41,153 bases of DNA from an uncultured Candidatus Saccharibacteria bacterium. GTDB lineage: Bacteria > Patescibacteriota > Dojkabacteria > B142 > OLB20. The notes beneath the pieces were generated by a model, which searched no databases, was not told the origin of the DNA, and saw only the letters and a list, made by a program, of their open reading frames with translations. Positions 1 to 41,153 of this stretch are shown here, piece after piece. The position numbers and the translations under genes are program-made. Position 1 is the stretch's first letter, and each line of letters opens with the position of its first letter. The stretch lies in the NCBI GenBank assembly GCA_964653475.1, contig CAZZFI010000001.1, positions 1 to 41,153 of the forward strand, in the 5' to 3' direction.

Positions 1-397
1 TGTAACTGGAATGGTTCTACCTGGAGTGAACAGCTCTTTTCTTTTGATTCCTTTGGGAGTTTATGAGGTTATTTTAAATATCATCACTCAAATGAGCCGC
101 CTGAATTTCCAAGCAGAATACATTGTCCAGACGATAACATTTTTCGTAGGGTTAGGAGTTGGGCTTGTTACCATCGTAAAGATACTCAAAATCGCGTTCG
201 AGAAATATGTGACTAATCTGTTTTCTCTGATTGCAGGAATAATGATCGCTTCTTTGGCAGAACTGTGGCCTTTCGCAAGTCAATTTGGTGAAAGAAGTAT
301 AATTACTCCACTTGTGACTATCATAATCTCCTGTGTGATCACATATATATTCATCAAAATCTCTAAACCAGAAAAAGAGTTTGCTTCTTCCAAATAA
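1..397 (+). CDS. DUF368 family membrane protein, C-terminal part (PopT-type undecaprenyl-phosphate translocase family); 5' end lies outside the window
   Basis: The ORF enters from the left edge. VLPGVNSSFLLIPLGVYEV ... FFVGLGVGL ... IAGIMIASLAELWPF matches the second-half repeat of DUF368 (PGxSGSxxLLxLGxY ... GSLxxLWP), and the sequence is hydrophobic and polytopic. Confidence 0.7.
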   Translation, partial: VTGMVLPGVNSSFLLIPLGVYEVILNIITQMSRLNFQAEYIVQTITFFVGLGVGLVTIVKILKIAFEKYVTNLFSLIAGIMIASLAELWPFASQFGERSIITPLVTIIISCVITYIFIKISKPEKEFASSK

Positions 398-446
398 TTG
401 TCTTCTCTAATTAATTTACATATAATTTTTGAGAGACCATATTTCA

Positions 447-884
447 ATGGAAGAAAACACTTCAAAAAAACCTAACGTACTTCTAATTTCCGTAGTAATA
501 CTGTTTATTGTCGCTATCGTCACAATAATAGCACTAACTTCTAAAGTGCTAAACAAGTACGAAGCAACCTCCTGCACTTATAATGGAATAATTTATCAAA
601 GTGGTGATCATTTCCGTGATAACTGCAATACATGTTTGTGTCAAAACGGCGAAATCGAATGTACCCTTCTCTCCTGTGATTACGAAGAACCTGTCGACGA
701 AGCTCCTGTTATCGATGGGATAAGACTACCAAACAAGCCTACTCATGGCTCTGATTGCTATTACGAAGATCAGTATTTCAGCGACGGAGATCAGTTCCGA
801 GCGATCGATGGTTGTAACAGTTGTATTTGCTCCGGAAAAGAAGTCGCTTGCACAGATATGGCGTGTTCAGAGAACACACAATAA
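447..884 (+). CDS. Membrane-anchored secreted cysteine-rich protein with two VWC-like (CxxCxC) repeats
   Basis: ATG at 447 (the track's TTG at 429 is less likely). One N-terminal TM helix, then two about 35-aa repeats: C-x3-G-x2-Y-x2-GD-x-F-x3-CNTCLC-x2-GE-x2-C-x4-C and C-x10-GDQF-x5-CNSCIC-x-GK-x3-C-x4-C. Confidence 0.6.
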   Translation: MEENTSKKPNVLLISVVILFIVAIVTIIALTSKVLNKYEATSCTYNGIIYQSGDHFRDNCNTCLCQNGEIECTLLSCDYEEPVDEAPVIDGIRLPNKPTHGSDCYYEDQYFSDGDQFRAIDGCNSCICSGKEVACTDMACSENTQ

Positions 885-1250
885 TCACATAACCATCAGT
901 TTCGGAAGAAAAATCATCGTAGCAATAATTACCGCAAATATCGCGGAGATCAAAACTGCCCCTGCTACGATATCCCTTGCATTTCTAGTAGCCTCATAAT
1001 CAAGTCCTAAGTCATCCCGCATTTTGTTACACACATCTTCCAATGCGGTATTTACTGTTTCTAGACTCATCACCAATGCAAAACACAGAATTACTGCGAA
1101 CCATTCTACTCTCTCGATTTTAAAATATATTCCTGCAAGACCTACAACGAGAACTGCGATAACATGCACTCTCATATTACGCTCTTTTAGAGCCAAGTTA
1201 ATTCCACGATATGCATGTGGGAAGCTTTTAAAAACTTTAGATATATCCAT
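885..1250 (-). CDS. dgkA: Diacylglycerol kinase / undecaprenol kinase family (DgkA)
   Basis: 121 aa with 3 TM helices. SLETVNTALEDVCN and RNARDIVAGAVL are typical of the prokaryotic DAGK family. Confidence 0.85.
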   Translation of the reverse strand: MDISKVFKSFPHAYRGINLALKERNMRVHVIAVLVVGLAGIYFKIERVEWFAVILCFALVMSLETVNTALEDVCNKMRDDLGLDYEATRNARDIVAGAVLISAIFAVIIATMIFLPKLMVM

Positions 1251-1526
1251 TAGTTAATAAATTCTAAAGATCAAATTATATCATCTATTACCTCAATATC
1301 TTCCAGATCTCCCACAAATCTTACGTCTACCATTCTCCCCTGTATGTCTACCAAGTGTACCAATTGCTACTCTTCGTTAATCATAAATTCTGTGTAAACA
1401 ATCAATAACAAATCATACCCATTTGAAGGAGAAACTGCAAAATATAAGGTTTTAACATAAAATAATTTCTATTTTTTATATTCACGCTAAGGGGAAGAAC
1501 TTTCAATTTTACTACTTCACACCAAG

Positions 1527-1556
1527 TTGACTAAACAACAATTGACTTGTTAGACT
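1527..1556 (+). promoter_or_regulatory. Candidate sigma70-type promoter for the riboswitch-led operon
   Basis: TTGACT (1527-1532), 18-nt spacer, TAGACT (1551-1556), a few nt upstream of the riboswitch P1 stem. Confidence 0.3.
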
Positions 1557-1560
1557 CTAT

Positions 1561-1646
1561 TTCTTATCGGTGAAGTCAGGTGAGAATCCTGCACAGTGCC
1601 GCTACGGTAATTCAGAGCGATCTGACAAGTCCGAGCTCGATAAGGA
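1561..1646 (+). promoter_or_regulatory. Cobalamin (B12) riboswitch aptamer, compact form
   Basis: P1 is CTTATCG (1563-1569) paired with CGATAAG (1638-1644). Conserved core GGTGAGAATCCTGCACAGTGCCGCTACGGTAA (consensus GGUGnnAAnUCC...GC.AC.GUAA). Small hairpin TCAGA-GCGA-TCTGA. B12-box-like AAGTCCGAGCTCG. Confidence 0.8.
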
Positions 1647-1713
1647 TCAACACTCCCGAGCAGGAAATTTCCACTTTCAAACTCGGACATACATTATTTG
1701 TTAGCATTTTGCT

Positions 1714-2178
1714 ATGCGCAGTAATTTATCTAAGAAACTACTTTTAGCTGTAATCCTTCCGCTATCCCTAGTTTTATTGACAGGATGCAGTTATCTTGAC
1801 CAGGCAAAGGACAAGTTCTCTGAAAACCCAACACAAACGCCTGTAGAACAACCTGTAACACATAACCTTGAACCTGAGATTATAGGTCAAGACGGAACAA
1901 GCGATCTGAGAACACTCGAATTCCAAGAAGACATGACTCTTTACGAGATACTTACTGAAGAAATAGCAACAAGCGAGAACTTGACCATGGAATTTGAAGC
2001 CTCTGATTTCGATGGGAAAGAAGCTTTCTTCATAAAGTCAATCAACTAATATGACCCTTCTACTGACAACGCATTCTGGTCTCTCAAAGTTAACGGTGCA
2101 CCAAGTAGCGTGGGCATCTCAGACTACAAGCCTGCCGCAGGAGACAAAGTCCTGCTTGAACCAGAAACCTTTAATTAA
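1714..2178 (+). pseudogene. DUF4430 (transcobalamin-like, B12-binding type) lipoprotein interrupted by an in-frame TAA at 2047-2049
   Basis: Lipobox LLTGC. FFIKSIN-stop-YDPSTDNAFWSLKVNGAPSSVGISDYKPAAGDKVLLEPE continues in the same frame, and the xW.y.VNG...gxxxYxLxxGDxV pattern is the conserved DUF4430 C-terminus. Confidence 0.7.
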
Positions 2179-2197
2179 TTATCCTTAATTATTTACT

Positions 2198-2761
2198 ATG
2201 AAAATATCTACAAACGACAAACTCCTGTTAGTTTCACTCGTGTTGATCGGGTTCCTATTTAGAACGGTGTTTGCGATCGCTCCAAACGTCGAGTTTGTGA
2301 CAATATGTGCTCTCGCAGCTGGCTATTTTATGAACAACAAAAAACTCGCTTTGTTCGTGCCGCTTATCACAATGGCTTTATCAGATACTGTTCTCGGCAA
2401 TACTTCAATATTCTTGTTTACATGGAGTGCATTTCTTGTTACTCCAATAATCGGTACGATTCTATCAAAACGATCTTCTGACTCGGAAATAGTTAAAACT
2501 GCCTTAGCTGGGTTTTCTGGATCAATTTTGTCCGTAATTATTTTCTTCTTGTGGACAAATTTCGGAGTTGTGGTAACCACCGCTATGTATCCTGACACTC
2601 TATCAGGACTGTTAAACAGCTATGTGAATGCCTTGCCCTTTCTCAAAAACCAGCTTTATAGCAATCTAGTTTTCGCTCCAGTGATTTTCGTAAGTATTTC
2701 ACTTGTTAAAAACTATTTTGAGAACAGATCATTCTTCTCGAACAATTTAAACAAGGGTTAA
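2198..2761 (+). CDS. DUF6580-like small polytopic membrane protein, putative vitamin (cobalamin) transporter component
   Basis: 187 aa with about 5-6 TM helices. The N-terminal pattern APNVEFVTICALAAGYF ... PLITMALSDTVLGN recalls DUF6580 (NFtPigA.aLfgGayf ... lSD..lg). It lies in the riboswitch-led operon. Confidence 0.55.
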   Translation: MKISTNDKLLLVSLVLIGFLFRTVFAIAPNVEFVTICALAAGYFMNNKKLALFVPLITMALSDTVLGNTSIFLFTWSAFLVTPIIGTILSKRSSDSEIVKTALAGFSGSILSVIIFFLWTNFGVVVTTAMYPDTLSGLLNSYVNALPFLKNQLYSNLVFAPVIFVSISLVKNYFENRSFFSNNLNKG

Positions 2762-2795
2762 GCGAAGTAATGTTTGTGTTGTTACTGTCTTGGTT

Positions 2796-3236
2796 CTACT
2801 TGGCTGGTTTAGAGATAGTGCGGTGAAGCAACTTTATAACCCAGAAAATGATCTTGACATAAACATAGAAGGTCAACAATAAGCCTAGCCAACCGATTAA
2901 AGGCAGGGTCGGAATTCTTTCATTATATGGTTGCGACACTAATGGAAATTCCCAACCAAGGTGTAAAGTCATCGAAACAAGGTGGAATAGAGCAATAACT
3001 GGCGCGCCTATAAGCCATGTCGAGTATACAAAATAAGGTCCGAACCATGGGAAGTTAAAGAAATTCCCAAGGGTTTCTCTACAATAGTTCTGCCCTATTT
3101 CTCGTTCGCATCCAAAATAGCCATTAGGAATAGAAAATACGATACCCGAGATTAGCAAGATATAAACTAACCAAAAAATTAAGTTTTCCCTATTTAGGTA
3201 GCTCGAAAGATTTTTACCTTTAGTTCTAATCAACAT
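2796..3236 (-). CDS. Hypothetical membrane protein
   Basis: 146-aa ORF with several hydrophobic helices. No recognised motif. Confidence 0.5.
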   Translation of the reverse strand: MLIRTKGKNLSSYLNRENLIFWLVYILLISGIVFSIPNGYFGCEREIGQNYCRETLGNFFNFPWFGPYFVYSTWLIGAPVIALFHLVSMTLHLGWEFPLVSQPYNERIPTLPLIGWLGLLLTFYVYVKIIFWVIKLLHRTISKPAK

Positions 3237-3354
3237 AACTTAGCTAAAATATCATATAATTATTTTAATTCAGTATAACTAAATATTTTTTACTCTGTCC
3301 AACTTGTTTGAAATACAATTTCGAAGAATACTGTTTAAATAATTTCGGGTTAGC

Positions 3355-3951
3355 ATGATTATATTAAGTTCAATTTACTGGTTTCTAGTAGCACTATTTA
3401 TCGCTCTGTTTGAGATTGAGATCGAAGGTAAATACGGTTGGGCAGAAAAAACAGCAACATGGAACAGAAAGTTTCGATTCCCCAAAAACGGCGGACGCTT
3501 TTCTATATCACGATCACTAACTGGATATCATCTTTTCTTGAATATTTTTTTGTTTCTATTTATGCATTCTACATTCTTTTTAAGTGGGACCTTTTCTATT
3601 GAACAAGAACTCAAACTGCTCTCAATTTATTTTACATGGATACTTGTCTGGGATTACTTATGGTTTATCCTCAACCCGTACTACGGTCTGAATGCATTTT
3701 CTCAAAAATCTGTATGGTGGTTTGGGAAAGAACCCTGGATACTCGGGAGATTTCCAGTTAAATATCTACTCCAACTTGCAGCTGCGTTTCTCCTGAGCTA
3801 CATAGCAACTAGATTAACAGACCACTCGGGTTACATAATTGATCAAGGCATCAGAACAGTGGTATTTATAATTCTAATAGTATTGTCTCATTTTCTTCTG
3901 AAGCCAATTTTCCATCGATATTACTGGAGATTTCACAAGAGAGTAGATTAA
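3355..3951 (+). CDS. Hypothetical polytopic membrane protein
   Basis: 198-aa ORF rich in W/F/L helices with an N-terminal EIEIEGKYGWAEK motif. Family not recognised. Confidence 0.55.
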   Translation: MIILSSIYWFLVALFIALFEIEIEGKYGWAEKTATWNRKFRFPKNGGRFSISRSLTGYHLFLNIFLFLFMHSTFFLSGTFSIEQELKLLSIYFTWILVWDYLWFILNPYYGLNAFSQKSVWWFGKEPWILGRFPVKYLLQLAAAFLLSYIATRLTDHSGYIIDQGIRTVVFIILIVLSHFLLKPIFHRYYWRFHKRVD

Positions 3952-3956
3952 AAAAA

Positions 3957-4634
3957 CTACTCTATCAAATGCTTTGTATATCCTAGCTTAACCAATTCCT
4001 GATAAGCACTCCACACATCATCAGGGATTTCCTGATAAATCTGAAAACCCTTCCCGGGATAAAGCTTAATTCTCTGCAGATCTCCAACCATAATATTTAT
4101 TATTACTTCACGTTCGACGACTTTCTCGATATAGTCTTCATACGAAATTGGTTCAGATGTAACCATAACTTTCACATCACTCTCTGGCCAAAAGTTCATA
4201 AAAGTTGCATAAGTGCGTCTTTCCATTGTCGGTTTATGGACAATTATCACACTCTTCGGAATCCGATCAGTTTCTTTAAGTATTTTGTATGAGAACAAAA
4301 CGTTCTCCCCACTGTTTGTAGACTTTGTTTCCAGTGTGATTTTGTCTCTCGGAATCCCGTTTTCCAAAGCTACTTCGAGATACTTCTCTGTCTCCGAATT
4401 CGTCCCCCAATCTGTCTTCTGAATATTGTCTTTGTCCGGAATCGAATGATTGTGCGCCCCTCCCCCCGAGATCAAAAGCTTCGGCGCATAATCTTCCCTA
4501 AGTAATTTCGCAGCATAAACAGGCACGGACAAGTCCAGAGAGGTAAAGCACATTAAGATGTCTGCAGACTCCAGTTGGTGATGAAGATGATGATAATCCC
4601 AGAGAACTTTTGCTAACTCGTCAATTTGGTTCAT
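3957..4634 (-). CDS. DUF218 / YdcF-ElyC family protein
   Basis: ISGGGAH ... SETEKYLEVALENGIPRDKITLETKSTNSGENVLFS matches the DUF218 core (SGG ... sEa..m...l...Gvp...I..E..S.nT.eN). Confidence 0.75.
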   Translation of the reverse strand: MNQIDELAKVLWDYHHLHHQLESADILMCFTSLDLSVPVYAAKLLREDYAPKLLISGGGAHNHSIPDKDNIQKTDWGTNSETEKYLEVALENGIPRDKITLETKSTNSGENVLFSYKILKETDRIPKSVIIVHKPTMERRTYATFMNFWPESDVKVMVTSEPISYEDYIEKVVEREVIINIMVGDLQRIKLYPGKGFQIYQEIPDDVWSAYQELVKLGYTKHLIE

Positions 4635-4676
4635 TTTTTGTTAGATCGTAAATGATTTCAAATCAGAACACTGCCC

Positions 4677-4958
4677 CTAGAAATCCTCTTCTGGATTATC
4701 TTGAGGTGTTCTTCCGGAACGCCATTTTGGCTTGGGTCCTTTTCTATAAGTAATAAAAAGCAAAACAAAAGTTGATATAAAAACATACACCAAATATATA
4801 AACGTTTTTGCCATTTCCTCACCTTCGGGATTTATAAAAATTGATCCAATTACAATTACTGCCATATACATAGCAAGCACTAACCAACCCTGCCAGGTAG
4901 AAGGAATCCATCCATAACCATATCTTCTACGTTTAAACCAATATTTTTGTTTAGCCAT
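4677..4958 (-). CDS. Small membrane protein
   Basis: 93 aa with a basic N-terminus (KRRRYGYGWIPSTWQGW) and two TM helices. Confidence 0.5.
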   Translation of the reverse strand: MAKQKYWFKRRRYGYGWIPSTWQGWLVLAMYMAVIVIGSIFINPEGEEMAKTFIYLVYVFISTFVLLFITYRKGPKPKWRSGRTPQDNPEEDF

Positions 4959-4973
4959 TTTATCTACAAAGTA

Positions 4974-5558
4974 CTAATCTATGAAGGGATTACTCTCCAT
5001 CTCGAAAAGAATTAGTGGGGTTTGATTATTAACTCGATCTTCGGTGATACTATATTTACCTACATAAAGTCCTGTAACGGTTCCAAAAAATGCTTTTTCG
5101 TAATCAAATCCCAGCTTTTCGGACACTGATTTAACTTCGTCTTCCGACTCACCTTCGATTTCTATAAATGGCTCGAGAAAAGGCCATTCGTCAATTGTGA
5201 TTTGCAAATTATTTAGTACCCAAAGTTCCCGTTTGCTTTCCTGGTATGCTTTTTTCTCACATCCGATTTTTTCGAGCAGATGACAAGCATCTTGAAAGTT
5301 ACTTACAGTTAGCTCTATCTCTTGCTGTTGTTCAATAGTTCCGTTTTCCGTGACAACCTTGAGTGACATAGTTATTTTATCTTGTTCATCTCTAACACGT
5401 AAGTATCCGTGGGGTACCTCATGCCCGGAAGGCAGCTCAAATGTGCAGCGTTTTTGTAGAAACTCTTTTTTAATCAGTTTCGCACCTGCGGATCTCAACC
5501 TATTGCGAACTTCCTCTTTGTTTATATTTGTGTATGTTGCTTCGTATTCTGTTTTCAT
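4974..5558 (-). CDS. CYTH-domain protein (CyaB/ThTPase-like triphosphate tunnel enzyme)
   Basis: N-terminal TEYEATY (ExExK-type strand, with K replaced by T), LRVRDE, and alternating acidic/basic beta strands. Length 194 aa. Confidence 0.5.
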   Translation of the reverse strand: MKTEYEATYTNINKEEVRNRLRSAGAKLIKKEFLQKRCTFELPSGHEVPHGYLRVRDEQDKITMSLKVVTENGTIEQQQEIELTVSNFQDACHLLEKIGCEKKAYQESKRELWVLNNLQITIDEWPFLEPFIEIEGESEDEVKSVSEKLGFDYEKAFFGTVTGLYVGKYSITEDRVNNQTPLILFEMESNPFID

Positions 5559-5812
5559 TTTGTTGTGTTAATTAGCAAGAGATCTATCGATCTATCGCCG
5601 AATTTAAACTCGCCTATTGTGATAATTCTAAAGTTTTCCATATTCAACCCCAGCAAGCGGACCGCAAAGTACATGTATTTTTGGCATAACAACTCCATCT
5701 TCTTTAAAAGAGGTAACGGGACTCTTGAGAATAAGTCAAAATCTAATTTTAAGGATTCGAGAATCAGACTCATCTGCAAATTCAATGTTAGAAATTCACA
5801 TTGAATTATCAC
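5555..5812 (-). CDS. Hypothetical small protein (weak call)
   Basis: The only sizeable ORF in a 330-bp gap, overlapping the CYTH start by 4 nt. No motif. Confidence 0.2.
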   Translation of the reverse strand: MIIQCEFLTLNLQMSLILESLKLDFDLFSRVPLPLLKKMELLCQKYMYFAVRLLGLNMENFRIITIGEFKFGDRSIDLLLINTTK

Positions 5813-5887
5813 ATAATAATTACATTAATACTAAAGTCAGGATTGTTTTCTGCAGAAATCCGTTCTGAATTAGTTTAACGCAAGTGT

Positions 5888-6394
5888 TCAATCGACTGAC
5901 GAAATCTGCATCTCCTTAACTTCATGATCTTCACCAAACAAAAATACCCCCTCTACACTTTTTCCTTCCAAAACTGTAGGAAGCCAGTACTTATTATCAC
6001 GAAACATATTTTCATAAGGAATGCTTGCTCGCGGAAACCAAGCCGGCTTTATGACCTCTGTCTCAATAGGCTTCCCTTCCCACTCGGTCACAACATATAT
6101 TTCTACTCGCATATTCCATTTTGGATTATGTGGATTTATAAAACGCACATTCCCTACACTTTTATACTCAGATACTACGACCCCGATTTCTTCTTCAACC
6201 TCTCTCACCAAACAACCATCCAAGTCTTCATCTTTCTCAACTTTCCCTCCAATACCTGCATAATTGTCTTGCCCTAAATTGTTGCTTACCTTTTTTCGTA
6301 AACCAAGAAGTACTTCGTCACCTCGCATCAAAAACCCTACCACAGCTTGGGTATACTCTGGCTCATCTTCAAGCCAATTTTTCAGACTTTCCAT
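5888..6394 (-). CDS. NUDIX hydrolase (MutT-like)
   Basis: NUDIX box GIGGKVEKDEDLDGCLVREVEEEIGV (Gx5Ex7REUxEExGU). Confidence 0.85.
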   Translation of the reverse strand: MESLKNWLEDEPEYTQAVVGFLMRGDEVLLGLRKKVSNNLGQDNYAGIGGKVEKDEDLDGCLVREVEEEIGVVVSEYKSVGNVRFINPHNPKWNMRVEIYVVTEWEGKPIETEVIKPAWFPRASIPYENMFRDNKYWLPTVLEGKSVEGVFLFGEDHEVKEMQISSVD

Positions 6395-6486
6395 CTAAGA
6401 TACAATTTATAATTATAGTTAGTTTGATTATAAAATTAGTTGTTGATAAAATACATGCGCATTATACACATAAAATACATACTGAA

Positions 6487-7092
6487 ATGAAAGTATACTT
6501 CACCGCTTCTACAGCACAGTTCAACAAATATAAAGATAATTATTTTGCAATTAGGGATTTTTTGATTGAAGAAAATCATACTTTGACAAGAGACTGGCTA
6601 AAGCACACAGGAGAAAAAATCAAAGCGGGCAAATCAATTGAATATGATATACGAGCAATTTATCAAAAATGTATGATCGCAATCAACAAAGCTGACTTAG
6701 TGATAATTGAAGACACTGTTTCGAACTTCAGTACAGGACACCAAATCACAGTTGCGTTACAAAGGCAAAAGCCGACTCTGGTATTATGGCAGGGAGATAA
6801 ACACCGGCACTTCAAAACTATGTTTATACATGGAATCGAATCGGACTACCTTGAAATAGCAAACTATACAAATACTGATTACAAACAAATTATCAGGAAA
6901 TTTATTAATAAGTACCAACATATACACGAGAAGACCCGTTTCAACCTGGTAATTAATCAAATGGAGCGAAATTATTTAGACTGGATTCAGTTAAACAAAG
7001 GTCAAAGCAGAACAAGGGTTATCAGGAATGCCCTAAAAAATGAAATTGCAAAAGACAAAGAATTCGCCCAATATCTCGAACAACTTACCTAG
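6487..7092 (+). CDS. Fusion of a nucleoside 2-deoxyribosyltransferase-like (Rossmannoid) domain with a C-terminal ribbon-helix-helix domain
   Basis: Start taken at ATG 6487 (MKVYFTAS). KADLVIIEDTVSNFSTGHQITVALQRQKPTLVLW follows the NDT/DNPH1-like pattern aDlvia...pS.GvG.Ei..A...gkPvl, with Q at the usual Glu position. The tail RFNLVINQMERNYLDWIQLNKGQSRTRVIRNAL looks like a CopG/Arc RHH. Confidence 0.5.
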   Translation: MKVYFTASTAQFNKYKDNYFAIRDFLIEENHTLTRDWLKHTGEKIKAGKSIEYDIRAIYQKCMIAINKADLVIIEDTVSNFSTGHQITVALQRQKPTLVLWQGDKHRHFKTMFIHGIESDYLEIANYTNTDYKQIIRKFINKYQHIHEKTRFNLVINQMERNYLDWIQLNKGQSRTRVIRNALKNEIAKDKEFAQYLEQLT

Positions 7093-7096
7093 ACAC

Positions 7097-8272
7097 TTAC
7101 AATAGTTCTTTTACTTTCAAAAGCTTTATTGCAAGCGGGAAAACAATCATCAGAGACAAGACCCCCAAAACAGTATACATTCCGTTTATTCCTACCCTTT
7201 CGATAATTGGTCCAGAAATTCCAACCACAAAAATATATACAAAACCTATCAAAAGACTCAAAACAGAGATCGCAGTTGCGCGCACTTTGGAGGTAAAGGT
7301 TTTGTTTGTAATCGGAGTAAGAAATATCCATCGAGCAGTTGTAGAAAACATTGCCAAAATGAAAAACGGTACTCCTAACCAACCTTCAAGGTAAACACCC
7401 GGGAGAAAGGCAATCATCATCATGACCGGAAACAGGAGAATCTTGAACTTTTCATTCAGTCTTACTTTGCTTAGTATCAAAGTAAATATAAGGGCATTCA
7501 TTAGTCTTGCCCCACCCTGAATAAAACCCCTCTCCATATCCCCAAAACCTAACCCAACAACAAAAAACGATCCGAAATATAAAGCATTCGTCCAGGTAAT
7601 TCCTGCAACGGCAATGTAATATAGAGAGGTAAAAGATGTTAGCTTATCTTTAAACACCTCTTTGATTCCTTGCTTAATCTGACGAATATAGTTTCTCACA
7701 GTGAATTTCTCAGAGTCGAGTTCGGGCTCAACGTAAAAAATCGAAGCTACCATGCCCATTAATAATGATAATCCATAAAGCACAAAAGGAAGTGCAAAAT
7801 TTAGTTGATAAAGCCATCCACCAAAGAGTGAACCGATTATCAACCCTGCCTGATAGATGACGTTACCTTTTGCGAAAACTTTTTCAAAGTCATGAGACTC
7901 TCTTTCTTTGTATGTATCATAAACTATGGCCTCTTCTGATCCCGAACGAAGAGAATCCGCCATACCACCTAATACCGCCAATAATATAAAATGTTCATAA
8001 ATGTTGGCAAAAGGGAGAAGCATATAAGTGATGGCGCCGAGAAGGAAAGAAAGTACGATGACAATCTTTCTTCCTAAAATGTCCGCTAGTGCGCCACTTG
8101 GAAGTTCCATGATCATCTGAAAAGCATACTGAATAATTACCAGAGTGGAGAGCTCTCCCGCGGTCAGATATCCCTGGTAATAAACTATCCAAATCGGGAT
8201 AACAAAAATCAAAGAGTGATTAAACTGTGTGGTGTAGAAAACTTTTGTATTTCGTTCAATCATCTTTGTCAA
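7097..8272 (-). CDS. MFS transporter
   Basis: 391 aa with about 12 TM helices and the loop 2-3 motif GALADILGRK. Confidence 0.8.
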   Translation of the reverse strand: MTKMIERNTKVFYTTQFNHSLIFVIPIWIVYYQGYLTAGELSTLVIIQYAFQMIMELPSGALADILGRKIVIVLSFLLGAITYMLLPFANIYEHFILLAVLGGMADSLRSGSEEAIVYDTYKERESHDFEKVFAKGNVIYQAGLIIGSLFGGWLYQLNFALPFVLYGLSLLMGMVASIFYVEPELDSEKFTVRNYIRQIKQGIKEVFKDKLTSFTSLYYIAVAGITWTNALYFGSFFVVGLGFGDMERGFIQGGARLMNALIFTLILSKVRLNEKFKILLFPVMMMIAFLPGVYLEGWLGVPFFILAMFSTTARWIFLTPITNKTFTSKVRATAISVLSLLIGFVYIFVVGISGPIIERVGINGMYTVLGVLSLMIVFPLAIKLLKVKELL

Positions 8273-8340
8273 TTTACGTTCTATATGTCTCTGGATTCAC
8301 TTCTCTGATTTTGATAATACTCTTCTCAGAACTAAGTATT

Positions 8341-8368
8341 TTGACCAACTAATTCAAAATGTTAGAAT
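8341..8368 (+). promoter_or_regulatory. Candidate promoter of the epimerase gene
   Basis: TTGACC (8341-8346), 16-nt spacer ending in TGT (extended -10), TAGAAT (8363-8368). Confidence 0.4.
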
Positions 8369-8401
8369 CAAGCACTTATTTATTTTGTGTCATTATAAAT
8401 C

Positions 8402-9433
8402 GTGAACTGGAAAAATAAAAATGTATTGATAACCGGAGGCGCAGGCTTTATCGGATCTAACCTTACAAACAATCTTATAAAAAAAGGAGCCACTGTGACG
8501 ATTTTCGACGATTTTTCCAGACAAAATGTAACCAAGAATGTCGAGTGGTTAAAAAGCTTATATCCGAACCTAAATGTCATCGAAGCTGACATTAGATCGA
8601 CTGACAAGCTTGATATAGCAGTAAAAGATAAAGACGTGATCTTCCACGAAGCTGCTCAAGTTGCTGTAACTGATTCTGTAGAAGACCCTGTCTCAGATTT
8701 TGAGATTAACGCCAGGGGAAGCCTCAATGTCCTCGAGTCGATACGCAAACATAACCCAGAAGCGATTGCAGTTTACGCCTCGACAAATAAGGTCTACGGA
8801 GGATTAGAACACTTCCCAGTTGGGGAGCAAGATGATCGATATGTTTTCACAGATGAGAGCTTGTTACAAGGAGTGTCCGAAAGCACAAATCTTGATTTCC
8901 ATTCTCCTTATGGTTGCTCGAAGGGCACTGCTGACCAGTATTTCGTAGACTACGGAAGAATCTACAATATGAAAACTTTAGTTTTTCGCCAGTCTTGCAT
9001 CTATGGTCCGAGACAATGGGGAACAGAAGATCAAGGCTGGATTTTCCATTTTCTGAAACTCGCTTATCAGAAAGATCCTATCAAGATTTTCGGGAACGGG
9101 AAACAAGTCCGAGATCTACTTTACATCGATGATCTTATAAATGCATACGAGCTGGCAATCTCAGATATAGAAAACACATTTGGACAGGCATACAACGTAG
9201 GAGGTGGACTTGCAAACTCAGTTTCTCTACTGGAGGCAATTCGGATGATTTCAGAACTTTTGGGACACAAGGTGGAAACACAATTTTTCGAACCAAGACC
9301 AGGAGATCAAAAAGTTTTCATCAGCGACAACACGAAAGCCCAGGATAAATTCGGTTGGGTCCCCGAAGTAGACGTCCCGACTGGACTCGAAAAGATGCTA
9401 GAGTGGGTGAAAGAATCACAGTCTGCTAGATAA
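8402..9433 (+). CDS. NAD-dependent sugar-nucleotide epimerase/dehydratase (extended SDR, CDP-paratose/tyvelose 2-epimerase-like)
   Basis: GTG start. VLITGGAGFIGSNL Rossmann motif, catalytic YGCSKGTAD (YxxxK), GTEDQGWIFHF. Confidence 0.9.
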   Translation: MNWKNKNVLITGGAGFIGSNLTNNLIKKGATVTIFDDFSRQNVTKNVEWLKSLYPNLNVIEADIRSTDKLDIAVKDKDVIFHEAAQVAVTDSVEDPVSDFEINARGSLNVLESIRKHNPEAIAVYASTNKVYGGLEHFPVGEQDDRYVFTDESLLQGVSESTNLDFHSPYGCSKGTADQYFVDYGRIYNMKTLVFRQSCIYGPRQWGTEDQGWIFHFLKLAYQKDPIKIFGNGKQVRDLLYIDDLINAYELAISDIENTFGQAYNVGGGLANSVSLLEAIRMISELLGHKVETQFFEPRPGDQKVFISDNTKAQDKFGWVPEVDVPTGLEKMLEWVKESQSAR

Positions 9434-9880
9434 CTCTCGAAACTCTTGCGGCAACAAAGTCTGGATAACTTTTTCTTCATCGTGTTGCTTGAAATACTTG
9501 GCTAGCAATTCTTTTTTGATGTCGATCCACTTGTACTCTACTACCTCGTCATTTGAAATATCGATCTTTTCTGTCTTACTCAAGAACATCCAAAAATATG
9601 TTTGAGCCTGCCCGATGTAAGGTAAGTTGAACTTTTTCACATATTCTTCAGACAAAGTGAAGATTGTAGAGATCTGGCTTTTCTTTATCAGCTTAATGTT
9701 TCGTACACCGAGTTCTTCAAAAAGTTCTCTTTCCAGTGCTTCCTCTTGTGATTCGCCTTCCTCGATCCCACCCCGTGGTACGAACCATTTGTCTCCATGT
9801 CCGAAATTACGAGTAATCAAAAGTTGTTTATCCTCGTTGATAATAAATGCGCCTACTGCTGCGCGGTAAAGTTCAGACAT
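9416..9880 (-). CDS. NUDIX hydrolase
   Basis: PRGGIEEGESQEEALERELFEELGV NUDIX box. Its 3' end overlaps the epimerase by 18 nt (convergent). Confidence 0.85.
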   Translation of the reverse strand: MSELYRAAVGAFIINEDKQLLITRNFGHGDKWFVPRGGIEEGESQEEALERELFEELGVRNIKLIKKSQISTIFTLSEEYVKKFNLPYIGQAQTYFWMFLSKTEKIDISNDEVVEYKWIDIKKELLAKYFKQHDEEKVIQTLLPQEFRELSSRL

Positions 9881-9967
9881 CCGTAGAAAATTAATTGGCT
9901 AATTATAGAACAAATACTTGAAAAGTATCCAACATCATCGAAAAATAATTGTTATAATTTAGTACAT

Positions 9968-11137
9968 ATGAAAAGTTTTACCCGCAAACACAAGTTTTCC
10001 TTTTTCGTAGCGCTTTTACTCACATTCTTTCTAACCATATCGATCTTCGTTAGAACAACAAACGATATACAATCTGATGATTCGACCGAGATCAAAGCAG
10101 CCACTCCAGTGCATACCACTTCATCACCAGACGAGACAAAGACCGAAACAGTTGTACAAGACCTCAATGTGCCATGGGAAGTTGTATTTCTACCTAATTC
10201 TATAGGAGAGTTTCCGAATGAACCTGAGTTTTTGATAACACAGAGAAACGGGACAATACTGCGAATAAGCGGTGATCGTAATACGTATAATGTGCCGGAT
10301 GTGAAAGTGGTAGGAGAAGGCGGACTTCTTGGTCTTGCACTTCACCCGGACTTCAATGAGAACAGCCTCATATATGTTTACCTCACAAGTGACGTCGGAA
10401 ACAAAGTTGTCCGATATTTGTTAACCGAAAACCATCTCGAAAACCCAGAAGTTATTTTAGAGAATATTCCAGAGGCTCCTAACCACAATGGTGGAAGAAT
10501 CGCATTTGGCCCAGACGGGTTCCTTTACATAAGTACCGGAGATTCCCAAAACGAGAATCTCGCTCAAGACACCGACTCTCTAGCAGGAAAGATTTTACGA
10601 GTTACAGATGATGGCAAGATCCCTTCCGACAATCCTTTCAAGAACGCAGTCTACTCCTATGGACATCGGAATGTGCAAGGGATAACCTGGGATGAAGACG
10701 GTAGATTGTGGGCGACTGAGCATGGGAGAAGCGGACTCAGATCGGGATATGACGAGCTAAACCTGATCAAAAAAGGTGACAACGATGGTTGGCCAGTAAT
10801 TCAGGGTGATGAGATAAGAGAAAATATGCAAAGACCCGTCATTCACTCAGGAGCATCTGAAACGTGGGCTCCTTCGGGGATTACGTATTTCAATAACAGC
10901 CTATTTTTCACAGGTCTACGCGGACAAGCACTTTATCAGGCAAAGCTAGCCGCAAATGGCGAAACTACGACCGAGCTTATTAAACATTTTGATGGGACAT
11001 TCGGAAGAATTCGGACAGTGCGACTAGGGCCCGACGGATATTTATATATCCTAACGAACAATACTGACGGACGCGGAAATCCGCAGAAAAACGATGATAA
11101 ACTTATACGAGTTAATCCTGAGGTTCTTTTTAAATAG
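9968..11137 (+). CDS. PQQ-dependent sugar dehydrogenase (soluble glucose/sorbosone dehydrogenase, YliI-like beta-propeller)
   Basis: N-terminal TM/signal anchor. GLLGLALHPDF, HNGGRIAFGPDGFLYISTGD, GHRNVQGITWD, GPDGYLYI. Confidence 0.9.
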   Translation: MKSFTRKHKFSFFVALLLTFFLTISIFVRTTNDIQSDDSTEIKAATPVHTTSSPDETKTETVVQDLNVPWEVVFLPNSIGEFPNEPEFLITQRNGTILRISGDRNTYNVPDVKVVGEGGLLGLALHPDFNENSLIYVYLTSDVGNKVVRYLLTENHLENPEVILENIPEAPNHNGGRIAFGPDGFLYISTGDSQNENLAQDTDSLAGKILRVTDDGKIPSDNPFKNAVYSYGHRNVQGITWDEDGRLWATEHGRSGLRSGYDELNLIKKGDNDGWPVIQGDEIRENMQRPVIHSGASETWAPSGITYFNNSLFFTGLRGQALYQAKLAANGETTTELIKHFDGTFGRIRTVRLGPDGYLYILTNNTDGRGNPQKNDDKLIRVNPEVLFK

Positions 11138-11143
11138 ACCAAA

Positions 11144-11425
11144 CTAAATACTTGTATCTGCACGCAAATTAAGCTCAAGTTTTCTGATCTTTTCCTCCCT
11201 ACTCCATCCTTTTATCTGCCACTCTCTTTTCATAGCAGAACTTTTATCAGAATATGCTTCGGAATGTATTAACTTCACAGGGAGTCGAGAGCGTACGTAT
11301 TTCGAGCCTTTCCCTTCACGATGTAGTTTAATCCTTTGTGAAAGACTGTTTGTAATGCCTGTGTAGAGTGAGTTGTCTCGACAGTGTAAGATGTAAACGT
11401 AGTACATGAGTAAATTGTTACCCAT
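11144..11425 (-). CDS. GIY-YIG nuclease family protein (UPF0213)
   Basis: YYVYILHCRDNSLYTGITNSLSQRIKLHREGKGSKY ... REWQIKGWSREEK. Confidence 0.9.
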   Translation of the reverse strand: MGNNLLMYYVYILHCRDNSLYTGITNSLSQRIKLHREGKGSKYVRSRLPVKLIHSEAYSDKSSAMKREWQIKGWSREEKIRKLELNLRADTSI

Positions 11426-11466
11426 GTACTACGAAAATACAAGAACTTCGATAACGCTTTTTAGAG

Positions 11467-11877
11467 TTAGACTGTTTCTACGTTTCTCTGTGAGAACAAT
11501 CTGATAAAACTGGTCACAATGAGCGCCAAGATGTAGTAGAAAAATACTGCAAGGATCGCTGCAGAGTCAAAGAATGACTCTCCGTATACTGGGGAAGCGA
11601 AAACCCCTCGAAATGGTGCTACAAAGATATTGGTAATACTGTAGATGAGGTCTACAATACCATTTGCATTGGCACCAAACATCATAAGAACTATTCGTAT
11701 GAGCAGTGCAAGCCCCACGAGGTGTGTGAGATACCAGATCACTTGATTGACCTTTGCGAGGGTAAACTCTTGGTCATCCACTGTAGTTCCTCTTACTACC
11801 TTTTGACTTCGTACCCGTTTGTTAGTTAATGGGTCGACAGTAGATGTGGTTTCTACAACTGTATTATGTTCTTCCAT
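11467..11877 (-). CDS. YggT-like membrane protein
   Basis: LLIRIVLMMFGANANGIVDLIYSITNIFVAPFRGVF resembles the YGGT repeat of Gram-positive type YggT proteins. Confidence 0.5.
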   Translation of the reverse strand: MEEHNTVVETTSTVDPLTNKRVRSQKVVRGTTVDDQEFTLAKVNQVIWYLTHLVGLALLIRIVLMMFGANANGIVDLIYSITNIFVAPFRGVFASPVYGESFFDSAAILAVFFYYILALIVTSFIRLFSQRNVETV

Positions 11878-11900
11878 TATTAATCTTTAAGAATAATAAA

Positions 11901-12149
11901 TTATCGTCTAATAGCTCTCATTACGGCTATTAGCACTACCGCTCCGAAAGTTGCAACTAAGATACTGTAAATATTTAACCCTGTTACTCCTTCTCCACCT
12001 AGAAACCCAACTAAAAATCCTCCTATCAACGCACCGACTATACCGACAACAATGTCCTGCACCATACCCTGACTGCTGTCAGTTTTCATAATTAAAGAGG
12101 CTAACCAGCCGGCGATAAGTCCGACCACAATCCACGCTAGAATACTCAT
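11901..12149 (-). CDS. GlsB/YeaQ/YmgE family (transglycosylase-associated) stress membrane protein
   Basis: 82 aa. ILAWIVVGLIAGWLA ... DIVVGIVGALIGGFL glycine-zipper helices. Confidence 0.9.
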   Translation of the reverse strand: MSILAWIVVGLIAGWLASLIMKTDSSQGMVQDIVVGIVGALIGGFLVGFLGGEGVTGLNIYSILVATFGAVVLIAVMRAIRR

Positions 12150-12860
12150 GCTGTGAAAAATAATAAATTAATGTTTAAGTACTACAAAGACTATTTATAA
12201 AGGAAGTTAAGGAAGTATTAAGATTTTGTAAAGACAGTTATTTATTCTTAACAAGACTCCCAAAAACAAAAGAAAGTTGCTAAATATCACAGCAGTTAAA
12301 ACTTTCCTCAAGATAATTTGTGTGTTTTTTTAAATCCTAATAGAGATTTAGAGCAATCAGATCATTCAAATCGAGATTTCTGATATAAAGGAAAGTATTA
12401 CCTAAATCTAACTAAGAAACATATTTGCATTAATTATCTCAACAATCTAGGATATTTTGCGTAGGTTGGTTCCTGGGTATTAAGTGGATTCCACGATGAA
12501 TAATTGGATATCTTGTTAATGGGTTCTTTCACCACGCTTCTCTTGTATACCCTCTGTTGCTACGACGTTCACATGGTGTGCCGTGAAGCGCAAGAACGTA
12601 AACTACTTGGAACTCAAAGAGTTTGCATGTAATTTCGTACAACACGGTGCCCATACTTGAAGGTGACTCCTTCGTTGTAACCCAGATTTCAGGATTCAGA
12701 TAACCATGAACAACCCAACATCGTTTACTGTAAAGACTTGAGTACAGTAGTTGAGGCAGTTGAAGAGAGGTTCAACGCATAGAATAACACTATATTGCTT
12801 CTTCGGAGCAGAGATCGTTGAAAAATCTTATTAATAATATCTCTCCTTGTATATCACATC

Positions 12861-13196
12861 CTAACGAATAGGCAAATTTCTGATTAAATCGGAAGCTATT
12901 CTCATCAGGGTGTTTCCTAGTGGAGATGAATCAATCTCAGCAATTTCACACAATATACTACTTTCTCCTCCTTCTACCGCCCTACGCACCTTGTGATGGC
13001 CATCAATACAGTAGTGCTCCCCCCTTAATGAAATGACTTGTGGATTGGGTCTTGATGACCTTGTCCGCCTCCCTTCTAAGCCATCCCCTGTAAGGAAGAG
13101 ACGAGTCCCCATTATTGTGTTGGGATCCAAGTAGCCATAATTAATCTCTTGAGTTTTTACATGTTGCTTGCGCAAGAATTGCTGTAAGGAAGGCAC
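12861..13196 (-). CDS. ParB-like N-terminal (sulfiredoxin-fold) nuclease-domain protein
   Basis: PQVISLRGEHYCIDGHHKVRRAVEGGESSILCEI matches the ParBc core (g.y.liDGhHR..A....G...i.a.v). Confidence 0.5.
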   Translation of the reverse strand: MPSLQQFLRKQHVKTQEINYGYLDPNTIMGTRLFLTGDGLEGRRTRSSRPNPQVISLRGEHYCIDGHHKVRRAVEGGESSILCEIAEIDSSPLGNTLMRIASDLIRNLPIR

Positions 13197-13515
13197 CTGG
13201 GAATGTTTTTACTATCTCAAACTCAACATCGGCGGTTGCTTTGACCGGACTTTTTATTTCTTCCAAAATCTCCTTCAATGTATCCTTTTCAACGACAAAA
13301 GTAATTGAAATTTCCGGCACCGCTTCCGGCGACTTTATCGGCTTTGCGCTTTCTCGTATCTTTTCGTCAGTGTCAAAATCCTGCAACGCTTCAAGAATTG
13401 AAGTTTTGCCGGACTCATTTTTACTGGCAAGAATAGTAATCGTGTCAGTCAGATAACAATCGCCGCTATCAACGATTGATTTATAGTTTTTAATTTTGAA
13501 TTTCTTGAGCTTCAT
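13141..13515 (-). pseudogene. N-terminal fragment of an OLD/AAA_15-type ATPase (truncated after about 120 aa)
   Basis: MKLKKFKIKNYKSIVDSGDCYL..ITILASKNESGKTSILEAL is the classical N-terminus plus Walker A of about 600-aa OLD/Gabija/PARIS-type ATPases. The ORF stops at 124 aa and overlaps the next ORF out of frame. Confidence 0.6.
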
Positions 13516-13530
13516 GGTTAATTTTGTTGC

Positions 13531-13857
13531 TTAAAATAGTAAACTTACCAACCCGACAACCCACCCAATCGCACCACCACACAAAATAACTTTTGCAACG
13601 TTTTTTAATAATTTATGTTTTTCAAGAATGTCATCAACAACTTTCTGTCCTCTTATTAAAACAATAAGAACTATAATAAGAAAAACCCTTAATCCCCACT
13701 TGAAAGCGGGCGTTTCAAAAAAAGTTTCCAAACCTGAAAAACTAAATCCTAAAAATTCAAACGGAACGGTGATAAGCATAAGCCACCCAACCAATGCAAA
13801 AAGAAATCCTCCTATTTTTAACCTCGACATCAGGTGTGTTTTAATGCGTTCATTCAT
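13531..13857 (-). CDS. Small membrane protein (3 TM)
   Basis: 108-aa hydrophobic ORF immediately downstream of the HTH gene. Confidence 0.5.
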   Translation of the reverse strand: MNERIKTHLMSRLKIGGFLFALVGWLMLITVPFEFLGFSFSGLETFFETPAFKWGLRVFLIIVLIVLIRGQKVVDDILEKHKLLKNVAKVILCGGAIGWVVGLVSLLF

Positions 13858-13864
13858 AGTATTT

Positions 13865-14053
13865 TTATTTCATTAAGTCATCGAGTGAAACACCGAGTGC
13901 GTCCGAAATTTTTTTAACGGTTTCAATGGTCGGATTTGGCGTTGCTCCCGCTTCAATTTTGGCGATTGTATGAAAAGCCAAATCAGCCTTTTTTGAAAGT
14001 TGATCCTGCGAAATACCGAGCTTGTTTCGGTATTTCTTTATATTCTCTGCTAT
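13865..14053 (-). CDS. XRE-family helix-turn-helix protein with no canonical start of its own
   Basis: IAENIKKYRNKLGISQDQLSKKADLAFHTIAKIEAGATPNPTIETVKKISDALGVSLDDL is a full HTH_3 domain. Its first conserved codon (ATA, 14053-14051) directly abuts the tmRNA CCA end. The only upstream ATG (14155) lies inside the tmRNA gene. Confidence 0.6.
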   Translation of the reverse strand: MAENIKKYRNKLGISQDQLSKKADLAFHTIAKIEAGATPNPTIETVKKISDALGVSLDDLMK

Positions 14054-14500
14054 TGGTGGAGATGGCGGGAATCGAACCCGCGTCCAAACCTGACCAAAAA
14101 CTACCCCTACAAGTTTAGTTAATTTGGTTTGAAACAGTTTGATCAAAATTAACAAAAGCCAAACTGCTTTGATTTATAAATTCTTGGAGTTTAAGCATAA
14201 ATCAAACTTAAACTTTGCACCTCGACTATATTGCTCCTCCTATTTCTCGCCGAGAATAGAAAATAGGAGAAGGTTGCCCTTTTAGTTAGGCAACAGCAAG
14301 GTTGACAGCTGGTTCTACACCAAAGAATGCAGCCACTTTCGCAGATGCACTATCAAACATTGCTATAAATTTGTTTTTGACGCTTATTGTCAAATCTCTG
14401 ATTGCTCAGAGCCATCATGTCTTTATTTAACGAAGCGACACAATGAACACATCGACTTGCGGCAATTCTCGGTTCCGATTTGTCGAAGCCGATCATCCCC
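14054..14500 (-). ncRNA. ssrA: tmRNA (SsrA)
   Basis: 5' GGGGATGATCGGCTTCGAC and 3' GGACGCGGGTTCGATTCCCGCCATCTCCACCA. The acceptor stem has the G3:U pair. The internal tag frame ends ...CCA GCT GTC AAC CTT GCT GTT GCC TAA (..PAVNLAVA-stop). Confidence 0.9.
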
Positions 14501-14620
14501 TTTTCACCAACAATTCTTTATTAGCAAACAGCGAATCACTATATTTTACCACGAAAATCAAAAATATCGGGGGATTCATAGAGAGGACTCTTCTCACTTG
14601 TTTATCTATCTAAAACATTT

Positions 14621-16051
14621 TTAACCTCTAAATACCCTCTGCCCTTCAGGAGTGTCTTCTACTACCACAGCGAATTCTTCTTTAAGCTTTTCGCGTAGTT
14701 GATCTGACTCATTCCAGTTACCAAGCTTTCTAGCAAGCTCTCTTTTATCTAACAGATCTCGGATTTCGTCTGTTAGTTCAATTTCATCATCTTTTATGAG
14801 ATCTAGTCCCAAAACCCTATCAAAATCAGTGATTGTAGCGATTTTAATATCATCATGCAGATCAGATTTTATAAGCTCCCAAAGTAAAGCTAATGCTTCA
14901 GGGATGTTGAAATCACTTTCTAATGCTTTCTTGAATCTTTGCTTGTATTCTTCAGACACTGTGCCGAATTTCTGCGAGTTCAAAAGTTTGATTTGTTTTT
15001 TTAATCGGTTGTAAGCTTGTTGTGAAGCTGAAAGTGCCTCCCAGGTAAAGTTTTGTTTTGAGCGATAATGTGCGTTAAGGTAAAAATATCTGAGTGCTAG
15101 GGGTTCGTAACCGTTATCTATTATATCGTCCAAGACAAAAGCAGTTCCCTCTGACTTGCTCATTTTTTTCCCGTCAAATAGAAGATGTTCGTTGTGTAGC
15201 CAGTAGTTGACAAACTTCGTTCCATTTGCAGACTCACTCTGTGCGATTTCGTTTGTATGGTGTATCGAGATATGTTCAACTCCTCCCATGTGCATATCGA
15301 TTGTAGCTCCTAAGATATCCCCAGCCATCGCACTACACTCGATATGCCATCCAGGAATTCCTTCCCCGTTTTCAACTTCCTTAGATTGAAATGGTGAAGG
15401 CCAATACTGCAAGGCGTTTTTGTGTGCACCAGTTTTGAAAAACCACAGAGCGAAGTCCTGTGGATTTTTTTTGTCTGGATCGACAACCTCTCCTTTCCCT
15501 AGTCCTGTTTTGTTTTTTTCGAGATTTTGTCCACTAAGTTTTGTGTAGTGGGAGAATCTTTCAACTTCAAAATAGATGGCTTTGTCTGTCGAATAAGCAA
15601 AACCTTTTTCAAGCAGAGTATTGATCATGCTTTGCATCTGCTCGATATACTGGCTGGCAACTGGTTTGTGGTCAGGAGGTAAAATATTTATAGCCTTTGT
15701 GTCTTTTTCGAAGATATCGATATATTTTTTCGCAATCTTTTGAGGATCGAGGTTCTCTCGCTTTGAAGCTTTTTCCATCCGATCTTCTCCCAGATCTGCA
15801 TCACCTAAATTATCTCCCGTAAGATGTCCAACATCTGTGTAGTTTCGAACGAAATTCACTTCATAACCGAGGTAAAGCAAACTTCTGCGAATTAAATCGG
15901 CCATAGTCATACCACGAAGATTTCCGATCTGCTGAACCCAATATACAGTAGGCCCGCAGTGATAAAACCTGACTTTATTGTCTTCGATAGGTTTAAAATC
16001 CTCAAGCTTTCTTGATATTGTGTTATAGACTTTTAGCATTGTGCTTATCAA
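14621..16051 (-). CDS. cysS: Cysteine--tRNA ligase
   Basis: CGPTVY..QIGNLR (HIGH region), NYTDVGHL...GEDRM, GWHIECSAM, HHTNEIAQSE, KMSKSEG. 476 aa including the anticodon-binding tail. Confidence 0.95.
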   Translation of the reverse strand: MISTMLKVYNTISRKLEDFKPIEDNKVRFYHCGPTVYWVQQIGNLRGMTMADLIRRSLLYLGYEVNFVRNYTDVGHLTGDNLGDADLGEDRMEKASKRENLDPQKIAKKYIDIFEKDTKAINILPPDHKPVASQYIEQMQSMINTLLEKGFAYSTDKAIYFEVERFSHYTKLSGQNLEKNKTGLGKGEVVDPDKKNPQDFALWFFKTGAHKNALQYWPSPFQSKEVENGEGIPGWHIECSAMAGDILGATIDMHMGGVEHISIHHTNEIAQSESANGTKFVNYWLHNEHLLFDGKKMSKSEGTAFVLDDIIDNGYEPLALRYFYLNAHYRSKQNFTWEALSASQQAYNRLKKQIKLLNSQKFGTVSEEYKQRFKKALESDFNIPEALALLWELIKSDLHDDIKIATITDFDRVLGLDLIKDDEIELTDEIRDLLDKRELARKLGNWNESDQLREKLKEEFAVVVEDTPEGQRVFRG

Positions 16052-16055
16052 TAAA

Positions 16056-16850
16056 TTAAAATTCGTCAGTAAAGTATTCGTTGTTCATCAAAAGCATCAA
16101 AAGCCACATTGGCTTTCCGTGAGTTAGGTTTTGTGACTTGTGTTTTTTAGCTGCTTTGTATTTAAGTAATATTTCTTTTCCTAAAGGAAGTCTGTATTTA
16201 GGTTCAGCTTGGTGCAGGTTTTTTCCATTCGCCATATGCACAGGCAATCGAATATTTTTCAGAACCGACTTTGGCAATGTTTTATACAAAACAACCGTGT
16301 CTTTTGTTTTTGTATTTGCTATGTTATGCATAATTTCGCTTACTACTATATGATCAGGATGTCCATACAACCCATCTTTTTCATACACTAATATAATATC
16401 CGGATTAAATTTCTCCACTTCAAAGAGCAGTTTTTTTTCTAATTCGTCGTATTCTTCTTCTAGTGCACCATCCGAGAACTTCCATATCTCGCATTGTTGT
16501 AGTTTAAGTTCTTTGGTAGCCATTTTGTATTCTTCTTCGCGAATTCGCGCAAGTTTTGCGGGTTTCACTTTTAATAATTCATCACCCCTCTCACCACAAG
16601 TAACACAGATATGTTTTAGAGAGATGCTTTCGTCGTTTGCGAACTTTGCTAAAAAACCTCCAGAAAGCATCGTTTCATCATCTGGGTGAGGGTCGACTGC
16701 AAGAATTCTGTACTTTCTCTTTTTACCGAGTAGATTTTCTAACTTCAAAACAGGCAGGCGATATTCATTCAGATAAATATTAAATGCTAAATATATCCCG
16801 ATAAGTAAGAAAATTATTCCGGTTATGATTTTGAAAATCACTGTCATCAC
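16056..16850 (-). CDS. PIG-L/LmbE family N-acetylglucosaminyl deacetylase with an N-terminal TM anchor
   Basis: ILAVDPHPDDETMLSGG and GLYGHPDHIVV zinc-site motifs. There are 4 nt between its stop and the cysS start. Confidence 0.85.
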   Translation of the reverse strand: MMTVIFKIITGIIFLLIGIYLAFNIYLNEYRLPVLKLENLLGKKRKYRILAVDPHPDDETMLSGGFLAKFANDESISLKHICVTCGERGDELLKVKPAKLARIREEEYKMATKELKLQQCEIWKFSDGALEEEYDELEKKLLFEVEKFNPDIILVYEKDGLYGHPDHIVVSEIMHNIANTKTKDTVVLYKTLPKSVLKNIRLPVHMANGKNLHQAEPKYRLPLGKEILLKYKAAKKHKSQNLTHGKPMWLLMLLMNNEYFTDEF

Positions 16851-16855
16851 CTTAA

Positions 16856-16903
16856 TTAAAAATAAAAAGACCCTGTTCTTGTCTAAATGACAAACACAGG
16901 GCC
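16856..16903 (-). terminator. Intrinsic terminator of the T-box leader
   Basis: 15-nt arms with 13 pairs, 5-nt loop, T5AT5 tail, ending a few nt before the PIG-L RBS. Confidence 0.8.
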
Positions 16904-17020
16904 TCTTTGATTAGGCGGTTCCACCCATGATTTCGCTTTGTGGAGTATTTAATTTTGGCAATTTCGACGGTTTCTGTCCGCTTCAGTTACCGATTCTCAG
17001 TAAACTCGGTTTTCTGTTAT
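16856..17020 (-). promoter_or_regulatory. T-box riboswitch leader (tRNA-sensing antiterminator/terminator) of the PIG-L-cysS operon
   Basis: On the minus strand, an extended -10 TGCTATAAT (TATAAT at 17031-17026) precedes the leader. The T-box sequence is AATCATGGGTGGAACCGCC (consensus GGGUGGNACCGCG). Antiterminator: A1 CAUGGG (16929-16924) with CCUGUG (16900-16895), 7-nt bulge UGGAACC (16923-16917), A2 GCC/GGC. It competes with the terminator GGCCCTGTGTTTGTC-ATTTA-GACAAGAACAGGGTC followed by TTTTTATTTTT. AAGGTG then precedes the ATG. Confidence 0.85.
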
Positions 17021-17038
17021 TTCTGATTATAGCAAATT

Positions 17039-17713
17039 TCAGTCTCTCGCAAAAACAAGTCCGTAAACTTTCTCAACATTGTTATCTTTCAATACTTTCG
17101 CACACTCTTCTAGCGTTGTTCCAGTTGTCATAACATCATCAACAAGCAAGACGTTTTTGTAGTTAATTTTATTTTTTAGACAAAAGACCTTTTTCAAGTT
17201 TTCTTGTCGCTCTTTTTTGTTTAACTTCACTTGGGTTTTCGTGTTTTTAGTTCTTCTGATACAACCATCTAACTTGATCTCGAGAGATTTTGCGATAAGT
17301 TCAGCTTGGTTAAATCCGCGAAAATTTTCTTTGAATTTATGTAGTGGAATCGGGATTGCAACCTCGCATGTTAAGCATGATTTTTCATATGTATTCTTTA
17401 TTATCTTCCCGATTTCCCCAGCAACTGCGAAATAAAGGTTATATTTCAGTTCTTCTACAATAGTTGCCGAAAACCGGTTGTAGTGTACCGCAACAACTAC
17501 TCCATCCAAAAGAGTTTTGTTTTCACAAACTTTATGAACTAGACCCCTCGTCACCTCTTTTTTACATACATGGCAAAGTTGCTGTTGGTAGTGGTTGAGT
17601 TTGTTAGCTAAACAATCTTCACAAAGCAGAGAGCCTTGCGTATCACAGACAACACACATCCTTGGAAAAAACAAATCACCCAGCCTAGTTAACATAGCGG
17701 AAACACCTAACAA
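17039..17713 (-). CDS. comF: ComF family protein (ComFC-type phosphoribosyltransferase)
   Basis: N-terminal CxxC...CxxC zinc motifs (CVVCD, CEDC, CHVC) and the PRT motif VLLVDDVMTTGTTLEE. Confidence 0.85.
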   Translation of the reverse strand: MLGVSAMLTRLGDLFFPRMCVVCDTQGSLLCEDCLANKLNHYQQQLCHVCKKEVTRGLVHKVCENKTLLDGVVVAVHYNRFSATIVEELKYNLYFAVAGEIGKIIKNTYEKSCLTCEVAIPIPLHKFKENFRGFNQAELIAKSLEIKLDGCIRRTKNTKTQVKLNKKERQENLKKVFCLKNKINYKNVLLVDDVMTTGTTLEECAKVLKDNNVEKVYGLVFARD

Positions 17714-17892
17714 TTAACCAACAACTACCGTTGAATTTATTTATACAATGAACTTCTGAATTTTTGGTGAAATTATCCACATTTAAACAATTTCGTAAAT
17801 AACGATTATTTTGAAAAACTTTGAATAGCCACACTCTCTATTTACACTACTTACTCTAGAGGTTATTATTTATTACTTGATATCTACAAAAC

Positions 17893-18729
17893 ATGTACAT
17901 CGCAATTGACGTCGGTGGTACAAAAACTGCATTCGCTAAACTCGATAAGCTGGATCACCCTACAATCGGTGCCAAAGAGATAATCTCTACTCCGCAGAGC
18001 TACGACGAAGCTTTGGAGAAAATCTACTCACTTATTGATAAATTCGGCAAATGGCAAAAGCTGGAAGGTGTTTCAATTGCTGTCCCAGGAAGTGTAAGAA
18101 ATCAAAAAATCGAAATGCTTACTAATTTGCAAGATTGGAACAGAAAGCCACTGGTCGAAGATATCTCAAAAAAATACAACACGAAAGTAATAATTAAAAA
18201 TGATGCTGTGGCGACTGCAAGGGCTGAAAGATATTTCGGGAAAGCGAAAGGTTTAGATCGTTATCTTTACGGGATTATCGGAACGGGTTTTGGTGCAACA
18301 TATGTCCATAAAGTTGGTGATAAATTTTTAGAACTACCACTTGAGCCTGAGTACATGATAGTAAACTCGAAAGGAACTCACAGGAACCATTTCCACACAC
18401 CTGGTTTGCTTGGTGCATATGCTACGGGGGCTGTTATCCAAGAAAAAACAGGGATTCATTCTTTGGCGAGTTTAACAAACGAAGACCCTATCTGGGATGA
18501 GATGGCACACTATCTTGGAATCGGATTAAATAATCTTGTTACTTTATTCAAACCCCCCGTAATCATTTTCTCAGGTGGTATAATCATACACAGAAAGTTT
18601 TTGTTAGAAAAACTTCGCATGGAATTAGCAAAGTACATAGAGTATCTGCCTCAACCGGAGTTGGTGGTTACAGATTTCGGCGACGATGCCAGCCTCTATG
18701 GAGCAATTTCCCTGCTTTACGAATTGTAA
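17893..18729 (+). CDS. ROK/glucokinase-like sugar kinase
   Basis: MYIAIDVGGTKTAFA phosphate-1 motif, NDAVATARAE, IIGTGFGATYV. The Cys-rich ROK zinc motif is absent. Confidence 0.7.
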   Translation: MYIAIDVGGTKTAFAKLDKLDHPTIGAKEIISTPQSYDEALEKIYSLIDKFGKWQKLEGVSIAVPGSVRNQKIEMLTNLQDWNRKPLVEDISKKYNTKVIIKNDAVATARAERYFGKAKGLDRYLYGIIGTGFGATYVHKVGDKFLELPLEPEYMIVNSKGTHRNHFHTPGLLGAYATGAVIQEKTGIHSLASLTNEDPIWDEMAHYLGIGLNNLVTLFKPPVIIFSGGIIIHRKFLLEKLRMELAKYIEYLPQPELVVTDFGDDASLYGAISLLYEL

Positions 18730-18738
18730 ATTAACATA

Positions 18739-21700
18739 ATGCTTCCAAAAGGACCTTATCAACCACAATTGACTGAAGGCGAAGTTCTCAAATTTTGGCT
18801 TGAGAATAAATTCTATGCGCCAGAGTACAAAAGTGACAAAAAGCTATCCACAGCTAGTCGAGAAGATAGAGAAAATTTCACAATAATCCTTCCACCACCA
18901 AACGCAAACGGAAACCTCCACCTTGGACATATGTCTGGCTACGCTTATCAAGATTTGATGGGACGATTTGAACGTATGCGTGGAAAGAAAGTACTTCTGC
19001 TACCCGGAAAAGATCACGCCGGAATACAAACGGAAGTTGTGTTCGAACGTGAACTTGAAAAGCAAGGGAAATCCAAAAAAGATATAGGTCGCGAGGAGTT
19101 TTACCGTCAGTGTTATGAGTTTTGTATGAAGCAGGCAGAGAACGCCAGGAGCCAGGAGCAGAAAATCGGACTTAGTGCAGACTTTGATCGTGAGTTGTTT
19201 ACGCTTGATCCGAAGATTGTTTCGGAAGTGATGAAGGCTTTTAAATTGATGTACGAAGATGGTCTCATCTACCGGGACAAAAGGATTATCAACTGGTGCC
19301 CACGGTGTCAGTCTGCTCTGGCTGATATTGATACTGAGTTTAAAGATACTGAGTTTAAAGATAAGAAGAGTCAGAGTCCGTTTTACTATTTTAAATACGG
19401 CTTTTTGGAACCTGACGAACTAGCAGTTAAATATAAAAATAAATATAGAAATAAATTGATATCTGTAGAAATCGAAACTCAATTGGAAGGAGAACCAGGG
19501 AAAAGTCACCATGAATTAGAAGAGTTAGATAGAACTCTGAGTGAGAATAAGGATCTATTCAACTACACTTCCGATTCTCCATATTTCTACCGTGGATTTG
19601 TACCATCGACAATTAACCCAGAGACCAGAACTGAGCTCGATGTATTAGTTATTGGTTATGAAGGATTACGACACGAAGATATTGTTGAAACAAAGGTTAT
19701 TGGTATTATTATGGATTTAAGCCATAGATATAAATTGTTTTGCATGAATCCGGACAGGGAATTATCAGAAGAGGATATAGGGAATTTTAAAAAATTTGTC
19801 TCTACAAAAACATCAGCTGGAGCACATTTAATTCTGTTTGATGAATACCCTGAAGACAAGTTCTACACCAATGGTTTCGTAATCGGCACAGTACGTCCTG
19901 AAACGAAATTCGGTGATACCGCATTGGCAGTCAATCCCGATGACGAAAGGTACAAAGATTATGTCGGTAAAGAGTTTGAGGTTATGACTCTAAACGGTCC
20001 TGCCAAGATAAAAGTGATTGCAGATAAAGCTGTACAAAAAGCAGAAGGAACAGGAATGCTGAAAGTGACACCAGCACATGCCATGGAGGACTGGGAGATT
20101 GCTCAAAGACACAAAGCAGACGCAATGCCTGAAAAGCAAGTGATTAACTTTGACGGCAAGCTAAACCACTTAACCGGCAAGTACGAAGGCATGACAGTTC
20201 AAGAAGCACGAAAAGCTATGATTTCAGACATGAGAGAAAACGGAATGCTAGTTTATCTCGACGAAAGTTATAAAAACCGAATCCGCATCTGCGAACGCTG
20301 CAAACATCCTATCGAGCCCTTGATCTCGTATCAGTGGTTTGTCGATACAAAACCTTTGAAAGCCGAAGCTAAGCGACTAGTAGAGAAAGGATTCACTGAA
20401 ATAATGCCGGAAGGCAAAAAGAAAACATATATGCAGTGGATGAATACCCCTGAAGACTGGTGCATCACAAGACAACTCTGGTGGGGCTATCGCCTACCCG
20501 TCTGGTATAAAGGCAAGCGTGAGCAATACATAACAGAAACCGGAGAAGTGAGAGAAAAAATTAACGACAAAATTATCGAGAAACCTGAAGATTATGAGGG
20601 GTTACTCAAAGTGGATGCAGAAAACCCTAATTCGGGTCCAACTATAGAACTTACAGTAATCCGCCACGCACAAAGCGAACACAATCTTGCAGGTGTATTT
20701 GCCGGCTCAACAGAGTCAGATTTAACACAAGAGGGACAAGCTAAAGCTGAAGAATTAGGCAAACAAATCAAAAATAACTTCGACGTAATTATTGCTTCTC
20801 CGATAAATAGAACCAAACAAACAGCGGAGTTATTAAATAGAAGTTTGAATTTGCCATTTGAAACAAATGACCTCCTTGTAGAGCGTTTCTATGGAAATCT
20901 TGAGGGTTTGACCTGGGATGAGTTTGAAAGAGAACATCCAGAAGAGGCATCCAAGAATTCAAAAAGCTTCCAGCCGAATTTAGAAAAAGGTGAATCAATA
21001 GAAGAAGTTGAAGCTAGAGTGGACAAGTTTATCGATTGGTTAAGAAAATCTGGTTATAAGAATCCTTTGGTTGTAACACATGCTGGGATTATGCGCATAA
21101 TCGAGAGGAAGTTAAACAACACTTCCCTTGATGAATCACGACAGATCCCATTCGAGAATCTCGAAATCCATAAATACACTATTCACGATAATGAGTGGCA
21201 ACAAGACGAAGACGTTTTAGATACTTGGTTCTCATCTGGACAGTGGCCTTTTGTCACTTTGATGGCTCACGAAGATGATTACGAAAATTTCTACCCTACT
21301 CAAGTCATGGAAACTGGTTGGGATATTTTGCTTTTCTGGGTAACTCGTATGATGCTTCTGAACCCTTATCGTTCAAAGAAGATAAATCCCGAAAGTTCAG
21401 AAAATAAGATCGTTCCTTTCAAGAATGTATATCTACACGGACTTGTTTTGGACAAGAATGGAATCAAGATGAGCAAGTCAAAAGGAAATGGGATCGATCC
21501 TTTTGAGATGATGCAAAAATACGGAACTGATGCTTTGAGATTTAGTTTTGTAAAAAGTAATTCAGTAGGACAAAACTACCGACTTTACGAGGAGAAGATT
21601 GCTTCCAACAGAAACTTCTGCAACAAAATCTGGAACGCCTCCAAATTTGTTTTGTTCAACATTGAAGACAACAAGGACAAACTTTCGAGTCTCAAGTTAG

Positions 21701-22095
21701 AAGATGTAAACTTGCAAAAAGACGATAAAGAATTTCTACAGCAAATAGAAGAATTAGTAAGCGAAACCACTAGAAGACTTACAGAATTTCAATTTGGAGT
21801 GGCAGCAGATGAGCTATACGATTCTTTCTGGCATAAATTTGCAGATGTTTATATCGAAAAGATAAAAACACGTCTTTACACAAAAGACCGCGATGGCAAT
21901 CCTATAAATGCCTCACCAGAAGAACAAGAAAGTAGACTAACTGCACAGTGGGTACTACTCTATTCACTCCAAACCTATTTGAAATTGCTACATCCATTTA
22001 TGCCGTTTATAACTGAGTCTATATGGCAAAGTCTTCCAAAGCAGGATGATGAATCGGAGACCATAATGTATTCTCAGTGGCCTGAAATAAGTTGA
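18739..22095 (+). CDS. valS: Valine--tRNA ligase with two large insertions, one of them a histidine-phosphatase domain
   Basis: PPPNANGNLHLGHM (HIGH), TVRPETKFGDTALAVNP and GTGMLKVTPAH (CP1 editing domain), QWFV, ITRQLWWGYRLPVWY, DVLDTWFSSGQWPF, KMSKSKGN. 1118 aa. Confidence 0.95.
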   Translation: MLPKGPYQPQLTEGEVLKFWLENKFYAPEYKSDKKLSTASREDRENFTIILPPPNANGNLHLGHMSGYAYQDLMGRFERMRGKKVLLLPGKDHAGIQTEVVFERELEKQGKSKKDIGREEFYRQCYEFCMKQAENARSQEQKIGLSADFDRELFTLDPKIVSEVMKAFKLMYEDGLIYRDKRIINWCPRCQSALADIDTEFKDTEFKDKKSQSPFYYFKYGFLEPDELAVKYKNKYRNKLISVEIETQLEGEPGKSHHELEELDRTLSENKDLFNYTSDSPYFYRGFVPSTINPETRTELDVLVIGYEGLRHEDIVETKVIGIIMDLSHRYKLFCMNPDRELSEEDIGNFKKFVSTKTSAGAHLILFDEYPEDKFYTNGFVIGTVRPETKFGDTALAVNPDDERYKDYVGKEFEVMTLNGPAKIKVIADKAVQKAEGTGMLKVTPAHAMEDWEIAQRHKADAMPEKQVINFDGKLNHLTGKYEGMTVQEARKAMISDMRENGMLVYLDESYKNRIRICERCKHPIEPLISYQWFVDTKPLKAEAKRLVEKGFTEIMPEGKKKTYMQWMNTPEDWCITRQLWWGYRLPVWYKGKREQYITETGEVREKINDKIIEKPEDYEGLLKVDAENPNSGPTIELTVIRHAQSEHNLAGVFAGSTESDLTQEGQAKAEELGKQIKNNFDVIIASPINRTKQTAELLNRSLNLPFETNDLLVERFYGNLEGLTWDEFEREHPEEASKNSKSFQPNLEKGESIEEVEARVDKFIDWLRKSGYKNPLVVTHAGIMRIIERKLNNTSLDESRQIPFENLEIHKYTIHDNEWQQDEDVLDTWFSSGQWPFVTLMAHEDDYENFYPTQVMETGWDILLFWVTRMMLLNPYRSKKINPESSENKIVPFKNVYLHGLVLDKNGIKMSKSKGNGIDPFEMMQKYGTDALRFSFVKSNSVGQNYRLYEEKIASNRNFCNKIWNASKFVLFNIEDNKDKLSSLKLEDVNLQKDDKEFLQQIEELVSETTRRLTEFQFGVAADELYDSFWHKFADVYIEKIKTRLYTKDRDGNPINASPEEQESRLTAQWVLLYSLQTYLKLLHPFMPFITESIWQSLPKQDDESETIMYSQWPEIS
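19330..19362 (+). repeat. Perfect 15-bp tandem duplication (2.2 copies) inside valS
   Basis: GATACTGAGTTTAAA GATACTGAGTTTAAA GAT encodes DTEFK-DTEFK-D. Confidence 0.95.
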
Positions 22096-22161
22096 CTGTT
22101 CAACAGCTTATTTGACCTTCTCTGCAATCCCAAACTTAATTTATGTAACATAATGTCAAAA

Positions 22162-22184
22162 AGAGGACTTACGTCCTCTTTATT
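22162..22184. terminator. Bidirectional intrinsic terminator between the convergent valS and surface-protein genes
   Basis: AAAA-AGAGGAC-TTAC-GTCCTCT-TTATT: a 7-bp GC-containing stem flanked by an A-run and a T-run. Confidence 0.7.
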
Positions 22185-22202
22185 CAATAGTATTACAATG
22201 AC

Positions 22203-23264
22203 CTAAGGTAGTATAACCGTAGTCGGTTTTGGGGTTGGCGTCCAAGTAGTGCTATAAATCGTTGGGGATACCGTGACGCTCGGTTTAGGAGTGTTAATTA
22301 CAGGTGTTGGAGTCGTAGAGATCCGTGGTGTAGGTAATGTTGTGTGAGTGGGAACAGCCTTAGACTCATTGATCTTTACATTCATAATCTTTTTCGATTT
22401 TACTGCAATCTTGTTTTTTTCCTGACACTTCTCGCAAGAAAATACTGTAACAGTTAAGCTCACTCTACATAATCCTTTGTTGTTTGCGGTGAAATATGCA
22501 GTACCTTCTTTGTAACTATTTGAATGGGTAGCATAAATAATTCTACAAGCAGGGGTCAATGCTTCCCAGGTCCACTTTAGACTGACATCTTCAGTATTCG
22601 TTAAGGGTAGATTTGCGATCTCGCTCTCAGCAAACCTTTTAGTTATCTCAAATCGCGAAGTATATATACTTGTTTTTTTTGGAAAAATGACATTGTTCAT
22701 CTTGTAATTCCTAACCCTTCTATACGGACTAATAACAGTTGAAATACTACCCTCGTCCTTACCTCCATTCATAACTGACATAGTTACCCCACAGTCTTTG
22801 GTTTTAATTACAACTGGAAAAGATATATACCAGCCCTCCCCTTCAACATCTTGCCCACAAATTGTTCCTTTCCATCTTATGGAGGAATTCTGGTTAGGAG
22901 TAGGTGTTAGTTGATAACCCCCATAGGTGGTCGGAGTTGGTTGAACACTTTTAGGACTCGGGGTACTTGTAGGTTGAGGAAGGCTAGCGGCATAAGAGAA
23001 ATCCAATGTAAATGATTCACCTTTGGCAACATATCTTGGATGACGTAAGTATATCCTTCCATTTTGCAGGGTCTTCATTTCAAAGATTGTGATAGGAGCA
23101 GCTTGATCATTTGTTGATGACACGTCAATATCTTCTTCAACTGCTGCACTGGCATCCTCAGTATCGAGATCTCTATTTACAAGTAGCATCCCGCCTATTG
23201 ATATTAATACGGTTACTATTATTACGAACGTTAACAAAAGAAATAATTTCTTCTTTCTATCCAT
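22203..23264 (-). CDS. Membrane-anchored extracellular protein with Pro/Thr-rich linkers
   Basis: N-terminal TM helix. Two globular segments separated by PQPTSTPSPKSVQPTPTT, with a PT-rich C-terminus. No known domain recognised. Confidence 0.6.
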   Translation of the reverse strand: MDRKKKLFLLLTFVIIVTVLISIGGMLLVNRDLDTEDASAAVEEDIDVSSTNDQAAPITIFEMKTLQNGRIYLRHPRYVAKGESFTLDFSYAASLPQPTSTPSPKSVQPTPTTYGGYQLTPTPNQNSSIRWKGTICGQDVEGEGWYISFPVVIKTKDCGVTMSVMNGGKDEGSISTVISPYRRVRNYKMNNVIFPKKTSIYTSRFEITKRFAESEIANLPLTNTEDVSLKWTWEALTPACRIIYATHSNSYKEGTAYFTANNKGLCRVSLTVTVFSCEKCQEKNKIAVKSKKIMNVKINESKAVPTHTTLPTPRISTTPTPVINTPKPSVTVSPTIYSTTWTPTPKPTTVILP

Positions 23265-23417
23265 TGATGGAAAAATTGAAAATAAAAATATTTATTTCAA
23301 GTATAGCAACTTCCATTATAATCACAACTAGAAAACTTGCATGGTACTAAAGTCTTTCCGGAATAATCTTCCTGACTCTTAAGTATTTATGTAACAACCA
23401 TATGGTTTCTCTAATTT

Positions 23418-23455
23418 CCCAACAAACAGCCCCGCGCTCGACAAGCGAGGGCGGA
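23418..23455 (-). terminator. Possible terminator downstream of the 522-aa gene
   Basis: GC-rich hairpin CCGCGCTCG/CGAGGGCGG (8 of 9 pairs) in an AT-rich context, followed on the minus strand by a weak TGTTTGTT tract. Confidence 0.4.
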
Positions 23456-23478
23456 GCTGGATCCTGAATGACGTTGCT

Positions 23479-25047
23479 TTACTGTTCTCTTACGCAGTAC
23501 TCAACTTCAACTCTGGAGTAGTGTGACTGAGCACATTTTTTCTGATTGCTCTTTTTATTTCCACCATTCGCTTTGAGACAAGCGTTGTATGAAGCATCGG
23601 TATAATCCAAAACACTATTTACCACAAGCCTGTCATACTTAGTTTCTGGGTTCAACACCCTTACATTGTCTATAACACCATTACTTTGCTCAATTCTAAG
23701 ATCCTTTCTGCATTCTAAGAATCTTTTTCTCAAAAGCTTTTCCGCTTGTTTTAAGGACACTTTAAGAAGCGGTTTTGTTCCATCGTTATATAAAGTTGTA
23801 TTTCCTAAGTCACCACAAAAGATAGATGCCGACTTAGTTGCAGAACTTTGGTTGTCAAGAAGTTTAACTAAAACATTATGTCTTTCATTATTTTGTACAA
23901 GACGATCATTACCTGACCCCTTTTGGTCTTTTGCTCCCGTCCATCCCCAGTATGCACTAACTTTAATATCGTGTTTTTTCGCAACTTCATTAAGTTGAAT
24001 ATCAGCTAGTTTATAATTTCTCTTGGAAGCATTGTGAGCTACAAATTCCCCTGAGTAGAAAATTCTAGTTTCTTTTTGGACACATGACTTAACTGCCGTT
24101 GTAGGAGCAACACTATGTGTGGGTTTGACTGTCGGAGTAACAGTTGGTGTAACGGTAGTCGGAGCCAATATATTTGTTGGAGGAACCGTAACAACAGGAC
24201 TCGGTTCTATTGTATCGACAGGTGGAGGGGTTAATGTAGGCAACAGTGGTTGATTACAAATTTCAAGATTATCTAGTGCAGCGGACCCGCTAAAATGTAG
24301 AGTGAATGTCTGAATACCTTGAGGGTAATTTTTTGTTGGAGCATGGTCGACTAATTTATTATTAACATCTATGTTTGCACCCGAAGTCAACATAACTTTT
24401 TCAGTTTTTCCTTGGGATACTACAGTGTAGTAATTATTGTTTATCCTACCCTGTTCTGCTTCATCTCCCATATCTATAGTGTCAAATCTTATCTGCGTGA
24501 CGTTTGCATTTTGGAATGTGAGAATCAAATATCCTCCATCATGATTATCTCTATTGAAGGTTCCAGATTCTGTGTAGACAGGCCTCTCATTTCCTGTATC
24601 GCTAAGTCGGTAGTGTTTTCCTCCGTTTAGAACCAAAACTCTTCCAGAATTAGCCCTCAAATCAGGAGTATTATTATTCCTATATGGATCCAAAACCATG
24701 ACATTTAGAACCTTGTATGGATCAGGATAATCCCCATTAGGTCGGACATTTTGTCCATATGAGACACCAATAGTTGTGGCTTTGAGAGAGCCAACATTTG
24801 GGGAGGTAAGGTTTGTAATTACTTGTCCGTGGTTAAAGTTATTAAAATCCCATTTATAACAACTTGGGGCTGCATTGGCAGAAATATCGGTTATGTCAGT
24901 TGCATTTCTAAACCAAGATATATTAACTACGTCTAGATAATATGCAACAGAGGAAAATATTATCAACACAAAAACTACAAGCATAATAGCTATAACCACA
25001 AGTTGATTTCGTGGTATAGACTCTCCTTTTTTTGAGGATTTCTTCAC
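23479..25047 (-). CDS. Membrane-anchored extracellular protein: N-terminal jelly-roll/lectin-like domain, PT linker, Cys-containing C-terminal domain
   Basis: TM helix, WDFNNFNHGQVI ... DGGYLILTFQNANVTQIRFDTIDMGDEAE (a pattern seen in secreted beta-sandwich domains), and the linker LPTLTPPPVDTIEPSPVVTVPPT...TPTVTPTVKPT. Confidence 0.6.
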   Translation of the reverse strand: MKKSSKKGESIPRNQLVVIAIMLVVFVLIIFSSVAYYLDVVNISWFRNATDITDISANAAPSCYKWDFNNFNHGQVITNLTSPNVGSLKATTIGVSYGQNVRPNGDYPDPYKVLNVMVLDPYRNNNTPDLRANSGRVLVLNGGKHYRLSDTGNERPVYTESGTFNRDNHDGGYLILTFQNANVTQIRFDTIDMGDEAEQGRINNNYYTVVSQGKTEKVMLTSGANIDVNNKLVDHAPTKNYPQGIQTFTLHFSGSAALDNLEICNQPLLPTLTPPPVDTIEPSPVVTVPPTNILAPTTVTPTVTPTVKPTHSVAPTTAVKSCVQKETRIFYSGEFVAHNASKRNYKLADIQLNEVAKKHDIKVSAYWGWTGAKDQKGSGNDRLVQNNERHNVLVKLLDNQSSATKSASIFCGDLGNTTLYNDGTKPLLKVSLKQAEKLLRKRFLECRKDLRIEQSNGVIDNVRVLNPETKYDRLVVNSVLDYTDASYNACLKANGGNKKSNQKKCAQSHYSRVEVEYCVREQ

Positions 25048-25114
25048 GTTTTCTTAGATAAAAAATTAGCTATCAATATTAGAATAACCTACTATACAAA
25101 AGTATGCAAAGATT

Positions 25115-26068
25115 TCATGTCCTTTTTTTGATCAGAATCTTTTTAGTTTCTGCTTCACTCAAATTCTTTTCCAAGGCATCCAAAATTTCTATAAATGTAT
25201 CTGTCGATTTAGGAGCATTTTCATCAAAATGGGATTCCCATTCTATACGAATTTCATCATGTTTTAGGTTGTATTTACTTAATACTGCCAGCCTGTCGGT
25301 TTTTGATCTCAATTCATTTTTTGTGAGATCCATAATCTGAGGGAAATCTACCACCCCATCAACGTCCACACCTGCCAACGGTATAGAAAACCTATCTTGA
25401 ACAAATACACCCGCGAAGTCATTAATCGTCTTTAATCCCAACCTCTTACTGTCAATATCTATTTCAAGTCTATTATCATCAAGCTCATTGTAGGAATAAT
25501 CTGGCATCATCCCTCCTTCTGGACCCACTAAAAAGTATTTAAAGACTTTGATCGATACTTTTTTTTCGAATTCATCTAACTGCAAAAAGAAGTTTTCCCA
25601 TTCGACCACCATCTGTTCGTTTTCAGCGATAAGAACAAATACGTTGTCTTCACCATTTCTACTGTCGACTATAATCCACTTCACAGTAAGACCATTACCT
25701 GTGAATTCATATCTAAGCCTAACCTGTAGAGAGCTTTCGAAGATTTTAACAAGATCTAAATAAGTAATCATACGCGACCAAGTATGATCAAATGTCAAAA
25801 TTGGATCTAGAAGCTTTGCGACTTCATCTATACGGGCAAGAGATTGAGTTGAAGAAGAAATCTCGGTTTTTCTCAGATCATCGGGGATCTCATCTGAGGC
25901 GAAATTAATCAACCAACGTTCTTCTTTACAAGAATTTATTATCAAATCTTTTTTAATGCTCTCTAATCGGCGTGGAAACGCTCCTTGTTGCTCCAGACGA
26001 GTTAGTCTTTTTCCTACATCTTCAAATTCGGATCTCAATTTTAATGTATCTTTCGGAATATTATGCAT
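25115..26068 (-). CDS. Hypothetical cytoplasmic protein
   Basis: 317-aa ORF, acidic, no TM helix, no recognised motif. Same strand as and directly upstream of the two surface-protein genes. Confidence 0.55.
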   Translation of the reverse strand: MHNIPKDTLKLRSEFEDVGKRLTRLEQQGAFPRRLESIKKDLIINSCKEERWLINFASDEIPDDLRKTEISSSTQSLARIDEVAKLLDPILTFDHTWSRMITYLDLVKIFESSLQVRLRYEFTGNGLTVKWIIVDSRNGEDNVFVLIAENEQMVVEWENFFLQLDEFEKKVSIKVFKYFLVGPEGGMMPDYSYNELDDNRLEIDIDSKRLGLKTINDFAGVFVQDRFSIPLAGVDVDGVVDFPQIMDLTKNELRSKTDRLAVLSKYNLKHDEIRIEWESHFDENAPKSTDTFIEILDALEKNLSEAETKKILIKKRT

Positions 26069-26135
26069 TAATCAGATAATCACTAATACATCTTAAACAA
26101 GAATTAGTACTAGCGAAAGCAGTATATCTGGATAC

Positions 26136-26978
26136 CTAAATAACTTCTTTCTTTAAGTACTCCCAAATCAAGCTAATATTAGCTGGAATATTATTTTTGT
26201 TTTTTGCCCCTCTCGGGATTAGAAAAGGTGCATCAGTTTCTAGAAATATGAACTTTTCGTAAATGTTTTGTGGAGCTGGATTGATGTCTGAGATATATTC
26301 CTTCACTGCTTGTCGAATATTCTCGGCAGATTTGTATGTGATAATTCCATTGATTCCAACCGAATATCCGCTCGATAAGACTTGTTCCAAATCTTTAGCT
26401 TCTCCTGTAAATGAGTGGAAGATCGCATTAACATTTTTGCCCTTTAGAAGCGTCAGACAATCATCTAAACTGTCTCGGTGATGGATCGAAAGTGGAAGTT
26501 CATAGTCTTCTGCCATTTGAATTTGCCTCGCGAAAATTATCTTTTGCAAATCCATACTGGTCTGAATCTCTTCATCTGAAAGATTTGATTTATAAATCCA
26601 ATAATAATCAAGTCCACACTCTCCTATCATAATTAGATCTCTGCGATTTTCTTCAACAAAGTTTTGTAGTTCTTCAAGTAATTCCTCTATCTTTTCCAGG
26701 GTCAGATCTTTTTTAAATAGATCAGATCCGGGAATTACAATCTCGGGATCAATCCCTGCGGTCGGGAACACAACTCCTGGAAACCTCTGTGAGTTCTCAA
26801 CAGTTTTTTTTGAAGAACCTAGATCGACTGCGATATCGATAATCTTGTTCACTCCTGCTTTTAAACTGTCGTTAACAATCTCTTGAAGTTGATCATCTGG
26901 GAACCAGGTTAGGTGACAATGGCTGTCGAAGAGGAAGTCCAAAGAACCAAATTTTTCATGGAAATATTTGTGAAGCAT
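26136..26978 (-). CDS. tatD: TatD family metal-dependent hydrolase/DNase
   Basis: FDSHCHL, IGECGLDY, SIHHRD, FHSFTG, ETDAPF. Classical position just downstream of metG. Confidence 0.9.
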   Translation of the reverse strand: MLHKYFHEKFGSLDFLFDSHCHLTWFPDDQLQEIVNDSLKAGVNKIIDIAVDLGSSKKTVENSQRFPGVVFPTAGIDPEIVIPGSDLFKKDLTLEKIEELLEELQNFVEENRRDLIMIGECGLDYYWIYKSNLSDEEIQTSMDLQKIIFARQIQMAEDYELPLSIHHRDSLDDCLTLLKGKNVNAIFHSFTGEAKDLEQVLSSGYSVGINGIITYKSAENIRQAVKEYISDINPAPQNIYEKFIFLETDAPFLIPRGAKNKNNIPANISLIWEYLKKEVI

Positions 26979-26979
26979 T

Positions 26980-28782
26980 TCAGTCCTCCTTCTCCTCCAG
27001 CACTTTTTCTATCTCAAGCTTCTGAAAAAGTAACTCAACTTTTCCTAATTCCACCTTTGTGATTGTTTTCGATTCTCCATCCATGGTTTGATTGGTAATT
27101 GGGAGCCATAAAAACCTACCAACCTGAGGGGTTACTCTTTCTTGTCCAAGCATTGTCATTATTTTATCAGAGGTGTCAGGGAGGAATGGATAAATTAGTA
27201 CACCGAGGTCATAAATCAGATTGATTAAATTCATTAGTATTTGCTTAGCCTTTTCTTTGTCTGTTTTTATTACCTCCCAAACCTTTTGTTCATCGAAATA
27301 AACATTTCCCTTCCTAGCCACATCCATGACTTCATCTAGTGCTTTTACGATCCATGGACCATTCTTTCCTTCTGAATGAATGTCTTCAACTACTTTGTCG
27401 TCATAACTTAAAAACATCTTGACTCGCTCAAAATTTCCATCAGTTGAAATCGCACCTGAGTGCTCTAATGTATCTACCTCAATATTTCCGTCAAATTTGC
27501 TTTGGATAAAAGTCAGCGCCCTGTTCACAAGATTCCCCAAGTTCGCTACCAACTCGTTATTTATCACAAACACAAAGTCCTCCCAAGTGAAGTTTCCTTC
27601 TTTGTTTTCAGGCAAAGTTCGCGCAACGTAATATCTCACCAGGTCTACTCCGTACTTTTCTGCAATTTTTTTCGAGTCGATCGTCCAATTTCTACTCTTG
27701 CTGAATTTCTTCCCTTCGTAATTCAGAAATTTATTCACCACAACATACTTAGGCAAACTATGACCACTTTTCATCCCCATCAACTCTCCAGGCCACATCA
27801 GTGTGTGGAAAACCAGGTTGTCCTGTCCCATGAAGTTGTAGATTACCGAGTCTTCGTTTTTCCACCAGTCTTCCCAGTCGGTAGACTGTCCATCTTGTCG
27901 ATAAAATATGGTGTCTTCGTTACCTTCGGTCATCTTAGACCACTCCACAGCAGCTGAAAGGTAACCGATCACTGCTTCGAACCAAACATAGATCCTCTTT
28001 CCTTCGAAATTTTCGAGTTGTTTATCCTCTGAGAGTTTTTTGATATCCTCAATTGGCAATTCCATACTCCAGTCCATATCTCTCGTGATTGCTCGTTTCT
28101 GTAATCCTTCGCGAAGCCATCCATCAGCTTCTTTCCATACCCACTTTTTCCAGTCATCTTTGTGGCCGTCTAGATATGTTCTCAACTCGTCTTGGAGTTT
28201 TTGGAAATTTAGAAAATAATGCTCGGTATCTTTGAGAGTCACTTTAGAACCGGAAAGCTTACTGACTGGATTCAAGAGCTCTCCGTCTTTAAGCCAGCGA
28301 CCGCAGTTTTCACACTGGTCGCTTCTCTGGTTTTCAGCGTTGCAGTGAGGACAAGTCCCCTCTACATATCGATCAGGCAGAAACTGTTTGTCATCAATTG
28401 CATAATACTGCTGCATAGTTCCCTTCTCGATGTAACCATTTTCCAGAAGCTTTAGAAATACTTGGTGAACTACTTTTTTGTGTTCTTCAGAAGTTGTTTT
28501 CGTATAGAGGTTGTAGCTCAGTTTATACTGCTTGAAGAGCTCCAGGTCTTTTTTGTGATAGATGTCGACCACTTCTTTCGGCGACAAGCCCTTTTTATCA
28601 GCTTCAACGGTGATCGGGGTCCCATAGCAATCTGATCCCGACACCATCAAAACGTCATTGCCTAGCAGTCTGTGACACCTAGCAATAATATCGGCAGGTA
28701 AAAGATATCCGCCCAAATGACCAACGTGAATGTCTCCGTTAACGTAAGGCCACGCTACTCCGATTAGGATTTTTTTTGACAT
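26980..28782 (-). CDS. metG: Methionine--tRNA ligase
   Basis: WPYVNGDIHVGHLGG (HIGH), zinc knuckle CPHCNAENQRSDQCENCG, KFSKSRN (KMSKS). Confidence 0.95.
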   Translation of the reverse strand: MSKKILIGVAWPYVNGDIHVGHLGGYLLPADIIARCHRLLGNDVLMVSGSDCYGTPITVEADKKGLSPKEVVDIYHKKDLELFKQYKLSYNLYTKTTSEEHKKVVHQVFLKLLENGYIEKGTMQQYYAIDDKQFLPDRYVEGTCPHCNAENQRSDQCENCGRWLKDGELLNPVSKLSGSKVTLKDTEHYFLNFQKLQDELRTYLDGHKDDWKKWVWKEADGWLREGLQKRAITRDMDWSMELPIEDIKKLSEDKQLENFEGKRIYVWFEAVIGYLSAAVEWSKMTEGNEDTIFYRQDGQSTDWEDWWKNEDSVIYNFMGQDNLVFHTLMWPGELMGMKSGHSLPKYVVVNKFLNYEGKKFSKSRNWTIDSKKIAEKYGVDLVRYYVARTLPENKEGNFTWEDFVFVINNELVANLGNLVNRALTFIQSKFDGNIEVDTLEHSGAISTDGNFERVKMFLSYDDKVVEDIHSEGKNGPWIVKALDEVMDVARKGNVYFDEQKVWEVIKTDKEKAKQILMNLINLIYDLGVLIYPFLPDTSDKIMTMLGQERVTPQVGRFLWLPITNQTMDGESKTITKVELGKVELLFQKLEIEKVLEEKED

Positions 28783-28875
28783 AATAATTTTACTTTTGTA
28801 GACGATTATAACAGTAAAAGTGTTGGAGGCAACATACCGGCGGATTACAGTGATTAAAAATTAAGGATTATTAAT

Positions 28876-29703
28876 CTAATTACCAACAGTATTTTCATTC
28901 GTGTTATACCATTCTAAAGCGCCTGCTCTAAGCCCTGTTAAATCAAAACCAAGCTCTCTTGTTATATGACTTTCAAACTCTCGGTACTCCTCTTGCCTTC
29001 TCGTCTTACCCTTATTCGGATTTTCTAAAAGCGCAAGTACCATATTTATTAGGACACTATTTGAAGGATTCTCTAAGTAGGAAACCACGTTCCAAAGTTT
29101 GTCCTGTCCATGCATTCTAAAAATATAGTAAAGCATAGCTGCATCACGCATCTCAAACTTGCCAGGATTAGAGATTTCTCCATCTTTGACATGACTATCA
29201 AAGAGTCTTCCCTCATAGTGATTTAATATATTACGGAACTTGTTTTCGGCTCCTTTAACTGCAGTAATACATGTTTCTACCATTGATGCCACTGCTTCTG
29301 CCACGCATGTAGGGGTTCTCGGATAATTATTAGTCTTAGTATCATGCAGTGCATGACCTAGCTCATGTGCGATCGTTCCTTGGTAGTAAGTTGGGTAGAC
29401 GCCTTTTTCACCTCGCAATAGAATGACACGTTTATCCGGCCATCGATATTCGCCTCGCCAAGCCCTTTCTGGACCAAAGAAAATACCCATAGTATCTTTT
29501 AAATCTGCGTCTTTAGGTGAATTCATTAATTCAACAGCTCGCATTACAAAGCCCATCATGCCTGGACTAGAATTTCTGACCTCAACAAGACCTACGACTG
29601 GAGGCTCTTGAAAAATTTCGGCAATCCTCCGTTGAGTTTCTATAACAATTGAACTTACCCTCTCTTGTTCGAGAGGATTTCCTGCTACTACTAAAGTTTC
29701 CAT
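28876..29703 (-). CDS. Hypothetical cytoplasmic HExxH (gluzincin-like) metallopeptidase
   Basis: GTIAHELGHALHD followed about 20 residues later by CVAEAVAS (a possible third-ligand Glu). Family not recognised. Confidence 0.5.
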   Translation of the reverse strand: METLVVAGNPLEQERVSSIVIETQRRIAEIFQEPPVVGLVEVRNSSPGMMGFVMRAVELMNSPKDADLKDTMGIFFGPERAWRGEYRWPDKRVILLRGEKGVYPTYYQGTIAHELGHALHDTKTNNYPRTPTCVAEAVASMVETCITAVKGAENKFRNILNHYEGRLFDSHVKDGEISNPGKFEMRDAAMLYYIFRMHGQDKLWNVVSYLENPSNSVLINMVLALLENPNKGKTRRQEEYREFESHITRELGFDLTGLRAGALEWYNTNENTVGN

Positions 29704-29773
29704 ATTTAGAATTGCTTAATCATTTCAACTAAGAATTTCCCTTGATTCCTGCATTTTTAAATCTCTTAATTTC

Positions 29774-30247
29774 TTAACTTCTCCCCAAATAAACCACCCC
29801 AACCTCAAAAATCGTAAGCAGTAAAATAGTGATTACTGCAGTATACCAAACCAGTGCGCCCATCAGGTGCAGACCTAAAAACATATACACAACAAAAAAT
29901 ATCAGAGCTCCTCTACGAAGTGCTATCAACACATCTGGCTGTTCAAAAAACTGCTTAAAAAAAAGTTTGTCTATAGTCAGGTGCAGAAAAACAATAAACG
30001 AGATCACCAAACCAGCCAGAGCAACCGACCAAGCAGTCAGAACTCGCAAATCCAGGAACTCCCATACCACACCTAAATCTACACTCTTAGCGATAATCTC
30101 TCGGAATTCAGCTTCTTCAGTGATTCCATACCTCTGGACAATATTCTCAAGACCTGTATTGTCAAACGGAGAATAGCTATAACTGATAAAAGTCAGTAAA
30201 ACTGAGAAGAATACGGCAATAAGTAGAGAAATGAGGCTTTTTCTCAT
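29774..30247 (-). CDS. Hypothetical membrane protein (4 TM)
   Basis: 157-aa hydrophobic ORF. Confidence 0.5.
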   Translation of the reverse strand: MRKSLISLLIAVFFSVLLTFISYSYSPFDNTGLENIVQRYGITEEAEFREIIAKSVDLGVVWEFLDLRVLTAWSVALAGLVISFIVFLHLTIDKLFFKQFFEQPDVLIALRRGALIFFVVYMFLGLHLMGALVWYTAVITILLLTIFEVGVVYLGRS

Positions 30248-30259
30248 CTGTCTTTTTTC

Positions 30260-31162
30260 CTAATTTATCTCGAATAGCTGATCGTGGTACTCGAAGTACT
30301 TGCCTTGATCACCAGCACACCGAGCTGCATTTGCAGCGTCTCTTGCTCGAGTATGAATTTGTTCCAGTGGAAAATCTCGGAAAATGAATCTGGCTTTTCC
30401 GCTATCGACAAAATCAGATTTGATAGAGGGGTAAGTAAGACTGGCAAACTCTTGACAGTATGGACATTCATAATCGCTAAAAACCATCAAAACAATTTCA
30501 CCATCTCCCTCGACAACCCCCTCTCCTTCAGAAAGATTTTTCATAACGACGTTTTCTTTGATATACGTTCTTTGTTCATCCATCACTTCTTTTACTGCAT
30601 CCTCTAGATCTTGACCTGTCAACGCTCCTCCATCTTCAGCAGAATAATAATCTCTAACCGTCTTCTCTAGTTCTTTCATTCGTTTCTCTAGGTTGTCTAG
30701 CCAGAATGGAAAAGCTTCTTCAATTGTGGACGTTTCTAATTTATCAATTACAGTTTTTACATCATCATAGTTCAGACTCCCGACAAAAAAGCCTTTGAAG
30801 TTTTCAGTCTTACCTTTCCCAACAAACAAAGAAGGTGTCCCTTGTATTCCTAACTTTTCAGCTACGGTAACTTCTCTGTCGATCAAGTCCTCAAACTTGT
30901 TATCTGTGACACATTCCTCAAATTCACCTTTGTCTAAATCCAGACTTTCTGCGTATCTCACAAAACACTCTCCGTCTAATCTATTTTGTCCAGTACACTG
31001 GGATTCTACTGCTACGTCATCTCCCGCACTTCCTTTATCTAAACCAAGATCAAAATTTCCTTGTGACGCAAAGTAAATCGAAAGCGAAACGATAATACCC
31101 CCGACCAAAATACTGACAACTTTCATATAGATTTTTTTCTTCTCTCTTTTAGTTTTTGCCAT
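30260..31162 (-). CDS. Membrane-anchored DsbA-like thiol:disulfide oxidoreductase with its two halves in permuted order
   Basis: Start taken at ATG 31162 (MAKTKREKKK, then a TM helix). The longer track ORF overlaps the upstream gene. VLMVFSDYECPYCQEF ... FIFRDFPL ... AANAARCAGDQGKYFEYHDQLF lies at the extreme C-terminus, while LGIQGTPSLFVGKG lies in the N-terminal half. Confidence 0.7.
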   Translation of the reverse strand: MAKTKREKKKIYMKVVSILVGGIIVSLSIYFASQGNFDLGLDKGSAGDDVAVESQCTGQNRLDGECFVRYAESLDLDKGEFEECVTDNKFEDLIDREVTVAEKLGIQGTPSLFVGKGKTENFKGFFVGSLNYDDVKTVIDKLETSTIEEAFPFWLDNLEKRMKELEKTVRDYYSAEDGGALTGQDLEDAVKEVMDEQRTYIKENVVMKNLSEGEGVVEGDGEIVLMVFSDYECPYCQEFASLTYPSIKSDFVDSGKARFIFRDFPLEQIHTRARDAANAARCAGDQGKYFEYHDQLFEIN

Positions 31163-31190
31163 TATTTGCTTGATAATTCTAACTAATATA

Positions 31191-32141
31191 TCATAACTGT
31201 TGGTAATATTTCTTGAGCAGTAGTGCGTCCATCTCCAGAATAGGACTCTCACAAACGAGATAGCCACCGACATTTTTGTCTTTTATAGCAGTCAATAACT
31301 CTTGCCATCTAAAATCACCCGAACTAGTTTTCCCTTTTTGTTCAAGGATCTTAAAGTGACTTTTGAGCTCAGGCAAATCTATCCCCTGAGAGAGGTAATC
31401 CTCGAAATCTTGTAGGAAAGTCAGGTGATTTTTTTCACCTTTTTCCCCGTAGTTAATCGCTGATACGTGCATATGCATTTCTTTTAAAAATTCTTTTCCT
31501 AAACTCCTCTCTACAGTTTCGAAAATATTTACAAAATCTTCATAACCATTGAAGTTACCATTCGACCGCGCAAATTTGTGTGCAAAATCTATACAAAATC
31601 TCAGTTCAAAATCTGAGAAGTCTTTTGATAGTTGGATTAGTTCTTCAAGATCCCCAAACTGGCTTGGTTTTCCAGTAAGTTCTGGGGCGAGGAATATCTC
31701 CCTTTTGTTGATCGGATGATCAGAATATTTTTTATCTTGAAAAACATCGTAGATCTTTCCTATGGCTTTCCTAACTTTTTCGTATGTCTCTTTTGCAGAC
31801 ATTCCCTGATAAAAAGCAGGATGGAAAGTCACACTTTTCGCGCCTGCAAGTCCTCCGATGTAGATAGAATCTGTGATGTATTTTATACTCCCATATAATT
31901 TGCGATTATCTAGGGTAGCAAGATTCACATAATATGGACCATGAACAGTAAGAGCGATTTCTTCTTTTTCTCTTACTTTTTTTACTTCCACAGCACTCTC
32001 AGGAGACATGCGAACCCCATGAACAAATTCCATCTCCATCAAATCTAGGCCTAGTTCTTTGACTCTTGAGATACCTTGAACAGTTGAAGGTTTTTTGATG
32101 CTAAGAGGAACTCCGCCTACACCTATGTTTAATTTATTCAT
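31191..32141 (-). CDS. Xylose-isomerase-like TIM barrel protein (endonuclease IV / AP endonuclease 2 family-like)
   Basis: LDLMEMEFVHGV, TVHGPYYVNLA, SVTFHPAFY, LAPELTG, CIDFAHKFA, MHMHVS: a metal-ligand pattern resembling Nfo-like TIM barrels. Confidence 0.55.
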   Translation of the reverse strand: MNKLNIGVGGVPLSIKKPSTVQGISRVKELGLDLMEMEFVHGVRMSPESAVEVKKVREKEEIALTVHGPYYVNLATLDNRKLYGSIKYITDSIYIGGLAGAKSVTFHPAFYQGMSAKETYEKVRKAIGKIYDVFQDKKYSDHPINKREIFLAPELTGKPSQFGDLEELIQLSKDFSDFELRFCIDFAHKFARSNGNFNGYEDFVNIFETVERSLGKEFLKEMHMHVSAINYGEKGEKNHLTFLQDFEDYLSQGIDLPELKSHFKILEQKGKTSSGDFRWQELLTAIKDKNVGGYLVCESPILEMDALLLKKYYQQL

Positions 32142-32158
32142 GGTTAATAATACCAGAC

Positions 32159-32383
32159 TTAGTTCAACTGGTCGTCACGTATCAAAATATTTTGCTGTAG
32201 GGAGTCCATTTTTTGTAACCTCTCAACTCCAAGTTGCGGGGAAATCGGGGTATCATCAACTCTCTTTACAAGATCAACATTTTGTCCTGTGAGAGAAGTG
32301 TAAAATTGATAACCAACAAAGATTAGAACTTCAATAAATCCAATCAGTACCAAGATATACCAAGTTCGTTCACTCTGCAGCAT
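32159..32383 (-). CDS. Small single-TM protein in the pil cluster
   Basis: 74 aa with one TM helix. Overlaps the pilO stop by 14 nt. Confidence 0.4.
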   Translation of the reverse strand: MLQSERTWYILVLIGFIEVLIFVGYQFYTSLTGQNVDLVKRVDDTPISPQLGVERLQKMDSLQQNILIRDDQLN

Positions 32384-32999
32384 TTTGGTAGTAATAATAG
32401 TTAAATTCGACAGAAAGTACAGTGTCTCCCCTATTCGAAGGTAAGTTCATAGAACGAACACTTCTTCCACTTAGAGAAATGCTTTCGACAGCCAAAACAG
32501 TTGGAAAACCTTCTATTCTTCTCAAGAATTCTCCAAGAGTATTCACTGATCCTTGTACGGTCAAAGTAACTGGAACCTGTTTGAGAAGAATTGCGTCTGG
32601 ATTAATATTTCGGAAAATTGCTGGCACTGGTTCTCCAAAATCAGAAGCGATAACTGTATTTCCGGTAGTTTTCGAAAGTTCATTTACATTGGCCAATACA
32701 TATTCGTCATTTCGTCCGCTAGGCAAAGATTGCTCTAGAAGTTGGATTTTATCTTGAGAAACTTCTTCTTCTGTTAGTAATTGTTTTAGAGCTTCTTCTT
32801 TCGTCGTTAATGCTTCAAGATATTCTCGTCTTACTCTGTTCTGTGCGATTTTGTCTGTAATCGACTTTGTTGCGGGAACCACAGCAAAGATCAACATTAC
32901 TGCAACTGTGATCATCGTCAGGATAGCGATGAAGTAAGTCTTCCCTTGTTTAGTTTCTAGATATTCCTTAAGTTGTTGTGTGCTTGTTTTTCCTTGCAT
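32370..32999 (-). CDS. pilO: PilO-like type IV pilus assembly protein
   Basis: N-terminal TM helix, coiled coil, then LP...NDEYVL...VPVTLTVQGSVNTLGEFLRRIEGFPTVLAVESISL (the PilO ferredoxin-like domain pattern). Start overlaps the pilN stop. Confidence 0.6.
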   Translation of the reverse strand: MQGKTSTQQLKEYLETKQGKTYFIAILTMITVAVMLIFAVVPATKSITDKIAQNRVRREYLEALTTKEEALKQLLTEEEVSQDKIQLLEQSLPSGRNDEYVLANVNELSKTTGNTVIASDFGEPVPAIFRNINPDAILLKQVPVTLTVQGSVNTLGEFLRRIEGFPTVLAVESISLSGRSVRSMNLPSNRGDTVLSVEFNYYYYQNAAE

Positions 33000-33559
33000 T
33001 AGAAAAGTACTTCTCCTTTTGTTGGTAAATTACTAATTTGTGTTTTCAATGTAAAACTATCTCCAAGTGGCCCTTGAGTTTCTACATTGAGAAGTTCAGT
33101 TTTTGAGAAAAATTGAGAGGTTTTGAATGAGGCTTCAATCCTAGCAATGCTTTCTGTATCGGCAAAACCTCTTACCACAACTTCGTTACCTGAGATTTGA
33201 GTAGAAAGGTCCTGAACAGTAGATGGTATTATCCTGGAAACTTCGTTATAGACATCGCTGTAGTAATCGGTCTCGAGATAAAGATTTTCATAAATACTCA
33301 CTTTGTTTTGGATTTCTTTTAGTCGTCTTTCGCTGTCTTGGAGAACTAAGAGAACTTCTTCTCTACTTGCGATATCTTTGTTCAAATTTTTGAATTGAAG
33401 GTCGACAACTACCCGAATCCCAAAGCCCACAACGATAACCAACTCTACTAAAACCATGATTGCTCTAGCTGTAGTAGTGGTCCATTGATACACCTTAGTC
33501 CACATTGTCTGTGGCTCTATCTGACTTTTTAACAGGTTAAAACCTTTTTTTTGAACCAT
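32999..33559 (-). CDS. pilN: PilN-like type IV pilus assembly protein
   Basis: GFNLLKSQ N-terminus (the INLLP-type motif that PilM binds), TM helix, coiled coil, then GNEVVVRGFADTESIARIEASFKTSQFF. Confidence 0.65.
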   Translation of the reverse strand: MVQKKGFNLLKSQIEPQTMWTKVYQWTTTTARAIMVLVELVIVVGFGIRVVVDLQFKNLNKDIASREEVLLVLQDSERRLKEIQNKVSIYENLYLETDYYSDVYNEVSRIIPSTVQDLSTQISGNEVVVRGFADTESIARIEASFKTSQFFSKTELLNVETQGPLGDSFTLKTQISNLPTKGEVLF

Positions 33560-33619
33560 ACGGGGCAGTTAATTAGAACAAAAATAGTATAACTAATTTC
33601 TAATCAAAAGTAAGCATTT

Positions 33620-34570
33620 TTAGCGTCTCATTATGTCTTCAACTAGTAGGAAATCTTCGCAATCACAGGAGAATTCCCCACACAGAAGTTTTTCGGTGTC
33701 ATAAATCGCATCTATAGTCACCCGAGATCCTACATATGATGCGTTTGTGAACAAAGGATACGCTTCTCCACGATTTGGAGTAATGTATCTCAAAAGCAGG
33801 AAACTATCCCGAGGATTTATGAAACTTCCCTCAACATCAAGATACAAACCATTCATACAATGAGTTTTGCCTATCTCACTTCCTCTTACGACTTTTCCCC
33901 TTGCTTCAAATCTGTGAAGTTTGTATTGAAAAGTCCCGATCACATTAAAAGTTTCTTTAAACATTACGCTAGTTTCTATACTTTCTTCATCTGGCGGATA
34001 TACTGTAAATACAAAGACATCTTTATCTTGAAGCATGTACGCTTTGATCAAAGTTTCTTCTGTAATGAGATTTCTTTCTCTTCTTCGAACAACTGTTTCT
34101 CCTGCAACATCAAAGTCTACTGCCCATTCAACCATAGTTGAAGGAGATCCGTTATTTTCTGTAGATCTTCTTATATCCAAAGTCCTAAGAAAATCTTCAA
34201 TATAGCGATGATTACTCCGCTGAGTACTTATCCCTAGTTCACTTCCGTCCTCTGCAACAAATGCGACGCGATCTCCTCTAGGAGTATCGTGTTTAACTTC
34301 CCAAGTTGAGAGATGTTCGACTTTGAATATATAAAACCTCTCAATATAAGGGATCCACACCCTTGTCGCTTCCACGGGAGTAGGAGTTAGCCCAACTACT
34401 GGGGTTGCTGTAGGCTGCAAGTCAGGACGACTTGTATCAAAGAGGCTCCCGGAATTTAGTCGAGTTACTGCGATAAAAATTCCAGCACATAATACAACGA
34501 GTAGGACAATAACTACCAAGGCAAGAATTAGAACTGTTCTTCGGGCTTTTTGTATTGAAGGGTCATCCAT
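33620..34570 (-). CDS. Membrane-anchored hypothetical protein
   Basis: 316 aa with an N-terminal TM helix, a PT-rich stretch and a C-terminal CGEFSCDCEDF motif. Family not recognised. Confidence 0.55.
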   Translation of the reverse strand: MDDPSIQKARRTVLILALVVIVLLVVLCAGIFIAVTRLNSGSLFDTSRPDLQPTATPVVGLTPTPVEATRVWIPYIERFYIFKVEHLSTWEVKHDTPRGDRVAFVAEDGSELGISTQRSNHRYIEDFLRTLDIRRSTENNGSPSTMVEWAVDFDVAGETVVRRRERNLITEETLIKAYMLQDKDVFVFTVYPPDEESIETSVMFKETFNVIGTFQYKLHRFEARGKVVRGSEIGKTHCMNGLYLDVEGSFINPRDSFLLLRYITPNRGEAYPLFTNASYVGSRVTIDAIYDTEKLLCGEFSCDCEDFLLVEDIMRR

Positions 34571-34635
34571 TTGTGTATTTCGATCTATGATATTTTCGCA
34601 TAAACAAAGAAAGATATAAATGCTGTTTCCGAGCT

Positions 34636-35022
34636 TCAGCGAATTATTCCTCTATTGTTTTCTGCTTCTCTAACTTCACGCTCATTCATCCCAAAATGGT
34701 GGGCAATCTCATGCCAAATAGTGTTTTTCACAATTTTTTTAGCCCTTTCTGAATTCCCTTCAGCTCTTTGCAAAATTGGGATTCTGAAAATTGTAATTCT
34801 GTCAGGCAAAACCATTGCATAATTATTTCCTCTTTTGGGAAGCGGAACTCCTTCATACAAACCAAACAAAGTCCATCCTCGGCGGAGATTTATTTTCTTT
34901 TGTTGTTCAAAACTAGGATAGTCGGCCGTGAAAATAGCTACATTATCAAGCTTTTCTTTAAATTCTTCTGGAATCAGCTCGACACTATCATCTACAATTT
35001 TCTGAAATTCTTCTGGATCCAT
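34636..35022 (-). CDS. Zincin_1 (DUF1025) metallopeptidase family protein
   Basis: LDNVAIFTADYPS ... LFGLYEGVPLPKR ... IWHEIAHHFGMNE. Confidence 0.8.
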   Translation of the reverse strand: MDPEEFQKIVDDSVELIPEEFKEKLDNVAIFTADYPSFEQQKKINLRRGWTLFGLYEGVPLPKRGNNYAMVLPDRITIFRIPILQRAEGNSERAKKIVKNTIWHEIAHHFGMNEREVREAENNRGIIR

Positions 35023-35125
35023 TTATTAAATATTCTAACATGTGATCTCTACTATACTAAAAAGACAAAATCGCAAAAGATGTATTTTTGTTTTATACTT
35101 AGATATAACCTTTCATAAATCTGCC

Positions 35126-35875
35126 ATGAAAAAATCAAATTTTTACATAATGCCACTCGCGATTTTAGGAATATTGCTTTTGCTTGCTGGCGTGTTATTC
35201 CTTTATAAATACATGTCTGTAAAATCTGTTAGTAACTTCGCAGAATGTGTGAATCAAGGTTACACTGTTTTAGAAACTTACCCCGAACAATGCAGAACCC
35301 CTGATGGAAAAGTGTTTACACAAGTAATCGAAGAGGAAGATTTTAATGAACCCCTTTCCGATGAAGTTACTATCCATAATCCTCAACCTGACCAATTTGT
35401 AAGCTCTCCCCTACTTGTGAATGGATATGTTCCCGGTCCATGGTTCTTCGAGGGATTCTTTCCTGTTGAGCTACATAATTCTACAGGAGAGGTTATAGCA
35501 ACAGCACAAGGAACTGTTGCAGATGGTAGCGATTGGATGACTGAAGAATTCGTATATTTTGAAGCCACGCTTGAGTTTGATCAAGAAAACATAACCGAAT
35601 CAGGAACAGTTGTATTAAGAAAATCTAACCCTTCAGGCTTACCAGAGAACGAAGATAGTGAAAGCGTATCAATAAAGTTCTCAACAGCAACAGCAAGCGG
35701 AGGATGTGTTATTACTGGTTGTAGTTCACACATTTGTGCGGAAGAAGATCAGGTAACGACCTGTGAATACCGTGAGGAATATGCTTGTTACCAAACCGCC
35801 AAGTGCGAAAGACAAAGTGATGGTGCGTGCGGATGGACAATGACTGATGAACTCCAGGCGTGTTTGGATACATAG
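35126..35875 (+). CDS. Membrane-anchored Gmad2 Ig-like domain protein with a C-terminal eight-Cys module
   Basis: Start at ATG 35126 (MKKSNFY, then a TM helix). VSSPLLVNGYVPGPWFFEGFFPVELHN..GEVIA ... FEATLEF ... GTVVLRKSNPSG is Gmad2-like. The C-terminus is GGCVITGCSSHICAEE..TTCEY...ACYQTAKCERQSDGACGW. Confidence 0.7.
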   Translation: MKKSNFYIMPLAILGILLLLAGVLFLYKYMSVKSVSNFAECVNQGYTVLETYPEQCRTPDGKVFTQVIEEEDFNEPLSDEVTIHNPQPDQFVSSPLLVNGYVPGPWFFEGFFPVELHNSTGEVIATAQGTVADGSDWMTEEFVYFEATLEFDQENITESGTVVLRKSNPSGLPENEDSESVSIKFSTATASGGCVITGCSSHICAEEDQVTTCEYREEYACYQTAKCERQSDGACGWTMTDELQACLDT

Positions 35876-35906
35876 AAGCAATATACAGATATGTTGACAA
35901 CTGCGC

Positions 35907-36608
35907 TTAGTTGAGTGAAGGGCCGTGAAATCTAGTCATTTTTAGTTTATCTAACGTTAGACTAGAAACAAATGATCCTTCTATGGCAGTTTTCAGGGCT
36001 TCAATTTTATCTTTTGTAGCAGAGTCGACATCATAGTCAACTAGGATCATCTCTATTGACTCACTAATGTTTAATAATTGAAAGAACTGTTGGTAGAGTC
36101 CTCTTGCCCTATCTGATGCATTCCAGTCTATAAGAAAACTAGGGTTTATTAATAGCCTTTTCCTCCATAAAAGATCAAGCTCGTACAACAAGGTTTCCAC
36201 TTTCGTGATAAAAAGCATTGCCAAATCAAATACCCCTATTCTGTTTATAGCATTTATATTCATCTCTTCTTCCCCGGTTGATTTAAGGTATTTCGCAAAG
36301 TCCAACCCTAAAAACATCATCAACCGAGGATCTCCCTTCTGTCTTGCTTTAACTGCCAGTTCATAAACATCCGTATAGTCAAATTTGTTTGATTTGAGTA
36401 TTATAAATAATTCAGTTGGGATATTTGATTCGCTGAAACTTCGTGCGTAATTTCTAAACCCTTCCATTGACTCAATTGGCTGTGCCCCTGTAATAATAAT
36501 TTTGTGTATTCTAAAAATATCGGGAACAACAGGAATGGATCTGATAAGTTCCGGGGCTATCTCCCCAATATCTCCTGGTAGAAAATCTCTTCGTGGTAAA
36601 GTATCCAT
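35907..36608 (-). CDS. Hypothetical protein
   Basis: 233-aa ORF with no recognised motif. Confidence 0.5.
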   Translation of the reverse strand: MDTLPRRDFLPGDIGEIAPELIRSIPVVPDIFRIHKIIITGAQPIESMEGFRNYARSFSESNIPTELFIILKSNKFDYTDVYELAVKARQKGDPRLMMFLGLDFAKYLKSTGEEEMNINAINRIGVFDLAMLFITKVETLLYELDLLWRKRLLINPSFLIDWNASDRARGLYQQFFQLLNISESIEMILVDYDVDSATKDKIEALKTAIEGSFVSSLTLDKLKMTRFHGPSLN

Positions 36609-36764
36609 GATCTGGGAATTGTATCACAAGATTGCAAAATTCTGTATTATCAACCATTGTTCACAATTCTAATGACATATCATCGGAAACAAAGCAACCA
36701 AATCTACCCTTAGAAATAGAGCGCCAAAAACAGCGGAAACGAACAAAGCTTTCTGTCACCTTGC

Positions 36765-37205
36765 TCAGGTGCTTTCAACCATCTCTTTTAATTTCGCCAG
36801 GGCCTTGTCCCAGCCTTCTTCCATTTCTTCAAGCATACTATCGTCAGCTCCAGCTTCGATATGAAGCAAAGTTCCACCGTCTTGCTCTGTGAATGTATAT
36901 GTCTCCATCATTCCCGCATACATTTTCGCCCATTCGCTTTCTGTATCTTCTTCCCCTTTTTGCACCATCCCTTTCATTTCAAATGTTATTTTTTCATAAG
37001 GTTTCTTTTCTTTGATTACGGCTAACATACCAGAATCTGTGTCGTCTACAAACTTAATTTTACTTCCTTCGTTCCAGTCACTATCAGCTCGCGCTCCTTC
37101 ATGAAAAGCAGAGGCCCAGCTCCGATAGCCCTCATCAGAAAGCATATTCTCCCATACTTTCTCTCTAGGAGCTTTGATAAAAATATCTCTAACAATTTTC
37201 TTCAT
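36765..37205 (-). CDS. SRPBCC (AHSA1/START-like) domain protein
   Basis: RDIFIKAPREKVWENMLSDEGYRSW ... C-terminal EEGWDKALAKLKEMVE, typical of the Aha1-like SRPBCC family. Confidence 0.75.
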   Translation of the reverse strand: MKKIVRDIFIKAPREKVWENMLSDEGYRSWASAFHEGARADSDWNEGSKIKFVDDTDSGMLAVIKEKKPYEKITFEMKGMVQKGEEDTESEWAKMYAGMMETYTFTEQDGGTLLHIEAGADDSMLEEMEEGWDKALAKLKEMVEST

Positions 37206-37255
37206 CGTTAAACGATAATAAATATAGTTAGATTTTAACAGTTATTAAATGTAAA

Positions 37256-37406
37256 GGGGTATAAAATTTCCGACTAATTGGCGTTAGCAGTCCTCCTTTC
37301 GGCAGCCAGTGAAGCGCTTTCGACTTCACCCCGCCTTGGCGGGGCAAACTCAGCCACCTAATATAGAATACTAAACGGGACATACGGGTCTGGAACCCTA
37401 TACCCT
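37256..37406. ncRNA. Candidate structured RNA of unknown class (GC-rich nested helices in an AT-rich spacer); strand undetermined
   Basis: Closing helices: GGGTATA (37257-63) with TATACCC (37399-405); TTCC-GAC (37268-74) with GTC-t-GGAA (37388-95); CGTTAG (37282-87) with CTAAACG (37371-77). Internal hairpins: GTGAAG-cgctttcga-CTTCAC (37309-29) and CCCGCC-tt-GGCGGG (37330-45). No ORF. Confidence 0.35.
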
Positions 37407-37469
37407 AGTCTAATTATATAAAAATGAGACAAATAAGAAACCTAAAAAAGGAGTATCGAATCCGTCTCG

Positions 37470-38089
37470 TTATATAATTACACTGAATCCACTGAGATAA
37501 TCATACCTTTCATTACTATTTTCAACTAAATTCTGTAGTACCTTTTCTCCGGGTAATTTACTATGAAACTTTTGTTCAAAATATACTTTCATATACCTCA
37601 TAATAAAACCATGGGTTACAACTAGAATGTCCTTACTTTCGAATCTTGTTAAAATGCCGTCAAAATCTTGGATTCTTTTGTAGATTGACTCCAGAGACTC
37701 AATGCCAGCCTGATTTTCACCTATTGCTTTATAAAATTTTCCCTCAAAGGTTGAAGACCTAGCTCTTTATACTCCTTTTCTGTAATTAGATTACTCACAG
37801 AGAACTTAATCTCATCAATTTCCTTGATCACCAAGTCGGAATCAGTTAGTTCTTTCACCTTCGCAATCAACTTTGCTGTATCTACAGCCCTGAGAGACGG
37901 ACTGTGAAGAATAACATCATACCTTTCATCTAAATGGTGCGACTGGACTATAAGATCTATAGTGTGACTAGAAATATTTGGTTGAATTACCCCTCTTGCT
38001 AATTCATCAAGCTGCGTATAATTTAATTTATCATAGTTATCAAAAGGTTCTTCAAGTTGTGAGTGTCTAATAATCGTAACTTTACTCAT
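37470..38089 (-). pseudogene. Histidine phosphatase (PGM/CobC/SixA superfamily) gene split by a -1 frameshift
   Basis: The N-terminal ORF (37721-38089) has VTIIRHSQ and HSPSLRAVDTA. The -1 frame continues with ..AIGENQAGIESLESIYKRIQDF..ILVVTHGFIMRY.. to a TAA at 37470-37472. The switch is at the GGGAAAATTTTAT run. Confidence 0.7.
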
Positions 38090-40667
38090 TGCTTGTTAAT
38101 TTTTTAAGTAAACGACCCGAAGGACTAAAACTCACCCGAGTTCCAGTCTTTAGTTTTCCAATCCTTACCGCTGAAATGGCTCCAATGCCAAGTTCTCTTG
38201 CTCTTTGTGCACCATGGGAAACGATGTCAGCATTCTCAAGTATCAATCCAGCAGCCATATTAATGTATGGATCATGTGTTAAATTAACCTGTTTAGCTGC
38301 CAAAATGACTGGGATGCCATTTTCTCGATACGAATTGATCAATTCTCTGAACGCAATATCTTCAAGATCAAATTCTTCCAAATTAATAATCACAGCATCA
38401 GTAATATCTTCCCCTTGAGCTATAAACTTACCGATCGCCTCGGAAAACTCTATTCCGTCATCTTCTGTTAAGTTAAAATCATCCACATCACTTAAAGTAA
38501 AGACTTTAGGTAAGTCTAGACTTTTATAGTGGGTGTACTCTTGAGACCTTGCTCTAATTAAATGGCGGTATTCATCAGGTTTTGCAGCGAACTCTTTAAG
38601 TTCCCTTGGAAATAAATGAAACACCTCATCTGAAGTGATACCTCGTCTCTGAGCCAATTCAATAATCCCTCTTCTGACTTCAGCGTAGCCTTTAGTAAAG
38701 TAATACTTAACAGTTTCTCTTAAAGCCATGTACATCTGAGAATTGTTGATGATTTTCTCTAACATATCTCTCTGACTCACTGGTAAATCTTCAAGTAAAG
38801 TGGTCTGATATGCTAATCTCTTTGCCCTTTGCTGCTCAAATTTAGAGGAATAATCTCCACTTTCTCTAATACCTCGGACATATTCTATAATACTATCGGG
38901 TTTATCAGAGAACCTAGGGTGTCTAATTTCTAACACCTCCCCACTGCTGTAATGTCCAATCAAGCTTTCTGCTAGAGTTACCGCCAGATCCTCATCTTCG
39001 GCTTGTGCTATAATGAGATTAACATCAGTTATTTTGCTCCCTTCAAGCCCTTGAGTTAATAGTGCTACAGATTCTCTAACTTTATCCTCACCATAACCAT
39101 GAGTTCTTGATAGTTCAACCATAAGCCGTTGAGTATAATAAAAACCTAATCTAGCCGCCTTGACAAAGTCCACACATGCTCTAGTGCGTAAGTACTCTAA
39201 GTTGTCTTCAATAAAATTCAGTAAATCAGAGTCACTAGCTGATCGGGGATCAAATTCAGCTTGCCTAGAATAATACTGCCCCAAATCTACACCACGTTCA
39301 GTAGTAAAATACTCCAAGTACGTATCTGCCTCTCTGCCTAATCGTTTTGTAAATTCTAAATATCTTTGATAGTATTCCTCCCCGCGTTCAGGGAAAAGCT
39401 CTTCCAATTGATCTATAGTTGGATCTTGCAAATATAAACCCATTTCTGGGTATATACCCTTATCACGATCAACTCCAATATCGTCTAAATATCTATTTAC
39501 TAAAGTTCGATAGAATTCTTGGCGGTCTTCAGGTATTCCATTAAAGAATGTACCTGCATCCCGTGCAATGCTCATATATGGTTTACCGCCAATATAGTGT
39601 GCAAAACCTATAGTTTCATCTCCCACAAGGTAACCAACATCTCTCCTCCCAATTTGAATTGCACCGGCAACATTATCAGAACCAGTAAAAATATATGCAA
39701 AAACACCAAAATCAGCTTCAGTAGGTGCAGGGAGGAGCTCACTGAAATTACTATCGCTAAAAACTGCGCCGTTAGTCTCCAACTCTTTAATCTCTTTATT
39801 CATAAGCCTTCTCGATCTATTCTGGGTTCTCTCCAATACATCCATAACTGTTACTTCAGTTTCAATTGGACCAATATCAGTTGTCAAAGTTCTTGCTTGC
39901 AAAATATATAAACTATCTGTATTAGAATCTAAAGCAAATTCTATATCCTGGTTTATTCCCGCAAAGTGGGAGTCTATTCGTCTGGCTATATCGGCAATTT
40001 CTGTCACTTTTTCGATAGCTATGGGCACATCATCCATGCCAGCAGAACTCGCAATGTGCCCTGTTTCATAATCTATAATTATCTCGGAGCCTGCTTTATC
40101 GCCGTCCACAAGAGCCTTGCCAAAATCATCTATATACTTAACTATAATTTGTCCCGTTTGCGATGAGGTATAGATTACTCCTGCGTATTTGGGTCGAATT
40201 AGCTGTTGTAGGACTATTCCTATTTTCACACTTTCGACATCTATATCATGCAGTGCTAGCACCTCTGCCACTTGTTGAGATCTACTCTGTTCATAAATCT
40301 CAACTATGCGTTTTAGAGCTAGCTCGTCTGGTGATTCAACTGTTATATAGTGGGTATCAAATATCCCTGCCATACTTAAATCAGATCCATCTTCAATATT
40401 AGCTGAACTTCTGACAGCAATCTCACCACCTAGGGAATCCCTAATTTTTGTAAATTCAGCTATAAAGTCAGCCGGAAGCTGGCCGGTTTCTAGATAATGT
40501 TCATGCACCCCCCTGTCTATATAAATACTCTTCGGTACTGGAAATCCTGCGTTCTGAAGTTCAGCCAAATTGGCCGCCTTGCCACCAAACTCTACAGTAT
40601 TACCAGCAACTATATTTGCACTGGATTCAAAATATTGACTAAATTCAAAATTGCTCATTATATTCAT
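38082..40667 (-). CDS. PEP-utilising phosphotransferase with rifampin-phosphotransferase-like architecture (N-terminal ATP-grasp PPDK_N, long helical middle, C-terminal swivel phosphohistidine domain)
   Basis: FGGKAANLAELQNAGFPVPKS at the N-terminus; ...GLILENADIVSHGAQRARELGIGAI at the C-terminus (catalytic His codon at 38214-38216). 861 aa. Its 3' end overlaps the phosphatase start by 8 nt. Confidence 0.8.
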   Translation of the reverse strand: MNIMSNFEFSQYFESSANIVAGNTVEFGGKAANLAELQNAGFPVPKSIYIDRGVHEHYLETGQLPADFIAEFTKIRDSLGGEIAVRSSANIEDGSDLSMAGIFDTHYITVESPDELALKRIVEIYEQSRSQQVAEVLALHDIDVESVKIGIVLQQLIRPKYAGVIYTSSQTGQIIVKYIDDFGKALVDGDKAGSEIIIDYETGHIASSAGMDDVPIAIEKVTEIADIARRIDSHFAGINQDIEFALDSNTDSLYILQARTLTTDIGPIETEVTVMDVLERTQNRSRRLMNKEIKELETNGAVFSDSNFSELLPAPTEADFGVFAYIFTGSDNVAGAIQIGRRDVGYLVGDETIGFAHYIGGKPYMSIARDAGTFFNGIPEDRQEFYRTLVNRYLDDIGVDRDKGIYPEMGLYLQDPTIDQLEELFPERGEEYYQRYLEFTKRLGREADTYLEYFTTERGVDLGQYYSRQAEFDPRSASDSDLLNFIEDNLEYLRTRACVDFVKAARLGFYYTQRLMVELSRTHGYGEDKVRESVALLTQGLEGSKITDVNLIIAQAEDEDLAVTLAESLIGHYSSGEVLEIRHPRFSDKPDSIIEYVRGIRESGDYSSKFEQQRAKRLAYQTTLLEDLPVSQRDMLEKIINNSQMYMALRETVKYYFTKGYAEVRRGIIELAQRRGITSDEVFHLFPRELKEFAAKPDEYRHLIRARSQEYTHYKSLDLPKVFTLSDVDDFNLTEDDGIEFSEAIGKFIAQGEDITDAVIINLEEFDLEDIAFRELINSYRENGIPVILAAKQVNLTHDPYINMAAGLILENADIVSHGAQRARELGIGAISAVRIGKLKTGTRVSFSPSGRLLKKLTSNE

Positions 40668-40740
40668 ATTTAGGAAATAAAGTGAGGATACTTGCTAAGA
40701 TGAAGGTCACCAAAAACGGAAGTGGCTTATTAAAACGCTC

Positions 40741-41001
40741 CTAAAGAGATTTAACATCTTTAAATCCTCCTGATTTTATTTCCTTAGACCCCCTCGTAAC
40801 TGTCGCTACTCCTACACCTAAGTTCTTAGCTATCTGATGTTGTGAGATGCCGGCTTTGAGCTGTTTTACAATTTCCAGTCTTTTTGGAAGCTCGTCTAAC
40901 TCACTCGAGGTGAGAATGGACGATAAGAACGCCTCTATGTCATCTTCAGTCTCTAGACTATGCAAGAATTTAATGAATTTTTTTAACAGGGACTTATTCA
41001 T
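40741..41001 (-). CDS. TrpR-related YerC/YecD family DNA-binding protein
   Basis: 86 aa. FLSSILTSSELDELPKRLEIVKQLKAGISQHQIAKNLGVGVATVTRGSKEIK is the YerC/YecD signature (..R..i...L..g.sqreIa..lgvs.aTItRgs). Confidence 0.8.
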   Translation of the reverse strand: MNKSLLKKFIKFLHSLETEDDIEAFLSSILTSSELDELPKRLEIVKQLKAGISQHQIAKNLGVGVATVTRGSKEIKSGGFKDVKSL

Positions 41002-41007
41002 ATTGAC

Positions 41008-41036
41008 ATCATACTATACTAGTACGCTAGTGTCAA
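41008..41036 (-). promoter_or_regulatory. Near-consensus promoter of the yerC-like operon, predicted leaderless
   Basis: On the minus strand: TTGACA (41036-41031), 17-nt spacer, TATGAT (41013-41008), then only 6 nt (GTCAAT) before the ATG at 41001. Confidence 0.55.
41018..41031. promoter_or_regulatory. TrpR-type operator candidate (two CTAG cores 8 bp apart) in the promoter spacer
   Basis: ACTAGTACGCTAGT: inverted ACTAG/CTAGT arms, with the same CTAG spacing as E. coli trp operator half-sites (ACTAGTTAACTAGT). It is nested in the larger inverted repeat TTGACA...TGTCAA (41003-41036). Confidence 0.45.
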
Positions 41037-41049
41037 ACTATTAAAGAAA

Positions 41050-41086
41050 TTACCAGCACTTTTATCTTTCGATTAGTTGCTGGTAA
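41050..41086 (-). terminator. Possible terminator of an upstream minus-strand gene outside the window
   Basis: 9-bp stem TTACCAGCA/TGCTGGTAA with a 19-nt loop, followed on the minus strand by TTTCTTTAAT. Confidence 0.35.
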
Positions 41087-41153
41087 ATACAGCTTCAGTA
41101 GATTAATTTCGTAGATTTCATCAACCTACTATTGTTAACATACTGGATCTGTA

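Follow-up and report, generated by a model that had tools for sequence, protein, structure and literature searches.

A putative reduced T-box leader for tRNA-Cys upstream of a PIG-L deacetylase and cysS operon in a Patescibacteria genome

The locus and its operon

The window, that is, the whole stretch of 41,153 nucleotides that was analysed, comes from a genome whose closest named cysS loci are those of Candidatus Dojkabacteria and other Patescibacteria, in agreement with the initial annotation, which had described the genome as CPR-like. The locus comprises a comF-like phosphoribosyltransferase gene, an intergenic gap that carries the leader, and an operon of two genes on the same strand (Table 1). 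The comF-like gene ends 5 nt ahead of the predicted -10 box of the leader, and no terminator lies in between. The gene downstream of the leader had been named as cysS; cysS is indeed part of the operon, but as its second gene, the first being the gene of a PIG-L/LmbE-family deacetylase. In profile searches the PIG-L protein scores under the cut-offs of both BshB and MshB and is regarded as a generic member of its family. The leader and the PIG-L gene 3' of it are conserved in each of four sister genomes, G004-G007, that belong to the same genus; their cysteine--tRNA ligase (CysRS) is 73-77% identical to the window protein.

cysS encodes a true cysteine--tRNA ligase, the sole one in the genome. 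The product scores 393 bits with TIGR00435 (cut-off 340) and fails the MshC model (181 bits vs 485), and cysteine--tRNA ligase matches were found once per genome across 24 genomes. Two of the cysS matches, L034 (G005:C5:102586-104004) and L048 (G001:C12:1428-2816), each contain a single in-frame stop codon (one is TGA, the other TAG), which could be due to sequencing errors, frame breaks or recoding. The pairing of a PIG-L gene with cysS extends to at least one further genus. In Dojkabacteria HKST-UBA14 (G003), which belongs to another genus, a 35%-identical PIG-L gene is situated just upstream of cysS (L051/L131); the contig begins inside the U-tract-like sequence ATTTTATTTT, and a leader may therefore have been lost at the contig edge. 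We also note that the tmRNA gene directly downstream of cysS has a large insertion in the tag region relative to the Rfam model, and that the tag read by ARAGORN, VKNKFIAMFDSASAKVAAFFGVEPAVNLAVA, is unusually long with 31 residues.

Table 1. Features of the cysS locus in the window and of the four related leaders in the same genome (G000)
Feature	Position	Strand	Sequence or remark
comF-like phosphoribosyltransferase gene	17713-17039	-	upstream of leader
Intergenic gap	190 nt	-	comF-like gene to PIG-L gene
Predicted extended -10 box	17026-17034	-	TGCTATAAT; read from sequence
Leader RNA, predicted	~17018-16858	-	~160 nt
AG motif	17011-17015	-	AGAAA; putative counterpart of Stem I AG-bulge T-loop, consensus AGAGA
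Hairpin H1	16990-17009	-	CCGA-GUUUACUGAGAA-UCGG; putative distal Stem I hairpin
Hairpin H2	16968-16980	-	CGG-ACAGAAA-CCG; between H1 and specifier
Putative specifier (Cys)	16958-16960	-	UGC; in A/U-rich linker, pairs with GCA anticodon
Purine-rich linker	16931-16939	-	AAAGCGAAA; matches AGNG and A-rich flanks of Stem III
T-box sequence	16928-16914	-	AUGGGUGGAACCGCC; bulge UGGAACC 16923-16917
Antiterminator	16896-16928	-	A1, 7-nt bulge and A2
Helix A1	16928-16924 / 16900-16896	-	AUGGG with CCUGU
Helix A2	16916-16913 / 16904-16901	-	GCCU with AGGC
Intrinsic terminator	16858-16908	-	hairpin of ~19 pairs (16908 to ~16864), then UUUUUAUUUUU to 16858
Ribosome-binding site	16853-16846	-	AAGGUGAU; 3' of terminator tail
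PIG-L/LmbE-family deacetylase gene	16056-16850	-	operon gene 1; membrane-anchored; Pfam PF02585, E 7e-25
cysS	14621-16051	-	operon gene 2; 4 nt past PIG-L stop
tmRNA gene	14054-14500	-	131.7 bits; directly downstream of cysS
glyS leader	C73:~1170-1330	+	codon GGU, bulge UGGA, U73
aspS leader	C23:~5176-5350	+	codon GAC, bulge UGGC, G73
serS leader	C48:~4100-4330	+	codon UCC, bulge UGGC, G73
thrS leader	C9:15441-15338	-	codon ACC, bulge UGGA, U73

Antiterminator and terminator

T-box membership was defined by a sequence of about AANNAGGGUGGNACCGCG and a 7-nt bulge UGGNACC held between helices A1 and A2. The leader carries AUCAUGGGUGGAACCGCC, and the minimum-energy fold of 16931-16894 is exactly A1, the bulge UGGAACC and A2, with a free energy of -8.5 kcal/mol. 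The 5' strand of the intrinsic terminator reuses the 3' strands of A1 and A2 (overlap 16908-16896), and the two structures are mutually exclusive. The terminator folds with -25.2 kcal/mol and ends in a U5AU5 tail ahead of the ribosome-binding site. All of these parts (the T-box sequence and bulge, both helices, the shared strands, and the strong terminator with its T5AT5 tail) had been read in the initial annotation and were recovered at the same places of the minus strand. The A1 pairs are all kept in the five Cys leaders known from the genus, and in the terminator of the same leaders 94% of cells are paired, with one pair changing on both sides. This is also the part of the leader at which the alignment of the window to the Rfam T-box model RF00230 is convincing, with high posterior probability, and the only such part.

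The region 5' of the T-box sequence retains traces of Stem III. In the RF00230 alignment, ACAAAGCG and AAUCAUGGG flank the Stem III positions, and a single nucleotide replaces 19 model positions. Stem III is deleted in the same manner, with its conserved flanks kept, in the thrS leader as well as in the Cys leaders, and is retained in the Gly, Asp and Ser leaders. UCCAC (16944-16940) can pair with GUGGA of the T-box sequence as a possible anti-antiterminator; the register of this pairing shifts between genomes. The T-box sequence itself (16914-16928) can be read as a tiny frame, AUG GGU GGA ACC GCC UAA, without a ribosome-binding site, which is almost certainly meaningless.

Predicted promoter and putative 5' platform elements

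Transcription is predicted to start near 17019, ~7 nt past the extended -10 box. The motif TGnTATAAT is present in 5/5 Cys leaders of the genus and ends 7-10 nt ahead of the AG motif; of the 19 leaders tabulated, most have a likely -10 hexamer at a distance of 6-10 nt upstream of the AG motif, and for thrS this distance is 20 nt. The initial annotation had estimated a leader of ~160 nt from the predicted -10 box, with a Stem I that must be reduced, and its inference of a reduced Stem I is supported. The DNA 5' of the -10 box is part of a coding sequence in the window and an unrelated A/T-rich spacer in the sisters, and hence offers no conserved 5' strand. The 5' end of the RNA probably coincides with the AG motif that belongs to the distal Stem I hairpin, a reading that is made most likely by the nearness of the -10 box to the AG motif together with the unrelated upstream DNA. 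An RNA that begins there would have no 5' strand for the lower Stem I, the K-turn and the Specifier Loop, and neither a basal K-turn of Stem I nor an internal Specifier Loop was found in the window leader.

The elbow-binding platform of T-boxes is characterized by two T-loop consensus sequences, AGAGA and UGxRA (PMC7583486). AGNRA is situated directly 5' of H1 in 19/19 leaders tabulated, and UGxRA lies within the H1 loop in all 19; in the window, the loop motif UGAGA at 16999-16995 fits the second consensus. When related leaders of glyS and aspS are aligned to RF00230, the AG motif and H1 fall with high posterior probability on the Stem I positions of AG bulge, distal helix and distal loop. 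In the same alignments, the pairs of the lower Stem I are non-standard and 40 Stem II positions are deleted. H1 was also predicted independently by RNAalifold from 13 glyS/aspS leaders. We take H1 as the likely distal Stem I hairpin, which, together with the AG motif, may form the platform.

A second hairpin, H2, is found in 5/5 Cys leaders with the loop conserved as GACAG[AU]A, and three of its six pairs change on both sides. H2 is not present in the Gly, Asp and Thr leaders. As H2 sits 5' of the codon, it is not Stem II.

Specifier codon and tRNA match

One tRNA-Cys(GCA) was found in the genome by ARAGORN (C91:1145-1215), with acceptor stem GGUCACG/CGUGACC, discriminator U73 and no encoded CCA. 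U73 forms a Watson-Crick pair with the A of the UGGA bulge. This is the discriminator that the initial annotation had predicted for tRNA-Cys from the bulge A; its remark that tRNA-Gly has U73 as well is borne out in the window genome, where the same is true of tRNA-Thr. U73 is also found in the tRNA-Cys of five genomes of the same genus. The bulge reads UGGG in the four sister genomes with a Cys leader, so with their U73 the pairing is kept as G.U. Elsewhere, the bulge is UGGU before aspS in G015 (L012) and UGGG before glyS in G002 (L021), and these would wobble assuming G73 in tRNA-Asp and U73 in tRNA-Gly as in the window genome. Wobble at the variable bulge base seems to be tolerated in the lineage.

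The trinucleotide UGC occurs once only in the window's leader. It is invariant in 5/5 Cys leaders while its neighbours vary, with U or C before it and C, A or U after it; the base 3' of the window codon is C, in contrast to the usual purine. The same position is occupied by GGC or GGU in glyS leaders, GAC or GAU in aspS leaders, UCC in the serS leader and ACC in the thrS leader. The initial annotation had offered UGC hesitantly, in view of the C that follows it, along with GGU followed by A in AUCGGUAAC. The first candidate gains from its invariance between varying flanks; a tRNA-Cys with U73, by which the annotation had proposed to judge the T-box, is present in the genome. The second has to be given up: it is the 3' strand of H1, and the sister genomes carry CCGAUAAA and CCGGCAAC in its place. 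From this comparison, we read the specifier as UGC and not GGU-A.

Exposure of the codon is not predicted by RNAfold in the window, where its unpaired probability is 0.23, a low value that arises because GGUAA can pair with UUGCC. Over 19 leaders, codon accessibility shows no enrichment (0.58 vs 0.54 for the average position). The stem of GGUAA and UUGCC, which encloses H2 in the RNAfold minimum-energy structure, was rejected as a required element, since the codon would be hidden within it and its pairing is not preserved in G004 and G007. A small A.U hairpin with the codon in its loop is possible in the window, G005, G006 and several Gly and Asp leaders. As it is impossible in G007, the codon region is treated as weakly structured, and the codon would be presented without a Specifier Loop. 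Two further candidates were also discarded: a pseudoknot between GAUA of the H1 loop and UAUC after the codon, which is inconsistent across leaders, and a lower Stem I of 5' GUGAA with downstream UUCAC in Gly leaders, which is restricted to three near-identical genomes and absent elsewhere.

Covariance models and related leaders

RF00230 gives no match to the locus at its gathering score. A search by E-value over 501 nt returns 17.8 bits (threshold 93; E 0.09), so the Rfam check proposed in the initial annotation yielded a weak match and nothing at gathering. The Stem I part of this alignment runs into the promoter and the coding end of comF and was, for this reason, not used for Stem I. A covariance model of the class itself, R1, was constructed from 13 glyS/aspS leaders of the taxonomic family and includes no Cys leader. 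RNAalifold on these 13 sequences gives H1 and the bulged antiterminator, with compensatory changes at 9/13 pairs. R1 matches the window end to end at 17016-16894 with 37.4 bits (E 1.6e-5 for the window, 3.5e-4 for the genome), and every modelled pair in the match is standard. In the window genome, R1 has five matches, which are the leaders of glyS, aspS, cysS, thrS and serS, and nothing else. A weak R1 match inside comF (17212-17096, 19 bits) contains non-standard pairs and was taken as chance. Across the order, the R1 class is present in 23/24 genomes.

The leaders before glyS (C73), aspS (C23) and serS (C48), each with a terminator, were also found by a scan for the motif GGUGGNACC, and sub-threshold RF00230 matches precede other genes of the window genome in the genome search. 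None of the four additional leaders (glyS, aspS, serS and thrS) reaches the Rfam threshold, and the window genome holds at least five such leaders, with none reported at that threshold. In all four, the variable bulge base fits the discriminator of the cognate tRNA, as A with U73 for Gly and Thr and as C with G73 for Asp and Ser. The serS leader stands out by a 5' domain of greater length and complexity.

Covariation was another check suggested by the initial annotation, and two-sided changes are found both among the Cys leaders and in a set of 24 leaders. Among the five Cys leaders, the fraction of paired cells is 88% in the antiterminator structure and 92% in the terminator structure, and falls to 22-50% when the 3' partners are slid; two pairs of H1 and three of H2 change on both sides, and this Cys-specific covariation is thin because there are only five such leaders, three of them near-identical. 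In an alignment of 24 leaders to R1, paired cells make up 87%, and compensatory changes occur at all five stem pairs of H1 and at four antiterminator pairs, where A1 and A2 covary. The alignment (A3) was fitted to the model and thus favours the modelled pairs. The cells with two-sided changes number 67 vs a shuffled mean of 25, and the observed covariation score is reached by 0/500 shuffles, a count that is not a probability since the sequences are related to one another.

T-boxes across the phylum

The initial annotation had placed T-boxes mostly in Firmicutes, Actinobacteria and a few other phyla. That view does not describe this phylum, in which RF00230 matches with E <= 1e-5 are present in 48/151 sampled genomes, five of them above the Rfam threshold. 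In the taxonomic family of the window genome, 14/16 genomes contain RF00230 matches, none above threshold, the best with 89.3 bits vs 93. A T-box lies directly upstream of cysS in 1/80 other Patescibacteria loci (L110), so that the Cys leader cannot be regarded as a general feature of the phylum. Our literature search returned no publication on T-boxes in CPR, Patescibacteria or Dojkabacteria, and the main text of the TBDB paper does not mention candidate phyla.

Other reduced T-boxes were seen in other Patescibacteria families, where the layouts of L151, L155, L156 and L150 were surveyed. The thrS leaders L151 and L155 have ACU-A in the loop of a hairpin of 4-5 bp. Some glyS leaders of other Patescibacteria seem to have GGC in a hairpin loop. 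L161, from a different family, has a platform-first layout as in the window leader.

Comparison with known T-boxes

The T-box is a thoroughly known mechanism. The window leader resembles the glycine-type glyQS/glyQ T-boxes of Bacillus subtilis, Geobacillus and Oceanobacillus (RF00230) in its transcriptional terminator/antiterminator switch, in its T-box sequence, whose UGGN bulge is complementary to the NCCA end of the tRNA, in the distal Stem I motifs (AG motif and UGxRA loop), and in having neither Stem II nor a Stem IIA/B pseudoknot. In contrast, glyQS has a full Stem I with K-turn, an internal Specifier Loop (S-turn, codon, purine) and Stem III, whereas the window leader has no 5' strand for the lower Stem I, carries the putative codon in a linker that follows the hairpins on their 3' side, and is devoid of Stem III. 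For Gly leaders, the strong GGC:GCC pairing has been given as the reason why Stem II is lost (PMC7583486). The Cys, Asp, Thr and Ser leaders of the window genome are also without Stem II.

Truncation of Stem I has also been described for the actinobacterial ileS T-boxes, which have a short or 'ultrashort' Stem I and still decode their cognate tRNA (Sherwood et al. 2015, via PMC7583486). These retain the Specifier Loop, K-turn and Stem II, have lost the distal platform and act at translation. The window leader is the inverse, in that the distal platform motifs are kept, the proximal Stem I and Stem II are lost, and an intrinsic terminator is present. It differs from the thrS leaders L151 and L155 as well, where the codon is in a hairpin loop, since in the class of the window the putative platform hairpin comes first and the codon lies downstream, outside any conserved stem.

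Taken as read above, the architecture is reduced, with no lower Stem I, K-turn, Specifier Loop, Stem II or Stem III, and with H2 as an extra element. What appears particular here is a putative platform hairpin that is kept while the proximal Stem I is lost, with the codon outside a conserved stem, in a transcriptional switch for non-glycine tRNAs. To our knowledge, no T-box has been proven to work without Specifier Loop, K-turn and Stem III.

Proposed mechanism and alternative interpretations

The leader is very probably a transcription-attenuating T-box riboswitch specific for tRNA-Cys, which would control the PIG-L deacetylase gene and cysS. In the proposed mechanism, transcription would start ~7 nt past the extended -10 box, and AGAAA and H1 with its UGAGA loop, which match the two T-loop sequences of the tRNA-elbow platform at the tip of Stem I, would emerge first. 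Past H2, UGC in the A/U-rich linker would pair with the GCA anticodon. If the tRNA-Cys is uncharged, its 3' UCCA would pair with UGGA of the bulge and stabilise the weak antiterminator of A1 and A2, and RNA polymerase would read through into the operon. If the tRNA-Cys is charged, the far stronger terminator would form, and transcription would stop at the U-tract before the PIG-L gene and cysS. As the leader keeps only part of the stem that grips the tRNA, the standard T-box model RF00230 misses it.

The leader might instead be a degenerate relic that has ceased to sense tRNA, in which the terminator ends the comF-like gene or acts constitutively and the operon is expressed by leaky readthrough. 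The very low Rfam score, the missing lower Stem I, Stem II and Stem III, the C after the codon and the predicted partial pairing of the codon would all fit such a relic. A relic would hardly be expected, however, to preserve TGnTATAAT between comF and the leader in 5/5 genomes, even with unrelated DNA upstream, or to keep the T-box sequence, the bulge, UGC and both helices at a CysRS identity of only 70-77%; pairing-preserving changes occur, and the same reduced layout stands before five synthetase genes, each with its cognate codon. We therefore consider loss of function improbable. Similarly improbable, and slightly more so, is a T-box of normal length that takes its lower Stem I from sequence upstream of the predicted promoter, with the true start inside or before comF. 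The start site is predicted from sequence, and comF, on the same strand with its end 5 nt before the -10 box and no terminator between, could supply such a transcript. Against this, no conserved 5' strand exists upstream of the -10 box, where the window has coding sequence and the sisters have A/T-rich spacers that are unrelated; a lower Stem I forced by RF00230 on the related leaders gives non-standard pairs; and the spacing of 6-10 nt between a likely -10 hexamer and the AG motif, seen in most of the 19 leaders (20 nt for thrS), points to a start at the AG motif.

Specificity for tRNA-Gly or another U73 tRNA (e.g. Thr), with GGU of AUCGGUAAC as the codon, can be set aside with still greater assurance and is very remote. 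It draws on the U73 of both tRNA-Gly and tRNA-Thr in this genome and on the presence of GGU followed by A, yet that GGU belongs to the 3' strand of H1 and is replaced in the sisters, which carry CCGAUAAA and CCGGCAAC. Separate glyS and thrS leaders have their own GGU and ACC at the aligned place, and the gene downstream of the present leader is the only cysS of the genome.

The reading of the leader as a tRNA-Cys T-box bears on a broader and more tentative proposal. The Dojkabacteria-type class may constitute a natural, working transcriptional T-box with a decoding domain made of a 5'-terminal double-T-loop hairpin and a codon in an unstructured A/U-rich linker, with no K-turn or Specifier Loop/S-turn, no Stem II even where the tRNA is not that of glycine (Cys, Asp, Thr, Ser), and, in the Cys and Thr members, no Stem III; we put the chance of this at somewhat under even.

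Implications

Since the T-box mechanism is well known and common in the phylum, the added value of one more leader is incremental. Two points raised in the T-box literature are whether function is possible without the K-turn and for what reason non-glycine T-boxes depend on Stem II (PMC7583486), and the class described here bears on both. If the proposal for the class is true, co-transcriptional tRNA sensing would require neither the proximal Stem I nor Stem III, and the class would represent a T-box close to the minimum, at about 120 nt. A natural leader of ~120-160 nt would also lend itself to structural and kinetic studies as a minimal system. The placement of a PIG-L deacetylase under a cysteine T-box would link an uncharacterised gene to cysteine supply. 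For the organisms themselves, the leaders suggest that ultra-small CPR genomes may control their synthetases by tRNA sensing, in forms that RF00230 at threshold misses.

What the first reader, a model, noticed from the sequence alone, without database searches (positions are those of the whole stretch)
20620..21195. Apparently intact histidine-phosphatase domain nested inside the catalytic core of ValRS
Between the conserved ValRS core motifs RLPVWY and QDEDVLDTWFSS, E. coli ValRS has about 30 residues, from memory. This ORF has about 225. About 183 of them (nt 20641-21190) read as a complete branch-1 histidine phosphatase (PGM/CobC/SixA superfamily). The motifs are TVIRHAQSEHN (RH codons at 20662-20667), SPINRTKQTAELL, ERFYGNLEG and VVTHAGIMRII, so all catalytic positions appear occupied. 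Both junctions are in frame, and HIGH (HLGH) and KMSKS are intact. The gene therefore looks functional rather than a fusion artefact. I know of no described aaRS carrying a phosphatase module at this position. Possible roles include tRNA 3'-end or 2',3'-phosphate healing coupled to charging, or a moonlighting metabolic phosphatase in a reduced genome. All of these roles are speculative.
Basis: partly seen in the sequence, partly recalled or inferred. Interest (0 to 1): 0.78.

Follow-up and report, generated by a model that had tools for sequence, protein, structure and literature searches.

The report
Phosphatase domain nested inside valyl-tRNA synthetase
An uncultivated Dojkabacteria (CPR) bacterium has an apparently working valyl-tRNA synthetase with a complete, apparently active histidine phosphatase folded into a surface loop of its catalytic core, and this is one case of a wider, apparently undescribed habit of this lineage of hosting small enzyme modules inside tRNA-handling enzymes.

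Summary
ORF 18739-22095 (+) encodes a 1118-aa ValRS, scoring above NCBIfam's valS equivalog cut-offs. It has a full Pfam His_Phos_1 domain at aa 639-821 (E 6e-43). The domain lies between RLPVWY and QDEDVLDTWFSS, where T. thermophilus ValRS and insert-free relatives have about 30 residues (the CP3 subdomain).

It is not an artefact. 49 of the 120 closest ValRS clusters carry the same nested domain, and 47 of those 49 keep all six catalytic residues. AlphaFold2 models host and insert confidently (pLDDT 87.9).

- Dojkabacteria ValRS has two insertion hotspots.
- CP3 hosts histidine phosphatase, alpha/beta-hydrolase, GNAT or HAD-like modules, singly or in tandem.
- A hairpin of the CP1 editing domain hosts an inorganic-pyrophosphatase-like module. 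It is present here at aa 225-376 and looks degenerate. In relatives it carries ASCH, HAD, Ham1 or DUF559.
- Related phosphatase domains are also nested in Dojkabacteria CCA-adding enzymes and, from a separate phosphatase clade, in IleRS at the same CP3 site.

Best reading: an active ValRS tethered to an autonomous small-molecule phosphomonoesterase. The substrate is unknown, and a link to tRNA or nucleotide chemistry is suggested but unproven. No literature was found. I rate it a new variant of a known kind.

The parts
18739..22095 (+). Valyl-tRNA synthetase gene (1118 aa plus stop) that hosts both nested modules.
   Evidence: ORF. NCBIfam valS equivalogs PRK05729 score 757.5 (cut-off 704) and TIGR00422 scores 737.5 (cut-off 612.1). 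The best PDB sequence match is 1GAX ValRS, E 2.6e-134. The best Foldseek match of the AF2 model is also 1GAX, E 3.5e-49.
18919..18930 (+). HIGH signature (HLGH, aa 61-64).
   Evidence: Located. H61 and G63 are invariant in the 48-sequence alignment.
19411..19866 (+). Site A insert (aa 225-376). It is a family I inorganic-pyrophosphatase-like module nested in the first beta-hairpin of the CP1 editing domain, and it is probably catalytically dead in this protein.
   Evidence: The insert sits at HMM column 226. 1GAX residues 194-208 span query aa 205-379. Pfam PF00719 scores E 7e-4, below its cut-off. A profile search against PDB sequences hits only pyrophosphatases. The AF2 model of the module gives Foldseek top-50 hits that are all family I PPases, E about 2e-4. 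Only 3 of 9 mapped PPase catalytic positions are kept.
19873..20256 (+). Core of the CP1 editing domain (aa 379-506).
   Evidence: Matches the isolated Thermus ValRS editing domain 1WKA/1WK9, E 2e-20. T384, R386, E388, G437-G439, H447 and D451 are invariant.
20452..20508 (+). CP2-CP3 linker and strand (EDWCITRQLWWGYRLPVWY, aa 572-590) immediately before the insertion point.
   Evidence: W574, R578, W581, W582, G583, Y584, P587 and Y590 are invariant. The homologous yeast IleRS segment 453-ARDWNVSRNRYWG-465 lines the tRNA-site pocket (PMC7955072).
20509..20646 (+). N-terminal part of CP3 (aa 591-636). It consists of short beta-strands and a linker leading into the phosphatase, and relatives with other cassettes share it.
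   Evidence: AF2 strands 594-598, 604-608, 611-613 and 623-625. The 'ETGEV(K/R)EKI..DYxGLL' motif is conserved ahead of the Ser-hydrolase and His_Phos cassettes.
20647..21201 (+). Nested histidine phosphatase domain (aa 637-821, Pfam His_Phos_1). Catalytic set: R642 (20662-20664), H643 (20665-20667), N649 (20683-20685), R691 (20809-20811), E715 (20881-20883), H781 (21079-21081).
   Evidence: Pfam E 6e-43. The catalytic residues are invariant in 47 of 49 embedded homologues. AF2 pLDDT is about 87-95 across the domain.
21202..21237 (+). Return into the Rossmann fold (QDEDVLDTWFSS, aa 822-833).
   Evidence: Aligns to 1GAX from residue 447 onward. Q822, D823, D828, T829, W830, S832 and S833 are invariant.
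21466..21480 (+). KMSKS signature (aa 910-914).
   Evidence: Located. K910, S912, K913 and S914 are invariant.
21724..22086 (+). Anticodon-binding domain (aa 996-1116). The protein ends here, without the C-terminal coiled-coil of canonical bacterial ValRS.
   Evidence: Pfam Anticodon_1, E 1e-27. The alignment stops at 1GAX residue 707 of 862 and at PRK05729 position 697 of 860.

Best explanation
The gene encodes the working ValRS of a Dojkabacteria (candidate division WS6, CPR/Patescibacteria) bacterium. Its CP3 subdomain is the variable hairpin between the WWGxRxPxWY strand and the DEDVLDTWFSS helix of the Rossmann fold. That hairpin has been opened at its tip to host a complete branch-1 histidine phosphatase.

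Shown:
- The architecture is real.
- It recurs across the lineage.
- The ValRS signatures and the phosphatase catalytic set are both conserved.
- The insert is predicted to fold as its own domain.
- It is one of several interchangeable enzyme cassettes at two permissive hairpins (CP3 and a CP1 hairpin).

Inferred:
- The polypeptide is bifunctional. ValRS charges tRNA-Val as usual.
- The tethered phosphatase hydrolyses a phosphomonoester through a phospho-His643 intermediate. R642, R691 and H781 would bind the phosphate, and E715 would act as proton donor.
- The size of the domain (about 185 aa, with the small helical cap at aa 724-771), its CobC/PhoE/PspA-like scores and its very acidic surface point to a small-molecule substrate rather than tRNA itself.
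- Related phosphatase domains are nested again and again in enzymes that handle the tRNA 3' end and release pyrophosphate (ValRS, IleRS, CCA-adding enzyme). This suggests, without proving, that the substrate or the benefit is tied to nucleotide or tRNA chemistry.
- The patchy presence of cassettes among close relatives suggests gain and loss by recombination between alleles, using the conserved flanks of the host gene.
For: - ValRS is intact. The valS equivalog scores exceed their cut-offs. HIGH, KMSKS, the editing-site residues and the WWG/DTWF motifs are invariant in 48 aligned relatives. The best structural match is 1GAX.
- The phosphatase is intact. Pfam E is 6e-43. R642, H643, N649 and R691 are invariant in 49 of 49 embedded copies, E715 in 48 of 49 and H781 in 47 of 49. 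The domain itself has diverged to 22-60% identity and evolves faster than the host, for example 60% against 85% core identity for the nearest relative.
- The AF2 full-length model has pLDDT 87.9 and pTM 0.73, with values of about 87-95 in the insert.
- The feature is real. The identical protein is in an independent Logan assembly. Homologues come from NCBI, JGI, ENA and Logan.
- Cassette behaviour. Only two insertion columns occur in 120 relatives. The contents were identified by Pfam. Presence and absence is patchy on the host tree.
- Association with tRNA enzymes. An exhaustive search of 1.84 billion representatives with the insert found 14 proteins carrying a non-phosphatase partner that were ValRS, IleRS or CCA-adding enzymes, against 2 with other identified partners (choline-kinase-like, NUDIX). 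Sixteen clusters of Dojkabacteria-type CCA-adding enzymes carry the domain after their HD domain. Their phosphatase domains nest among the ValRS ones in a neighbour-joining tree.
- Small-molecule leaning. The best family scores are CobC-like (TIGR03162, 113-117 bits), PspA and PhoE-type. Embedded domains have a median net charge of -9.5. The query has -14 and pI 4.9. Stand-alone relatives have -2.
Against: - No substrate is identified. All specific family scores fall below their cut-offs.
- No experiment or expression data exist.
- Two close relatives (P0002, P0004) have replaced the second catalytic His with Ser, so activity is not indispensable everywhere.
- The enrichment for tRNA enzymes could reflect which conserved genes tolerate, or recombine in, cassettes rather than function. 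The same ValRS sites also host GNAT, alpha/beta-hydrolase, ASCH and an endonuclease-like domain, which share no obvious chemistry with a phosphatase.
- I could not verify that this is the only ValRS in the genome.
- The neighbour-joining tree has no support values.
- Net charge is a crude proxy for RNA binding.
Confidence: 0.6

Rival explanations
1. tRNA end-healing module acting in cis. The phosphatase removes a 2'- or 3'-phosphate left on the tRNA 3' end after nuclease or toxin damage, or after opening of a 2',3'-cyclic phosphate. The same polypeptide can then recharge the tRNA (ValRS, IleRS) or rebuild it (CCA-adding enzyme).
For: - Related phosphatase domains are nested in three different enzymes whose shared substrate is the tRNA 3' end: ValRS, IleRS and CCA-adding enzyme.
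- In the CCA enzymes the domain sits directly after the HD domain. From my own knowledge, the E. coli HD domain has 2',3'-cyclic phosphodiesterase and phosphatase activities (Yakunin et al. 2004).
- NCBIfam itself names a 'multifunctional CCA addition/repair protein' family.
- CP3 begins right after the segment that lines the tRNA A76 pocket in IleRS (PMC7955072).
- HAD-type phosphatases, the fold of the T4 Pnkp 3'-phosphatase (my own knowledge), also occur as cassettes in these ValRS.
Against: - The embedded domains are strongly acidic (median net charge -9.5, query -14). That is more acidic than stand-alone relatives and is not what an RNA-docking surface looks like.
- To my knowledge, no branch-1 histidine phosphatase is known to act on RNA ends.
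- The domain keeps the cap region typical of small-molecule members.
- Mature tRNA damaged at A76 would need CCA repair before charging, so the benefit on ValRS is unclear.
- Other cassettes at the same site (GNAT, Ser-hydrolase) do not fit end healing.
- The distance between H643 and the A76 pocket could not be measured with the tools available.
Confidence: 0.2
2. Moonlighting copy of a specific known enzyme, fused to ValRS only for economy in a reduced genome. Candidates are alpha-ribazole phosphatase CobC, phosphoserine phosphatase PspA and cofactor-dependent phosphoglycerate mutase.
For: - The best-scoring specific models are CobC (TIGR03162, 113-117 bits), PspA (81-85 bits) and the RNase H/acid phosphatase fusion PRK07238 (86-88 bits).
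- The best solved relatives are phosphoserine phosphatase 4IJ5 (E 1e-14) and CobC structures.
Against: - Every specific model scores far below its curated cut-off: 163 for CobC, 350 for PspA and 225-421 for the dPGM models.
- Cobalamin synthesis is not expected in CPR bacteria (general knowledge).
- This explanation does not account for the same phosphatase clade also sitting in CCA-adding enzymes.
Confidence: 0.1
3. Functionless passenger. The domain is a tolerated, selfish or neutral insertion at a permissive loop. It persists because imprecise deletion would kill an essential gene.
For: - Cassettes of unrelated chemistry occupy the same two loops and come and go among close relatives.
- The insert evolves faster than the host.
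- The neighbouring pyrophosphatase-like module has clearly degenerated in this protein, keeping 3 of 9 catalytic positions.
- Two relatives have lost the second catalytic His.
- A DUF559 endonuclease-like domain is nested in one relative.
Against: - All six catalytic residues are retained in 47 of 49 copies even though the domain has diverged to about 25-40% identity. That pattern indicates purifying selection on catalysis, not drift.
- The degenerate PPase-like module shows what decay looks like here, and the phosphatase does not look like that.
Confidence: 0.08
4. Assembly chimera or sequencing artefact that joins a phosphatase gene into valS.
For: None beyond the general risk with metagenome contigs. 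Read mapping could not be done.
Against: - Both junctions are in frame.
- The identical 1118-aa protein is found on a separately assembled Logan contig.
- 48 other clusters from four data sources have the same domain at the same site, at 40-75% identity.
- There is no GC break or repeat at the junctions.
Confidence: 0.01

Closest known systems
Canonical bacterial ValRS (T. thermophilus ValRS, PDB 1GAX)
   Same: It shares the class Ia Rossmann core with HIGH and KMSKS, the CP1 editing domain and the helical anticodon-binding domain. It is the best sequence and fold match. The valS equivalog cut-offs are met.
   Different: - CP3 is 231 residues instead of 30 and contains a whole phosphatase.
- A roughly 150-aa pyrophosphatase-like module splits the first hairpin of CP1.
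- The C-terminal coiled-coil (1GAX after about residue 707) is absent.
CP1 editing domain of class Ia synthetases (ValRS/IleRS/LeuRS)
   Same: It is the precedent for a hydrolytic domain nested in the Rossmann fold of the same enzymes. It is inserted as a connective polypeptide and leaves the host fold intact. The CP nomenclature is in PMC7191050 and PMC7955072.
   Different: CP1 is universal, ancient and acts on the enzyme's own products. The CP3 phosphatase is lineage-restricted, variably present, drawn from an unrelated superfamily, and has no demonstrated link to aminoacylation.
Small branch-1 histidine phosphatases (CobC alpha-ribazole phosphatase, PhoE, PspA phosphoserine phosphatase)
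   Same: They share the size (about 175-210 aa), the RH...R...E...H catalytic set and the fold. They are the best family and PDB sequence hits for the insert. Stand-alone proteins of 184-187 aa are its nearest free-living relatives, at 36-39% identity.
   Different: - All specific family scores are below their cut-offs.
- The domain is nested inside another enzyme rather than free.
- It is much more acidic than stand-alone relatives.
Bifunctional RNase H/acid phosphatase (NCBIfam PRK07238; Rv2228c-type, from my own knowledge)
   Same: A CobC-like histidine phosphatase covalently joined to a nucleic-acid enzyme. The model hits the insert at 86-88 bits.
   Different: It is an end-to-end fusion, not a nested insertion. 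The partner is RNase H, not a tRNA enzyme. The score is far below the cut-off of 326.
IleRS carrying a GNAT domain (NCBIfam NF040702 'ileS_w_GNAT')
   Same: It shows that curators already recognise a class Ia synthetase with an extra enzymatic domain. GNAT cassettes also occur in CP3 of Dojkabacteria ValRS.
   Different: The synthetase and the domain differ. The query scores 187 bits against a cut-off of 1999. I did not examine where the GNAT domain sits in that family.
Multifunctional CCA-adding/repair enzyme with HD phosphohydrolase domain (NCBIfam PRK10885)
   Same: A tRNA 3'-end enzyme that carries its own phosphoesterase. Dojkabacteria versions add a nested His_Phos_1 domain closely related to the ValRS one.
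   Different: The host enzyme is different. The HD domain is a different fold. The repair role of the HD domain is known only for E. coli (my own knowledge) and was not tested here.

Membership tests
Valine--tRNA ligase (class Ia aaRS) | Score above the curated equivalog cut-offs of the valS models. | tested here: met
   PRK05729 scores 757.5 against 704. TIGR00422 scores 737.5 against 612.1. The ileS model scores only 363.7 against 621.4.
Valine--tRNA ligase (class Ia aaRS) | HIGH and KMSKS signatures present. | tested here: met
   HLGH at aa 61-64 and KMSKS at aa 910-914. They are invariant among 48 relatives.
Valine--tRNA ligase (class Ia aaRS) | CP1 editing domain with the Thr-rich (TxRPET) motif and the conserved Asp of the GTG...PAHxxxD motif. 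| tested here: met
   GTVRPET at aa 382-388 and GTGMLKVTPAHAMED at aa 437-451. T384, R386, E388, H447 and D451 are invariant. The region matches 1WKA, E 2e-20. The role of these residues is from my own knowledge.
Valine--tRNA ligase (class Ia aaRS) | C-terminal coiled-coil domain of bacterial ValRS. | tested here: not met
   The protein ends at 1GAX position 707 of 862 and model position 697 of 860. The insert-free relatives of 751-790 aa also lack it. This is a lineage trait and does not argue against ValRS identity.
Valine--tRNA ligase (class Ia aaRS) | Aminoacylation of tRNA-Val. | not testable with these tools
   Requires biochemistry.
Histidine phosphatase superfamily, branch 1 (Pfam PF00300) | Score above the Pfam gathering threshold over nearly the whole model. 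| tested here: met
   147.2 bits against 21.7, profile positions 2-187 of 194.
Histidine phosphatase superfamily, branch 1 (Pfam PF00300) | Catalytic core: RH(G) nucleophile His, two further Arg/His phosphate ligands, Glu proton donor. | tested here: met
   R642, H643, N649, R691, E715 and H781 are present, and all six are kept in 47 of 49 embedded homologues. The motif is RHA rather than RHG.
Histidine phosphatase superfamily, branch 1 (Pfam PF00300) | Alpha/beta fold predicted as an independent domain. | tested here: met
   The AF2 full-length model has pLDDT of about 87-95 over aa 635-816, with alternating strands and helices. I made no separate fold search of the domain.
Histidine phosphatase superfamily, branch 1 (Pfam PF00300) | Phosphatase or mutase activity through a phospho-His intermediate. 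| not testable with these tools
   Requires an enzyme assay with an H643 mutant.
Alpha-ribazole phosphatase CobC (TIGR03162) | Equivalog cut-off of 162.9 bits. | tested here: not met
   113.3 bits in the full protein and 116.7 bits for the insert alone.
Cofactor-dependent phosphoglycerate mutase (dPGM models) | Equivalog cut-offs of 225-421 bits. | tested here: not met
   Best score is 64-69 bits (NF038349). Matches cover only the N-terminal two thirds.
Phosphoserine phosphatase PspA (NF045917) | Equivalog cut-off of 350 bits. | tested here: not met
   81-85 bits.
Phosphohistidine phosphatase SixA (TIGR00249) | Equivalog cut-off of 74.5 bits. | tested here: not met
   26.4 bits, N-terminal third only.
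Family I inorganic pyrophosphatase (site A module, aa 225-376) | Pfam PF00719 gathering threshold of 23.5 bits. | tested here: not met
   19.9 bits, E 7e-4, for the module alone.
Family I inorganic pyrophosphatase (site A module, aa 225-376) | PPase fold. | tested here: met
   A profile search against PDB sequences hits only PPases (1QEZ at E 1.4e-3, plus 3D53 and 5TEA). The Foldseek top-50 hits are all family I PPases, E about 2e-4, probability 1.0 and TM 0.33-0.44.
Family I inorganic pyrophosphatase (site A module, aa 225-376) | Acidic metal-binding residues and Lys/Arg of the active site (E. coli K29, R43, Y55, D65, D67, D70, D97, D102, K104; numbering from my own knowledge). | tested here: not met
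   The query keeps 3 of 9 (signature KTRTTDSRK). Nine relatives (P0024, P0026, P0029, P0030, P0034, P0036, P0038, P0040, P0043) keep 8-9 of 9. The mapping rests on motif alignment at low identity.
Intein or other self-splicing insertion | Hint/intein splicing domain or homing endonuclease within the insert. | tested here: not met
   A Pfam scan of the whole protein and of the insert finds only His_Phos_1 in aa 591-821.

The most novel reading that the evidence does not exclude
Dojkabacteria may use the conserved genes of tRNA 3'-end enzymes (ValRS, CCA-adding enzyme and, in another lineage, IleRS) as landing pads for swappable enzyme cassettes. The cassettes seen are histidine phosphatase, pyrophosphatase, HAD, alpha/beta-hydrolase, GNAT, ASCH and Ham1. 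Together they would form built-in product-removal and tRNA- or nucleotide-maintenance stations. On this reading the nested phosphatase acts in cis on a product or damaged substrate of the host enzyme, for example a nucleotide monophosphate or a phosphorylated tRNA end. The cassettes would spread between strains by homologous recombination through the invariant flanking motifs.
Probability: 0.2. Interest if true: 0.85.

Novelty: new variant of a known kind. Interest (0 to 1): 0.7.

Why it matters
Aminoacyl-tRNA synthetases are among the most conserved enzymes known. Apart from the ancient CP1 editing domain, bacterial ones are not known to carry a second catalytic domain nested in the Rossmann fold.

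Here a whole lineage shows:
- two defined, permissive hairpins in ValRS that accept complete enzymes
- a menu of at least eight different cassette types
- the same phosphatase clade in the CCA-adding enzyme
- an independent, convergent insertion of tandem phosphatases at the same CP3 site of IleRS.

If the modules act on the host enzyme's products, this would be a new form of substrate channelling or tRNA maintenance in ultra-small cells. The pyrophosphatase-like module is the obvious candidate, since it could remove PPi.

If they do not, it is a clean natural example of domain insertion, exchange and decay inside an essential gene. It also gives protein engineers two validated insertion sites in a class I synthetase.

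There is a practical consequence for annotation. These genes are misnamed in public records as 'class I tRNA ligase family protein' or even 'HAD-IA family hydrolase'. That can make CPR genomes look as if they lack valS.

Tried and rejected
- **Genome scan.** I scanned the GTDB species genomes with the full protein. The back-translated patterns hit ordinary ValRS of Firmicutes, Proteobacteria and other phyla.
- **Word-indexed search with the insert alone.** It returned a single 156-aa fragment. The exhaustive representative search replaced it.
- **Literature.** Seven full-text searches found nothing on nested phosphatase or other cassettes in ValRS, IleRS or CPR synthetases. The seventh served only for CP3 nomenclature.
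- **Insertion scars.** I found no direct or inverted repeats and no GC or skew break around the insert.
- **Intein or mobile intron.** Rejected: there is no Hint or endonuclease domain and the reading frame is continuous.
- **Specific enzyme identities.** CobC, dPGM, PspA and SixA are rejected as memberships on curated cut-offs.
- **Alignment of the site A module to E. coli PPase with MAFFT.** It misplaced key columns. I discarded it in favour of motif-anchored mapping.
- **Taxon names for the IleRS and tandem-phosphatase proteins.** None were available.
- **Geometry.** The distance between the phosphatase active site and the tRNA A76 pocket could not be measured, because model coordinates are not exposed.


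Full report
**1. Observation**

The window holds one uninterrupted ORF, 18739-22095 on the + strand, encoding 1118 aa. Pfam finds tRNA-synt_1 (E 4e-113), Anticodon_1 (E 1e-27) and a nearly full-length His_Phos_1 domain at aa 639-821 (E 6e-43, 147 bits against a cut-off of 21.7). NCBIfam's valS equivalogs are passed: PRK05729 scores 757.5 against 704 and TIGR00422 scores 737.5 against 612.1. The ileS model fails.

Against T. thermophilus ValRS (1GAX), the query aligns in three blocks:
- aa 41-205 to 1GAX 30-194
- aa 379-590 to 1GAX 208-416
- aa 821-1116 to 1GAX 447-707

So 231 residues replace the 30 residues 417-446 of the Thermus enzyme.

**2. Not an artefact**

- The identical protein is encoded on a separately assembled Logan contig (SRR9016298, 9.5 kb).
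- Among the 120 best-scoring ValRS clusters in a 5.8-billion-protein collection, many carry PF00300, and they come from NCBI, JGI, ENA and Logan data.
- A phmmer and MAFFT analysis finds the domain in 49 of these 120.
- No repeats flank the insert, and GC content (0.37-0.42) and skews are continuous with the rest of the gene.

Named relatives are 'Candidatus Dojkabacteria bacterium' or 'candidate division WS6 bacterium OLB21'. The organism is therefore a Dojkabacteria (CPR/Patescibacteria) bacterium.

**3. Where the insert sits**

I built an HMM from the 15 relatives that have no extra material (751-790 aa) and aligned all 120 proteins to it. Large insertions occur at only two places: column 226 (site A) and columns 451-481 (site B). 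Site B is the finding.

In the nomenclature used for the sister enzyme IleRS, the segment between the WG.P.P.W strand and the D.WF.SG helix is the CP3 subdomain. Its topology is variable, and it has a zinc motif in Thermus IleRS (PMC7191050). In yeast IleRS, CP3 is residues 459-526. The preceding linker, 453-ARDWNVSRNRYWG-465, lines the pocket where the tRNA 3' end binds (PMC7955072). The query's homologous linker is EDWCITRQLWWG (aa 572-583).

The AlphaFold2 model of the full protein was built from a 48-sequence alignment and has mean pLDDT 87.9 and pTM 0.73. It shows:
- the RLPVWYK strand (585-591)
- a few short strands of native CP3 (594-625)
- the phosphatase from strand 635-642 to strand 810-816, with pLDDT of about 87-95
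- a return strand (820-828) into the DTWF helix

The best structural neighbour of the whole model is 1GAX (E 3.5e-49). The phosphatase is therefore nested at the tip of the CP3 hairpin.

**4. Are both enzymes intact?**

In the 48-sequence alignment the following are invariant:
- H61 and G63 of HIGH
- K910, S912, K913 and S914 of KMSKS
- T384, R386 and E388 of the editing Thr-rich motif
- G437, T438, G439, H447 and D451 of the editing GTG...PAH...D motif
- W581, W582, G583 and D828, T829, W830

For the phosphatase, R642, H643, N649 and R691 are invariant in 49 of 49 embedded copies. E715 is kept in 48 of 49 (one Asp). H781 is kept in 47 of 49; P0002 and P0004 have Ser. This holds although the domain has diverged to 22-60% identity and evolves faster than the host core. 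For example, the nearest relative shows 60% identity in the domain against 85% in the core. That pattern is purifying selection on catalysis.

Specific enzyme identities are not supported. CobC (113-117 bits against 163), PspA (81-85 against 350), the dPGM models (69 bits or less against 225-421) and SixA (26 against 74.5) all fail their cut-offs.

**5. The wider picture: a cassette system**

Pfam scans of representative inserts show the following.

Site B (CP3) holds:
- His_Phos_1 alone
- a Ser_hydrolase (PF06821) alpha/beta-hydrolase alone
- GNAT alone
- tandems: Ser_hydrolase + His_Phos_1, GNAT + His_Phos_1, GNAT + Ser_hydrolase, GNAT + HAD-like

The order within tandems is always GNAT, then Ser_hydrolase, then His_Phos_1.

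Site A holds a common module of about 115-150 aa in most relatives. Nested beside or instead of it are:
- DUF559 (E 1e-31)
- HAD (E 3e-18)
- ASCH (weak hits; best E 1.7e-4)
- Ham1 (E 2e-8)

On a neighbour-joining tree of the host core, presence and absence is patchy among close relatives. The query has His_Phos_1. P0002, P0004 and P0008 (79-84% core identity) have Ser_hydrolase + His_Phos_1. P0021, P0022, P0023 and P0025 have nothing at site B. At short range, phosphatase similarity follows host similarity. The simplest account is therefore vertical descent with clean losses and gains of whole modules.

**6. The second insert in this very protein**

Site A in the query is aa 225-376. It splits the first beta-hairpin of the CP1 editing domain: query aa 205 and 379 correspond to 1GAX residues 194 and 208. 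Three lines of evidence identify its fold as family I inorganic pyrophosphatase:
- a sub-threshold Pfam PF00719 hit (E 7e-4)
- a 28-sequence profile whose only hits among all PDB sequences are pyrophosphatases (1QEZ at E 1.4e-3, plus 3D53 and 5TEA)
- an AF2 model of the module (pLDDT 81) whose top 50 Foldseek hits are all family I pyrophosphatases (E about 2e-4, probability 1.0, TM 0.33-0.44)

I mapped nine active-site positions by conserved motifs, using E. coli numbering from my own knowledge. Nine relatives keep 8-9 of 9. The query keeps only 3 of 9. In this protein the module is probably a structural relic. In the P0024-type clade it may still remove the PPi that ValRS produces. This also shows what decay looks like in this system, and the histidine phosphatase does not show it.

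**7. The phosphatase in other tRNA enzymes**

An exhaustive phmmer search of 1.84 billion representative proteins with the insert gave 18,981 hits. The best 150 fall into three groups:
- ValRS-embedded copies
- proteins of about 405-430 aa with two phosphatase domains in tandem
- minimal stand-alone proteins of about 175-190 aa (35-39% identical)

- P0133, P0153 and P0209 are IleRS, scoring 761-857 on TIGR00392 against 621.
- P0162, P0173, P0200 and P0239 are IleRS-type or fragments.
- All of these IleRS proteins carry two phosphatase domains. In P0153, P0173 and P0239 the host match breaks at profile positions 266-288 of tRNA-synt_1, which is CP3. In P0133 one of the two copies instead lies after the catalytic domain.
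- P0139, P0178 and P0205 are further ValRS.
- P0154 is a CCA-adding enzyme with the phosphatase nested after its HD domain.
- Only two hits had other identified partners (choline-kinase-like and NUDIX).

A search with P0154 found 16 clusters of CCA-adding enzymes with the nested domain. Their closest insert-free relatives are named Candidatus Dojkabacteria.

In a neighbour-joining tree of 267 phosphatase domains:
- The CCA-embedded copies nest among the ValRS-embedded ones. Their mean distance to the ValRS copies is 1.24, against 1.53 to stand-alone proteins.
- The IleRS copies group with the tandem proteins, which points to a separate origin.

The tree has no support values, so treat it as indicative.

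**8. Mechanism**

Shown:
- The polypeptide is an intact ValRS with an intact phosphatase.
- The phosphatase is under selection for its catalytic residues.
- It is an exchangeable module.

Inferred:
- It is bifunctional. The phosphatase works by the family's standard phospho-histidine mechanism: H643 as nucleophile, R642, R691 and H781 as phosphate ligands, and E715 as acid.
- On the substrate, the recurrent nesting in three enzymes that bind the tRNA 3' end and release PPi argues for a link to tRNA or nucleotide chemistry. So does the position right after the A76-pocket linker.
- However, the embedded domains are strikingly acidic. Their median net charge is -9.5, and the query has -14 and pI 4.9. 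Stand-alone relatives have -2. The domain also keeps the cap region of small-molecule members.

I therefore favour a tethered small-molecule phosphomonoesterase (confidence 0.6 for the whole statement). A cis-acting tRNA-end phosphatase comes second (0.2). The other rivals are a specific known enzyme moonlighting (0.1), a functionless passenger (0.08) and an assembly artefact (0.01).

The host bias could also have an evolutionary rather than a functional cause. Highly conserved flanks such as RLPVWY and QDEDVLDTWFSS provide homology arms for exchanging cassettes between strains. This is my inference and is untested.

**9. Novelty**

Proteins with this architecture are already in public databases, for example UniRef A0A136KHP0 'valine--tRNA ligase' from WS6 bacterium OLB21. 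Others are misnamed 'class I tRNA ligase family protein' or 'HAD-IA family hydrolase'.

Seven full-text searches of 8 million papers and preprints found no description of a phosphatase or any other cassette nested in ValRS, IleRS or CPR synthetases. Subscription-only literature was not searched.

Extra domains on synthetases are a known theme. CP1 is itself a nested hydrolase, and NCBIfam has an IleRS-with-GNAT model. I therefore rate this a new variant of a known kind, not a new category.

**10. Limits**

- There is no whole-genome context: the one genome scan was wasted.
- I could not measure inter-domain geometry.
- There are no read data and no experiments.
- The PPase residue mapping and the domain trees rest on low-identity alignments.

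Noticed in passing
window 19411-19866 (+), aa 225-376 of the ValRS: A second nested module splits the first hairpin of the CP1 editing domain. It has a family I inorganic-pyrophosphatase-like fold (Pfam sub-threshold hit, profile search against PDB sequences, AF2 plus Foldseek). Only 3 of 9 mapped catalytic positions are kept here, so it is probably inactive. Nine relatives (P0024 type) keep 8-9 of 9 and might be real ValRS-PPase fusions.
   Followed up: yes
relatives P0002-P0118 (one search set); site A = HMM column 226, site B = columns 451-481: Dojkabacteria ValRS carries interchangeable cassettes at two hotspots. Site B holds His_Phos_1, Ser_hydrolase (PF06821), GNAT and HAD-like modules. 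Site A holds PPase-like, ASCH, HAD, Ham1 and DUF559 modules. They occur singly or in tandem, in a fixed order (GNAT, then Ser_hydrolase, then His_Phos_1), and are distributed patchily among close relatives.
   Followed up: partly
L082:2068-4206 (P0154) and P0289-P0304: CCA-adding enzymes of Dojkabacteria type (654-715 aa, 16 clusters) have a His_Phos_1 domain nested after the HD domain. These domains group with the ValRS-embedded ones in a neighbour-joining tree.
   Followed up: partly
P0133, P0153, P0162, P0173, P0200, P0209, P0239 (one search hits): IleRS proteins of archaeal/eukaryote type (four of them, P0133, P0153, P0173 and P0200, with a DUF5915 C-terminus; P0239 also has it) carry two His_Phos_1 domains, mostly in tandem at the same CP3 site. 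These domains belong to a different phosphatase clade that also occurs as free tandem proteins of about 410-430 aa. P0139, a ValRS fragment, has four phosphatase stretches. The host organisms are unknown.
   Followed up: partly
window 37470-38089 (-): A second, divergent His_Phos_1-like gene lies directly after the PPDK-like gene. It is split by a frameshift near 37725-37766, at a gggaaaatttt run. The conceptually repaired 206-aa product scores 45 bits on PF00300 and has IIRHSQ and VVTHGF motifs. It could be a pseudogene or an assembly error.
   Followed up: partly
window 21724-22095 (+), C-terminus of the ValRS: The ValRS ends right after the anticodon-binding domain and lacks the C-terminal coiled-coil of canonical bacterial ValRS. 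The insert-free relatives (751-790 aa) lack it too, so it is a lineage trait.
   Followed up: partly
relatives P0002 and P0004 (closest Ser_hydrolase + His_Phos_1 forms): The second catalytic histidine (H781 equivalent) is replaced by Ser, giving VTSAG instead of VTHAG. This suggests loss or change of phosphatase activity in that sub-branch.
   Followed up: partly
relative P0054, site A: A DUF559 (Vsr/restriction-endonuclease-like, E 1e-31) domain is nested next to the PPase-like module inside ValRS. It may hint at a mobile-DNA origin for some cassettes.
   Followed up: no
window 14054-14500 (-): A tmRNA gene (Rfam RF00023, 131.7 bits; also found by ARAGORN) with an unusually long predicted tag peptide, VKNKFIAMFDSASAKVAAFFGVEPAVNLAVA.
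   Followed up: no
window 14621-16051 (-) and 26980-28782 (-): CysRS (476 aa) and MetRS (600 aa) are encoded in the same window. Neither shows an extra Pfam domain, so the cassette habit is not general to all class I synthetases of this genome.
   Followed up: partly
window 22203-23264 (-) and 23479-25047 (-): Two large ORFs (353 and 522 aa) immediately downstream of valS have no Pfam hits. Each has an N-terminal hydrophobic segment and Pro/Thr-rich tracts. They are probably secreted or surface proteins.
   Followed up: no
window 38082-40667 (-): An 861-aa protein has only the PPDK_N ATP-grasp part and a PEP-utilizers mobile domain. It is a PEP synthase/PPDK-like enzyme, and the frameshifted His_Phos_1-like gene follows it with overlapping stop and start codons.
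   Followed up: no
database records for relatives: Insert-bearing ValRS proteins are annotated in NCBI as 'class I tRNA ligase family protein' or 'HAD-IA family hydrolase' (P0072). This could make these genomes appear to lack valS.
   Followed up: no
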